From: Cyanobacteria bacterium T3Sed10_344R1
GTDB taxonomy: Bacteria > Cyanobacteriota > Cyanobacteriia > Phormidesmidales > Phormidesmidaceae
Direction: 5' to 3'
Assembly: GCA_003566335.1 (NCBI GenBank)
Contig: PXDR01000259.1
Coordinates: forward strand, 1-29,176
Length of the DNA: 29,176 nucleotides
In this document: one piece after another, positions 1 to 29,176 of the stretch
Position numbering within the stretch: the stretch's first letter is position 1
Layout: every line of letters begins with the position of its first letter
The notes under the pieces: generated by a model
What the model was told of the DNA's origin: nothing
What the model saw: only the letters and a program-made list of their open reading frames with translations
Database searches by the model: none
Made by a program: the position numbers and the translations under genes

Positions 1-50
1 CATTGGTAGTCTTTGAGTAACTCGTCGATTAGTTCAGGTCGAAAGGTCAT
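1..50 (-). CDS. IS256-family transposase, N-terminal fragment (runs off the left edge)
   Basis: Not in the ORF track. ATG at 50-48 translates MTFRPELIDELLKDYQ, similar to cyanobacterial IS256 transposase N-termini; AAAGGT RBS-like motif just upstream. Confidence 0.7.
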   Translation of the reverse strand, partial: MTFRPELIDELLKDYQ

Positions 51-120
51 TGGGCTTACCTTTGGTAGTTAGTTCATTAGATCCTGTTTTGACCTCTGAC
101 ACAAACTAATTTACAGTCCC
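1..120 (-). mobile_element. Left end of an IS256-family insertion sequence (terminal inverted repeat plus transposase 5' end); element continues beyond the window
   Basis: Minus strand from 120 reads GGGACTGTAAATTAGTTTGTGTCAGAGG, resembling IS256-family terminal IRs, and lies upstream of a transposase-like N-terminus. The other end is outside the window, so IR pairing and target duplication cannot be checked. Confidence 0.7.
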
Positions 121-178
121 GAATGAGATCGCAACTGCCTACACAATCGCAGCAGGAGAGCGCATCGCTGCCTTTCCC

Positions 179-1345
179 ATGTCCACCATGGATGATCCAG
201 TTCAAGCTTTACGAGAAAATCTCACGAAGTTACTATCTATCCCCAACCAAAATCCGACATCACCGGGGACGCTCCCTTTTGCCGTAGCGATGTTGACCCT
301 GCCCGAACTGGGCCTGCCAGATTCATTACGCAATAGCCTCAATGTATGGCTACAACATCGAGTGACTGATCTGGCACCGTTGATAGCAGCAGCTCAGCAA
401 GCCGTAAAAGAGTCTGTCCCCCAAGTCTCGACCCAGGCTCATCTGCTGCTGTGGGTACGCACTAGTCCTGAATACGGAAGCCAGGATCGCTATCTGGTCA
501 GTGCGTTCTGTATCCCTGAGCCGAACACCTATAACCCCGTTCATGGAACCGGATGCAAACCTCTCAAGGCTGTGGAAGCTTTTAGAGATGCTAAGAAAGG
601 TGACACCATAGCCAGGGGCGAGATGGAACAGGCCTTACAAGCTTGTCTACAAGAAGTCAGCACCAGCTACCGACAGGAAATCTCTAAGAAAGAACTGATC
701 TTGGAGCTACTTCTGCCCATTCCCCTGCTGAATCACGCCGTTGACCAGTGGGATGAGCAAGCCCCTAAACAAGTCCCGGCCCATCTACAACACCTGCTGG
801 AGGAGGCAGAGGCCGTATCGATCCCTCCCATCGGTTATCGATATCAGGTGGTGCTACGAATGGCCGATCGATTTGATCCTTTCTTTGCTCATCTAAGGCC
901 CTTTTGGGAAACTAAGTGGAAGACTTTGAAAACAGCCATTGACACTCGTTATCAGGCGAAACAGGTTTTGATTTCAGGTCACTGCAGCAACTTTCAGACC
1001 GTCTTTGCCAAAGATGATTGTCTGGGCATGCATTTGAACACAACGCTTCCCAATGCCAATATCGATCAACGGCTGCTAGCCCTGGTTATGGGGGCTACTC
1101 CCACAGCCCTATGGCTGCGGCAACCTCAATCTAAAAATAAATATAAGAAACCCTTTAGCGACTTACTTAAACACCCGGTGGGGGACATAGCCTGTAAAGT
1201 CAGAGAAGCTCGTCAAACCGCTTTCGATAAACGGGGCAAGCCCCACTTTGGCCGTCACTTGGCCCTGGTTTGGGATAACCCCCAACTGGTGCCGCCCGAA
1301 GCCGAAATTGCCAACACCCTCGACATGCCCCAAGAGATGCCCTAG
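179..1345 (+). CDS. VMAP-type protein (vWA-MoxR-associated protein, VMAP-C domain), probably 5'-truncated by the IS
   Basis: Motifs LELLLPIPLLNHAVDQW, YQVVLRM..R, WETKW and LALVWDNP resemble VMAP-C; lies directly upstream of MoxR and vWA genes. Frame is open upstream of the ATG back to 122, the IS junction. Confidence 0.7.
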   Translation: MSTMDDPVQALRENLTKLLSIPNQNPTSPGTLPFAVAMLTLPELGLPDSLRNSLNVWLQHRVTDLAPLIAAAQQAVKESVPQVSTQAHLLLWVRTSPEYGSQDRYLVSAFCIPEPNTYNPVHGTGCKPLKAVEAFRDAKKGDTIARGEMEQALQACLQEVSTSYRQEISKKELILELLLPIPLLNHAVDQWDEQAPKQVPAHLQHLLEEAEAVSIPPIGYRYQVVLRMADRFDPFFAHLRPFWETKWKTLKTAIDTRYQAKQVLISGHCSNFQTVFAKDDCLGMHLNTTLPNANIDQRLLALVMGATPTALWLRQPQSKNKYKKPFSDLLKHPVGDIACKVREARQTAFDKRGKPHFGRHLALVWDNPQLVPPEAEIANTLDMPQEMP

Positions 1346-1347
1346 CC

Positions 1348-2397
1348 ATGACAGACTGGAAAATTTTTACCGGAACCATCAACGACGACGGTACCCTGGC
1401 CCCTGAGCCAGACCGCATCAACGCTCTGCCCGATCCACCCAGTTGGCGATCTTTCAGCCAGGGCAGAAGCGGCGAAACCAAGACGGAGCGGCGAGGCAAG
1501 ACTTTTCAACCCCTCAAGGAAGAAGTCGAGATGGTGAATGCTGCCCTTTATTTGCGGCGACCGCTGCTAGTAACAGGCAAACCAGGCACTGGCAAAACCT
1601 CCCTGGCCTATGCAGTAGCCTATGCCCTGGGGCTGGGGGAAGTGCTGGAATGGTCTATTACCACCCGCACCAGCCTGAAGGATGGCCTTTACACCTACGA
1701 TGCCGTTGGCCGTCTACAAGATAACCAGTTGCGGTTCCAGAGCGAGGGCAAACCTGCAAACGAAAAAGAGGCCCAGAAACGGCTGCAAGAAACCCTCAGC
1801 CGCATTGGCGAATACATTACCCTGGGGCCACTGGGTACGGCCCTGCTACCCTCGGACAAACCCCGAGTGCTATTGATCGACGAAATCGACAAGAGCGACA
1901 TCGACCTGCCCAACGACCTGCTGCATGTCTTTGAAGAGGGCAAGTTTCAGATTCCTGAGCTGGTGCGACTTAAGGACAAGGTGAACGGAAAGATCAAAGT
2001 GCAGACTGCCTTTACCGAAGCCAGTGAGCCTTCCCACGTAGAGATTGAAAACGGCCTGGTACCCTGCACCAACTTTCCTTTTGTGGTCATGACCAGCAAC
2101 GACGAGCGTGACTTCCCCCCCGCCTTTCTGCGGCGCTGCCTGCGGCTGGATATGGCCGACCCCGATCGCAAACGGCTGGAGCAAATTGTTAACGTTCACC
2201 TGCAAGATGCTGGCACCCACGTCAACAAACTGGTGAAACAGTTCTACGACAAGCGCCAACTGGAAAAGGGCATTCTCGCCACCGACCAACTGCTGAATGC
2301 AGTCTACCTGGTCTCTCGCAAGCAGGCTCCCACCGGTAAGACAAAAGACGAGCTGGTTGAGCAACTGCTAAAGTACCTCGATAGCAACCAGGGCTAA
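1348..2397 (+). CDS. MoxR-family AAA+ ATPase
   Basis: ALYLRRPLLVTGKPGTGKT (Walker A), LLIDEIDKSDIDLPNDLL (Walker B), TSNDERDFPPAFLRRC; 2 nt after the preceding stop. Confidence 0.93.
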   Translation: MTDWKIFTGTINDDGTLAPEPDRINALPDPPSWRSFSQGRSGETKTERRGKTFQPLKEEVEMVNAALYLRRPLLVTGKPGTGKTSLAYAVAYALGLGEVLEWSITTRTSLKDGLYTYDAVGRLQDNQLRFQSEGKPANEKEAQKRLQETLSRIGEYITLGPLGTALLPSDKPRVLLIDEIDKSDIDLPNDLLHVFEEGKFQIPELVRLKDKVNGKIKVQTAFTEASEPSHVEIENGLVPCTNFPFVVMTSNDERDFPPAFLRRCLRLDMADPDRKRLEQIVNVHLQDAGTHVNKLVKQFYDKRQLEKGILATDQLLNAVYLVSRKQAPTGKTKDELVEQLLKYLDSNQG

Positions 2398-2401
2398 GCC
2401 C

Positions 2402-5062
2402 ATGAAACAGTCCCTGCAGCAGCGACAGACGATCTATGATTTTGCCAAATTGCTGGACCTGGCAGAGCTGGGCTTTAATGCCGAAGACGTAGCCGATGCA
2501 GCCTGGCTGGCTCAGTTCATTCCTGCTGAGCCGCTGCCAGAGGACTTGGGGGAGCCTGAGATCAGAGACGATGACTCTCAGGACACCCCCATCATTGAGC
2601 GGCGAGAAGGGACCACCACCGAGGGCACCCTCCCAGTCGCCACCACCCCAGCCACATCCCCCCAAGCCAACGAAACCGAGGACGCTCCACCGGCAGGGAT
2701 TCCCATTCAAATACCGGCAGCACCGGCCCTCAGAGCAAGGCGAGACCTGGCCAAGGCCTTGCGCCCGCTCATGCGTAAGGTGCCCTCCCGCACCGCCACC
2801 ATGTTTGATGCCGATGCCACCACCGAACAGATTGCCGAGCAGGGCATTTGGACTGCGGTTATGGCCCCCGCCCCAGAGCGTTGGTTTGAGCTGGCCATTG
2901 TGGTGGAGCAGTCTCGCTCGACGCCTCTCTGGCAAGACACCCTGGCGGAACTCAAACTACTGACCGAACGCCAGGGAGCCTTTCGGCGGGTTAGCACCTG
3001 GCAAATCCAGATGCAGGGCAATGTCCCTGTATTGAATCCCAAGTGGCACCAGGGCGACATTTCCCAACCCACCTGTAACCACAAAACCCTAATTGACCCC
3101 GCCGGTCGAAGGTTGATCTGGCTGGTGAGCGACTGCACCTCTGCCCTTTGGCAGCAGACCCAGATTTACCAGTGGCTGAAGGATTGGGGCAAGCAATGCC
3201 CCACTGCCCTGGTGCAGCTCTTTCCTGGTCGTCTGTGGTGGCGTACTGCTTTGGGAGACGGGATGCCGGTACGGCTTAGCGCCTACACCCCAGGGGTGCC
3301 AAACACTCAGCTTCAGATGTCTGAGGTGCTGCCCTTTAGCGAACTGGCCCAGGCGTTAGGCACTCAGCAAAGCCAGGTGATGCAGGCATTTCATAAGTTT
3401 CAGCAAGAGACCTTGGCGACGGTGCCAGTGGTTAGCTTAGAGGCATACCCGCTAAACCAGTGGGCCAGGGTGATGGCGGGTGGGGGGGATGTCTATACCC
3501 CCGGCTACAGTTTTAACGAAGCCACCCTACAGGCCTATCGAGAGCGCAAACAGGCTACCCCTCCATCTCGCCAGCTTTCGCCCAAAGAACGGGTGCAGCA
3601 GTTTCAAAAAACAGCTTCAGCAACGGCCTTTAAGCTGGCCGGGCTGATGGCGGCGGCCCCCGTTAGCCCGCCAATTATTCAACTGATTCAGCAGACGCTG
3701 CTGCCCGAATCCCAGCAGTTACATGTGGCGGAGGTCTACATGAGTGGCCTGCTCAAGGCCGTTACCCCTGCCGAGGCCAAGCTCCCTTCCCACAAAATTC
3801 AGTACGACTTCCTCAACGACGAAATCCGCGAGCATCTGACGGACTACGTCCCCATTGCCAAGACTGAAGCCGTGCTGGATGCGGTATCGGCCTATATCTC
3901 GGAACGTTTAGGGCTGCAGACCAGAACTTACGAAGCGCTGCTGCTGCTTGATCTGGAAGGTCGCCCTAAAGATCAAGATGTTGTGGTGCCCTTTGCTCGT
4001 ATTGCTAAACGGGCCTTACGACGACTGGGCAGCGACTATGCCGAACTGGCCGACTACATCGATGCACCTGCTCGCCTCCAAATTCCAGTACCGCCTCAGC
4101 CGCCGAGGGATTTTCCTGAACTCAAAACGTTTGAGTTTGAGTATCCGCTGATTGAGATCACGGCAGACCCTGGTGCCCCCTCGCTAGAAACCTTGACCTA
4201 CGAGACTGTGCGGGTCAACAACCGGGGCCAAGTCGTTGAAACCATTCCAGGCACAGCGCAATATTTTCGAGATGTGCTGGGGGCTTCCCCAGACTCTGAT
4301 CCGCCTGTCCTCGACATGGTTGCCATTCCCGGCGGCACCTTTATGATGGGCTCCCCTGACAATGAACCAGGCCGAAGGGATAGCGAAGGTCCTCAGCACG
4401 AGGTGGCGGTGCCTGCGTTCTTTATGGCCAAAACCCCCATTACCCAGGCCCAGTGGCGAGCCGTGGCCCAGCTAGAGCAGGTAGATCGAGAGCTCAATCC
4501 AGACCCGGCCCGCTTCAAAGGCGATGACCGGCCGGTGGAGCAGGTATCTTGGCTCGACGCCATAGAGTTCTGTGCCCGCCTTTCGCGCCTCACCGGGCGA
4601 GACTATCGCCTGCCCACGGAAGCAGAGTGGGAATACGCCTGCCGAGCGGGCACCACTACCCCCTTCAACCTTGGCGAAACCCTCACCGGAGATTTGGCTA
4701 ACTACAATGCTTCGGCCACCTATGCCGAAGAAGCCCAAGGGGAGTATCGCCGAAAAACCACCCCAGTCGGCAGCTGCCCGCCCAATGCCTTTGGCCTGTA
4801 CGACATGCATGGCAACGTGTGGGAATGGTGCCAAGACCACTGGCACGGCAACTATGAAGGCGATCCACCGACCGACGGTAGCGCATGGTTATTTTCTGGC
4901 GAGAGAAATAAGGACTATCGTACTCGTGTGTTGCGGGGCGGTTCCTGGTACCTCAATCCGCGGAACTGCCGCTCTGCCTGTCGCAACGACAACCTTCCGG
5001 GCGCCCGCAACGTCTACTACGGTTTTCGTGTTGTTTGTTCTGCCGCCAGGGCTCTTCCCTAG
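2402..5062 (+). CDS. vWA-like (SAV_2336-type N-terminal) protein fused to a C-terminal FGE-sulfatase/CLec-fold domain
   Basis: N-half: ALRPL, AIVVEQSRS (MIDAS-like), LIWLVSDCTSALW. C-terminus: [45 protein letters not shown]...GFRVVC. Confidence 0.85.
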   Translation: MKQSLQQRQTIYDFAKLLDLAELGFNAEDVADAAWLAQFIPAEPLPEDLGEPEIRDDDSQDTPIIERREGTTTEGTLPVATTPATSPQANETEDAPPAGIPIQIPAAPALRARRDLAKALRPLMRKVPSRTATMFDADATTEQIAEQGIWTAVMAPAPERWFELAIVVEQSRSTPLWQDTLAELKLLTERQGAFRRVSTWQIQMQGNVPVLNPKWHQGDISQPTCNHKTLIDPAGRRLIWLVSDCTSALWQQTQIYQWLKDWGKQCPTALVQLFPGRLWWRTALGDGMPVRLSAYTPGVPNTQLQMSEVLPFSELAQALGTQQSQVMQAFHKFQQETLATVPVVSLEAYPLNQWARVMAGGGDVYTPGYSFNEATLQAYRERKQATPPSRQLSPKERVQQFQKTASATAFKLAGLMAAAPVSPPIIQLIQQTLLPESQQLHVAEVYMSGLLKAVTPAEAKLPSHKIQYDFLNDEIREHLTDYVPIAKTEAVLDAVSAYISERLGLQTRTYEALLLLDLEGRPKDQDVVVPFARIAKRALRRLGSDYAELADYIDAPARLQIPVPPQPPRDFPELKTFEFEYPLIEITADPGAPSLETLTYETVRVNNRGQVVETIPGTAQYFRDVLGASPDSDPPVLDMVAIPGGTFMMGSPDNEPGRRDSEGPQHEVAVPAFFMAKTPITQAQWRAVAQLEQVDRELNPDPARFKGDDRPVEQVSWLDAIEFCARLSRLTGRDYRLPTEAEWEYACRAGTTTPFNLGETLTGDLANYNASATYAEEAQGEYRRKTTPVGSCPPNAFGLYDMHGNVWEWCQDHWHGNYEGDPPTDGSAWLFSGERNKDYRTRVLRGGSWYLNPRNCRSACRNDNLPGARNVYYGFRVVCSAARALP
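4931..5062 (+). repeat. Candidate DGR variable repeat VR1 (3' end of the vWA-CLec gene)
   Basis: Near-identical to 7973-8104. Between 4949 and 5020 the differences are confined to codon positions 1-2 of N-N-C/T codons; 5019-5056 is identical to 8061-8098. Confidence 0.8.
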
Positions 5063-5129
5063 CCCTTTGCCCTCTAGTACTCTTGCACTCTATCTTCTCT
5101 TCTTTACTCTCTCCCCTGGCACGCAGCGT

Positions 5130-5175
5130 CTCGCGCCCAGGCTCTGCCTGGATGCGCCCCCCGAGGCTCCGCCTC
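5130..5175 (+). repeat. REP-like double hairpin downstream of the RAYT gene
   Basis: CCAGGC-TCT-GCCTGG followed by GAGGC-TCC-GCCTC; inverted copy at 5751-5796. Confidence 0.75.
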
Positions 5176-5177
5176 AA

Positions 5178-5711
5178 CTAGCCCAAAATCGTCACCGACA
5201 ACAACCCCTCATCCCCCACGCAGCTTCGATAACTGGAATAGCGCCAGTGGGTCGGGTCATCCACATATCCCCGCTCTACTGGGTTGTTGTGGATATATTC
5301 CAGCTTCTGCTGGAGCATGGTCTCAGAATCAATCAGCTGTGGGTGACTTCCCTCCTGCCAGAGCTGGTATTGCTGCTCCGTCTTGTGCCGCAGCTTAGCT
5401 TCCTCCATCCGCCGCAACCAGCAGCTCTGGGGCCGATTTTCCCGCAGCCAATCCACAACCGACCTAGACGTAAACGATTTGAAGTGGCCAATCTCTTTGG
5501 ATAGGTTCTCCGCTGAGGCGATCAGGTGCAGGGGATTCTCCATGATCACGTAACTGTAAAGGGTCAGCCGTTGCTGGTCTTGGAGAAACTTGAGGGAGTC
5601 CAGCACAATCGAGACCAGGGGTGGCTGGCTAAAAATAGGCATCCACTCAACGGTGGTGCAGGTTAAAAAGTGGGGTTGAGTGCCTATGACTCGATAGCGC
5701 GATCGGCCCAC
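5178..5711 (-). CDS. REP-associated tyrosine transposase (RAYT, Y1/IS200-like HUH family), with an altered HUH motif
   Basis: PHFLTCTTVEW, YVIMENPLHL (family pattern is M.NH.H), FKSFTSR, LWQEG, KLEYIHNNPV, WRYSSY; GTG start; flanked by REP-like hairpins. Confidence 0.85.
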   Translation of the reverse strand: MGRSRYRVIGTQPHFLTCTTVEWMPIFSQPPLVSIVLDSLKFLQDQQRLTLYSYVIMENPLHLIASAENLSKEIGHFKSFTSRSVVDWLRENRPQSCWLRRMEEAKLRHKTEQQYQLWQEGSHPQLIDSETMLQQKLEYIHNNPVERGYVDDPTHWRYSSYRSCVGDEGLLSVTILG

Positions 5712-5750
5712 GGAGGATAATAGAACTCGGCTTTCCTAAGGTTCCCGTTT

Positions 5751-5796
5751 GGAGGCAGAGCCTCCCCGGTGTACCCAGACAGAGTCTGGGCACGAG
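5751..5796 (-). repeat. REP-like double hairpin upstream of the RAYT gene
   Basis: GGAGGC-AGA-GCCTCC and CCCAGAC-AGA-GTCTGGG; its reverse complement aligns with 5130-5175. Confidence 0.75.
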
Positions 5797-5840
5797 ATGG
5801 CACTTACAATAAGTACAACTCCATCGCTCGCAGGCAAACC

Positions 5841-6425
5841 ATGATGGCTCAGGTGTTCTCTCCCCGCATCCACGAGGCCCAGGTCTTCCCCAACGTGGGT
5901 TGGCCCCAGTTTGAGGCGATTGATCGAGCTTTTGATGCCATCCCCGGCGTGCGACTGCGCTACCTCGACAACGCCCTCGAAATCATGCCCATCAGTGAAG
6001 ATCACGAAGACTTCAAAGCCATTCTGCGGTTGCTGCTGGAGGCTTACCTGCGGGCCAACGGCATCCGATTTTATGCTCGCGGTGGCCCCTCCCTGGGGGA
6101 TGAAGCCCTGGGTGCCCGCAGCGAGCCCGACGAGGCCTACAACCTGGGTAGCCGCAAGCCCTACCCCGACCTGGTGCTGGAGGTGGTGATCACCAGCGGC
6201 GGCATCGACAAACTGGAAGGCTACCGTCGTATGGGAGTGGCCGAAGTGTGGTTTTGGGAAGACGGGGTGCTAAACCTCTACGGACTGCGGGACGACGGCA
6301 GCGGCTACGACCAGCTCAACCAAAGTCGGCTGCTGCCCGACCTGCCTCTGGATTTGCTCTGTCGCTACGTCACCTACCACGACCAGTTCGATGCGGTGGA
6401 TGAGTTTCTGCGGCAACTTAGCTAG
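5841..6425 (+). CDS. Uma2-family (DUF820) endonuclease-fold protein
   Basis: RLRYLDNALEIMPISEDHE, SEPDEAY, PDLVLEVVITS, GVAEVWFW. ATG at 5841 preferred over the track start 5769, which lies inside the REP. Confidence 0.88.
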   Translation: MMAQVFSPRIHEAQVFPNVGWPQFEAIDRAFDAIPGVRLRYLDNALEIMPISEDHEDFKAILRLLLEAYLRANGIRFYARGGPSLGDEALGARSEPDEAYNLGSRKPYPDLVLEVVITSGGIDKLEGYRRMGVAEVWFWEDGVLNLYGLRDDGSGYDQLNQSRLLPDLPLDLLCRYVTYHDQFDAVDEFLRQLS

Positions 6426-6455
6426 GGTGGGGTGTTCTTCGAGATGCCCCACCCT
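6424..6455. other. Stem-loop immediately after the Uma2 stop (terminator- or REP-like)
   Basis: Perfect 9-bp stem AGGGTGGGG (6424-6432) / CCCCACCCT (6447-6455); no clear U-tract. Confidence 0.4.
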
Positions 6456-6540
6456 CCCCCTTAACCCCACTCAGGCCCTGGCGCTACTGCTCCAACCCAT
6501 AGGGCTAAACTTGAGACAGATTTCCTTAGTATTGAGTGCC

Positions 6541-6804
6541 ATGGCAAAGACCAACGTTGTCAGCATCACCCAAGAGCGTCAATTTGCCTTCCCACCAGAA
6601 ATTCTCGCAACCTTAGAACCCGGAGACGAGTATCTGCTGTGGCAAACGGACGACACCATTGTGCTGAAGAAAATTACCCAACCCGTCTCCTTAGACACTT
6701 TGTTTGAACGTATTGAAGCCCTTGGCCCTGACCCTGACCAGCCCACAGAAGCCGAAATCTGTGACATTGTAAAAACTATTCGCCATGAACGAGCCCAACC
6801 TTAA
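6541..6804 (+). CDS. AbrB/MazE/SpoVT-type antitoxin
   Basis: From ATG 6541: VVSITQERQFAFPPEILATLEPGDEYLLWQTDDTIVLKKI matches the swapped-hairpin pattern; overlaps the PIN gene start. Confidence 0.75.
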   Translation: MAKTNVVSITQERQFAFPPEILATLEPGDEYLLWQTDDTIVLKKITQPVSLDTLFERIEALGPDPDQPTEAEICDIVKTIRHERAQP

Positions 6805-7225
6805 CATCGTGCTCGACACCAATGTTTGGGTTTCAGCCCTGCTGTTTGGCGGCAAACCAGCTCGCCTGGTTCAACTAGCCCGCAAGGGTCAAGTGCAGAT
6901 TTGCATGTCTCGGGCTTTGCTGAGTGAGCTTGCCGACGTGCTGCACTATCCCAAGTTCCGCTCTCGTCTACAACGCCTTGGCACTACTCCAGAAGCACTG
7001 CTCATCAACGTCTCACGGTTAGTATCTTTTGGCCAAAGTGTCGCCCCCATCAATGTGCCAGAGCTGCGGGACCCCGACGATATTATTGTGGTTGAAGCCG
7101 CGATCGCAGCCCAAGCCATCGCCATTATTTCTGGCGACGACGATCTTCTAGTCCTCAAAAGCGTTGCGGGCATCGATATTCTGACAGCGACCCAATTCCT
7201 TGCCCAGTATTTTCCCGAACTTTGA
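6785..7225 (+). CDS. PIN-domain (VapC-like) toxin
   Basis: IVLDTNVWVSALL, LLSELADVL, RDPDD, IISGDDDLL acidic PIN motifs. Confidence 0.9.
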   Translation: MNEPNLNIVLDTNVWVSALLFGGKPARLVQLARKGQVQICMSRALLSELADVLHYPKFRSRLQRLGTTPEALLINVSRLVSFGQSVAPINVPELRDPDDIIVVEAAIAAQAIAIISGDDDLLVLKSVAGIDILTATQFLAQYFPEL

Positions 7226-7246
7226 GCTAACCCAAAGCCCTGCCCT

Positions 7247-8104
7247 ATGGCCCAACTCACCATCACCCGCCACAAAGCAACCGCGCAATACTTCACCGAA
7301 GACCTGGGCGACGGCATCGGCCTGGATATGGTGCTCATCCCGGGCGGCACCTTTTTGATGGGGTCACCCGAGGACGAGCTAGATCGCTTCAACGACGAAG
7401 GTCCTCAGCACCAGGTGACGGTGCCCACTTTCTTTATGGGCAAGTTCTCCATCACCCAGGCCCAGTGGCGAGTGGTGGCCGAAACCTATGCTCAGGTAAA
7501 CCAGGAACTCGACCCAGACCCAGCAAGCTTCAAAGGCGACAACCGCCCAGTGGAGCAGGTGAGCTGGCAGGATGCGACGGAGTTTTGTGCGCGGCTGAGC
7601 CAGGACACCGGGCGCGAGTACCGTCTGCCCAGTGAGGCCGAGTGGGAGTACGCCTGCCGAGCCGGGACGACTACCCCCTTCCATTTCGGGGAGACCATTA
7701 CCACCGACCTGGCCAACTATCGCGGCGTGGACGATGACAGCATGGACTGGAAAGGCAACTACGGAAAAGGTCCCAAGGGCATTTACCGAAAAGAAACCAC
7801 AGAGGTCGGCAGCTTCCCCCCCAATGCCTTTGGCCTGTACGACATGCACGGCAACGTGTGGGAATGGTGCCAAGATCACTGGCACGACAACTACGACGGG
7901 AATCCGCCGACAGACGGCAGCGCATGGTTATTCTCTGACGAGAGAAAAGAGAAAGATGATCATACTCGCGTGTTGCGGGGTGGTTCCTGGGTCGACCTTC
8001 CGCGGTACTGCCGCTCTGCCTGTCGCCTCTACAACATTCCGGACGCCCGCTACAACAGCGACGGTTTTCGTGTTGTTTGTTCTGCCGCCAGGGCTCTTTC
8101 CTAG
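7247..8104 (+). CDS. Stand-alone FGE-sulfatase/CLec-fold protein, paralog of the C-terminal domain of 2402-5062
   Basis: [45 protein letters not shown]...GFRVVC; clear nucleotide similarity to about 4316-5062. Confidence 0.9.
7973..8104 (+). repeat. Candidate DGR variable repeat VR2
   Basis: Paired with 4931-5062; same codon-position-1/2 difference pattern and identical 3' block. Confidence 0.8.
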
Positions 8105-8304
8105 TCCTTTGCTCTATAGTACTGTTGCACTATACCCTTTCTTCTTTTCTCTCTTCTTTGGCGCGTAGCGCCTCAATTTTTTTTGGCATTTTTGGGGTTG
8201 TCTCAGCCAGCGTCAGTGTCAACAATATACATATTTGGTAGACAGCCCAGGGGCAATAATCTATATTTAGCGTTCAAGCGGCCATCTCCTCTCTCACCAT
8301 CACC

Positions 8305-8694
8305 ATGCCCCAATGGAAACTCTCAACCGAATTCACCTTTGACGCCGCCCACTCCATCCGCGACTACGATGGCCCCTGCGGGCGCATGCACGGTCACACC
8401 TACCGAGTCCGGATTGAGGCAACATCTAGCAAACTCCACTCCTCCCAGTACTGCCCCCACCCGGTCATGGTGGCCGACTTCCGCACCCTACGCTGGGCTA
8501 AACGCGACATGCTAAAAGGAGGGCTTGACCACTGCGTGCTCAACGACGTGCTGCCCGAAGGCTACGAAACCACCGCCGAGATGATCGCCCAGTACATCTA
8601 CGACAAAACCAAAACAGACCTGCCAGAAGGGGTGAAGCTCAAGGTTTGCGTCTCCGAGACACCCAACTCCTGGGCCGAGTATGAAGGCGACTGA
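8305..8694 (+). CDS. queD: 6-carboxytetrahydropterin synthase
   Basis: FTFDAAH, CGRMHGHTY, LDHCVLND, TTAEMIA, VSET; first gene of a queD-E-C run. Confidence 0.92.
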   Translation: MPQWKLSTEFTFDAAHSIRDYDGPCGRMHGHTYRVRIEATSSKLHSSQYCPHPVMVADFRTLRWAKRDMLKGGLDHCVLNDVLPEGYETTAEMIAQYIYDKTKTDLPEGVKLKVCVSETPNSWAEYEGD

Positions 8695-9343
8695 GATGAG
8701 CGTCCCGGCCACGACCTCTCTGATCGCTGAGTTGCCACCAGCGCTGGCCCAAACTTTGCCGATAGTGGAAATGTTCCATTCCATTCAGGGAGAAGGTGCC
8801 TGGGCCGGCACCAATGCCTTCTTCATTCGGTTAGGGGGCTGCGATGTCGGCTGTCCCTGGTGCGACACCAAACAGTCCTGGAGCCCGAAGCGCCACCCCC
8901 AGCGGGAGGTAGGCGAACTGGTCACCGCCGCCAAAGCCGCAAACCCTCAGATTGTAGTCATTACCGGCGGCGAGCCGCTGATGCATGACCTGACGGTGCT
9001 CACCCAGCAACTCAAAGCGGCTGACCTCCAGGTTCACCTGGAAACTTCCGGTGCCCACCCCTTCAGCGGCAGCTTCGACTGGGTCACCTTTTCCCCCAAA
9101 CGGTTCAAGCCCCCCCACCCCAGCATCTACCCCCAAGCCAGCGAACTCAAGGTCGTCGTCGCCGACGAGACTGACCTGGCCTGGGCCGAGCAGCAGGCGG
9201 CCCAACTGTCCCCAACCGTGGACAAACGACTCCAGCCCGAGTGGGAAACGCCGGGGAGTCAGCAGATTGCGTTCAACTTCGTCTTGAAGAATCCAGGGTG
9301 GCGCGTTAGCCTGCAAACGCATAAGTTCTTGGGAGTCCAATAG
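8681..9343 (+). CDS. queE: 7-carboxy-7-deazaguanine synthase (radical SAM); alternative start at 8696
   Basis: [26 protein letters not shown] (CxxxCxxC), [23 protein letters not shown]. Confidence 0.95.
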
Positions 9344-9345
9344 CC

Positions 9346-10068
9346 ATGCCCCAGCCCAAAGCGATTGTTCTGTTGTCGGGGGGGCTAGACTCAGCCACCG
9401 CCGCGGCCCAGGCCATGGCCGACGGCTACGCCCCCATCGCCCTCTCCTTCCGCTATGGCCAGCGCCACGAGCGGGTGCTGGAGGCGGCTCGCCACGTCGC
9501 CGCCCACCTGGGCATTGCCGCCCACCACATCATGGACGTGAACCTTGCCCAGTGGGGCGGATCTTCCCTCACCGACCTGAACGAGACCCTGCCCCAGGAC
9601 GGGGTACAGACCGGGGCGATTCCCTCCACCTACGTGCCAGGGCGCAACACCGTGTTCATTGCCATTGCCCTCTCCCTGGCCGAGGCCAAAGGGGCCGAGG
9701 CCATCTACCTGGGCATCAATGCTGTGGACTATTCGGGCTACCCCGACTGTCGGCCCGAGTATTTGGCGGCCTTTCAACAGCTGGCCCAGCTCTCCTCCAA
9801 GGCCGGGCTAGAGGGCAAAGCCCCTGAGCTAGTGGCCCCCCTAGTAATGGACTCTAAGGTCGATATCGTCCACCGTGCCCTCGGCCTGGGGGTACCCATC
9901 GAAAAAACCTGGTCTTGCTATGAGGGGGACGAGGAACCCTGCGGACGCTGTGATTCTTGCCGAATTCGCGACAAAGCCCTGATTGACGCCGGACGTCCCG
10001 ATCTGGCAACGTTGGTAGGCCGAAGACTATACGCCCAGGAGACCGAATGCCCAACCCCCGTGTCTTAG
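9346..10068 (+). CDS. queC: 7-cyano-7-deazaguanine (preQ0) synthase
   Basis: [41 protein letters not shown]. Confidence 0.96.
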
Positions 10069-12140
10069 TCATTACATCCTGCACTGGGGAGAAGCGCTGC
10101 AAGCCAGAAAACCAGCTCAGACTCGACGATTTTCGAGACCCAAGTCGGCTGCGCGATCGCCAATCTGAACTGGCCGAGTACGCCTGTCAAGCCGGTGAAA
10201 TATATACGGGTATGCAGCATCTACGGCTGATGGAGGGTGTCCAGGCGTTGCGGGAAGCTTTGGGAGTCGATGCATTGGAGGTCGAAATCCTCTCCGCTGG
10301 GTATGGGCTCATTCCAGAGCACCAGAAGATCGTCCCCTACGAGGTCACATTCAATGGGATGAAGAGCCAGGAGGTGGATGAGTGGGCACAACATTTGGGC
10401 GTCCAAGACGCGGTTGAGCAGCGACTGGAGTCGGCAGACCTGGTCTTTTTTTTGTTGGGTGATAACTATTTGCGATCGCTCCAACTGCCCATCCAAACCC
10501 GACCCGACCAAACCCTGGTTTTCCTGGCCTCCGGAGGTTCTGCCAAGAAGCTGCCCGACCTGGCCGCCAAGACGTTTGTGCTGCCCCTCTCCAACCAGGA
10601 GGCAAAGCGTTACCGATACGGTTTGGTAGGGCTGAAAGGCTTTCTCTTCAAGCAGTTTGCCGAAGCTGTGGTAGTTAAACCTGAATTACTGAATCAGGTC
10701 AAAACTAATCCAGAGATCTTTCAGCAGATTATCGACGGCGAAGTTGATCAGCCCTCTGAGCAGTTGGCTTTAACTTCTCTGCTAGACCAGGTACCCACTA
10801 CTCCTAAAGCCTCAAACACTAGCCAGAAGACAACAACTGGTCGGTCTAGCAAAGACGAATTCTTGCCCATTCCCGATGTGCCACCGGCAGCTAATATCCA
10901 CCTGGGAATGCAGTACTACATTCCAGAATGGGATGACCACGTAGACCCCAACTACGACTTCCTAAACGATCGCCTCACCCCAGGGCGTGATCCCCACCAC
11001 GATGAGGTCTATGCCCACCAGATCTACGACGCCCCCAACTACGACGGCATTCTGGTGTCGAAGGTGGTGGTGGACAGCAGCAAGAAAAAGCGAGCACGGG
11101 TCGAGGCAGTTGGCATCCACGACTTCATCCGATATCAGGGGCCGGTCATGGGTGACTGTGGAGCCTTTGGCTACGTCAAAGAGGAAGAGCCTCCTTACAA
11201 TACGGTCGAAATTCTGGACTACTACCAGAACCTTGGCTTTGACTATGGCGTTAGCATCGACCACCTAATCGTCGGTCCTTTTGCTGTACCTGGTATTCGA
11301 GAAAAGCGGTACGAGCTGACTATGAAGAACGCCCAGGAGTTCTTCGAGAAGCATCAGGCTGGGGACTACACGTTCACTCCCATAGGGGTCGCCCAGGGTT
11401 GGAACCCTGAAACCTATGCTGAATCGGTAAAAGAGAACATTCGCGTGGGGTACGACTACATTGCCCTGGGGGGGCTGGCCCGAGCCCAGAGCCGAGAAAT
11501 TGTGGAGATTATGCAGGAGGTGCGGCCCCACCTCACCCCCAACATTCGACTCCACCTGTTTGGGGTGGCTCGGATCAACGCGATTCCGGTATTTCGGCAT
11601 CTGGGCATTACTAGCTTCGACTCGGCCAGTCCCCTGCGGCGAGCCTGGTTGGGTTCTGGGGCAAACTACCACACTGTTTCCAGCAAGATGTATACGGCAG
11701 TGCGGATTCCGCCCGTGGATGGCCATGGGGTGCGGGTGAAGCGGTTGATCGAGGCGGGGGTGGCTGAACGGGACACGTTGAAAGGCCTAGAGCAGAAAGC
11801 GTTGAAGGCGCTGCGGGCCTTTGACCAGGGGGAGTTGGGCCTGGAAGAGGCCCTAGAGTCGTTGCTAGCCTACGACGAACTGCTGGAGCTGCCCAAGGAT
11901 GGCAAGGCTGACCCGGTGGAGCAGGCCAAGCGGCGAGTGAAGCATGAGCGCATGTATCGGGATTTGCTGCGCGATCGCCCCTGGCAGCAGTGCAACTGCG
12001 TGATCTGCCAGGAGGTCGGGGTCGAGGTGGTGATCTTTCGGGGGAACGATCGCAACCGGCGGCGGGGGTTCCACAATACCCGAGCCTTTTATCTGCGGTT
12101 TCAGGAATTGCTGGCGAAGCTGAAGGAAGAGGACACTTAG
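10047..12140 (+). CDS. dpdA: DpdA-type DNA 7-deazaguanine transglycosylase with an N-terminal DUF6884/YaaA-like domain
   Basis: TGT part: [83 protein letters not shown], as in bacterial DpdA. N-terminal ~230 aa: [25 protein letters not shown]. Overlaps queC by 22 nt. Confidence 0.85.
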
Positions 12141-12709
12141 GCGAGCTGGTTGAGGTTCTCGTAGAGATCGGCAATATCGCAGGTTAGGCCAATGCTGCTG
12201 AGTTCGATGGTGTCGCCGCTCCGAAAGACCTGGGGGAGCCACAGGTTGTCAGACTTGCGCTGGAACCGTTCGACCAAAATCTGCTTTTGGTGAACCAGCA
12301 CGTACTCTTCCAAGGTGGGTATAGCTTTGTAGTCGGAGAACTTATCGCCTCGGTCGAAGGCCTCGGTGGAGTCGGAGAGCACCTCGACGATGAGCTTGGG
12401 ATAGAGGATAAAGTCTTCAGCAGAGGCGCGATCGCGCTCATCGCAAGTAACTGCCAAATCCGGGTAGTAGAAGAGGTTAAGGCTGGGCAGGCGCACCTTC
12501 ATATCCACAGCGTAGGCAATGCAGCCGGTGCCCCGCAGATGGCTGACTAGGAGGGCCGAGAGATTGCCCGTGATGATGACATGGGCCTTGCTGGCCCTGG
12601 CCATAGCGACCATCTGCCCCTGTAAATACTCGTGCTTGATGGGGCTGATGCGCTCAAGTTCCAAATAGTCTTCTGGAGTGAAGTAGGCGTGGCTTTTGCT
12701 CAGGATCAT
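12137..12709 (-). CDS. Uma2-family (DUF820) endonuclease-fold protein
   Basis: EDYLELERISPIKHEYLQG, FYYPDLAVTCD, PKLIVEVLSDSTEAFDRGDKF, LEEYVLV. Confidence 0.92.
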   Translation of the reverse strand: MILSKSHAYFTPEDYLELERISPIKHEYLQGQMVAMARASKAHVIITGNLSALLVSHLRGTGCIAYAVDMKVRLPSLNLFYYPDLAVTCDERDRASAEDFILYPKLIVEVLSDSTEAFDRGDKFSDYKAIPTLEEYVLVHQKQILVERFQRKSDNLWLPQVFRSGDTIELSSIGLTCDIADLYENLNQLA

Positions 12710-12728
12710 GGCTCACTCTGCCTTAGGA

Positions 12729-12926
12729 CTACTCTGGCTCATTAATTTTATCGAGGTTGTGCTTCTCAATCAGTCGCTGCTGCTCCGGCTGGGCCAGCCA
12801 AAACTCAAGGGCTTCATTAAACAATTCAGAAATGCTGGTGTCCTTCAGCGCTGCTAACGTCTTCACCAGGGCCGCCTGATCTTCGTCAGCGAACACCCGA
12901 AACTCTGGTTTGCGTTTAGCACCCAT
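12729..12926 (-). CDS. Small ribbon-helix-helix/CopG-like DNA-binding protein
   Basis: Beta strand (PEFRVF) followed by two helices (DQAALVKTLAALKD, SISELFNEALEFWL). Confidence 0.6.
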   Translation of the reverse strand: MGAKRKPEFRVFADEDQAALVKTLAALKDTSISELFNEALEFWLAQPEQQRLIEKHNLDKINEPE

Positions 12927-13008
12927 TGCGACCTTGGCTTGGACTTCACATCTATTGTCCTACGTGGTAAATTAGATTACGGCATTGTGGCATTGTGGCA
13001 GTACAGGC

Positions 13009-13167
13009 ATGATTACTCTGACAACCGACGAAGTGGTTTTACTTAGGTCGCTTCTGACGGCACTTCGGGGCATTAAGGTTCGAGATATCGATCGGGCACT
13101 GGTGATTCTCAGCAAAAATGACAGCGGTAGATCGGCAACCCAAGATTCAGAAGGTGTTGACCCCTAG
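13009..13167 (+). CDS. Small hypothetical protein (52 aa from ATG 13009)
   Basis: Amphipathic helical sequence ITLTTDEVVLLRSLLTALRGIKVRDIDRALVILSK; fills the gap between the RHH and Xre genes. No family recognised. Confidence 0.35.
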   Translation: MITLTTDEVVLLRSLLTALRGIKVRDIDRALVILSKNDSGRSATQDSEGVDP

Positions 13168-13168
13168 G

Positions 13169-13738
13169 CTACGGACTGCCCAGCAGCCGCTCTAAGGCTG
13201 GGAAAAGGAGCTGAAGGGTTTTGCCGTCGATGGATTGGATGCGATCGCACAACCACCGTCGCCGCCCCACCAGATCGGCTGGGGTCGGCGATAGAAAGAG
13301 CGGTTCCGTGTCCAGATCCACCGAGTGCAGCTCAAAAATTTGTCGGAGTTTGGCCTGGTGGGTCTTCTCCGGCACATGCTCCCGTTTCTTCCACTTGGAG
13401 AGGGTGCCCGGCGTAACGCCCAGGGCCTCGGCCAGTTCACCGTTCTCCCCCCGTTGGAGAGTCGAGAGTAGGTACAGCACGTTCTCTTGCCAGAGGTTGA
13501 GCCCACTGTCAGCCAGCAGGTTAGCGAACTGGAGGTCTTCCTCAGGGAGGCCCAGGGCAGTGGCCAGCGATCGCAGCTCCTTCACCGTCGGCTGGCTGCC
13601 CTTCAGGAGTTCGACAGATCTACCGGCATCGGCACCCACCCACTCAGCCACTCGCTCAGCCCAAATCTGCCGGGGCTGCCCTTGTCGCCACATCAAAAAA
13701 CATAGGTTGTGGGCGACAGTGCTCATCGCTAGCAACAA
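13169..13738 (-). CDS. Xre/Cro-like helix-turn-helix regulator, probably with two HTH-like units
   Basis: ELAEALGVTPGTLSKWKK is a typical Xre HTH; PTVKELRSLATALGLPEEDL is a second Xre-like segment; divergent from the helicase operon. Confidence 0.7.
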   Translation of the reverse strand: MLLAMSTVAHNLCFLMWRQGQPRQIWAERVAEWVGADAGRSVELLKGSQPTVKELRSLATALGLPEEDLQFANLLADSGLNLWQENVLYLLSTLQRGENGELAEALGVTPGTLSKWKKREHVPEKTHQAKLRQIFELHSVDLDTEPLFLSPTPADLVGRRRWLCDRIQSIDGKTLQLLFPALERLLGSP

Positions 13739-13823
13739 AATCTCTCAAACTTATTTGATGTTGAAGCTTCTAAACGACAAAAATACTGCATAATTTTTGT
13801 GTTTACCAGCCTACGGTCATCCT

Positions 13824-16181
13824 ATGATAGCCAGTCCTCCCCAATTCAGCGCATCTGCTGTGGCCACCCCGGTCCAGCAGGCAGTCCTGGATCGGGATCT
13901 GCTCAATTCTGGTTTTCACTGCATCCTGCAAATGCCCACGGGCAGCGGCAAAACCTGGCTGGCTGAGCAGGCCATTGGGCACACCCTGGCCCAGGGGAAG
14001 CGGGCCATCTATCTCACCCCCCTACGAGCCCTGGCCGATGAGCTGTGCGATCGCTGGCAGCGGCGCTTTGTGTCCCACCCGGTGGGCGTCTTTACTGGCG
14101 ACTACGCTAGCGGCCAGTATCCCGTCTCCTTCCAAAACGCTCAGCTGCTGGTGATGACGCCAGAAAAGCTGGATGCCTGTACTCGCCATTGGCGATCGCA
14201 CTGGAGTTGGCTCCCCACCGTCGATCTGATTGTGGTAGACGAGTTTCACCTGCTGGGCGACCCCAACCGAGGCCCCCGCCTAGAGGGGGCGCTGCTGCGG
14301 ATGCTGCGCCTCAACCCGTTCCTGCGTATTTTGGGACTCTCGGCTACCCTGGGCAATCGGGTGGAGTTAAGTGACTGGCTGGGAGGGGTAGAGTACGCAT
14401 CGAGCGATCGCCCTATTCCCCTCCAGTGGTCTACGGTCCACTACAAAAAGGCTGACGACAAACCGGCTCTACTGCTGCGGGAGGTGCGGCGTAACCTCGC
14501 CCAGGGCGGCAAAAGCCTTGTCTTTGTGCAGAGTCGTCGCCGAGCGGAGGCCCTGGCCAACCAGCTCCAGGACGCTGGCCTGCGGGTGACCCACCACCAC
14601 GCTGGGTTAGACCACCAATCTCGCCGCCAAGTGGAATCGGACTTTCGCACGGGTCAGCTTGACGTCCTGGTGGCCACCGCCACCCTAGAGATGGGCCTGA
14701 ACTTGCCCGTGCGCCAGGTTATCCTCTACGATCTGCAGGGCTTTGATGGGCAAGACTTTGTGCCGTTGCCGGTCAATAGTGTGTGGCAGCGGGCAGGCCG
14801 AGCCGGTCGCCCGGGCCTGGATAAGTTCGGCGAAGTGGTGCTGATTGCCCCCATCTGGGGACAGGTGGGGCACTACCCCCAAGGCCAATTCGAGCCGCTG
14901 GTGTCTGGGCTGAGTCAGCCTGCGGCTCTGGCCGAACAAATTGTGACCGAGGTGGCCTGCGGCCTGAGCTGTACTGAGGCGCAGCTAGCGGCTAACTTTA
15001 GCCATAGCCTGGCAGCTCGGCAGGGCCGACTGTCCTCCATCCGCCAGCTAGTGGACGAGATGCTGACGGCGGGCATGTTGACCACGGTCGAAGATGGGCG
15101 ACGCATCCTGCTGCGGGGCACTCGGCTGGGCCACGTTGCGGTGCGCCACATGCTGCGGCCCCAGACAGTGCTGCTTTTTCGGCGGGTGTTAGAGCAGTAT
15201 CCCCAGCTCACGTTTCTAGACTTGCTGCTGGTGGCGGCCAGCAGTTCCGACTGCCAGCCTCTGATTCCGGTGGACTTCGAGCAGCTCGACGATCTGGCGG
15301 AGGCTCTCGGTGAAGAACCGTCTGTACTGCTGTCGTTGTCGGAGGTGGGCCTGACACAACTGCTGGGTATTGAGGGCAAACGTCTGCTGGCCGCTATCCA
15401 AACGGCCTTGGTGGGCCGCACCTGGACTCGGACCGGCGATGGGGCGATCGCCGCCGAAACCCACGGCTGCTATGCCTTTGAGGTGCAACGGCTGCGAGAC
15501 TCGTTACAGCGACTGTTGGCTGCCATGGTCGATTTGTGGTCCGTCTCCCAAGAGGGGGAGGTGCCTCCCTCGGAGGGACCGTCGCTGCTGGAGCAGATGC
15601 GGGTACTGGAGAAGATGGTGGCCTGCGGCCTAGATGAGCAGGCCGTGACCCTGACCATGGTGCCCGGACTAGGGGCAAAGCTGGCCCGGCAGCTCAAGGA
15701 AGCTGGTATCCAAGATGTGGAGGATTTGGCCCTGACTGATCCCAGCGACCTACTGGCGGTGCCGGGGGTGGGGCAAAAGCGGGCTGAAAGCTGGTTAGCT
15801 GCCGCTGAGGAGATGGTCGATGGGCACCTTTCGGCGTTTCGCTACCGAGAAGAGGCTTCAGCGAACCGGTTCTGCCCTTCTGACTGGCCCCCCGACGTTG
15901 ACCCATACCGGCTTCGGCGCGCCTTGGACTTAAAGGTAGTCGGACAGGATGGCAATCTGTTCCGCGTTGTGGGGGGGCTTGATCCTCACATCGTGTGGTT
16001 TCGTCAGGGTGGGTTTGTGTGCGACTGCCCCGATTCTAAGCGCCACACCTGTAAGCACATTTTACAGGTGCGGCTGTTTCGGGGAGACGCCCAACTGCGC
16101 CGCCTGGCCCAGGCCTTGTCCGCAGAGAGCAACCCAGACACCCTCGATATCTATAGTCTGTGGTGGAGGGGGAACCGATGA
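13824..16181 (+). CDS. Ski2/Hel308-like SF2 helicase with C-terminal HhH repeats and a SWIM-like zinc finger
   Basis: MPTGSGKT, PLRALA, VDEFH, LSATLG, HHAG, ATATLEMGLNLP, QRAGRAGR; VPGLGAKLARQL / VPGVGQKRA (HhH); CDCPDSKRHTCKH (SWIM-like). ATG 13824 preferred over TTG 13797. Confidence 0.88.
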   Translation: MIASPPQFSASAVATPVQQAVLDRDLLNSGFHCILQMPTGSGKTWLAEQAIGHTLAQGKRAIYLTPLRALADELCDRWQRRFVSHPVGVFTGDYASGQYPVSFQNAQLLVMTPEKLDACTRHWRSHWSWLPTVDLIVVDEFHLLGDPNRGPRLEGALLRMLRLNPFLRILGLSATLGNRVELSDWLGGVEYASSDRPIPLQWSTVHYKKADDKPALLLREVRRNLAQGGKSLVFVQSRRRAEALANQLQDAGLRVTHHHAGLDHQSRRQVESDFRTGQLDVLVATATLEMGLNLPVRQVILYDLQGFDGQDFVPLPVNSVWQRAGRAGRPGLDKFGEVVLIAPIWGQVGHYPQGQFEPLVSGLSQPAALAEQIVTEVACGLSCTEAQLAANFSHSLAARQGRLSSIRQLVDEMLTAGMLTTVEDGRRILLRGTRLGHVAVRHMLRPQTVLLFRRVLEQYPQLTFLDLLLVAASSSDCQPLIPVDFEQLDDLAEALGEEPSVLLSLSEVGLTQLLGIEGKRLLAAIQTALVGRTWTRTGDGAIAAETHGCYAFEVQRLRDSLQRLLAAMVDLWSVSQEGEVPPSEGPSLLEQMRVLEKMVACGLDEQAVTLTMVPGLGAKLARQLKEAGIQDVEDLALTDPSDLLAVPGVGQKRAESWLAAAEEMVDGHLSAFRYREEASANRFCPSDWPPDVDPYRLRRALDLKVVGQDGNLFRVVGGLDPHIVWFRQGGFVCDCPDSKRHTCKHILQVRLFRGDAQLRRLAQALSAESNPDTLDIYSLWWRGNR

Positions 16182-17110
16182 CCCAAACCAGCGTGGGCAC
16201 TCAACGGGGGCGATCGCTCTCAACGGCTCGGGGCAAAATACCTTTTCCGGCGTACCTGCCCGTCACCACCTTTGGCAAAAAGTATCCCCTCGACGACCTC
16301 ATTCGTCCCTACCTGCCTCGGCTAGCGGCGGCGGTTATGGTGAGCTACTACTATGCCCAGCAAATGGAGCCGGAGCAGCGCCCCAACCTGCCGATGTGGG
16401 TAGACTCTGGGGGCTTTGCTGCTCTGTTTGAGGGGGCCAAGATTCTCAAGAAGAGGGACGTTGGACTACTGGAGATCACCAACGGCGATGTGGTTGAGAG
16501 TCTTCACCCCAAGGATATTCTGGCGTTTCAGGAGGCTCATGCCGATGTGGCCCTGACCCTAGACTTTCCCATTCCCCCCAGCCTGGGTCTAAAGGAGAGC
16601 CAGCGGCGGCAGCGGCTAACGATCGCCAACGCGCTCTGGGCCCTGGCCAATCGTCGTCGCCAAGACCTGCGGCTCTACGCCTGCATCCAAGCCTGGGATG
16701 TGGCCTCGGCCCAGGCCTGTGCCGAGGCCTATGCTGGGAAGGGATTTGATGGGGTGGCCCTGGGCGGCCTAGTGCCTAGGGCCAAGGATGCCGACTTGGT
16801 GCTATCTATGGTGCGTGCCGTGCGGGAGGTCGTTGGAGATCTACCGATCCATGTATTGGGCTTAGGTAATCCCAAACTGTTGACACAGATCTACGAGGCC
16901 GGAGCCGACTCGGTAGACAGTAGTTCCTACGTTCAGTACGCCGCCAACGGTCGGCTTTGGTCTAACCCTAATCTGGAGCTGAAGGATCCCTCACCCACGG
17001 ATCGGCTGCACCTGGCTTTGTGTAATCTAGCTCTGGCGACAGGGCGGACACTTCCCCTTTCGGCGGCCCAACTGACCTTTGCTACGCTACGGTCAGCACA
17101 GGGGGGGTAA
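16178..17110 (+). CDS. tRNA-guanine transglycosylase-fold protein (archaeosine-TGT-like catalytic barrel only)
   Basis: VDSGGF, TLDFPIPP, CIQ, VALGGLVP, IHVLGLG, GADSVDSSSYVQYA. ATG 16178 overlaps the helicase TGA (ATGA), with a GGAGG upstream. Confidence 0.85.
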   Translation: MTQTSVGTQRGRSLSTARGKIPFPAYLPVTTFGKKYPLDDLIRPYLPRLAAAVMVSYYYAQQMEPEQRPNLPMWVDSGGFAALFEGAKILKKRDVGLLEITNGDVVESLHPKDILAFQEAHADVALTLDFPIPPSLGLKESQRRQRLTIANALWALANRRRQDLRLYACIQAWDVASAQACAEAYAGKGFDGVALGGLVPRAKDADLVLSMVRAVREVVGDLPIHVLGLGNPKLLTQIYEAGADSVDSSSYVQYAANGRLWSNPNLELKDPSPTDRLHLALCNLALATGRTLPLSAAQLTFATLRSAQGG

Positions 17111-17115
17111 AGGCT

Positions 17116-19440
17116 ATGCGTTCTATCTTCTGCGGCACATCGGGCACCGACCCTCATCCTGGGCCTTTGGGTTGGGATGGGCTCGACCTCAGTGCTCCCT
17201 GGCCTGCGGTGTTGGATCTGCTGTGTCCCCAGCGATCGCTGCGCCCAGTACAGTGGGCCGCCCTGAGCGACCACCAGATTCTGGAGACTAACCAAAACCT
17301 GATTGTCTCCGCGCCGACCAATAGCGGTAAAAGCTTAGTGGGTTGGCTGATTTTGCTGGAGGCTTTGTGTCAGGGGAAGCGGGCCATTTTGCTGGAACCT
17401 CTGCGGGCACTGGCTCGGCAAATGGCCGATGAGCTGGAGGTGGCGTTGCCGAAGCTCAACCTCATTTTCGAGAAACGCTCGAATCTGAAAATCTCCACCG
17501 GTGACTACCGCATGGACGATGAGTTACCCTTTGGGCCACCTCCAGGGGGGGAGCTGGTGGTAGCAACCCCAGAGCGACTAGAATCCCTATTGCGGAACCC
17601 AGCCAATGGGCCATGGTTTGAGACGGTGGGGGCGGTTTGTGTGGATGAGGCTCACCTGATCAGCTCGCCCAGGCGGGGACCGACGCTGGAGTACTTGCTG
17701 ACCTCGTTGCTGTGTTTGCCGGTTCCTCCCCGTTTGGCGTTGCTGTCGGCGACGTTGGGTAATGTGGAACGGGCGCAGACCTGGCTGGCTCCTTGCTCGG
17801 TGGTCAGTGTGACCGAACGGCAGCCGCCCCTGGAGAAGTGGGTGGTGGCGTTGGAGGAGGGGGAAGATGCCAACGAGGTGGCGATCGCCCACGTTGCCGA
17901 GACCCTGAAAACGGCTGAAGCCCAAATCCTTATCTTTGTCTATCAGACTCAGTCGGCCCAGAAGCTGGCCCAAGCGATCAACGGCACGGTGGAGGGGGCC
18001 AACGCCCTGGCCTACCATGGCCAGATGAGCCAGGGGCAGCGGCAACAGGTGCAGCAGGCGTTTCTAGCGGGGGAGAGTCGTGCGATCGTCACCACGACTG
18101 CCCTGGCGCTGGGGATGAACTTACCTGCGACCCATGTCCTGATCCGCGATACCACTTTCCCGGGGGTAGGTCGGCTCGATAGCGCAGAGCTGTTGCAGAT
18201 GATGGGGCGAGCGGGCCGGGGTACCCAATCGGGAAAGGCGACTGTGCTGCTGCGTCCCAACGATAGCTGGGCAGAGGCGGATCTGGTGGCAGCGCTGCAG
18301 GCGGAGGTGCTGCCGAACTTTGCCTCGGCGTTTGAGCTAACCAGCAGGCGGATGGCCCAGGGACCACTGCCGTCCGGTACGGCTCAGGTGGCCGCTTTGC
18401 TCTCCCGCCATCCCGAAACGGGACTTTCTCAACCGTCTATCGGCCAGTTTTTGGAGAAGTCGTTGGGGGGACAGACCCTGGTTGGGCAGGTGCCGGCGGC
18501 CCTGCGGTGGCTGGAGTCGGAGACGCTAGCGTACCTAGAGCCCAACCAAAAGACTTACCACCTCACTGTCCTGGGCCAACGAGCAACCCTGGCTGTTTTG
18601 CCTCTGCCGCTGGCCGCTGGGTTGGCTCGCCTGCTGCGAGACTTGATGACGATTGACCCGGAAGATGGGTTGTTGGCGGACTGGCGATCTCTGGACCATC
18701 TGCTGGTATTGGATCTGCTGTCGGAACAGACGCCTAACCTACGTCGCTATAGCGGAAAGCTGGCTAGCCAACTGGAGAGTTGGTGCGAGGCGAACCCTAG
18801 CCAAACGCCACTACTCTTTCGCAAATGGATCTGGGGGACGGTGGGCCAGTCTCGGGCGGCGGAGATTTTGGGGTCGTTGGGAGTCGTGGCTGAGAAGCCT
18901 GGCCAAGGGACTGACCAATGGGCGCACCAGATGGGCTACCTGGCGATGCTGCGGGCTATGGTGCTGGGGCTGCGATCGCAGGGGGTTCCCATTGCTCAGC
19001 TAGAGCGACAGTACGGCCTCAAAAATCTGGAGGGCATCGAGGAACGCTGGCGCGACGATATGCTCTGGAAGTTGTCTGGGGTGGCTAAGCTGCTGGAAAT
19101 TCGCACGTTCTACTATCATCTAAAGGAAGACTGCCAGGCCAGTCCGGAACGGGTGAAGCGGGTGAAGCGATGCCTGAAGCGGCTGCGTTACCAGACCTAC
19201 GAGTTGCGGGAAGGGCTCAAGTACTGTTCTCCACTCGGCCACTTGCTGAGCGACATTCGCCGCATGCTGCCCCATCAAGAGCGAAAACTGGGAGTCCAGT
19301 CGATCCGCAGGTTGGAAGAGGCTGGTTTGTGTACTCCTCAGGCTGTTGTTGCCTTGGGTGTAGAAGATCTCAAACGACTTGGCTTAAGTAGCCTTTTCTC
19401 CCAGCAGATCGTTGCTTACTTCAAGTCACGCTTTCGCTAA
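17116..19440 (+). CDS. Second Ski2/Hel308-like SF2 helicase
   Basis: APTNSGKS, PLRALA, VDEAH, LSATLG, YHGQ, TALALGMNLP, QMMGRAGR; 5 nt after the TGT stop. Confidence 0.88.
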   Translation: MRSIFCGTSGTDPHPGPLGWDGLDLSAPWPAVLDLLCPQRSLRPVQWAALSDHQILETNQNLIVSAPTNSGKSLVGWLILLEALCQGKRAILLEPLRALARQMADELEVALPKLNLIFEKRSNLKISTGDYRMDDELPFGPPPGGELVVATPERLESLLRNPANGPWFETVGAVCVDEAHLISSPRRGPTLEYLLTSLLCLPVPPRLALLSATLGNVERAQTWLAPCSVVSVTERQPPLEKWVVALEEGEDANEVAIAHVAETLKTAEAQILIFVYQTQSAQKLAQAINGTVEGANALAYHGQMSQGQRQQVQQAFLAGESRAIVTTTALALGMNLPATHVLIRDTTFPGVGRLDSAELLQMMGRAGRGTQSGKATVLLRPNDSWAEADLVAALQAEVLPNFASAFELTSRRMAQGPLPSGTAQVAALLSRHPETGLSQPSIGQFLEKSLGGQTLVGQVPAALRWLESETLAYLEPNQKTYHLTVLGQRATLAVLPLPLAAGLARLLRDLMTIDPEDGLLADWRSLDHLLVLDLLSEQTPNLRRYSGKLASQLESWCEANPSQTPLLFRKWIWGTVGQSRAAEILGSLGVVAEKPGQGTDQWAHQMGYLAMLRAMVLGLRSQGVPIAQLERQYGLKNLEGIEERWRDDMLWKLSGVAKLLEIRTFYYHLKEDCQASPERVKRVKRCLKRLRYQTYELREGLKYCSPLGHLLSDIRRMLPHQERKLGVQSIRRLEEAGLCTPQAVVALGVEDLKRLGLSSLFSQQIVAYFKSRFR

Positions 19441-19477
19441 AAACTATGTGTTGATCAACTTGCAACTAAGTAGTAGC

Positions 19478-19483
19478 TATAAT
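19478..19483 (+). promoter_or_regulatory. Possible -10 element upstream of the 383-aa ORF
   Basis: Perfect TATAAT 41 nt upstream of ATG 19525; no correctly spaced -35 seen. Confidence 0.3.
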
Positions 19484-19524
19484 CCTAATCTTTAGTTTTC
19501 ACTGACACCTCTGAGCATTAAGAC

Positions 19525-20676
19525 ATGACAATCGATCGCATAAAAGAGCTGGAAGTCTTCTTGAATCGCAACTACTCCAAATACTTGAAGCTTCATGATA
19601 AGTGGTTCAGGAGTGATTGGGCTGCCAATGACTTCACTGAAGAAAGCTTTGTCTTCTTCAATGAAATTACATGCTTGAAAGTGGTTAACCCGCATGTAAA
19701 ATTACTTATCTCGAATATATGGCCTATCGATCAGAATTTCCACAACTTTTTATTAGAACTCTGTTCATACAGTCTCAGTATCAAGCGCCCAGACAGTGCC
19801 AGATATGATTTTGAGCGCATGAAATTCGTTAATTGGTGCATGATTGCCTACTGGCTAGCCTGGTATGAGCTTGTCGAAATTGAACTAGAGCCTTTAAGAC
19901 TTCTGAAAATACCAGTAAACAAGTATAACTTAGATCTTCGGCTTTTAGCGCTTGAGGCTAAGGTATTAGAACACGCTAGCTGGAATAAGATAAAACAAGA
20001 AAATCATCACCGTTATTCTCCGCTTTGGCAGAAAAACTTTGAGTCATCCGCACTTAAAGCAAAAGTTTTACATCGGATGCTGAAGATTGCAAAGGAATTT
20101 CACAAATATTATAAAATATCTCCAGATCGCGCCTTTCGGATTTGGCGTTTATGCATATTGGAGATTCGGGAAGATGACAGAGATGCCACTCTTCAACCAT
20201 CTCAGCCTAAAAACAAGCTTCAGGATGGGATCGAAAAAACATATAAAATACTAAAATCTGGCAAGAACCCGTTTGAGCCAAATGAGAAAACGAAGTATTT
20301 ATACGTTTTTTTCAGTCTCACCGAAAAAATCTTGGATGGAAAAAGCTTTCCGGCTAAGAAGTCAGGAGCATTTCAGGGTGATTTTTGGAAGCCGTTCTTG
20401 AAAGGAGTACTTAAGTTCACCCAGTTTTCCGAGGAGGATTCACCTAATCGGATCCCCTACGAGGTTAAAGATGCTCAGCTAAATAGACGACAGGGTAAAA
20501 GTCTATATAGAGTTCCCGTCCTAGATAGAGAGAGGCCTCGCTCAGCGGTAACGTCTTTCAGGATTCCTGGAAGGAGTATTGAAGGTAAGTTCGAGGTTCC
20601 GCTACCCCATAGAGCAGCTAGGGTTTTTGCTGTAGAGCATACTTCTGACCTTTCTGGAGACGATTACACTCCATAA
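19525..20676 (+). CDS. Hypothetical protein (AT-rich, no recognised family)
   Basis: 383-codon ORF in AT-rich DNA, unlikely by chance, followed by a terminator. Confidence 0.7.
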   Translation: MTIDRIKELEVFLNRNYSKYLKLHDKWFRSDWAANDFTEESFVFFNEITCLKVVNPHVKLLISNIWPIDQNFHNFLLELCSYSLSIKRPDSARYDFERMKFVNWCMIAYWLAWYELVEIELEPLRLLKIPVNKYNLDLRLLALEAKVLEHASWNKIKQENHHRYSPLWQKNFESSALKAKVLHRMLKIAKEFHKYYKISPDRAFRIWRLCILEIREDDRDATLQPSQPKNKLQDGIEKTYKILKSGKNPFEPNEKTKYLYVFFSLTEKILDGKSFPAKKSGAFQGDFWKPFLKGVLKFTQFSEEDSPNRIPYEVKDAQLNRRQGKSLYRVPVLDRERPRSAVTSFRIPGRSIEGKFEVPLPHRAARVFAVEHTSDLSGDDYTP

Positions 20677-20732
20677 AGTACGCAAGCTTACCTAGTAGCC
20701 GCAACCAGTCAACCTAAGGATTATTTTTCTAG

Positions 20733-20764
20733 AGCCTCGCAAGTCAATGCGGGGCTTTTATTTT
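20733..20764 (+). terminator. Rho-independent terminator
   Basis: Stem AGCCTCGCA / TGCGGGGCT (one G-T pair), 6-nt loop, then TTTATTTT. Confidence 0.75.
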
Positions 20765-20939
20765 AAGCGGCACAATCTACGGTAAGCCACCGGAGATTGT
20801 GAAGGCCTTTGACAGCAAGGGTTTCAGGGTTTACTACTTTTTTTGTTCAAATTTCCAGGCTTAAACCCTAGAGTACTTTCAGTATCTTCCAGGGTTCGTT
20901 TATTACCCTCTGGAGCTGTTCAAGCAATAGGAGAGACAA

Positions 20940-21344
20940 GTGAGTTGTAATTTTGAGTTGGCCACAACAGAGCAAGCCGCAGAAGTCCTAGGGTGTTCCA
21001 CGCACTGGCTCAAGAAACGTCGGCTCGACGGACAGCTACAGGAAGGAGTCCACTGGGTGCGAACTAATCAACGATCTATTCGCTACATAACGCCTCTCCT
21101 TAAGGACTACTTGAACAACAGAAACCAATTTTCAACCCATCGACAGTTTATTGTGAGCGACTTGATTTCTGATATTCCTTCTCTTAGCCCAAAAAACTAC
21201 AGCTATAGGAATAAAATTTTCGAGGTCATAAAGATTGCCAAAAAGATTCTTTTGCGTACAAGATTCCAAAAACATTCTTTTTTGAGGTTAGCTTGCCAGT
21301 CCAAATTCAAAAAACTCTTTCAGGCTATTTTTCGAATTATCTGA
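20940..21344 (+). CDS. Excisionase/MerR-like HTH protein, paralog 1
   Basis: LATTEQAAEVLGCSTHWLKKRRLDGQLQEGVHWVR; GTG start with AGGAGAG upstream. Confidence 0.65.
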   Translation: MSCNFELATTEQAAEVLGCSTHWLKKRRLDGQLQEGVHWVRTNQRSIRYITPLLKDYLNNRNQFSTHRQFIVSDLISDIPSLSPKNYSYRNKIFEVIKIAKKILLRTRFQKHSFLRLACQSKFKKLFQAIFRII

Positions 21345-21375
21345 GTTCAAGAAAATTACTACCTACCACAAAAAA

Positions 21376-21666
21376 ATGATGACTCAAGAATTTCAATTAG
21401 CTACAGCGAAACAATCTGCAGAACAATTAGGTTGTTCAGTTCACTGGCTGAAAAAGCTACGTCTTGACGGAAGGCTTCAGGAAGGCATCCATTGGGTGCG
21501 AATTGGCAAGCGATCAGTTCGCTACGTAACCCCTCTTCTAGTAGACTACTTTCGAAATCGACACCAACCTTCGGTTCACCAACATTTTGTCGAAAAATAC
21601 GTCGCTTCTTGGGAGTCGAATCAACCGAGTAGACCTGGTCGAAAGCCAAAGGCTTATAGAGCTTAA
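21376..21666 (+). CDS. Excisionase/MerR-like HTH protein, paralog 2
   Basis: LATAKQSAEQLGCSVHWLKKLRLDGRLQEGIHWVR; aligns without gaps with paralog 1 over about 65 aa. Confidence 0.7.
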   Translation: MMTQEFQLATAKQSAEQLGCSVHWLKKLRLDGRLQEGIHWVRIGKRSVRYVTPLLVDYFRNRHQPSVHQHFVEKYVASWESNQPSRPGRKPKAYRA

Positions 21667-21775
21667 ACGTATAACCCCTCAATACTTCTTTCGATAGGGA
21701 CTATCTACCTCCCTATCGAATCTTTGTTGCGTCATAAGTGTCTGAGCTATACAGCCTAATTCTGAAATCAGTCCC

Positions 21776-23086
21776 GTGAAGAAGACAAAGAAAGTAGACC
21801 TTTTGCCTGGAGATCCTTGTGGAAAAAGAATTTGTGAGATTTTCGGTAAATATCCATGGGAAACTATCCAAGCCAATGCACCTAAAGATCCATCGTCAAA
21901 ACCCAACTGGTTTACTAAAAAAGGGTACCCAGAACGATCAAGAGTCCTATGGCAGAGTTGGCAGGACACTAAAACTTTAATTGGTGTACGGTTTAGCAAA
22001 GAAACGTGCTACGGTCTCATCGATATTGATTGTGGCAGTAAATACTTAAATGCAGAGGATGTCGACGGAATTAAGGCAGGGCTAGAGACTATTGGCATTG
22101 TCAGAACCCTCACCATATCTTCAAGCTGGAGTCAGGGTATCCACCTTTATACTCCGTTCCCTGATTCGGTTGGGACTTTTAACCTTGCTGTTACGCTTGA
22201 ACAAGCCCTAGTCGCACAAGGCTTTGAAATCAAAGATGGGCAGCTAGAGATTTTCCCGAATCCTAAGACTTTTGGCTCCACAATTTTTATTGAATATAAA
22301 GCTCATCGCTTACCGCTACAGCCTAAAAGCGGTTCCTTTATTTTAGACGACGATCTCAATCCCGTCAGCGACAATCTTCCTCGCTTTCTTGAACTTTGGG
22401 ATCAGGCAGCACAAAGCCAGAATATGGATGAGTTAGCTCAGGCCCTGGCTATAGCTAGGGATAATAAACTAAAACACCCAAAAAGGCACAAGAAGGGCGT
22501 AAAAGCTCAGGAATGGGAGGCTAACTTAAAGACTGAAATTGATGAGGGTTGGACAGCTTTTGGGCAGACAAATCAATTGCTCAAAAGTATGTGCTGCTAT
22601 GGCCTTGTATTCAAAGGTCTAAGCGGCAAGGATTTGGTTGATGACGTGCTTCGTATGGTTGTAAATAGCCCAGGGTATGAGGAGTTTTGCCGACACCAGC
22701 ACGAGATTGAAAGGCGAATAAGGGCTTGGACCAATTCTGTAGAGAAGTTTTACTACCCCTACGGACAGTGGGAGCAAGCTAAAAGGCTTCAGTCGGCAGA
22801 AGAAAAAGTTCCTTCAAATCAGCTCAAGGCTAAGGAAGCACAGAATCGTATTCGTGAGGCTGTGAAAGTTCTACAGCAGTTGAAGATTTTTCCTCGCACA
22901 GCTAATGCTCGCAAAAAAGCTCTCGTTAGTCAAGGTGGCGTTAGCAGTAAAACTTTATACAAAAACCGAGAACTCTGGCATCCTGATTATCTCCAATCAT
23001 CAGAGGAGTGTAAACCGCTGGAAAAATCAGGGGTTTCAGAAGCTCTCAGAGAAAATCCAGCTCAAATAGATTTTTCAAAACCCTGA
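21776..23086 (+). CDS. Primase-polymerase (AEP)-like replication protein of a plasmid or integrative element
   Basis: GLIDID (DxD) and SSWSQGIHLY resemble AEP motifs I and II; EIFPN; context next to excisionase-like genes. Confidence 0.6.
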   Translation: MKKTKKVDLLPGDPCGKRICEIFGKYPWETIQANAPKDPSSKPNWFTKKGYPERSRVLWQSWQDTKTLIGVRFSKETCYGLIDIDCGSKYLNAEDVDGIKAGLETIGIVRTLTISSSWSQGIHLYTPFPDSVGTFNLAVTLEQALVAQGFEIKDGQLEIFPNPKTFGSTIFIEYKAHRLPLQPKSGSFILDDDLNPVSDNLPRFLELWDQAAQSQNMDELAQALAIARDNKLKHPKRHKKGVKAQEWEANLKTEIDEGWTAFGQTNQLLKSMCCYGLVFKGLSGKDLVDDVLRMVVNSPGYEEFCRHQHEIERRIRAWTNSVEKFYYPYGQWEQAKRLQSAEEKVPSNQLKAKEAQNRIREAVKVLQQLKIFPRTANARKKALVSQGGVSSKTLYKNRELWHPDYLQSSEECKPLEKSGVSEALRENPAQIDFSKP

Positions 23087-23395
23087 TGAAATAAGGGAAG
23101 TTTACACCAGAAAAAAATAATGAAGTGTTTTGCCCTCCGCAGGGAGGTAAAGGAATGAAGTGCAGGGGGGATGAACAGAGGATGTGATCTATACGTGGAA
23201 CAGGTGTAAAGGCCAGAAAAATCGTCGATTTGTTTGAAAAATTAGTTTTCGCAAGACCTTTCAGCTTGCGTGAACCTTGTCTGAGCCTGGCGCAGAGATA
23301 AATAAGACATCGTTGCGGTCAATAACGAAAGGGCTGCGTTTTACTCTACCTCTTGGTACCTTGTATCGTTAGCGGTACTAGAACAGAGGTTCTGG

Positions 23396-24616
23396 ATGAA
23401 GTTCGACCTCCACCTCCGATCGCAAGTCCGTGACCAGCTCAAGACGCTGGCCAGCGAGATGCAGGCGTGGCAAGCCCAGCCCCGCATCCAGCAAGACGAG
23501 GTCGAGCAGCTCAAGGCCGCGATCGCCACCTTTTCGCACACTACAGACCGAGAAACCCTGACCCTGGCCGGAGTGGACGGCAGCGGCGACTTCCCCCTCC
23601 TCAGCTATGCCGACTCCTTTGTCTATCTGGCTGTGGCCCAGGGCACTGCCTACCAAGCCGACCGACTCTGTGGGTTAAGAGAGGTCGCGATCGCCGCCGA
23701 GCCCATTTTCCAAACGGTCTGGCTCACCGAAGACAATATCATGTCTGACCAGGCGCTCGATCGCGCCTTTGGCGAGCTGGCTGGGATGGAGCCCCTGGCC
23801 GCCATTCAGGCCTCCGACTATCGCACCCTCAAGGCCCAAGTCGTCGGCAAACGCCTTAACCCCGATCAGCTTCTGGCCGAGCTAATTCGACCCAACGCCA
23901 GCGATACCGGCAACCTAGCGATCCAGCTTCGTTCGACAGCGGAGTTTGGGGCGGCCCTGCGGTTGCTGGAGGGGGAGGTGTTGCCCCAGTACCTGCTGGT
24001 CGATACCACCTTTTCGCTGCCGCTGGTCACTAACGCAGCCAATTCCCTGTTCTACGAGCACCTGAAGCGGTTGTGCTGTGTGAGGGCGCGATCGCAGGGT
24101 GTCGGATTTTTTGCGCTGTCCAAGTCCCACGGGCTACCCGCCATGGAGGTACTGGAAGACCTGGTGCGGGAGGTGCAGGGGCGAGAGCCGGGGCAGGCTG
24201 CCGAACACTGGTACCTGCGGATTCCGGAGCAGGTTAGGGATGGGTGGGAACTGTCGCTGACGGAGGGAAGACGGATTCCGCCGCCGGGGGTGGTGTCTTA
24301 CCTGGTGCGGTTCCACCGCACGACCCCCGTGATGCGGTTAGATATGGATCTGGGCTATTGGCAAACGGTGGTGAAAGGGGCCACTGAGGAGGAGACGCGA
24401 TCGCGAGAGTGCAAAATCTTTGAAGACCTCGACTACGCCTGCCACGACCAACGGGTCTACGGCTACCCCTACCCCATCAAGGCGGCCCACGGCCGGGCCT
24501 CCCTCACCCAGGCAGAACGGGTCGCGTTCCGGAAGCAGCTGGTCGCAGAGGCCGTGAAGCAGGGGATGAGCCCGGCCCTCTTCCGGGACCCCTCCCAGGC
24601 CACTGGCCACCGATAG
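23396..24616 (+). CDS. nurA: NurA-family nuclease
   Basis: LAGVDGSG, LLVDTT, ALSKS, GYPYPIKAAH; directly upstream of a HerA ATPase. Confidence 0.78.
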   Translation: MKFDLHLRSQVRDQLKTLASEMQAWQAQPRIQQDEVEQLKAAIATFSHTTDRETLTLAGVDGSGDFPLLSYADSFVYLAVAQGTAYQADRLCGLREVAIAAEPIFQTVWLTEDNIMSDQALDRAFGELAGMEPLAAIQASDYRTLKAQVVGKRLNPDQLLAELIRPNASDTGNLAIQLRSTAEFGAALRLLEGEVLPQYLLVDTTFSLPLVTNAANSLFYEHLKRLCCVRARSQGVGFFALSKSHGLPAMEVLEDLVREVQGREPGQAAEHWYLRIPEQVRDGWELSLTEGRRIPPPGVVSYLVRFHRTTPVMRLDMDLGYWQTVVKGATEEETRSRECKIFEDLDYACHDQRVYGYPYPIKAAHGRASLTQAERVAFRKQLVAEAVKQGMSPALFRDPSQATGHR

Positions 24617-24625
24617 GAGAAGACC

Positions 24626-26413
24626 ATGGAGTCGATGGATAGATTATTGGATAAGGTAGGCGATCGCTTCGGGGTGTTGGCCGAGAGCGACACCTACCAA
24701 CTGACGGTAGTAGCCAGGAACCTGGACGTGGCGGTGGGTGATCTGTTCTTGCTGCCCAGCAAGCGGGGGCCAAAGGATCGGGTCTACGTGTTTCGGGCCA
24801 ACCAGTACGCCAACGTCATGAATCGATCCTTGGAGATGGGCGACATCGCCCGCAACAAGCTGACCATGGAAGACTCCTACCTCAGCGAGGACCTGGCAGA
24901 GGAGTTGCTGATCGAGATGAAGGGGATGGTGCTGGGCTACGCGGAGCAACAGCCGGAGGAGTGGACCTTTCACCGGCCTCGGCGACTGCCGGAGCACCTG
25001 TCGAACGTGTACCGGGTCGATGCTCACCAGCCCGGTACGCCGGAGGTAATGAGGGAGCTGATGGGCAGCCAGCTCGGTACCGAGGGGCTCTATGTGGGTG
25101 ACCTACTGGCGGGGGAACAGGCACTGCCAGGGGTGAAGGTGTTTTTGCCCCCCTACGCGCTGTCTCACCACCTAGGGGTATTTGGCAGAACCGGGGCAGG
25201 CAAGAGCAACCTGATGATGGTGCTGCTGCGGTCAGTGATGGCCCACAACCAGGCGGCGGCGGGGGAGGTTCAGGGGCCGAGGGCTAGCGTGTTGGCGATC
25301 GACCCCCACGACGAGTTTCGGTTTTGGCATGGGGCCACTGGGGGCAAAGATGGTATCCACGGCATTGTGGAAGGCTATGGGGCCCAGGAGCAGGCCGAGC
25401 TAGTGGAGCCGTTCTACTACCTAACGGGACGGCAGTTGGCGACGGAGGGGCTGGAGCGGCGGGTGGTGCTGTCGCGGGCGGACGTGTTGCCGGAAGACCT
25501 GGTGAGCATTAGCGAGTTTTCGGAGCAGCAGGTAGCCTTCGTGAACCAGCAGTTTGCCCAGTGGGGTGAGCACTGGGTAGGGCGGGTGCTGATGGGCGAT
25601 ACCCAGGGACCAGGGGGCTTTGAGCAAGGCCCCGACTTTTTGCCGGGAACGGTGTCGGCGGTGCAGCGGCGGCTCGACTTTTTGCGGCGGGGGCGATCGC
25701 AGCTGTTCACTCCCTTTGATCCGGAGTTGGGGGCAGCCTACCAATCGCTACTGCCGGATTTGGTGTGTGCCTTGGAGCGGGGGCGGGTGGTCATCGTAGA
25801 TACGACGTTGATGGGGGAGATGGAGCAGTTTTTGCTGACCACTGTGGTGGCCCGCACGCTATTTACCCTGCGCCGGGCCCTACGCAGTGTGGAGAAGGGC
25901 AAAGACCTGGAGGGGGCCATGCGGCGCGCCCTGGGCAACGACGAAGATCAAGGGCAGGTGGGCCTGAGAACGTTGGCGGATGTGCTGGTGGAACGGTTGG
26001 AGTCGGGGGATTTGCCCTACCGAGTCGGGGATGACCTCAAGGCCACAGACCAACTGCCCTACGTGAACGTGGTGGTAGAAGAGGCTCCCAGCGTACTCAA
26101 CCCGCAGCGGATGAAGTTTGGGTCGGTGTTTCGGGACATTTCGCGCCAGGGGCGGAAGTTTGGCATTGGGCTGACGGTGGTGAGCCAGCAGGTGACCGAG
26201 ATCGACGATGGCGTGCTGACCCAGCTCAACACAGAGCTGGTGATGGCCCTGGGCAATGAGGCGGAGCGGAAGGCGGCGGTGAGAAATGCGTCGGCGGATT
26301 TGTCGGGGTTTGAGCGGGAGCTGCAGGTGATGGGTAAGGGGCAGGTGATGGTGTCGGGGTCGTATAAGGATGTGCCGCTGCCAGTGCAGGTGCCAGAGTT
26401 TGACCATTTGTAG
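24626..26413 (+). CDS. herA: HerA/FtsK-like ATPase (DUF87) with N-terminal HAS-barrel-like region
   Basis: HLGVFGRTGAGKS, IDPHDEF, VVVEEAP, RQGRKFGIGLTVVSQQ. Confidence 0.85.
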   Translation: MESMDRLLDKVGDRFGVLAESDTYQLTVVARNLDVAVGDLFLLPSKRGPKDRVYVFRANQYANVMNRSLEMGDIARNKLTMEDSYLSEDLAEELLIEMKGMVLGYAEQQPEEWTFHRPRRLPEHLSNVYRVDAHQPGTPEVMRELMGSQLGTEGLYVGDLLAGEQALPGVKVFLPPYALSHHLGVFGRTGAGKSNLMMVLLRSVMAHNQAAAGEVQGPRASVLAIDPHDEFRFWHGATGGKDGIHGIVEGYGAQEQAELVEPFYYLTGRQLATEGLERRVVLSRADVLPEDLVSISEFSEQQVAFVNQQFAQWGEHWVGRVLMGDTQGPGGFEQGPDFLPGTVSAVQRRLDFLRRGRSQLFTPFDPELGAAYQSLLPDLVCALERGRVVIVDTTLMGEMEQFLLTTVVARTLFTLRRALRSVEKGKDLEGAMRRALGNDEDQGQVGLRTLADVLVERLESGDLPYRVGDDLKATDQLPYVNVVVEEAPSVLNPQRMKFGSVFRDISRQGRKFGIGLTVVSQQVTEIDDGVLTQLNTELVMALGNEAERKAAVRNASADLSGFERELQVMGKGQVMVSGSYKDVPLPVQVPEFDHL

Positions 26414-26620
26414 GAAGAGGGTGAGCAGAGTAGCCTCTCTCAAAGTCATAGGGCCTGGCAGGAAGCATTGTGTAGATAGACCGTGTAAGGATAAGCAAGC
26501 TGTAGTTCAAGCGAACTACAAAAAGAGTTTTACAAAGTTTTGACAGTTTTACCGGAACTTAGTCGTTAAGGTTGGGAAACATATCTAGTAAGACCCGTCC
26601 AGAGCCCTAAGGATCCTTCC

Positions 26621-28984
26621 ATGCTCGCTTCAGACCCTGTGATCAGCACGGGGGGACTTATTTCCCTTGAGCAGTTTTACGGAGCCTATAAGACGTTCCG
26701 TAAAGCGCCAAACACAGAACAAAAAGACACCATCAAGCCCGCCCCCACCGAACCGCTCTTCATTGTGGCGGGGCCGGGGACTGGGAAGACGACCTGCCTT
26801 ACCCTGCGCATCCTGAAGCTGGTGTTGGTGGACGGGGTGCCGCCTAAAAGTATTTTGGCGACCACGTTTACGAAGAAGGCGGCGGCGGAACTGCGATCGC
26901 GCATCCTGGGCTGGGGCTTTCGCATTCTGGAGGCCTTGCAGCGGGATGAGACGGTTCCGGCGGAGACTAAGCTGGCCCTCAGCCGCATCGACATCAACCA
27001 GGTAATGACGGGCACGGTGGATAGCCTGTGCGAACAGCTGCTGCGCGACTACCGAGACCCCGGCACCCAACCTCCCATCTTGGCGGACGACTTTGTGGCG
27101 AAGACGCTGCTGCTGCGGGAGGGGCTGCTGGCCGAGGAGCGCTACAGAGACGGAGATTTGGATCGGTTTCTGCTGGCGATTCAGGGGGGCAAGTGGGGCT
27201 GGAATGTGGGCAAGAAGGCTAACCTGCTCCAGCAGTTGTGGGACCGGCGGCACCAAGACCAGGTGGAGTGGGCCGAGTTTTTGGCCAGCGGCACCCGGTC
27301 AGATGACACGTTTGATGAGCAGAGGGCTCTGGACGTTCTCCGGGATGCGATCGCCGCCTACCAAACGGCCCTCGAAGATCGGCTGATGGTGGACTTTTCG
27401 CTTCTGGAGCAGGAGGTGTTGGTGCGCCTACAAGGAGGAAAACTGTCGGAGTTCACCAATCAGCTGCAGGTGGTGCTGGTGGATGAGTACCAGGACACCA
27501 ATCTGCTTCAGGAGAGTATCTATTTTGAGCTAGCCAGAGCCTGCAATGGAGCAATCACAGTTGTTGGAGACGACGACCAAAGCCTGTACCGCTTCCGGGG
27601 TGCCACTGTCGAGCTGTTTAGCGAGTTCGCTGCCCGCTTCGAGGAAAGGTTTGGACATCAGCCAGAGACGGTCTTTCTCAATAAGAACTATCGCTCAACT
27701 CAAGCCATTATCCAGTTCGTAAACGACTACGCCACGCTGGACCGAGGCTACCAGGTGGTACGGGTAGCCGAAAAGCCACTGTTGCTCCCTGGACTAGCAG
27801 CAATGGGGGGAATGCCCATTTTGGGTATGTTCCGCGAGAATGTGGAGCTATTGGCCAGAGATTTAGGTGACTTTGTCCACCAGGTCTTTCGGGGGGAAGG
27901 GTACTTGCTACCCGATGGTTCTCGCATTGTGGCGAATGGTGCAGGTGGAGACGTGGGGGATTGTGCTCTGTTGTGTAGCAGCCCTGCGGAGTACAACAGT
28001 AGCCACAGTGAGCGATTGCCGTTGTTGCTGAGAGAGGCGCTGCGCTTCAAGTCGCCATCGGTATCGGTCTTTAACCCAAGAGGACAGGAACTGAGTGAGA
28101 TTTCTAGGGTGGCCATCTTTGGGGGGCTCTTGTTGGAGTGCCTAGACCCTGGGGGAGCCGTTGAGGCTGAGATCCGAGGGCTGAGTCAGGATATTCAAAA
28201 GGTGTTTGAGCGGTGGCGCGAGGCCGCGATCGCCTTCGTAAACTCTGCCGATGCCCCTCCTAGGCTGCTTGAGTTTGCCCAGGGGTGGGCAAAGCGTCAG
28301 CCACAAAGGAGTGATTTGCGGTGGCCGTCAAGTGTGCCGGTGTTGGAGCTGATTTATGGGTTGGTTCACTTCTTCCCTGAACTTCACGATGACCCTGAGG
28401 GGCAGATTTACCTTGAGGTTTTCACCAGACAGGTATCGGCTTGTGAGCAGGTGGGCAAGTTTTCGGGCCGAGTGGTCTACAAACCCGATAATGCTGAGCT
28501 TTCGGATGCTTCTGTCAAGGAGTTGTTGCGGGACTTTTTGGGACCGATCGCATCGGGCACAGTGAAGGTGAACGAAGACTTGATGGAGGCGTTTCCCCGC
28601 GATCGCCTCAGCATTCTCTCGATTCACCAGTCGAAGGGGTTGGAGTTTCCGCTGGTAATTGTGGATGTGGGGTCAGACTTTAAGACAAACCACCAGGCCC
28701 ACAAGTTCAAGCGGTTCCCGAAAGATGGGGGCACGCCCCACACCATGGAAGATTTGCTGCGACCTCACACGGAGCTAAGCCGGCCTGGTCGATCGGGCCA
28801 AGACCGAGCCTTTGATGACCTCTACCGGCAGTTCTTTGTGGCTTACAGTCGTCCTCAGGAGGTGCTGCTGCTGGTTGGGCTAATGGCCACATTGCCTGAG
28901 GGCAACATTTCTAACGTTGCGACGGGTTGGGACCGCACGGACACCTCTGCCTGGCGCGGTGGTCGGCCCTTCGTGGAAGTTTAG
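26621..28984 (+). CDS. UvrD/Rep-like SF1 DNA helicase
   Basis: VAGPGTGKT, TFTKKAAAEL, VDEYQDTN, VGDDDQSLYRFRGA, NYRST, SIHQSKGLEF, VAYSR. Confidence 0.92.
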   Translation: MLASDPVISTGGLISLEQFYGAYKTFRKAPNTEQKDTIKPAPTEPLFIVAGPGTGKTTCLTLRILKLVLVDGVPPKSILATTFTKKAAAELRSRILGWGFRILEALQRDETVPAETKLALSRIDINQVMTGTVDSLCEQLLRDYRDPGTQPPILADDFVAKTLLLREGLLAEERYRDGDLDRFLLAIQGGKWGWNVGKKANLLQQLWDRRHQDQVEWAEFLASGTRSDDTFDEQRALDVLRDAIAAYQTALEDRLMVDFSLLEQEVLVRLQGGKLSEFTNQLQVVLVDEYQDTNLLQESIYFELARACNGAITVVGDDDQSLYRFRGATVELFSEFAARFEERFGHQPETVFLNKNYRSTQAIIQFVNDYATLDRGYQVVRVAEKPLLLPGLAAMGGMPILGMFRENVELLARDLGDFVHQVFRGEGYLLPDGSRIVANGAGGDVGDCALLCSSPAEYNSSHSERLPLLLREALRFKSPSVSVFNPRGQELSEISRVAIFGGLLLECLDPGGAVEAEIRGLSQDIQKVFERWREAAIAFVNSADAPPRLLEFAQGWAKRQPQRSDLRWPSSVPVLELIYGLVHFFPELHDDPEGQIYLEVFTRQVSACEQVGKFSGRVVYKPDNAELSDASVKELLRDFLGPIASGTVKVNEDLMEAFPRDRLSILSIHQSKGLEFPLVIVDVGSDFKTNHQAHKFKRFPKDGGTPHTMEDLLRPHTELSRPGRSGQDRAFDDLYRQFFVAYSRPQEVLLLVGLMATLPEGNISNVATGWDRTDTSAWRGGRPFVEV

Positions 28985-28994
28985 GGACACCCTA

Positions 28995-29176
28995 ATGAAC
29001 CAAAGGCTAGATGATACCCCAATCACCTTTCTGGATGTCGAGACGACAGGCACTTCGCCCAGGTATGGCGATCGCATCATCGAACTCGCCATGCTCCAGG
29101 TATGCGGGTCGGAGGTAGTGGGCCACGTCGATGCGCTGATCGACCCCCGGTGTCCACTCAAGGCGGGAGCCATGCG
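28995..29176 (+). CDS. DEDDh (DnaQ-like) 3'-5' exonuclease, 5' part (runs off the right edge)
   Basis: Not in the ORF track. ATG 28995 translates MNQRLDDTPITFLDVETTGTSPRYGDRIIELAMLQV, containing the ExoI motif D-x-E-T-T-G and D-R-I-I-E. Confidence 0.82.
   Translation, partial: MNQRLDDTPITFLDVETTGTSPRYGDRIIELAMLQVCGSEVVGHVDALIDPRCPLKAGAM

Follow-up and report, generated by a model that had tools for sequence, protein, structure and literature searches.

The locus described here raises the question of whether the nearly identical 3′ ends of two neighbouring genes were written by a diversity-generating retroelement (DGR) and, if so, where that retroelement is. It belongs to Cyanobacteria bacterium T3Sed10_344R1, and the window, by which we mean the whole stretch of DNA that was analysed, comprises 29,176 nucleotides. 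As stated in the preliminary description of this DNA, the window harbors neither a reverse transcriptase (RT) nor a template repeat (TR). The features that bear on the question are collected in Table 1.

Table 1. Features of the locus and the basis of their assignment (VR, variable repeat)
Feature	Position	Strand	Basis and remarks
VMAP gene (vWA-MoxR associated protein)	179..1345	+	VMAP-M1 + VMAP-C; Pfam PF20028 E 8e-29, PF19963 E 6e-9
MoxR-type AAA+ ATPase gene	1348..2397	+	Pfam AAA / AAA_5 E ~1e-8; weak bpMoxR match
Long DGR target, 886 aa	2402..5062	+	SAV_2336-type N-terminal region; C-terminal FGE-sulfatase/CLec, residues 638-878
VR1	4940..5056	+	vs VR2: 18 differences, all at template-A columns; 0/86 elsewhere
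VR-type 3′ context of VR1	5057..5132	+	stop codon, then conserved element CCAGG...TAGCCCTTT...CTCTTGCACT; direct repeat family D1
RAYT (REP-associated tyrosine transposase) gene	5178..5711	-	NCBIfam NF047646 E 3.4e-26, 91.9 bits (cut-off 80)
Uma2-family endonuclease-like gene, between both targets	5769..6425	+	Pfam PF05685 E 4e-12
Small conserved ORF	6391..6804	+	residues 51-136 92% identical to 104-aa gene after the L039 template repeat (blastp)
PIN-domain gene, toxin-like, directly upstream of short target	6785..7225	+	Pfam PF13470 E 1.5e-21
Short DGR target, 285 aa, FGE-sulfatase/CLec domain only	7247..8104	+	Pfam PF03781 E 4e-58
VR2	7982..8098	+	same basis as VR1
VR-type 3′ context of VR2	8099..8174	+	direct repeat family D1; shared VR-end element

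The genes had been assigned to a conflict operon, and they are indeed of the VMAP-MoxR conflict type, with a VMAP-C domain (PF20028) encoded next to a MoxR-type AAA+ ATPase. VMAP ternary systems show a strict order of VMAP, MoxR and a vWA component whose C-terminus is an effector or a sensor (PMC7159879); this is the order in the window, where the FGS domain comes last in the third component. The ATPase beside VMAP is a putative member of the MoxR clade; it is 82% identical to its orthologue at the same operon position in a Leptolyngbya genome (G014, locus L023). In size and position the 886-aa protein fits the peak of cyanobacterial vWA components at ~850 residues (PMC7159879). The vWA domain itself was searched for in this protein, and neither Pfam, with a threshold as lax as E 5, nor the PDB sequences gave a match. 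The protein does match NCBIfam NF041121 (SAV_2336 N-terminal domain; residues 27-504, E 1.5e-119) and Pfam PF03781 (E 3e-59), while sequence matches of the 285-aa protein in the PDB include PvdO, FGE and Treponema denticola variable protein 1 (TvpA; 2y3c, E 1.4e-18). Both VRs lie within the last 41 codons of PF03781-domain ORFs, and the PF03781 and TvpA matches bear out the earlier placement of DGR-type variable repeats at the C-termini of CLec-fold (FGE-sulfatase) domains. Upstream of the VRs the two FGE genes are ~12% different, and their N-terminal architectures are unlike.

Codon-by-codon comparison of the two 3′ ends returns exactly the 12 differing codon pairs of the preliminary description. 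The 18 nucleotide differences are all non-synonymous, with 11 at position 1, 7 at position 2 and none at position 3, and one copy has A at 14 of them. The 38-nt identical block (5019-5056 = 8061-8098) was likewise recovered, the first differences beyond it being at 5018 and 5057. The extent given for the first repeat, 4931-5062, was roughly right; the homogenised stretch is slightly narrower, at 4940-5056, although template homology may begin at 4928 with one synonymous difference at 4939. Upstream of the VRs the paralogues differ chiefly at third positions, as had been noticed, with 40-46% of these changed. Differences at positions 1 and 2 versus position 3 thus number 18 vs 0 in the 39 VR codons and 91 vs 107 in 235 upstream codons of the FGE domain (Fisher p = 3.6e-6), and at the upstream rate of 0.40 the probability of zero third-position differences in 39 codons is 2e-9. 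VR1 and VR2 differ at 18 of 31 adenine columns and at 0 of the 86 other columns. Two other genomes, G006 and G023, have verified templates, and each of the 18 variable bases is aligned with an adenine in them (Fisher p ~1e-12); within these genomes, mismatches between a template and its VRs are nearly confined to adenines. Related templates have A in 31 of the 117 columns, and confinement of all 18 bases to these columns would arise by chance at (31/117)^18 ~4e-11. The proposed check, that mismatches fall on template adenines, held for related cyanobacterial templates standing in for the locus's own. VR1 and VR2 are almost certainly genuine DGR variable repeats.

Since both VRs carry one common backbone, they were written from one template. 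As reconstructed from the two repeats, this template would encode W-NNN-PR-N-CRSACR-NNN-(I/N)-P-D-AR-NNNN-GFRVVC and could give ~1e14 possible proteins per target. The template written out in the preliminary description was essentially right: over its span, the translation equals that of the real templates on two metagenome contigs with related avd-RT-TR cassettes (L044 and L046), with the sole exception of ATT where theirs read AAT, a codon for which the description had allowed both readings, A(T/A)T. Among related loci the closest is L039 (Spirulina sp. isolate Cam_3-MAG04, JBIPSI010000054.1, GCA_044070495.1), whose template differs from the reconstructed one at 8 of 117 bases; of the 86 non-adenine columns, 4 are different. 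When metagenome, genome and viral collections were scanned by pattern, no template with the backbone of the window emerged, and one further scan returned only L039's own template.

The sequences that follow the repeats distinguish VRs from templates. A VR-type context, CCAGG + TAGCCCTTT...CTTGCACT, follows both VRs and is common to 18 VR ends in 9 other loci, and it is not present at the 5 template repeats compared. The TR-type context reads CCAGC...TGGGAAT...GAAGAGTCCAG and is found at neither VR1 nor VR2. In the copies compared, the two types are one G/C base apart at the junction and then continue into unrelated conserved elements. The VR-side context may act in target recognition in an IMH-like manner. 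Such conserved and sharply different contexts provide a simple sequence rule to tell VR from TR in this clade, which could aid DGR annotation in fragmented metagenomes.

The source assembly is metagenome-assembled, with 3.17 Mb in 643 contigs and a completeness of 69.5%. The search that had been proposed, for a template copy beside a DGR RT and avd, found none in it, nor did the assembly yield a third VR/TR copy or a TR-side RNA marker. With five DGR RTs as queries, tblastn against the assembly found nothing besides a group II intron-type RT; this protein of contig C627 (545 aa, with an H/C-rich, HNH-like C-terminal tail) is the only RVT_1 match and is not a DGR RT. Intact avd was not detected in the assembly with PF05635 and PF22296. 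An avd remnant of 18 codons (contig C97:271-327) is present at a second DGR locus and is followed by a dispersed repeat; the truncation could also be a chimeric join at a repeat. Absence of the cassette from this assembly is weak evidence, since the assembly is incomplete and DGR cassettes in metagenomes often reside on short contigs (1.5-3.5 kb in L040-L046) that binning can miss.

Related loci show what is missing. L039 shares with the window a short target (83% identical), the FGE domain of the long target (~84% at the nucleotide level) and the VR 3′ context. It differs in having an intact avd-RT-TR cassette between its two targets, a Trypco1/trypsin-MoxR-vWA front end instead of VMAP-MoxR, and ParE in place of PIN. 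Homology to L039 stops at the VR context of 5057-5132 and resumes at 6495 (blastn 87% over 6495-6797); the interval of the L039 cassette is occupied in the window by RAYT and Uma2, of which RAYT has no similarity to the cassette. The VR pair of L039 shows 1/86 non-adenine differences, and the nearest homologues of its RT that we traced came from other samples. The Leptolyngbya genome G014 resembles the window in VMAP (47%), MoxR (82%), the long target (64-71%), Uma2 between the targets (82%) and the short target (68%), and also has no cassette at the locus. Its VR pair, unlike that of the window, has drifted (11/86 non-adenine differences) and has another backbone. No cognate template for its pair was found in G014, which is 99% complete, nor in G042, also 99% complete, whose pair differs at 2/84. 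The VRs of the window differ from the orthologous G014 VRs at 12-16 of 86 non-adenine columns, compared with 0/86 within the window, so homogenisation postdates the lineage split, at a locus that is cassette-less in both. Among 16 same-family genomes with at least two VR-like matches, 6 have no TR-side marker, and 3 of these 6 are at least 99% complete.

Six assemblies (L029-L034) were compared, and wherever one of them reaches VR1 or VR2 its sequence is that of the window, with contigs unbroken there; as consensus sequences that probably stem from one or two studies, they would hide minority alleles. The 90% protein clusters of both targets have one member each.

We propose that reverse transcription of a template RNA, with random misincorporation at its adenines, gave a cDNA that then replaced the 3′ end of each target gene. 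Both targets would last have been rewritten from the same template, a close kin of that of L039. Within the VMAP-MoxR ternary conflict locus they are the two sensor ends, the long one in the vWA-component position and the short one consisting of CLec only. Since the locus in the window is without a cassette, the writing would have to have come from elsewhere, in trans. We assign a probability of roughly 0.55 to the further reading that the lineage has since lost or silenced the cassette and that both repeats are now frozen. Of the original proposal that both genes are diversified in trans from one template, the single template thus stands, and ongoing writing in trans is one of the readings weighed below. 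Neither template nor RT was found in the assembled genome; close relatives carry both, with adenines in their templates at the variable positions, for which reason the DGR idea is not refuted.

Two explanations would do without a DGR. Gene conversion could have homogenised the paralogous C-termini, followed by positive selection at ligand-contact codons; with paralogues 3 kb apart in direct orientation this is physically possible, and the variable residues are in the region expected to bind ligand. Conversion would, however, erase differences too, all 18 later substitutions would have to hit the 31 template-A columns (~4e-11) and never a third position, and such a model has no role for the 3′ element specific to VRs or for the homology to VR/TR sets of relatives; we consider it very improbable. 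In a fragmented metagenome-assembled genome one could suspect that the VRs are alleles of one gene or chimeric assembler joins, and the shared 38-nt block and the FGE repeats are places at which Logan contigs are interrupted. Yet the locus is recovered without a single base changed in three ENA assemblies, independent of one another, and in three Logan runs, two ENA contigs cover both genes with distinct flanks, and the divergence upstream of the VRs and the differing N-terminal architectures mark two genes, which leaves an artefact next to no credibility.

A much stronger competitor, to which we give somewhat less than even odds, is that the cassette persists and still diversifies the VRs in trans, either from the ~30% of the genome that the assembly lacks or from a short contig left out of the bin or a mobile element. 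The lack of any non-adenine difference (0/86) fits recent homing and is as clean as in the L039 pair with its intact cassette; the genome is only 69.5% complete, remote targets are documented in Thiohalocapsa (PMC10907252), and the VR-type 3′ recognition context, if such is its function, is intact at both VRs. Against this, no TR, RT, avd or TR-side RNA marker occurs across 3.17 Mb, the closest traced homologues of the L039 RT stem from other samples, the VRs are invariant and their contigs unbroken in all six assemblies, and the orthologous G014 locus is orphaned in a complete genome. We lean towards loss of the cassette on account of its absence from the assembly, the 18 avd codons that are all the C97 locus retains, the G014 and G042 pairs without cognate template, the 6/16 same-family genomes without TR-side marker, and the invariance of the VRs together with the single-member clusters.

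In the window, a VMAP-MoxR conflict locus has sensor domains written by a DGR, a case that is both clean and statistically strong. Many genomes of this cyanobacterial family keep VR targets while the cassette is gone or displaced by mobile elements; a DGR target call from the sequence pattern alone therefore does not equal ongoing hypermutation. If recent loss is not the whole story, it is conceivable, but in our view unlikely, that templates reach the cell transiently from a source other than the chromosome, with mobile or horizontally exchanged avd-RT-TR cassettes that rewrite resident sensors and then disappear. Cassette-less VMAP loci with near-perfect VR pairs and no cognate template are found in G042 (2/84) and possibly in the genome of the window (0/86). 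If the idea is true, episodic resets, and not continuous diversification, would shape the 'antigen sensor' repertoires of bacteria.

Adenine-specific variation of AAY codons at the C-terminus of a CLec fold is shared with Mtd of Bordetella phage BPP-1 and with T. denticola TvpA, the latter being the FGE-type CLec protein (2y3c) that the 285-aa target matches in sequence. Mtd is a phage tail-fibre protein and TvpA a surface lipoprotein, both with cassettes in cis, whereas the targets in the window are cytoplasmic-type conflict-system components without a cassette. Another comparison is with Thiohalocapsa PB-PSB1, for which incomplete DGR loci and remote (trans) targets have been documented (Doré et al. 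2024, PMC10907252). There, too, targets occur without local RT or TR, cassettes are disrupted by mobile elements or MITE-like repeats, and targets match the template at all non-adenine sites; unlike for the window, the organism's own genome yielded the template, and diversification was measured at read level. DGR-diversified VMAP/MoxR sensors themselves have already been described (PMC7159879, PMC10907252): cyanobacterial DGRs diversifying VMAP/MoxR-vWA ternary systems were reported by Kaur et al. (2020, eLife, PMC7159879), and the same class appears with RT clade 5E in Doré et al. (2024, PNAS, PMC10907252) and also in Vallota-Eastman et al. (2020). The window differs from these systems in that avd-RT-TR is missing from window and assembly, in the presence of RAYT and Uma2 between the targets, and in that Pfam detects no vWA domain in its 886-aa protein. 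It agrees with them in gene order, in the ~850-residue FGS/FGE CLec component with its VR, in the second, short CLec-only target, in the AAC-rich template and in the filamentous cyanobacterial hosts, and thereby adds one cyanobacterial lineage to an already described class.

Alignment of the 3' ends of the two target genes, which end in the variable repeats VR1 and VR2, showed 18 differing bases in 12 codons, with 11 at the first codon position, seven at the second and none at the third. All 12 codon changes are non-synonymous, and A is present in one copy at 14 of the 18 differing bases. The alignment reproduced exactly the 12 codon pairs listed in the preliminary description, as well as its identical block (5019-5056 and 8061-8098); outside the 18 variable bases the two repeats are identical across 4940-5056. 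In the upstream stretch of the paralogs (235 aligned codons) there are 107 third-position and 91 first- or second-position differences, and comparison of the position classes between the VRs and this stretch gives a Fisher p of 3.6e-6. At the local rate of 0.40, zero third-position differences in 39 codons would arise by chance with a probability of ca. 2e-9. Since the differences are confined to set positions and the sequence is identical elsewhere, a segment of ca. 117 nt has been homogenised between otherwise diverged paralogs.

A DNA search of 60 relatives revealed many similar segments, often in clusters, several of which adjoin reverse transcriptases (RTs) of DGR size. Complete cassettes, in which avd and RT are joined by a template repeat (TR) that is AAC-rich and non-coding, were identified in the genomes G006, G023 and G042, where mismatches between VRs and their own template number 10-17 at template A versus 0-4 elsewhere. 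The expectation that window mismatches would fall on template adenines held: all 18 variable bases align to adenines of the G006 and G023 templates (Fisher p 1.5e-12 and 3.4e-14, respectively), as do 15 of the 18 in case of the G042 template (9e-10). Among the 117 VR columns, 31 are A in related templates; at the other 86 (non-adenine columns) the window pair shows no difference. That VR1 and VR2 are of DGR origin and share a single template is, in our judgment, close to certain.

The nearest homolog of the 285-aa protein is P0003 (83% identity), encoded on a Spirulina sp. Cam_3-MAG04 contig of 18 kb (L039) that carries an intact cassette. On this contig Trypco1 and trypsin come first, followed by a 333-aa gene, MoxR ATPase and vWA. 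Next is a VR-bearing FGE target of 623 aa, then avd, RT and the template; genes of 104 aa and 78 aa, ParE and a second VR-bearing FGE target (284 aa) complete the order. Nucleotide homology to the window is found in three stretches, i.e. the FGE domain together with VR1 and the flanking sequence as far as 5132, a small conserved gene, and the short target. Whereas avd-RT-TR of L039 covers 1.95 kb, the corresponding window interval is a cassette-free 1.36 kb that encodes a Uma2-family protein and a RAYT (REP-associated tyrosine transposase); blastn and tblastx searches with the L039 cassette detected no avd, RT or TR remnants in window 5040-6600. The template reconstructed in the preliminary description turned out to be close to that of L039, with 8 of 117 bases different (4 of the 86 non-adenine columns). 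Two further templates, at loci L044 and L046, translate to the peptide of that reconstruction over the span written out except for one codon, which is ATT in the window's inferred template and AAT in L044 and L046 and which the description had left open. In the inferred template, all 18 variable positions of the VR backbone would be A; this template is expected to end in CCAGC followed by a TGGGAAT...GAAGAGTCCAG element.

Coordinates of features in the window and in the compared contigs and loci
Sequence	Feature	Position	Strand	Description
Window	Long target	2402-5062		886-aa protein; C-terminal FGE-sulfatase domain, PF03781 E 3e-59
Window	VR1	4940-5056		
Window	RAYT	5178-5711	minus	NF047646 E 3e-26
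Window	Small conserved gene, stretch homologous to L039	from 6495		87% nt, 92% aa identity to L039
Window	Short target	7247-8104		285-aa protein; C-terminal FGE-sulfatase domain, PF03781 E 4e-58
Window	VR2	7982-8098		
Window	7-Deazaguanine gene island	8305-19440		Directly 3' of short target; QueD-like PTPS, radical-SAM QueE-like, QueC, DUF6884-TGT fusion (697 aa), Uma2, HTH gene; at the end SF2 helicase - TGT - SF2 helicase
L039	Template	8849-8977		
C627 (L001)	RT	263-1900	minus	Intact, 545 aa, group II intron-type; C-terminal H/C-rich (HNH-like) tail
C97 (L035)	End of third FGE gene, hairpin and avd stub	1-330		Contig starts inside the FGE gene
C97 (L035)	Dispersed repeats	337-524, 1202-1256		
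L022 (G014:C2:167000-177000)	DGR cassette	4254-6290		avd and shortened RT

The preliminary description had proposed a BLASTn search for the template; none was found in the window or in the genome assembly (3.17 Mb, 643 contigs, 69.5% complete), where a repeat search, blastn at word size 7 and motif scans recovered nothing beyond VR1, VR2 and, on contig C97, a third VR end with 70% identity. No DGR RT is present in the assembly. Its sole RT, on contig C627, was rejected as a candidate because of its group II intron type. An intact avd was detected neither by two Pfam models nor by tblastn; a weak avd-like tblastn match on contig C226 was discarded, as the matching strand has no open frame, and the opposite strand resembles, by eye, a GGDEF/EAL-type gene. 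Scans with backbone and template-junction patterns gave nothing in JGI metagenome contigs or viral contigs, and among GTDB genome contigs only the genome of L039 matched. The cassette was also sought in the source metagenomes through homologs of the L039 RT, of which eight have 78% identity or higher; four of these (P0124, P0125, P0127 and P0132) were traced to contigs and four (P0122, P0123, P0126 and P0128) left untraced. All four traced contigs are from other samples, and their templates match the window less well than the L039 template. Nodosilinea sp. LEGE 07088, a relative in culture whose cassette is intact, carries P0123 together with target P0018, apparently on a single 9.3-kb contig.

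The 3' contexts of VRs and templates were compared over the fetched loci by simple motif filters, using ends from the window and from L024, L027, L028, L039, L044 and L046, which represent several genera; four further ends fell outside the filters and were sorted as 'other'. The VR-type context, common to 18 VR ends, consists of CCAGG, a few bases, a stop codon within TAGCCCTTT and then a pyrimidine-rich CTTTTGCACT-like stretch. The template-type context, common to five templates, is CCAGC followed by CAGAACTGG...TGGGAAT...GAAGAGTCCAGAC. The junctions thus differ by a single base, CCAGG versus CCAGC, with unrelated conserved elements beyond, a rule that may serve DGR annotation. The VR-type context is present at VR1, VR2 and the third copy on C97, and motif scans of the whole assembly revealed no TR-type context. 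The 3' context is also a candidate recognition element. A conserved hairpin after the VR was also considered; by eye, the 6-bp AGGGCT/AGCCCT stem of the window copies is not kept in relatives, and we make no claim for it.

The third copy on C97 was rejected as a template since it is coding, shows the flank typical of VRs and precedes an avd stub. Many of its differences from VR1 and VR2 are at non-adenine sites, so this VR was written from another template. Downstream of the FGE gene are a stop codon, a terminator-like hairpin and 18 avd codons (MPDPAELPIIQKTYDLIK), after which the stub ends abruptly (nt 325-337) at a dispersed repeat of ca. 190 nt that recurs on eight or more other contigs; no avd continuation was found beyond this repeat on C97. 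Either a second DGR cassette has decayed here or the contig contains a chimeric join, and exact look-up of the 190-aa C97 protein in other assemblies for the same truncation gave no record. The repeats belong to a short MITE- or REP-like family (55-190 nt, 84-98% identical), two copies of which flank the 190-aa ORF and which is also found on C338, C187, C232, C462, C468, C459, C192 and C264.

A true ortholog of the window operon is found in the Leptolyngbya genome G014 (99% complete, 10 contigs), with identities of 47% for VMAP, 82% for MoxR, 64-71% for the long target and 68% for the short target. A Uma2 gene is located between both targets in G014 too, its product being 82% identical to the window Uma2. 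The orthologous locus (L023, G014:C2:249000-264000) has no cassette, and the whole G014 genome contains no cognate template for its VR pair. Similarly, no cognate template was found in the 99%-complete genome G042 for a VR pair on two contigs (L025 and L026) that has a common backbone (2/84 non-adenine differences, compared to 1/86 for the intact L039 pair). In the family sample, VR-like matches are present in 25 of 36 genomes and a TR-side marker in 12 of 36, with zero control matches; six of the 16 genomes with at least two VR-like matches are without the marker, and three of these six are at least 99% complete. The VR-bearing genomes without marker and the orphaned G014 and G042 pairs indicate that cassette loss with retention of the VR genes is common in this family. 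At another G014 locus, L022, a cassette with avd and a shortened RT (295 aa versus ca. 352) has a VR-bearing target on either side. Neither a template nor a TR-side marker accompanies this cassette, and its 3' part appears to have been lost.

Between either window VR and the orthologous G014 VRs there are 12-16 differences in the 86 non-adenine columns, and the cassette-less layout with Uma2 between the targets is common to the window and G014 genera. On these comparisons, the simplest reading is that both VRs would have been rewritten after the lineage split from a lineage-specific template sited elsewhere. This would be homing in trans, as put forward in the preliminary description. The absence of differences in ca. 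86-99 sites bounds divergence only at a few per cent and does not fix the date of rewriting. Selection combined with gene conversion, or an assembly artefact, we regard as highly improbable explanations of the pair, even taken together.

By exact look-up of the neighboring PIN protein, the locus was also found in three assemblies at ENA (ERZ27301261-63) and in three runs at Logan (SRR7083929/31/34). These six are consensus sequences from samples that may be related; wherever they cover VR1 or VR2 they match the window exactly, and the contigs pass straight through the repeats. Among ca. 15 billion proteins clustered at 90% identity, each of the two target proteins is the sole member of its cluster. 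Because there are no cassette parts, the second locus appears decayed, the orthologs are orphaned, loss is frequent in the family and the VRs are invariant, we favor a lost or silent cassette and frozen VRs, with a probability of roughly 0.55. A cassette that is still present and acts in trans is a serious competitor at somewhat below even odds, given that the assembly is incomplete and the backbone perfectly clean. The ERZ27301263 contig (L029) is the same as the window through both VRs except for one mismatch near 3251-3500; at 8500-10058 and beyond it is ca. 14% divergent over the Que genes and then carries different genes (acetyltransferase, TetR, glyoxalase), which points either to a chimeric contig or to recombination between strains at the boundary of the island. 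Locus L030 diverges likewise, from 14251.

VMAP-MoxR-vWA ternary systems have a strict gene order, a length peak of the cyanobacterial vWA component near 850 residues and C-terminal FGS domains, and ca. 80% of the cyanobacterial and gammaproteobacterial VMAP systems are linked to a DGR whose template is either close by or at another site of the genome (Kaur et al., PMC7159879). A vWA domain was detected in the window locus neither by Pfam nor by PDB sequence search; the locus is accordingly assigned to the VMAP ternary class on the basis of VMAP-C, a MoxR-type ATPase, the order of the genes, the size and an N-terminal domain of SAV_2336 type. Most cyanobacterial DGRs of clade 5E serve to diversify sensors of this type, as a rule a long and a short CLec target; targets in trans are documented as well, as are cassettes that mobile elements have disrupted (Doré et al., PMC10907252). 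The window locus thus belongs to an already described kind, its only twists being that the cassette is missing and that a RAYT/Uma2 block occupies the site.

Follow-up and report, generated by a model that had tools for sequence, protein, structure and literature searches.

To our knowledge, Dpd is the only bacterial restriction-modification system that is based on 7-deazaguanine. Its biochemistry rests on a single example, from Salmonella, in which DpdA is strictly dependent on the DpdB ATPase.

The Dpd system of Salmonella enterica serovar Montevideo (dpdA to dpdK; PMC10164549, 7UI4) resembles the locus described here in its DpdA-type transglycosylase, with the same catalytic aspartates and zinc site, in its DpdC-family enzyme, and in having preQ0 genes adjoining the writer within a helicase- and nuclease-rich island. 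However, in the window (the whole stretch of 29,176 nt that was analyzed), DpdC and DpdA are a single polypeptide and no DpdB was found. The island in the window also lacks orthologues of dpdD to dpdK and instead contains a helix-turn-helix (HTH) regulator, two Hel308-like helicases around a short TGT, a NurA-like/HerA pair, and UvrD. Its helicases match the NCBIfam models for DpdE (32 bits; cut-off, 500) and DpdF (31.5 bits; cut-off, 550) at the level of generic helicase similarity only, and none of the PADLOC models for DpdD, DpdG, DpdH, DpdI, DpdJ, or DpdK was listed for the window ORFs scanned (for the helicases, among the best 25 families).

Phage DpdA systems (PMC6884629, PMC10516641) likewise have que genes grouped with a DNA transglycosylase that needs no DpdB. 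However, in the phages a large fraction of the G bases is modified and DpdC-type domains are missing, whereas the window encodes a domain of the bacterial DpdA type by NCBIfam, with no match to the phage-type DpdA family Pfam PF23859 (TGT and DUF6884 were the only matches of the fusion at E ≤ 0.01). PF23859 annotates a gene in a Nostoc locus (L013). The BREX-related capture (BRC) systems (HerA/FtsK, GNAT, TGT; PMC12839542) share a TGT-family enzyme and a HerA-type translocase with the window; their TGT occurs without DpdB or DpdC, and another NTPase has been proposed as the DpdB replacement (PMC12839542). Unlike BRC systems, the window has no PglZ, BrxC-like, STAND, or GNAT genes, encodes a DpdC domain, and has Ski2/Hel308-like helicases as the partners. 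The type I cyanobacterial DpdC::DpdA islands (Desmonostoc L019, Myxacorys L005, L003, and G229) encode fusions 56 to 64% identical to that of the window, with queD or queDEC upstream and UvrD/PDDEXK or other helicase/nuclease genes downstream. They carry a conserved protein of ~293 aa and a DndB-family gene but no short TGT cassette, whereas in the window the cassette is present and a DndB gene absent.

The reading that we favor, with a probability of roughly 0.7, is that queDEC and dpdC::dpdA write dADG, that DpdB is most likely absent, that a motor encoded by the island probably replaces it, and that the rest of the island is restriction-like.

Operon structure and supply of preQ0

The operon and the signals preceding it are as follows.

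8160 to 8182, plus strand: terminator-like hairpin and T-run closing the upstream FGE-sulfatase gene (consensus scan only)
8239 to 8267, plus strand: sigma-70-like promoter, TAGACA-17-TATATT, 38 nt 5′ of queD (10 of 12 consensus matches; consensus only)
8305 to 8694, plus strand: queD, 6-carboxytetrahydropterin synthase, 129 aa
8681 to 9343, plus strand: queE, radical-SAM 7-carboxy-7-deazaguanine synthase, 220 aa (alternative start at 8696)
9346 to 10068, plus strand: queC, 7-cyano-7-deazaguanine (preQ0) synthase, 240 aa
10047 to 12140, plus strand: dpdC::dpdA fusion gene, 697 aa

All four ORFs are codirectional, and their coordinates, family matches, and junctions agree with the original prediction of four overlapping or abutting genes. 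The queD and queE genes overlap by 14 nt or, with the in-frame ATG at 8696 as the start of queE, lie 1 nt apart; queE and queC are separated by 2 nt; and queC overlaps the fusion by 22 nt, with a GGAG located 7 nt 5′ of the fusion ATG. The queD product matches Pfam PTPS (6e-30) and NCBIfam QueD (4.8e-21) and has the CxxxHGH motif, read as CGRMHGH. That of queE matches Pfam Radical_SAM (2e-09), and its top five NCBIfam matches are all QueE models, all under the curated cut-offs; QueC is matched by Pfam QueC (2.3e-71) and TIGR00364 (222.6 bits; cut-off, 150.3). Relatives at 57 to 86% identity, in at least six genomes, keep both the gene order and the 22-nt queC/fusion overlap, which indicates that the arrangement is not due to chance. 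No preQ1 riboswitch or other RNA element was found near the operon (positions 7500 to 14000 were scanned). The four genes would be transcribed as a unit, and their products would place a 7-deazaguanine mark in the host's own DNA.

Neither queF nor folE had been recognized in the window originally, and family-profile scans likewise found none in its 29,176 nt; both were located on other contigs of the same assembly (folE on C251 and C256, queF on C294). With queD, queE, and queC in the operon, the preQ0 pathway is thus complete by genes, and FolE, QueD, QueE, and QueC together would yield free preQ0. The island queC is a single-copy gene and the sole queC found in the assembly, as is the island copy in Oscillatoria CS-180 and in Calidithermus, and queF and a tRNA tgt are present in these genomes. 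These observations would fit queDEC being housekeeping preQ0 genes for tRNA queuosine, with an incidental position beside dpdC::dpdA. We consider that explanation highly improbable: the retention of the overlap and gene order noted above speaks against it, as do the presence of the que genes with the fusion in Calidithermus and Spirosoma and a second queC elsewhere in one genome (G047). Dual use of queDEC is more likely than accidental placement.

Domains of the fusion protein

The fusion consists of three parts.

10047 to 10751, plus strand: DpdC-family domain (DUF6884, YaaA-like fold), residues 1 to 235
10752 to 10904, plus strand: low-complexity, poorly conserved linker, residues 236 to 286
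10905 to 12140, plus strand: DpdA DNA-guanine transglycosylase domain, residues 287 to 697 plus the stop codon

The C-terminal domain matches the NCBIfam DpdA equivalog NF041059 at 485.4 bits (cut-off, 200; residues 288 to 687) and aligns end to end with Salmonella DpdA (PDB 7ui4; 1.4e-89). Asp95 and Asp256, which are essential in the Salmonella enzyme (PMC10164549), correspond to D370 and D525 of the fusion, the base-binding Asp130 corresponds to D405, and Gly206/207 correspond to G475/G476. All of these residues, along with the zinc ligands C649, C651, C654, and H676, are conserved without exception in 34 fusions; at the position of Salmonella DpdA H181, the fusion has Q450. The domain would swap DNA guanine for preQ0 via the TGT double-displacement mechanism, and in the proposed exchange D525 would act as the nucleophile and D370 would serve as general acid/base. 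The linker had been called low complexity, and it proved to be disordered and poorly conserved over approximately residues 236 to 286: pLDDT is below 50 from residue 236, and its columns contain no consensus residues in the alignment of 34 fusions.

The extra N-terminal domain, expected to be ~230 aa, is indeed ~235 aa long and is modeled by AF2 with a pLDDT of 91. No dpdC had been seen nearby, but the gene had been looked for as a PAPS-reductase-like one, a description that we rejected, as it applies to DndC, a protein of the dnd system; DpdC resembles DUF328/DUF6884, and the N-terminal domain itself belongs to the DpdC family. It matches Pfam DUF6884 (PF21818; 1.5e-11, 45 bits against a cut-off of 30) and the PADLOC DpdC models PDLC02818 (3.1e-08), PDLC02815 (4.3e-07), and PDLC02817 (2.2e-05); the PADLOC matches are modest (~31 bits) and cover just the first half of the profiles. 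The top PDB match of the model is YaaA (5caj; 8.4e-06), and comparison with 5caj and UPF0246 proteins gives a probability of 1.0 and TM scores of 0.37 to 0.46. DpdC has been placed under DUF6884 (bioRxiv 10.1101/2025.02.24.639861) and under DUF328/YaaA (PMC5699537; PMC12839542). CxxxK and LSAxxG are the family motifs, and the YaaA-like fold belongs to a DNA-binding protein (PMC11701544). In the fusion the motifs are C12-K16 (CxxxK) and L82-S-A-G-Y-G87 (LSAxYG), and C12, K16, S83, A84, Y86, and G87 are invariant, with ~37 positions of the domain, both motifs included, invariant across the 34 aligned fusions.

DUF6884 is functionally diverse and includes proteins with other proposed roles, e.g., YfjM. 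Unfused DUF6884 proteins are 45 to 67% identical to the domain, and the gene for one of them directly precedes a TGT gene in a cluster that also contains Pfam DpdG. In Nodularia, the TGT gene 68 nt downstream of a “standalone DpdC” encodes just 288 aa, and the pair may be a broken fusion; it was counted only as evidence for siting in a cluster that resembles a canonical dpd cluster.

Since the fused domain is of the DpdC family, the expected end product is dADG and not just dPreQ0. The original idea of a dPreQ0 writer thus stands in part: the locus looks like a writer of 7-deazaguanine into DNA that is supplied by queDEC genes of its own, with dADG as the expected mark. On the basis of its sequence, we designate the gene dpdC::dpdA and predict dADG as its product, the N-terminal domain being held on a flexible tether from which it would hydrate the nitrile on DNA. 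The domain might instead be a DpdC relative with lost or altered chemistry (a DNA clamp, a base flipper, or another hydrolase), in which case the DNA would carry dPreQ0 or another derivative. The weak, partial PADLOC matches, the diversity of DUF6884 members, and the slightly different base pocket implied by Q450 would be consistent with such a change. However, the invariance of ~37 positions, including both motifs, argues against it, and for two consecutive steps on the same DNA base, fusion to DpdA would be the expected arrangement. We regard altered chemistry as unlikely.

Searches for a DpdB partner

Salmonella DpdA, the closest solved relative, requires DpdB and ATP (PMC10164549). Profile scans agree with the earlier statement that the window has no dpdB, and a genome-wide search, which the original prediction had proposed, found none in the MAG either (69.5% complete). 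NF041060 and PDLC02811 also miss the DndB-family partners of other fusions and are uninformative alone, so the search was redone with Pfam DndB and tblastn. No DndB/DpdB was detected in the window or the 69.5%-complete MAG with NF041060, PDLC02811, or PF14072, nor did two cyanobacterial DndB proteins used as tblastn queries match the MAG. A hidden ParB/DndB-like protein among the unknowns of the island was also considered and rejected for the small gene, which encodes an HTH_3 protein; the ~590-aa, ~423-aa, and ~293-aa island proteins had no significant Pfam match and, where scanned, no PADLOC match.

The fused domain was originally proposed to stand in for DpdB or to add DNA binding in a compact writer of dPreQ0 only, with no DpdC activity. 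The failure to find DndB/DpdB in the window or MAG fits the first of these roles, and the YaaA-like fold, known from a DNA-binding protein (PMC11701544), fits the second. However, this explanation appears very unlikely, since the domain is of the DpdC family with invariant candidate active-site motifs and, in Pfam, NCBIfam, and PADLOC scans, has no ATPase motif and no similarity to ParB/DndB. Furthermore, many cyanobacteria have a DndB-family gene right next to the same fusion; such a neighbor occurs in 11 of the 13 fusion genomes that have no short TGT gene. In one protein, the DpdC and DpdA domains are followed by a third region at the C terminus that is weakly DndB-like. Both observations argue against the domain being a substitute for DpdB.

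A second explanation is that DpdB is present and required but encoded in the ~30% of the genome that is unassembled, in which case the system would be a usual DpdA/B/C writer apart from the fusion of A to C. The MAG is fragmented (643 contigs; median, 4 kb) and dpdB could sit in unassembled DNA; in G358, whose fusion is 81% identical, the fusion, short TGT, and DndB module are on three different contigs; and 11 of the 13 fusion genomes without a short TGT gene have a DndB-family gene. All three points favor a missed DpdB. However, an orthologous DndB/DpdB is lacking in four of the five high-quality genomes that share this island type, and none was detected in G342 (99% complete), G337 (97%), or Spirosoma. 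The nearest relative, Oscillatoria CS-180, is 100% complete with a syntenic island whose fusion is 86% identical, and its sole DndB (28% identical), in an unrelated locus, was rejected as the missing DpdB: it is 25 to 29% identical to the fusion-linked DndB group, the members of which are 64 to 84% identical among themselves, and it neighbors MoxR/vWA and ParA/ParB genes. A missed DpdB is thus improbable, although less so than the proposal of the preceding paragraph. A DndB-family DpdB is most likely truly absent from this island type, and, judging from these genomes, the writer very probably works without a canonical DpdB.

The wider island and its possible roles

Downstream of the operon, the window contains the following genes.

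12137 to 12709, minus strand: Uma2-family endonuclease gene, convergent and overlapping the fusion stop (Pfam Uma2, 8.5e-36)
13169 to 13738, minus strand: small conserved HTH (Xre/Cro-type) protein, divergent from the helicase cassette (HTH_3, 4.4e-06)
13797 to 16181, plus strand: Hel308/Ski2-like helicase with HHH_5 domain (linked module; domain matches and synteny)
16160 to 17110, plus strand: short second TGT-family transglycosylase (sTGT), 316 aa, no zinc motif (linked module; Pfam TGT, 3.2e-20)
17116 to 19440, plus strand: second DEAD/DEAH helicase (linked module; domain matches and synteny)
23396 to 24616, plus strand: NurA-like protein (linked module; weak Pfam NurA match, 0.0026)
24626 to 26413, plus strand: HerA-type ATPase (linked module; DUF87, 2.4e-13)
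26621 to 28984, plus strand: UvrD-like SF1 helicase (linked module; UvrD-helicase, 7.3e-48)

The second TGT gene (16160 to 17110, between the two helicases) and the wider island did not figure in the original prediction. The short TGT has DSGGF and VDSSS motifs. The Uma2 gene is present in Oscillatoria CS-180, is absent at the same position in L016 to L018 and L025, and is probably a passenger.

Synteny shows that the system is not compact, as had been thought, but that the operon is one part, the writer arm, of an island of >20 kb. In seven loci, the HTH gene and the helicase/sTGT/helicase cassette lie downstream of the fusion; the HTH protein, a candidate controller, has homologues in the corresponding place of seven other loci (E, 1e-23 to 1e-51). 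The NurA-like protein is 41% identical to the product of the gene directly 3′ of the Spirosoma fusion, the HerA-type ATPase is 61% identical to the Spirosoma copy and 77% identical to that in L018, and UvrD homologues are also found in the islands of type I and of Spirosoma. Spirosoma has the complete set of genes, such that the operon is linked to the rest of the island in both cyanobacteria and Spirosoma. Four of the related contexts came from the related-locus search and most from contig and genome searches.

Under the favored reading, the operon would be the writer arm of a conserved island that also comprises the HTH regulator, the helicase/short TGT/helicase cassette, the NurA-like/HerA pair, and UvrD. 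One of the ATP-driven motors of the island would probably take over from DpdB in making DNA accessible to DpdA, and the remaining genes would form a restriction-like arm. Within the order, genomes with the short TGT are a subset of those with the fusion (4/4 versus 4/136). The idea of a helicase in place of DpdB is drawn from a complementary distribution among related, non-independent genomes.

A more far-reaching proposal, which we hold only tentatively and think less probable than an even chance, is that the island represents a second, cross-phylum architecture for 7-deazaguanine restriction-modification. The fusion would write dADG without DpdB, and the cassette of two helicases and a short zinc-less TGT would replace the DndB-family module, either as a loader that uses ATP to open the DNA so that bases can be exchanged or as a transglycosylase reader/eraser by which unmodified DNA is marked. 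Destruction of this DNA would then fall to NurA-like/HerA and UvrD, with the Xre-type controller timing both arms.

The DpdC::DpdA fusion is common in databases, and no discussion of it was found in the papers that our literature search covered. The GATOR-GC survey demanded dpdA and dpdB together (10.1101/2025.02.24.639861), so that islands like the one in the window would have gone uncounted in it. As a widespread natural fusion found in two contexts, one with a DndB-family partner and the other with a helicase-flanked second transglycosylase, it offers a handle on the job of DpdB and on what can substitute for it. If the reading is correct, a dADG writer that consists of one polypeptide and brings its own preQ0 genes would also serve as a handy means of introducing this modification into DNA in other hosts.

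Organization of the queDEC-dpdC::dpdA operon

Four co-directional ORFs, listed below, occupy positions 8305 to 12140 of the window, which is all of C196, the longest contig in a fragmented cyanobacterial MAG (3.17 Mb, 643 contigs, median 4 kb, 69.5% complete).

Features of the operon
8160-8172, terminator-like hairpin upstream of queD
8239-8267, promoter-like site upstream of queD
8305-8694, + strand, queD (PTPS, 6e-30)
8681-9343, + strand, queE (radical SAM; all best NCBIfam matches are QueE models)
9346-10068, + strand, queC (TIGR00364, 222.6 bits; cutoff, 150.3)
10047-12140, + strand, dpdC::dpdA fusion, 697 aa (ORF and domain matches)

There is a 14-nt overlap between queD and queE (a 1-nt gap if queE starts at an in-frame ATG at 8696), queE and queC are 2 nt apart, and queC overlaps the fusion gene by 22 nt, with a GGAG 7 nt 5' of the fusion ATG. 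No riboswitch was detected near the operon. Relatives at 57 to 86% identity keep the genes in this order, with queC again overlapping the fusion gene. The four-gene linkage described in the original prediction is upheld.

Residues 288 to 687 of the fusion match the NCBIfam DpdA equivalog at 485 bits (cutoff, 200) and align end to end with the structure of Salmonella Montevideo DpdA (7ui4; E = 1.4e-89), through which residue roles from PMC10164549 were mapped. The general acid/base Asp95 and the nucleophile Asp256 of the Salmonella enzyme correspond to D370 and D525, Asp130 corresponds to D405, and Gly206/207 correspond to G475/G476. These residues, along with the ligands of a CxCxxC...H zinc site (C649/C651/C654/H676), are invariant across 34 fusion proteins. 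His181 is replaced by Gln (Q450), which is likewise invariant across the 34 fusions. Judged by sequence, the C-terminal part of the fusion is a genuine DpdA of the bacterial type.

The most useful correction to the original prediction concerns dpdC, which it had reported as missing and which is present as the fused N-terminal domain. Residues 44 to 160 match Pfam DUF6884 (PF21818) at 45 bits (cutoff, 30), and three PADLOC DpdC models align with residues 5 to 151, each over no more than its first half (best E = 3.1e-08). DpdC has been classed under DUF6884 in the GATOR-GC preprint (10.1101/2025.02.24.639861) and under DUF328/YaaA elsewhere (PMC5699537, PMC12839542). Pfam (PMC11701544) names two motifs for the family, CxxxK and LSAxxG, which are found here as C12-TGE-K16 and L82-SAGYG87; C12, K16, S83, A84, and G87, as well as about 30 further positions of the domain, do not vary among the fusions. 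A confident AlphaFold2 model of residues 1 to 245 (pLDDT 91, pTM 0.89) shows a folded domain up to about residue 235 and disorder beyond it. Its best match among solved structures is E. coli YaaA (5caj; E = 8.4e-06, probability 1.0), the best-matching Swiss-Prot models are all UPF0246/YaaA proteins, and TM-scores of 0.37 to 0.46 indicate that the modeled domain is a diverged version of the YaaA fold. We rejected the description of DpdC as PAPS-reductase-like, which fits DndC of the phosphorothioation system. The gene is best named dpdC::dpdA, and dADG is the expected end product.

Unfused DUF6884 proteins, 45 to 67% identical to the N-terminal domain, are common in cyanobacteria. In Nodularia (L022:10001-11757), such a gene lies just 5' of a TGT gene of only 288 aa, and the pair may be a broken fusion; in Richelia (L021:10001-10735), the TGT gene is no longer present, and the site is flanked by transposases. 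Both clusters resemble canonical dpd clusters (SNF2 and DEAD helicases, Pfam DpdG, and an AAA_22 protein), and both loci look like decaying or split fusions.

Distribution of the fusion and its island types

More than 100 database proteins (685 to 750 aa, 55 to 86% identity), mostly cyanobacterial, contain both domains and are labeled simply "DpdA" by NCBI. The fusion was found in about 7 of 293 high-quality cyanobacterial genomes sampled and, outside the cyanobacteria, in Calidithermus (58%) and Spirosoma (41 to 44%). No paper found by our literature search, outside which the two founding papers fell, mentions it; the fusion is common in databases and undiscussed in the literature searched. 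In two genomes of the window's order it contains one in-frame TAG (G349:C1:80468-82525 and G359:C599:3736-5793), and a third (G390:C18:50419-54459) retains the N-terminal domain alone (237 aa), next to a DndB gene interrupted by an in-frame TAA. These stop-interrupted and truncated copies suggest that the writer decays in some lineages.

The original prediction also noted no dpdB nearby, and two DpdB models, Pfam DndB, and tblastn likewise revealed no DndB/DpdB gene in the window or the 69.5%-complete MAG. Because absence from such a MAG alone proves little, other fusion carriers were compared and sorted into two island types. Type I islands have, after the fusion, a conserved protein of ~293 aa, a divergent DndB-family gene, and either a very large DEAD helicase with a PLD protein or UvrD with PDDEXK (loci L003, L005, L019, and L007). 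The type I DndB proteins (64 to 84% mutual identity) match the Pfam and PADLOC DndB models and not the enterobacterial DpdB models, so they are DpdB analogs by family and position only. In type II, seen in the window, Oscillatoria CS-180, loci L016, L017, and L018, and genome G342, a small divergent HTH_3 gene comes after the fusion, and then a cassette in which a Hel308-like helicase with HHH_5 precedes, and a second helicase follows, a short TGT of about 310 aa that lacks the zinc motif. In a tree of 14 fusions, the cyanobacterial type II sequences form two strongly supported sets, and those of type I plus Calidithermus form one weakly supported set.

Spirosoma spitsbergense has a single ~27-kb island with que-like genes, the fusion, NurA-like (41% identical to that of the window), HerA (61%), PDDEXK, UvrD, and a ~590-aa protein, followed by helicase 2, the short TGT, helicase 1, and the HTH gene. 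In Calidithermus, the fusion is accompanied by queDEC and a YhhQ-type transporter.

Several further features of these islands were observed. A ~590-aa gene just 3' of helicase 2 is conserved in L017 and L018 and missing from the window, where an AT-rich block (19441-23380; GC, 41 to 45% versus 55 to 63% around it) lies between helicase 2 and the NurA-like gene; its ORFs have no significant family match, and two have marginal HTH_17 (excisionase-type HTH) matches. The C terminus of helicase 1 (13797-16181; residues about 745 to 765) contains a CxC...CxH pattern, VCDCPDSKRHTCKHIL, which was read by eye and resembles a SWIM zinc finger; Pfam reported none. Two Uma2-family endonuclease genes are found in the window (5769-6425, +, and 12137-12709, -). 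The second is convergent with the fusion, overlaps its stop codon, and occupies the same spot in Oscillatoria CS-180; it is absent from the other type II loci and is therefore probably a passenger. In Nostoc sp. MS1 (L013:10001-12798; AP023442.1), in a region that resembles a plasmid or prophage, a short-TGT homolog (62% identical) adjoins a DnaB helicase gene, with DNA methylases, DUF1392 genes, and a Pfam PF23859 DpdA gene nearby and neither of the two flanking helicases present. A 1,205-aa metagenomic protein (P0067; L020:6092-9709) combines DUF6884, TGT, and a weakly DndB-like C-terminal region (PADLOC DndB, 1.4e-04) and may hold all three modification functions in one chain.

Apparent alternative partners of the writer

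Within the window's order, the fusion is present in 4 of 4 short-TGT genomes versus 4 of 136 without the short TGT (Fisher P = 5e-06, for genomes that are related and not independent). A DndB-family gene occurs in 11 of 13 fusion carriers without the short TGT, usually within 1 to 43 kb, versus 1 of 5 high-quality short-TGT carriers (G358, on a separate contig; Fisher P of about 0.02, again for related, nonindependent genomes); Oscillatoria CS-180 (100% complete) is one of the four counted as lacking it, its sole DndB being 25 to 29% identical and in an unrelated locus. No DndB was found in G342 (99% complete), G337 (97%), Spirosoma, or the Calidithermus genome. We put the probability that DpdB is truly absent here at about 80%, and one and the same writer seems to have two alternative partners, the DndB module and the helicase/short-TGT cassette. 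The fused domain had been proposed as a possible stand-in for DpdB, which is not borne out, since type I islands keep both; the point of most interest is what takes the place of DpdB. One genome, G358, has both partner modules. An 18-kb contig that lacks the fusion holds the DndB-family gene, the ~293-aa partner, and a big DEAD helicase (L023, G358:C12, 8013-17389); queDEC and the fusion are on a second contig and the short TGT is on a third.

preQ0 supply and proposed mechanism

As originally noted, the window lacks folE and queF; both are located on other contigs (folE on C251 and C256, queF on C294). The preQ0 pathway is therefore complete, and preQ1 is made in the cell as well. No queC besides that of the island was found in the assembly, and the sole copies in Oscillatoria CS-180 (G313 C63:28219-28827) and Calidithermus (G303 C3:243232-243840), both of which have tRNA tgt and queF, likewise adjoin the fusion. 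Thus, the island que genes probably serve both tRNA queuosine and DNA modification and are not purely dedicated. The only preQ0 pathway of the cell appears to lie on a mobile defense-type island.

Enzyme identities, catalytic-residue conservation, and linkage are directly supported. By analogy with Salmonella biochemistry (PMC10164549), the DpdA domain would swap G for preQ0 via a covalent Asp-DNA intermediate, and the DpdC domain to which it is tethered would turn dPreQ0 in DNA into dADG. The distribution of linked genes is consistent with an ATP-driven motor of the cassette that may provide access to duplex DNA in place of DpdB, with NurA-like/HerA/UvrD as a putative restriction-like arm, and with the Xre-type protein between both arms as a candidate controller. 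The original prediction stands in part, for its four linked genes and some of its interpretation, and the dpdC::dpdA locus is a variant form within the known Dpd system and not a separate kind of system.

Follow-up and report, generated by a model that had tools for sequence, protein, structure and literature searches.

The window, by which we mean the whole 29,176-nucleotide contig PXDR01000259.1 of Cyanobacteria bacterium T3Sed10_344R1, carries three forward-strand genes that we call Hel1, TGT2 and Hel2. Hel1 (13824-16181; 785 aa from the ATG at 13824) encodes a predicted DExH helicase of Hel308/Ski2-like type that bears an HhH domain and, at its C-terminus, a SWIM zinc finger, TGT2 (16178-17110; 310 aa) a TGT-fold transglycosylase that lacks the zinc site and has an arcTGT-like base pocket, and Hel2 (17116-19440; 774 aa) a DEAH helicase that is a paralogue of Hel1 without the SWIM finger. 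The first-pass annotation of this DNA had described the three genes as coupled by an ATGA overlap and a 5-nt gap, and the coordinates bear this out: the ATG of TGT2 (16178-16180) overlaps the TGA stop of Hel1 (16179-16181), and 5 nt separate the TAA stop of TGT2 (17108-17110) from the ATG of Hel2 at 17116.

Genes predicted to supply preQ0 lie upstream on the same strand: queD (8305-8694; 6-carboxytetrahydropterin synthase; Pfam PTPS, 104 bits, and NCBIfam QueD), queE (8681-9343; radical-SAM CDG synthase; NCBIfam QueE models and Pfam Radical_SAM) and queC (9346-10068; preQ0 synthase; Pfam QueC, 240 bits). They are followed by a forward-strand gene (10047-12140) in which a DpdC-like DUF6884 domain is fused to DpdA, by profile a canonical-type DNA deazaguanine writer. 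The DpdA part scores 485.4 bits against the NCBIfam model over residues 288-687 (cut-off 200) and 429 bits against the PADLOC DpdA model, and it retains the CxCxxC...H zinc site. DUF6884, named as the DpdC domain elsewhere (bioRxiv 10.1101/2025.02.24.639861), matches the N-terminal residues 44-160 with 45 bits, and DpdC gives weak PADLOC matches (1e-8 to 1e-5) in the window as a domain of the fusion, with no separate gene. An earlier placement of the operon about 1.7 kb past dpdA also stands: the gene, identified by its 485-bit NCBIfam DpdA match, ends at 12140, 1.68 kb ahead of Hel1.

Between the fusion and Hel1, and divergent from the latter, lies S195 (13169-13738, reverse strand), which encodes 189 aa with a C-terminal Xre-type HTH (Pfam HTH_3). 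In 28-29 of 43 loci a homologue (27-42% identity) is likewise divergent from Hel1 at this position; such genes accompany nuclease-bearing islands, and S195 is a probable regulator of the cassette. The S195/Hel1 intergenic region contains an inverted repeat (13777-13800, strandless) with perfect 8-bp arms and an 8-nt spacer. It is at best a tentative candidate operator; a single short repeat within an AT-rich intergenic spacer could occur by chance.

Downstream of Hel2, a block with orphan ORFs (19441-23380, strandless) has a GC content of 0.41-0.45 as against ~0.6 and splits the island. It is missing from related islands and is therefore probably an insertion; no related locus has a homologue of w383 or w436. 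Beyond it, all on the forward strand, are genes for a NurA-like nuclease (23396-24616), a HerA-type ATPase (DUF87; 24626-26413) and a UvrD-type SF1 helicase (26621-28984), and the start of an RNase_T/DEDDh-like exonuclease ORF (28917-29176) that is truncated by the contig end. The NurA-like protein has a weak Pfam NurA match and syntenic homologues of 38-64% identity in islands of other phyla; the exonuclease ORF occupies the position of a PD-(D/E)xK nuclease in other islands.

The Hel1-TGT2 pair and its island

Of the 39 loci whose flanks are long enough to judge, 36 have Hel1 immediately upstream of TGT2 in the same orientation. The loci come from at least eight phyla (Cyanobacteriota, Bacteroidota, Pseudomonadota, Acidobacteriota, Verrucomicrobiota, Planctomycetota, Bacillota, Myxococcota/Desulfobacterota and Chloroflexota), and judged by gene order the arrangement is no chance event. 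Single-chain fusions of the two proteins also occur naturally, in both domain orders. One of 1004 aa (P0386) reads DEAD-Helicase_C-HHH_5-SWIM-TGT, whereas five of 943-1025 aa (P0428, P0443, P0448, P0457 and P0475) read TGT-DEAD-Helicase_C, three of them with HHH_5 as well, and another of 568 aa (P0460) reads TGT-DEAD; in P0504 a match to the TGT2 profile is followed by helicase domains. A plasmid ORF of Deinococcus gobiensis encodes a TGT2-like and a Hel1-like RecA1 domain in one chain, and in D. ficus a TGT2-like gene overlaps a Hel1-like gene by 4 nt. Because of these fusions we regard the Hel1-TGT2 pair as the functional core, with Hel1, as far as gene arrangement tells, the obligate partner of TGT2. 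Minimal Hel1-TGT2 modules exist without any nuclease. Complex prediction with Hel1(205-785) and TGT2 gave an ipSAE of 0.00 in three runs, which counts neither for nor against a complex. Of 43 loci, 31 contain Hel2 and several of the others are cut by contig ends; the place of Hel2 in the island varies. The triplet proposed at first pass is thus seen across phyla, but its conserved core is the pair and the position of Hel2 changes.

For 24 of the 30 loci or genomes assessed, the cassette is part of a ~20-kb island with the DpdC-DpdA fusion writer, in many cases queDEC, an HTH gene and the NurA-HerA-UvrD nuclease block. In 9/10 genomes tested, DpdA and TGT2 shared a contig at a distance of 10-16 kb; DpdA scored 438-495 bits in eight of these and, as the sum of two matches, 422 bits in the ninth, with open frames of 682-745 aa. 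It lay inside the locus in at least 10 further loci. A search with NF041060 for DpdB gave nothing in the window's own genome (69.5% complete), and nothing exceeded the cut-off in five of five related island-carrying genomes. DpdD-K are likewise absent from the island, where only weak DpdE/DpdF-type SF2 similarity was seen in Hel1 and Hel2. The suggested link of the cassette to dpdA and queCDE therefore holds, but for a larger modular unit that includes the HTH gene and the NurA-HerA-UvrD block. Islands of this kind are located on plasmids and among defence genes, with VMAP-MoxR-vWA, toxin-antitoxin genes, DarT, GmrSD and CRISPR as neighbours. The cassette is rare: TGT2 was found in none of 400 further genomes sampled from the phylum of the window.

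We also found the components apart from one another. TGT2 is present and DpdA absent in six genomes, so that the co-occurrence with dpdA/queCDE expected at first pass, although seen in the 24 of 30, is not a strict tie to DpdA. Genes for preQ0 or preQ1 synthesis adjoin TGT2 in three of the six: folE2, queD, queE and queC in L016, folE2, queE, queC and a queF-like gene in L041, and queD, queE and queC, together with PD-(D/E)xK and UvrD genes, in L033. This adjacency could be partly coincidental. Conversely, two loci have the DpdC-DpdA fusion with canonical DpdE/F/G/H and without TGT2. In L050 (Leptolyngbya GGD) neither DpdB nor TGT2 occurs within 10 kb of the fusion; in L051 (Aliterella) TGT2 is absent genome-wide, and the families listed within 10 kb of dpdA include none of DndB/DpdB type. 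Deazaguanine islands are modular, with supply genes, DpdC-DpdA writer, helicase-TGT cassette and nuclease block variously combined. These combinations were sampled in 30 loci or genomes, as against roughly 1,000 TGT2 homologues.

Properties of TGT2, Hel1 and Hel2

TGT2 matches Pfam TGT (PF01702) with 72.9 bits, and its AlphaFold2 model (pLDDT 89.7) resembles solved TGTs in Foldseek with TM scores of 0.65-0.75 and E 1e-14. Two invariant residues, D76 and D247, line up with the catalytic motifs of the solved TGTs. By its modelled TIM-barrel fold and both catalytic aspartates TGT2 is a member of the TGT superfamily, and the claim that the middle gene encodes a second transglycosylase is borne out by Pfam, AlphaFold2 and Foldseek alike. 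Across 24-30 aligned sequences the motifs DSGGF, LDFP, Q171, GGLVPR and D-S-S-S-Y are invariant; the TGT2 motifs align with GGVVP and FDSASY (D249) of the archaeal arcTGT of P. horikoshii, an enzyme that inserts preQ0. These features suggest an active enzyme whose pocket is of the preQ0 type.

The CxCxxC...H zinc-binding motif was absent from every aligned TGT2 (24-30 sequences), whereas the aligned island DpdA domains have it. TGT2 falls outside bDpdA, with 44.4 bits against an NCBIfam DpdA equivalog cut-off of 200, and shares 22% identity with the island DpdA domains over 144 profile columns (hhalign). We rejected a recent duplication of DpdA on the strength of this identity and the differing zinc site; TGT2 seems to represent one more bacterial subfamily of DNA-type transglycosylases, in addition to bDpdA and the phage DpdA1-4. 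A tblastn search of TGT2 against the 50,697 phage genomes of INPHARED gave no match at E 1e-5, and thus no precedent from phage hypermodification. IMG/VR contained one solo relative (42% identity) without a helicase, and a phage origin of TGT2 is unsupported.

Both flanking genes had been annotated as helicases, the first with HhH repeats and a SWIM-like finger, and the domain matches agree: Hel1 matches Pfam DEAD, Helicase_C and HHH_5, and Hel2 matches DEAD and Helicase_C. A script found the SWIM-type motif CxCx8-11CxH in all 36 Hel1 orthologues checked, 31 of them beside TGT2 and five listed among other helicases, and in no Hel2 orthologue. With its DExH core, two RecA domains and C-terminal HhH, Hel1 is by domain content a Hel308/Ski2-like SF2 helicase. 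Its top NCBIfam matches are archaeal Hel308-type models (1e-92 to 1e-61), all under their equivalog cut-offs, which makes Hel1 a relative and not an orthologue. Hel1 and Hel2 also score against the PADLOC helicase models HamB, BrxHI and SngC, through the generic SF2 core only; their DpdE/DpdF-type similarity is weaker than the HamB and BrxHI scores.

Relation to described systems

The first-pass annotation knew of no described system with this arrangement, and neither did our searches turn one up. PADLOC has no model for the cassette, and none matched S195 above noise or the NurA-like, X590 and PD-(D/E)xK proteins; the literature searched, exclusive of Thiaville et al. 2016 and Iyer et al. 2013, contained no description of it. 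One of the nearest described systems is canonical Dpd (dpdA-K) from Salmonella enterica serovar Montevideo (PMC10164549, PMC5699537). Both have a DpdA-type transglycosylase with adjacent preQ0 genes, a DUF6884 domain of DpdC-like type, many helicases and nucleases, an island of ~20 kb and a patchy, mobile distribution. The island in the window differs in that it has no DpdB, that the DpdC-like domain is fused to DpdA, that the place of DpdD-K is taken by S195, Hel1, TGT2, Hel2 and the NurA-HerA-UvrD-nuclease block, and that a second, zinc-less TGT paralogue is added. Figure 3 of PMC5699537 depicts a cyanobacterial dpdA neighbourhood.

Among solved structures, P. horikoshii arcTGT (1iq8) is the best sequence match to TGT2. 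The two have GGxVP, FGxGxP and DxxDSxSY in common, and binding of guanine and preQ0 is therefore predicted for TGT2. In contrast to arcTGT, TGT2 is a bare 310-aa barrel: the zinc site and the C-terminal tRNA-binding domains are missing, and a DNA-type helicase is coupled or fused to it. The phage enzymes DpdA1-4 are stand-alone TGT-family DNA transglycosylases that require no DpdB and insert preQ0, preQ1 or CDG after replication (Cui et al. 2023, PMC10516641). They differ in that no helicase partner is described for them; the word 'helicase' is absent from PMC10516641.

Other defence systems share single components with the island. BRC, BREX-related capture with HerA, GNAT and TGT (PMC12839542), combines a TGT homologue with a HerA translocase in a predicted defence island and has no DpdB or DpdC, but its defining genes are those for PglZ, the BrxC-like DUF6079, a STAND NTPase and DUF4007, and it has no Hel308-like helicases. 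We rejected it because PglZ, DUF6079, STAND NTPase and DUF4007 were missing from Pfam scans of the window and from the related islands. Hachiman and other defence systems with Ski2-like helicases are alike only in the generic SF2 core and have no TGT; no HamA (DUF1837) was found among the window ORFs scanned, and Hachiman was set aside. So was type IV CBASS (QueC-like, TGT-like and CD-NTase proteins), since the larger window ORFs scanned gave no nucleotidyltransferase or SMODS match.

Function of the cassette

As to how a transglycosylase of the Dpd system gains access to guanine in a DNA duplex, helicase-like opening through ATP hydrolysis by DpdB has so far only been suggested (Gedara et al. 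2023, PMC10164549). We favour, at a probability of about one half, a reading in which Hel1-TGT2 is a helicase-coupled DNA transglycosylase, a writer, within a modular Dpd-like island. Hel1 and TGT2 would form a single ATP-driven machine: Hel1 would translocate on or open DNA and so offer guanines to the zinc-less TGT2, which would swap guanine for a 7-deazaguanine base, most likely preQ0. The queDEC genes would supply preQ0, the DpdC-DpdA fusion would be a second, canonical-type writer, S195 would act as HTH regulator and the NurA-HerA-UvrD-exonuclease block would most likely degrade mark-free DNA. At the same even odds, which it shares with the whole model, Hel2 would be an accessory paralogous motor. 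We infer the DNA substrate, the preQ0 base and the writer role, and from its context a role in defence; the DNA context consists of archaeal Hel308 DNA helicases as best matches and of DNA nucleases and helicases as neighbours. Within a previously undescribed variant of the Dpd defence island, TGT2 is probably a writer of 7-deazaguanine in DNA.

Besides writing preQ0 at a second motif, the first-pass annotation had suggested removal of guanine from unmodified invading DNA or sensing of modified phage DNA. The genomes with TGT2 and no DpdA, three with adjacent preQ0/preQ1 genes, favour the writer over these options; guanine excision and modified-DNA sensing are neither backed nor refuted by the comparative data. 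Counting against the writer are the presence of two writers in one island, for which we have no explanation, and the resemblance of S195 to the controller proteins of restriction-modification systems, which gate the dangerous half of such systems. TGT2 might instead be a restriction enzyme, to which Hel1 and Hel2 feed incoming DNA and which removes or covalently traps unmodified guanines; host guanines at those sites would be immune because DpdC-DpdA had already made them 7-deazaguanine, and the abasic sites or covalent enzyme-DNA intermediates would then be degraded by the NurA-HerA-UvrD-nuclease block. TGT chemistry does run through a covalent Asp-C1' intermediate, as is established for bacterial TGT; trapped intermediates such as 1q2r and 7nq4 are among the Foldseek matches. 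DpdC-DpdA pairs either with DpdE-H, in L050 and L051, or with the TGT2 cassette and nuclease block; the latter replace the restriction genes of these two loci, so an effector role fits too, and Xre-type S195 tracks nuclease-bearing islands as controller proteins do restriction genes. We still consider such a role unlikely. TGT2 has an invariant general-base Asp in DSGGF and an invariant, arcTGT-like pocket that would take the 7-substituent, neither of which a pure glycosylase would need; self DNA would be unprotected in the six genomes that have TGT2 without DpdA, of which three have preQ0/preQ1 genes adjoining TGT2; and the minimal Hel1-TGT2 modules have no nuclease.

Slightly less likely again is that TGT2 and Hel1 replace the missing DpdB ATPase for preQ0 insertion by DpdC-DpdA, either by opening DNA, as suggested for DpdB (PMC10164549), or by pairing with DpdA as QTRT2 does with QTRT1. 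DpdB was absent wherever tested, and DpdA and TGT2 occur together in 24 of 30 loci or genomes, but the L050 fusion has neither DpdB nor TGT2 within 10 kb, the L051 genome has no TGT2, the six genomes have TGT2 and no DpdA, and TGT2 retains all catalytic residues, unlike the non-catalytic QTRT2. That TGT2 modifies RNA together with Ski2-like helicases acting on RNA, or deazaguanylates protein, seems very doubtful to us. RNA helicases do exist among Ski2-like helicases and TGT2 lacks the zinc subdomain of canonical nucleic-acid TGTs; the type IV CBASS TGT is reported to deazaguanylate a protein, and a preprint cites a TGT-family enzyme acting on a protein N-terminus (bioRxiv 10.64898/2026.10.19.760177). 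Yet Hel1 best matches Hel308 DNA helicases and adds an HhH domain and a SWIM finger, all conserved neighbours are DNA enzymes, Pfam scans of the window's main ORFs gave no CD-NTase/SMODS gene, and three related genomes keep a separate housekeeping bacterial TGT (498-515 bits). We give least weight to DNA repair, in which Hel308-type fork-repair helicases would work with an enzyme that exchanges damaged guanine, and NurA-HerA-UvrD would serve end resection. Hel308, NurA-HerA and UvrD are classic repair proteins, and Deinococcus relatives lie near dnaN, ribonucleotide reductase and UvrD on megaplasmids; against this, the patchy distribution, with 0/400 sampled phylum genomes, points to horizontal transfer, the cassette is found on plasmids and in defence islands, and DpdA and preQ0 synthesis are closely linked to it.

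A TGT-fold enzyme coupled or, in several lineages, fused to a Hel308-type helicase offers a directly testable model for ATP-powered DNA base exchange, and a helicase-driven base exchanger might be of use in site-directed DNA labelling. If TGT2 were instead a restriction enzyme, it would represent a new restriction chemistry in which a writer-type fold serves as a weapon. The island is plasmid-borne in two cultured cyanobacteria, Picosynechococcus sp. PCC 73109 (NZ_CP014001) and Nostoc sp. NIES-3756 (pNOS3756_2), and experiments are therefore feasible.

Organization of the contig

The window is an entire contig of a metagenome-assembled genome that is 69.5% complete. On the forward strand, the preQ0 synthesis genes queD, queE and queC (8305-10068) run into a gene encoding a 697-aa protein with an N-terminal DUF6884 and, in its C-terminal 400 residues, a full-length DpdA (485 bits against an NCBIfam cut-off of 200). 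Because DUF6884 is a domain of DpdC (bioRxiv 10.1101/2025.02.24.639861), we regard this protein as a DpdC-DpdA fusion. A Uma2-family gene (putative restriction endonuclease-like; 12137-12709) is wedged between dpdA and S195, a 189-aa Xre-type HTH gene on the reverse strand (13169-13738), and a second gene of this family lies at 5769-6425. On the cyanobacterial plasmids L046 and L047, nothing occupies the site between dpdA and S195. A perfect 8-bp inverted repeat with an 8-nt spacer (13777-13800) separates S195 from the divergent Hel1 and may serve the HTH protein as an operator, or may have arisen by chance.

The triplet follows on the forward strand and consists of Hel1 (13824-16181, 785 aa), TGT2 (16178-17110, 310 aa) and Hel2 (17116-19440, 774 aa), coupled by an ATGA overlap and a 5-nt gap exactly as the first-pass annotation had described. 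Beyond an AT-rich block (19441-23380, GC 0.41-0.45) come genes for a NurA-like protein, the ATPase HerA and the helicase UvrD, and the 5′ part of a DEDDh exonuclease gene truncated by the contig end. The ORFs of the AT-rich block (383, 134, 96 and 436 aa) had no Pfam or PADLOC hit and no homolog in any related island.

Hel1 and TGT2 as a coupled pair

TGT2 consists of a TGT barrel alone (72.9 bits for Pfam TGT), whose AlphaFold2 model (pLDDT 89.7) matched bacterial, human and archaeal TGTs in Foldseek with E 1e-14 and TM 0.65-0.75. It has no CxCxxC...H zinc site, which the DpdA domains of the island keep. In an alignment with the preQ0-inserting arcTGT of P. horikoshii, the invariant DSGGF, LDFP, Q171, GGLVPR and DSSSY motifs fall on its general-base Asp, base pocket and nucleophile Asp (D249). 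Against the DpdA equivalog TGT2 reached no more than 44 bits, and over 144 profile columns it shares 22% identity with the DpdA domain of the island; it is therefore an old paralog of DpdA rather than a recent duplicate.

Hel1 contains DEAD, Helicase_C and HHH_5 domains and is matched best in NCBIfam by archaeal Hel308-type DNA helicases (1e-92 to 1e-61, under the equivalog cut-offs). The SWIM-like finger that had been noted alongside the HhH repeats was also found, as a C-terminal CxCx8-11CxH motif present in all 36 Hel1 orthologs checked and in no Hel2, a DEAH helicase paralogous to Hel1.

On sequence grounds, Hel1 and TGT2 are predicted to be one machine, for which natural fusions are the strongest new evidence. 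Among representatives of a 50%-identity library, P0386 (1004 aa) joins DEAD, Helicase_C, HHH_5, SWIM and TGT in a single chain, in the order of the window's overlapping genes. The arrangement TGT-DEAD-Helicase_C occurs in P0428, P0443, P0448, P0457 and P0475 (943-1025 aa; three also have HHH_5), TGT-DEAD in P0460 (568 aa), and in P0504 a match to the TGT2 profile precedes helicase domains. TGT2-like and Hel1-like genes overlap by 4 nt on a Deinococcus ficus plasmid, and a remnant ORF on a D. gobiensis plasmid joins the two domains. Predicting a complex of Hel1(205-785) and TGT2 yielded no signal (ipSAE 0.00); with this tool, that is not evidence against binding.

Distribution and surrounding island

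We found 1,065 TGT2 homologs at E <= 0.001 in a large protein collection, with 57-65% identity still retained between phyla, and 125 clusters at E <= 1e-30 in the 50%-identity library. RefSeq names the cassette genes only "DEAD/DEAH box helicase" and "tRNA-guanine transglycosylase". JGI labels many of the 300-aa TGT2 homologs "helicase", probably carried over from fused helicase-TGT relatives.

The neighborhood survey suggested by the first-pass annotation covered 41 loci from one-genome-per-species contigs and several from other sources, with genes mapped by tblastn and clustering. In 36 of the 39 loci with sufficient flanking sequence, the gene immediately 5′ of TGT2, on its strand, is Hel1; Hel2 was found in 31 of 43 loci. 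Hel2 lies 3′ of TGT2 in most cyanobacterial loci, as here, and upstream, behind S195, in most other phyla; S195 homologs diverge from Hel1 in 28-29 loci. The cassette occurs in Cyanobacteriota, Bacteroidota, Pseudomonadota, Acidobacteriota, Verrucomicrobiota, Planctomycetota, Bacillota, Myxococcota/Desulfobacterota and Chloroflexota, with more distant relatives in Deinococcota. It is rare: a sample of 400 other genomes from the window's phylum did not contain it.

Adjoining the cassette in most loci, and usually transcribed towards it, is a block that encodes, in this order, a PD-(D/E)xK nuclease, UvrD, X590 (~600 aa, no Pfam hit), HerA and a NurA-like protein, with the DpdC-DpdA fusion and que genes next in many loci. 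Given their 38-89% identity to syntenic counterparts in these islands, the NurA-HerA-UvrD genes of the window form one unit with the triplet, split in two by the AT-rich block, which is probably an insertion. In the closest relative (L005) the nuclease block points towards the triplet, but here the two share one orientation, and the contig lacks the X590 and PD-(D/E)xK genes. In PADLOC, a check that had also been proposed, S195, X590, the PD-(D/E)xK protein and the NurA-like protein had no model, and Hel1 and Hel2 matched nothing but generic Hachiman-, BREX- and Shango-type SF2 models. The nuclease block may be an independent system. In Trichocoleus (L053, GCA_014695385.1), a NurA-HerA-X-UvrD-SACS/NOV_C block (X, 700 aa; 59-77% identity to the genes of the window) occurs by itself in a genome that has neither TGT2 nor DpdA and where the sole TGT-family match is the housekeeping bacterial TGT. 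That block adjoins a TniQ/Csc CRISPR-associated transposon-like locus.

Whole-genome searches recovered a bona fide DpdA in nine of ten genomes, encoded on the TGT2 contig at a distance of 10-16 kb, in an open frame 682-745 aa long. It scored 438-495 bits in eight of them; in the ninth, two matches added up to 422 bits. Counting also the loci in which the fusion can be seen directly, TGT2 and DpdA occur together in 24 of the 30 loci or genomes assessed. No DpdB exceeded the cut-off in the window's genome (69.5% complete) or in five island-bearing genomes. The parts of the island are found in several combinations. The DpdC-DpdA fusion and queDEC also adjoin canonical DpdE, DpdF, DpdG and DpdH-type genes in Leptolyngbya sp. 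GGD (L050) and Aliterella atlantica (L051). Neither has a DndB/DpdB-type gene within 10 kb, and TGT2 is absent from that neighborhood in the former and from the whole genome in the latter; the fused writer seems to manage without DpdB in such islands. One homolog, P0190 (1205 aa), carries DndB, TGT and DUF6884 domains in one chain.

Possible roles of TGT2

Six TGT2 genomes lack DpdA, and in three of them synthesis genes lie beside TGT2: folE2, queD, queE and queC with an SNF2-SWIM helicase (L016); queD, queE and queC with PD-(D/E)xK and UvrD (L033); and, in a Verrucomicrobia genome (L041), folE2, queE, queC and a QueF-like gene after queC (L041:13358-13807). Since preQ0/preQ1 genes thus adjoin TGT2 as the genome's only DNA-type transglycosylase, and since its transglycosylase residues are intact and its pocket is arcTGT-like, the sequences suggest that TGT2 itself inserts a 7-deazaguanine. 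Given the QueF-like gene, the base inserted by some TGT2 enzymes may be preQ1 or a different derivative in place of preQ0. A 312-323-aa protein without Pfam hit, common to two of these loci from different phyla, is encoded between TGT2 and the que genes (L016:3874-4812, L033:13722-14693) and is possibly another base-modifying enzyme.

The Hel308-type partner, the HhH and SWIM modules and the DNA-enzyme neighbors point to DNA as the substrate. We therefore favor, at a probability of about one half, a helicase-powered DNA guanine transglycosylase, here within a Dpd-like modification-restriction island without DpdB: Hel1 would power guanine exchange by TGT2, which would write 7-deazaguanine into DNA. 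A writer role gives no reason for two writers in the full island. TGT2 might instead be an effector attacking unmodified guanines, as the cassette and nuclease block occupy the place of DpdE-K in other DpdC-DpdA islands and a controller-like HTH gene guards the cassette; this is the main rival reading, and an unlikely one. Slightly less probable again is that the cassette stands in for DpdB, an idea weakened by the Leptolyngbya and Aliterella islands, which have neither TGT2 nor a DpdB-type gene beside dpdA. Less probable still are an RNA or protein substrate and a role in repair.

No description of the cassette or island was found in the searchable literature. The GATOR-GC survey required dpdA and dpdB together and would thus have missed TGT2 islands. 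The BRC system (PMC12839542) resembles the island in its TGT and HerA but has PglZ, DUF6079, STAND and DUF4007 as its defining components, and a study of phage enzymes (PMC10516641) gives bDpdA and DpdA1-4 without a helicase partner. What appears to be new is the helicase-coupled transglycosylase subfamily, 7-deazaguanine DNA modification and defense being known. A solo TGT2 homolog (62% identity) without helicase partner adjoins DnaB in Nostoc sp. MS1 (L003, AP023442), in a plasmid or phage-like region with a PF23859 "DpdA" protein, a DUF488 gene and two DNA methyltransferase-type genes (MT-A70 and DNA_methylase).

Follow-up and report, generated by a model that had tools for sequence, protein, structure and literature searches.

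The window (the whole 29,176-nt stretch of DNA that we analyzed) encodes a 310-amino-acid protein with the fold of tRNA-guanine transglycosylases (TGTs), which we call TGTL. Its gene lies between the genes for two helicases (Table 1). It begins with an ATG at 16178 and ends with a TAA at 17108-17110, 5 nt before the start of the gene for helicase 2. At its other end, it overlaps the stop codon of helicase 1 by 4 nt (ATGA). We found the same overlap again in about 20 related loci, and it probably couples the translation of helicase 1 and TGTL.

Table 1. Genes and sequence features of the island, with the basis for each.
Feature	Position	Strand	Basis or remark
QueD, QueE, QueC (preQ0 synthesis cassette)	8305..10068	+	profile matches
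DpdC(DUF6884)-DpdA fusion, intact zinc site CNCVIC ... HN	10047..12140	+	NF041059, 485 bits; PADLOC DpdA, DpdC
Helicase 1, Hel308/Ski2-like SF2 DNA helicase with helix-hairpin-helix (HhH) domain	13797..16181	+	profile matches
Shine-Dalgarno, GGAGG-rich	~16165-16171	+	7-13 nt 5' of the TGTL ATG
ATGA overlap, helicase 1 stop / TGTL start	16178..16181	+	read from sequence
TGTL, 310-aa zinc-less TGT-fold protein	16178..17110	+	Pfam TGT, 72.9 bits; TIGR00449, 68.7 bits
DSGGF (in VDSGGF; D76, F80)	16403..16417	+	alignment to bacterial TGT; invariant in 24/24 homologues
D129 of LDFPIPP, guanine N1/N2-binding Asp (archaeosine TGT D130)	16562..16564	+	alignment, homologue conservation
Q171 of CIQAW, O6-binding Gln (archaeosine TGT Q169)	16688..16690	+	alignment, homologue conservation
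GGLVP loop, residues 196-200	16763..16777	+	lines pocket for 7-substituent; alignment, conservation
D247 of VDSSSY, predicted nucleophile	16916..16918	+	aligns with archaeosine TGT D249, Z. mobilis D280, DpdA D256
DRLHLALCNLA helix, remnant of zinc-ligand helix	17000..17032	+	LALHNL in zinc-bearing sister clade
LPL, invariant, in conserved C-terminal tail beyond the TGT fold	17051..17059	+	low pLDDT
Helicase 2, second Ski2-like SF2 helicase	17116..19440	+	in 16/20 loci with full flanks
NurA-like nuclease and HerA translocase	23396..26413	+	inherited together with the module in many phyla
UvrD-type SF1 helicase	26621..28984	+	co-inherited; PD-(D/E)XK nuclease follows in relatives

DpdA, the DpdC chemistry, and the supply of preQ0 are found together in the window (8305-12140). 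QueC is the canonical equivalog (222 bits, while the cut-off is 150), and the DpdC-DpdA fusion is the recognized 7-deazaguanine DNA writer of the island. We found no match to DndB or to the ParB-like DpdB among the window's open reading frames, and the DpdD-K operon is absent from the window: the matches to DpdE and DpdF are generic matches between helicases that are far below the cut-off. Judging by its gene content, the island appears to be a widespread and undescribed variant of Dpd that lacks DpdB and DpdD-K. We also found no published description of TGTL.

TGTL clearly belongs to the TGT superfamily, as it scores above the cut-offs for PF01702 (72.9 vs. 26.3 bits) and TIGR00449 (68.7 vs. 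47.6 bits). It scores far below the cut-offs for the models of individual TGTs: 43.5 bits for bacterial Tgt (TIGR00430, cut-off 306.75), 57.9 bits for archaeosine TGT (TIGR00432, cut-off 350, with only residues 109-261 matching), and 44.5 bits for DpdA (NF041059, cut-off 200), for which the window's true DpdA scores 485 bits. Across the TGTL family, the best E-values from NCBIfam were 1e-20 for archaeosine TGT, 1e-19 for Tgt, and 1e-17 for DpdA, so the whole sequence seems to be about equally distant from all three. An earlier note on this DNA had described the protein as archaeal-type. This holds for the motifs of the pocket, which match those of archaeosine TGT, but not for the sequence as a whole. 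In a tree of TGTL, DpdA-like enzymes, and bacterial Tgt (with no archaeosine TGT sequence), TGTL grouped with the DpdA-like enzymes. Bacterial Tgt split away with 100% support, and so, as the note had expected, TGTL did not cluster with the housekeeping enzymes.

The TGTL family has over 1,000 clusters at 90% identity. At 50% identity, 85 clusters had E-values below 1e-30, and these came from at least 10 phyla as well as from plasmids. TGTL is a real and strongly conserved family, not a chance pattern. Its distribution is patchy, and it is carried on islands and plasmids: just 1 of the 401 cyanobacterial genomes that we searched contained it. Complete copies are present on small plasmids of two cultivable cyanobacteria (Picosynechococcus sp. 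PCC 73109 and Nostoc sp. NIES-3756), which makes the function of TGTL accessible to experiment.

To identify the active site, we aligned TGTL to the archaeosine TGT of P. horikoshii and to bacterial TGT. D76 aligns with the aspartate that acts as a general acid/base (D102 in Z. mobilis, D95 in archaeosine TGT, and D95 in DpdA), and F80 is the base-stacking residue; the roles of the residues at the positions of D76, F80, and D247 are from PMC10164549. All of the catalytic and base-binding motifs that the note had listed are present (DSGGF, LDFP, IQ, GGLVP, and DSSSY). Eight residues (D76, D129, Q171, G196, G197, V199, P200, and D247) do not vary among 24 aligned homologues, which come from several phyla, ranging from cyanobacteria to Bacteroidota and Chloroflexi, and whose overall identity is around 60%. 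Such conservation points to strong selection on an intact set of catalytic residues and suggests that TGTL is catalytically competent. The GGLVP loop is of the archaeosine-TGT type (GGVVP), whereas bacterial TGT has GGLAVGE and the window's DpdA has GGLA. The note had proposed an active enzyme that handles preQ0 or guanine. The adjoining QueCDE genes support the link to preQ0; the activity itself we infer from the conserved residues.

As the note had claimed, the zinc site is missing from TGTL and present in the window's DpdA (CNCVIC and HN). TGTL does not contain CxCxxC, and its helix reads LALCNL. In a sister clade (loci L036 and L037), the corresponding places read CPCRVC and LALHNL. Relative to these two proteins, a deletion of about 21 residues in TGTL's clade took out the zinc hairpin, and the clade that retains CxCxxC...H branches deeper than the zinc-less clade. 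Among the full-length cluster representatives, only about 5 of 49 retain CxCxxC. The two clades share one active site, so they are a natural experiment on the role of the zinc subdomain of TGTs.

Searches with Pfam and NCBIfam profiles found the TGT domain alone, with no PUA, C1, or C2 domain. The AlphaFold2 model (pLDDT 89, pTM 0.88) likewise consists of one barrel and two C-terminal helices, so the note was right about the absence of C-terminal RNA-binding domains, and its observation of a bare, zinc-less TGT barrel with catalytic motifs stands. The model has the TIM-barrel fold of TGTs, including the N-terminal sheet and a lid of three strands (88-109). Foldseek matched it to TGT structures with E = 3e-15, and the best structural matches among those listed were bacterial TGTs. 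Its VIA alignment with bacterial TGTs spans about 276 residues (Z 28-29, rmsd 2.4-2.6 Å) and extends through residue 290, which corresponds to residue 357 of the Z. mobilis enzyme. The conserved tail beyond the fold might be a peptide that docks to a partner. TGTL proteins are also more basic than their relatives, with a median pI of 8.3, vs. 6.5 for DpdA and 6.0 for Tgt.

TGTL probably depends on a helicase. In 36 of 37 loci, the gene directly upstream of TGTL encodes helicase 1, the ATGA coupling is conserved, and the two proteins are naturally fused (in P0142 and others) in both orders, as helicase(HhH, SWIM)-TGT and as TGT-helicase(HhH). This arrangement of genes gives good support to the note's proposal that flanking helicases present the substrate. 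Helicase 2 is less fixed: its gene is downstream of TGTL here and in other cyanobacteria, while in most other phyla it is divergent and upstream of helicase 1.

The usual companions of helicase 1 and TGTL are helicase 2, UvrD, HerA-NurA, the DpdC-DpdA fusion, and QueCDE. The last two share TGTL's island in distant phyla as well as here. DpdA was present in 25 of the roughly 35 testable genomes that carry TGTL, and we saw none in the other 10 assemblies. In one genome search, DpdA was within 10-16 kb of TGTL in 11 of 13 positive genomes. In two assemblies of Verrucomicrobia, helicase-TGTL directly adjoins FolE2-QueD-QueE-QueC(-QueF), and there is no DpdA anywhere in either assembly. (Both are metagenome-assembled genomes from a single phylum, so a DpdA gene may be missing from the assemblies, and the que genes there may serve housekeeping.) That QueCDE cassettes adjoin TGTL even in these cases supports its link to preQ0.

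What does TGTL do? Most likely, it acts on DNA that the helicase has unwound, and there either exchanges guanine for another base or removes it. Our preferred reading, to which we would give somewhat less than an even chance, is that TGTL is a zinc-less TGT that was recruited to DNA, with helicase 1 as its obligate partner (often along with helicase 2), and that it inserts a deazaguanine. The helicase would unwind the DNA and pass a single strand to the barrel of TGTL, so that no base need be flipped out of the duplex, which is the step that requires the DpdB ATPase in canonical DpdA. D247 would attack C1' of the guanine nucleotide, with D76 as the general acid/base; guanine would depart, leaving a covalent enzyme-DNA intermediate. 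If this intermediate is resolved by a 7-deazaguanine of the preQ0 type, supplied by the island's own QueCDE, then TGTL would be a helicase-driven inserter of deazaguanine. The DNA substrate, its delivery as a single strand, preQ0 as the incoming base, and a division of labor with DpdC-DpdA are all inferred. In favor of this reading are the TGT fold and invariant active site, the three-stranded lid of the model, the basic pI, the linkage and fusions to the helicase, the neighboring deazaguanine genes, the evidence that TGTL is not the tRNA enzyme, and the precedent of DpdA, whose action on DNA needs an ATPase partner.

Several observations count against TGTL as an inserter. The zinc subdomain provides a surface for dimerization and substrate binding in other TGTs, and TGTL has lost it. 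Also, the island already contains a complete writer: of the 400 cyanobacterial genomes that we searched, 8 have DpdC-DpdA and QueCDE but no TGTL, so a second writer looks redundant. On Deinococcus plasmids, divergent copies of TGTL lack both que and dpdA genes within 14 kb. And the helicase-TGTL module occupies the place of the restriction genes of canonical islands.

A less probable alternative is that TGTL reads the modification state of DNA on behalf of the island's restriction genes, as a "restriction glycosylase" with a TGT fold. The helicases would thread incoming DNA past TGTL, which would attack normal guanine at target sites, release it, and leave a covalent adduct or an abasic site. 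The 7-deazaguanine that DpdC-DpdA writes into host DNA would resist this attack. The lesion or stalled complex would then recruit HerA-NurA and UvrD/PD-(D/E)XK, and these would break down the invading DNA. In support of this idea, the writer (DpdC-DpdA and QueCDE) is separable: it pairs either with the helicase-TGTL-helicase set or, in one TGTL-less case (L046), with canonical DpdE/F/H-like genes, which puts helicase-TGTL-helicase in the restriction slot. Three nuclease or translocase genes are co-inherited with the module across phyla. Both catalytic aspartates are invariant, which suggests selection for chemistry and not for mere binding, and Dag1 and Dag2 are precedents for defense by glycosylases. 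Finally, at locus L029, an IS element cost the island its DpdA, NurA, and HerA, and the helicase-TGTL genes are still intact. On the other hand, a reader should be toxic to its host without a writer, yet we saw no DpdA in 10 of about 35 carrier assemblies. At L012 and L037, TGTL lies beside preQ0 cassettes without DpdA, which is odd for a pure reader, and the invariant GGLVP loop would suit a base with a substituent at position 7.

A related proposal, which we consider slightly less likely, is that TGTL is a "restriction transglycosylase" that rides on the Hel308-like helicase and probes each target guanine in extruded single-stranded DNA by attempting the first half of the base exchange. Host DNA would be immune because 7-deazaguanine is not displaceable, and foreign DNA would acquire covalent adducts or abasic sites and be degraded by HerA-NurA and UvrD. 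If so, self and non-self would be told apart by the chemistry of the glycosidic bond instead of by binding.

It is unlikely that the target is something other than DNA, such as RNA that is unwound by the helicase, or a protein-conjugated 7-deazaguanine that TGTL holds or transfers, as Cap10 might suggest. The Ski2 family does include RNA helicases, there are weak matches to RNA-helicase profiles, and L037 has a weak HORMA-like match close to TGTL. Also, the zinc-less Cap10 binds a deazaguanylated protein N-terminus (10.1101/2025.04.06.647259). But helicase 1 is Hel308-like with an HhH domain, a fused relative adds a SWIM DNA-binding domain, and the co-inherited genes all encode DNA enzymes (UvrD, HerA, NurA, and PD-(D/E)XK). 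A role like that of Cap10 also fits poorly with the lid that TGTL appears to keep in its model, with the canonical QueC, and with the lack of a CD-NTase in the window.

Even less likely is that TGTL is a pseudo-enzyme, a non-catalytic scaffold or guanine sensor of the helicase complex. It has lost the zinc subdomain, which all characterized TGTs that act on nucleic acids retain, and QTRT2 shows that a TGT paralogue can be non-catalytic. However, pseudo-enzymes normally lose their catalytic and pocket residues, and in TGTL these are all invariant across several phyla, at just 60% or so overall identity; the active site is also alike in the zinc-bearing and zinc-less clades. Last, PGAP's label of "tRNA-guanine transglycosylase" might suggest a second housekeeping enzyme, but we reject this as highly improbable given the low scores, the 100% support for the split in the tree, the patchy distribution on plasmids and islands, and a separate, genuine Tgt above the cut-off elsewhere in 13 of 13 carrier genomes (none was found in the window's own assembly, but at 69.5% completeness this absence says little).

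To our knowledge, DpdA is the only enzyme family that inserts 7-deazaguanines into DNA. TGTL makes up a second widespread TGT family, whose members come hard-wired to a DNA helicase. If it acts on DNA as we propose, it would independently solve the problem of gaining access to a base in duplex DNA, for which DpdA needs the DpdB ATPase. TGTL also offers a direct way into the question of how Dpd-like islands without DpdB and DpdD-K, of which there are many, discriminate self from foreign DNA.

Among known proteins, TGTL is in several ways like DpdA (S. Montevideo, 7UI4; PMC10164549). Both have a barrel without RNA-binding appendages and an Asp/Asp/Asp active site, both are encoded in 7-deazaguanine islands beside preQ0 genes, and the tree places the two together, with bacterial Tgt on the other side. 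DNA transglycosylation by DpdA requires an ATPase partner (PMC10164549), and TGTL would likewise need an ATP-driven partner. However, the partner of TGTL is a Hel308-like helicase instead of the ParB/DndB-like DpdB, and TGTL lacks the zinc site and has GGLVP where DpdA has GGLA. Over 142 residues, TGTL is just 23% identical to the DpdA encoded in the window, and most islands contain a true DpdA as well as TGTL.

The best single match to TGTL by sequence in the PDB is archaeosine TGT (ArcTGT/TgtA; P. horikoshii 1IQ8), with 37 bits. They share the pocket motifs LDxPxPP, IQ, GGxVP, and DSxSY, which points to a preQ0-type pocket in TGTL. Unlike archaeosine TGT, TGTL has no zinc site and no C1, C2, or PUA domain, and it is bacterial, carried on islands, and linked to helicases. 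With bacterial Tgt (Z. mobilis; T. maritima 2ASH), TGTL shares the DSGGF motif and the catalytic pair of aspartates, but it lacks the zinc subdomain and the E235-type peptide-switch loop.

A zinc-less protein of the TGT family from defense islands was already known, namely Cap10 of type IV CBASS, whose nucleic-acid lid is remodeled into a dimer interface and which binds a deazaguanylated CD-NTase (10.1101/2025.04.06.647259). Cap10 has lost the lid, while the AlphaFold2 model of TGTL appears to retain its three strands (88-109). We found no CD-NTase or Cap9-type QueC partner in the window, and neither a Cap10 model (PADLOC) nor a Cap10 chain (PDB sequence search) was among the matches listed for TGTL.

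Overall, the island resembles the canonical dpdA-K island in that preQ0 genes, the DpdA writer, and the DpdC chemistry are joined to helicases and nucleases. It differs in that DpdC is fused to DpdA, and in that helicase 1-TGTL-helicase 2, UvrD(/PD-(D/E)XK), and HerA-NurA take the place of DpdB and DpdD-K.

TGTL, the 310-amino-acid protein encoded between the two helicases, is labeled "tRNA-guanine transglycosylase" by PGAP, and the only domain that Pfam finds in it is TGT, at residues 19-275 with 72.9 bits. Among the NCBIfam models, TGTL exceeds the cut-off for the TGT superfamily (68.7 bits vs. 47.6) but misses the cut-offs for archaeosine TGT (57.9 bits vs. 350), DpdA (44.5 bits vs. 200), and bacterial Tgt (43.5 bits vs. 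306.75). Because of this pattern of scores, we classify TGTL as a member of the TGT superfamily that lies outside all three named enzyme families. PADLOC 2.0 has no model for TGTL and gave only weak matches to DpdA.

Features of TGTL; residues were matched to known residues by alignment to solved structures
Feature	Position	Strand	Assignment
TGTL open reading frame	ATG 16178 to TAA 17108-17110	+	310 aa
D76	in VDSGGF		general acid/base Asp
D129	in LDFPIPP		guanine-binding Asp (archaeosine TGT D130)
Q171			O6-binding Gln
GGLVP			archaeosine TGT loop GGVVP
D247	in VDSSSY		nucleophile (archaeosine TGT D249, Z. mobilis D280)
C-terminal tail	17051-17080 of the window		invariant LPL and conserved Phe, beyond the TGT fold

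The catalytic and base-binding motifs that the earlier note read from the sequence are present and align to residues with known roles, as established for TGTs and DpdA (PMC10164549). D76, D129, Q171, GGLVP, and D247 are all invariant in an alignment of 24 homologs (56-88% identity to the query). The AF2 model of TGTL (pLDDT 89.1, pTM 0.88) matches bacterial TGT structures with VIA (Z of 28-29 over about 276 residues), and with Foldseek, bacterial, human, and archaeosine TGTs all have E values close to 1e-14. (The matches listed are mostly to the TGT of Z. mobilis, and the absence of DpdA (7UI4) and Cap10 from them carries no information on likeness.) The three-stranded lid (strands 88-109), which covers the nucleic-acid substrate in TGTs, is kept in the model. 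The C-terminal tail, which was modeled with low confidence and does not occur in the zinc-bearing or Bacillota clades, may be a peptide that docks onto a helicase.

TGTL had also been described as archaeal-type, which we weighed by profile scores and motifs only. The motifs of the pocket agree with this description, but over the whole sequence, the three families score nearly equally. Across the TGTL family, archaeosine TGT reaches a best E value of 1.3e-20, Tgt 1.5e-19, and DpdA 9.3e-18, and the sequence scores against PDB entries are 37, 35, and 35 bits, respectively. In a quick tree search, which left out archaeosine TGT sequences, four bacterial Tgt sequences were separated from all others with 100% support, so TGTL does stand apart from the housekeeping enzymes. 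A DpdA-like clade fell into one unresolved group with the TGTL lineages.

The zinc site is indeed missing from TGTL, which lacks CxCxxC and has LALCNLA in its C-terminal helix. More distant members, from a sister clade (L036:9986-10996 and L037:9977-10933), have CPCRVC and then LALHNL at the same place, and in the alignment with these, about 21 residues are missing from the window's clade where the hairpin would be. Just 5 or so of the 49 full-length cluster representatives keep CxCxxC...HNL; elsewhere, the former histidine is C, A, L, S, E, or N, among others. Because this position varies among the zinc-less representatives, the cysteine of LALCNLA is a relic and not a zinc ligand. In the tree (with moderate support), zinc-bearing members are deep and zinc-less members form at least two groups, which fits a secondary loss of the zinc site within the family.

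The TGTL family includes 1065 clusters at 90% identity (E ≤ 0.001, word-based search), or 85 clusters at 50% identity and E ≤ 1e-30. Its distribution is patchy: we found it in 1 of the 401 cyanobacterial genomes sampled, which was the window's own, and also on plasmids of Nostoc, Picosynechococcus, and Deinococcus. We examined 41 loci from Cyanobacteriota, Bacteroidota, Pseudomonadota, Acidobacteriota, Verrucomicrobiota, Planctomycetota, Myxococcota, Thermodesulfobacteriota, Bacillota, and others. An ortholog of the Hel308-like helicase 1 lies directly upstream of TGTL in 36 of the 37 loci with enough flanking sequence. In the window, the TGA of helicase 1 is overlapped by the ATG of TGTL (ATGA), with a GGAGG-rich ribosome-binding site directly before the ATG, and the gene for helicase 2 begins 5 nt past the stop codon of TGTL. 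The three genes are closely packed into a single unit, within which we found no convincing promoter or terminator. The same 4-nt overlap occurs in about 20 loci. Furthermore, an exhaustive search of representatives found natural fusions in both orders: one protein is a helicase (DEAD, Helicase_C, HhH, SWIM) followed by TGT, and several are TGT followed by a helicase (HhH). (A word-based search for longer proteins found no fusions, which was a false negative.) The adjacency, the coupling, and the fusions are strong genomic evidence that helicase 1 and TGTL work as one unit, and they support the earlier suggestion that the helicases present the substrate to TGTL.

Some copies of the unit are damaged. 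A 2-kb insertion separates helicase 1 from TGTL at L005:7993-10028, TGTL and helicase 2 are frame-shifted at L033:10001-10911, and TGTL is truncated at L040:5511-6122. On Deinococcus plasmids (L069:11230-16873 and L068:12028-13320), divergent TGTLs (34-39% identity) lie near UvrD, ribonucleotide reductase, or dnaN, with a helicase either coupled or fused to them; we found no que or dpdA genes within 14 kb.

For the 20 loci with full 10-kb flanks, we checked for the other genes of the island, with the caveat that many of the contexts are from fragmented metagenome-assembled genomes. A second Ski2-like helicase is present in 16 loci, UvrD in 13, HerA in 12, and NurA in 9 (in others, it is just past the edge). 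Among the carrier genomes searched, DpdA exceeded its cut-off in 13 of 20 and in 2 of 5. In 11 of the DpdA-positive genomes, DpdA and TGTL share a contig at a distance of 10-16 kb, and DpdA is in every case part of a DpdC-DpdA fusion of about 700 amino acids; further loci show DpdA directly. For example, a 38-kb plasmid of Picosynechococcus sp. PCC 73109 (L044, 1074-24115) has the complete island: the dpdA fusion, helicase, TGT, helicase, PD-(D/E)XK, UvrD-type helicase, HerA-like ATPase, and NurA. This small plasmid in a cultivable cyanobacterium is a good experimental model. A conjugative plasmid of Nostoc sp. NIES-3756 (L070) has dpdA, the two helicases, and TGT, with no nuclease part identified. 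Singulisphaera (L019) has the gene set of the island, including NurA, with DpdA just past the locus on the same contig.

The island also varies in its arrangement. In the window, an AT-rich insert (19441-23380, GC of 0.41-0.45 vs. about 0.6 around it) splits helicase 2 from nurA-herA-uvrD, and in a close relative (L001), UvrD and HerA are in the opposite orientation. Another locus (L029) at first sight has QueCDE without DpdA, but we rejected it as an example of such an island. UvrD and QueC are both truncated, with an IS630-type DDE transposase between them (L029:12096-16857). The locus has lost NurA, HerA, and DpdC-DpdA but retains intact copies of both helicases and TGTL; this is a decayed island.

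We tentatively favor a role for TGTL as a helicase-fed enzyme that would insert deazaguanine into DNA. In two loci from Verrucomicrobia (L037:7443-13807, with a zinc-bearing TGTL, and L012:1-8368, with a zinc-less one), helicase 1 and TGTL adjoin FolE2-QueD-QueE-QueC, along with QueF in L037. DpdA, NurA, HerA, and UvrD were not found nearby, and DpdA was not detectable in either whole assembly. These loci may be stand-alone, helicase-driven deazaguanine modules. Because their que genes adjoin TGTL and DpdA was not detected, they suggest a preQ0-type base as the substrate of TGTL itself. We ranked insertion first because the invariant GGLVP loop and catalytic pair fit base exchange.

Alternatively, TGTL could be a reader, or restriction glycosylase, that attacks unmarked guanine, with nucleases then degrading the DNA. 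The DpdC-DpdA fusion with QueCDE is a separable, modular writer, as it occurs in eight other cyanobacterial genomes that lack TGTL. In one of these (L046:45-12144), it is followed by SNF2-like, DEAD-box, unknown 310-amino-acid, and AAA proteins, with no helicase-TGT module; this set resembles DpdE/F/G/H of the canonical Dpd island. In another genome without TGTL, DpdC-DpdA is beside DndB, UvrD, and a different TGT. Because the writer pairs with other gene sets elsewhere, helicase-TGTL-helicase occupies the slot for restriction genes, as expected for a reader. However, the Verrucomicrobial que cassettes beside TGTL, without detectable DpdA, argue against this role, which we rank second, as less likely than insertion. 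A type I/III-like logic, with one subunit both writing and reading, would reconcile the two roles.

As the co-inherited partners are without exception DNA enzymes and TGTL has kept the lid, its substrate is unlikely to be RNA or protein. Given the invariant active site, TGTL is also unlikely to be a pseudo-enzyme. A housekeeping role in tRNA modification is excluded, as each of the 13 carrier genomes searched encodes, elsewhere, a genuine Tgt that scores above the cut-off. In the window's genome, we found only TGTL and DpdA and no housekeeping tgt, but this assembly is 69.5% complete, so the absence is probably an assembly gap.

In the literature that we searched, we found no description of such a DNA-type TGT, whether helicase-coupled or zinc-less. 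Nor was the family found in any phage of the collection searched, which gave only weak matches to TGT-like genes of STSV1 and STSV2 (27-28% identity). On haloarchaeal plasmids, including that of Natronosalvus (L045:5381-12076), pairs of TGT-like genes (734 and 344 amino acids) with only 26-28% identity to TGTL adjoin a BREX-type ATP-binding protein and probably represent the BREX-related TGT systems of PMC12839542. There is a precedent for a TGT-family protein without a zinc site: Cap10 of type IV CBASS likewise lacks it, and in Cap10, the lid is remodeled and protein is bound (10.1101/2025.04.06.647259).
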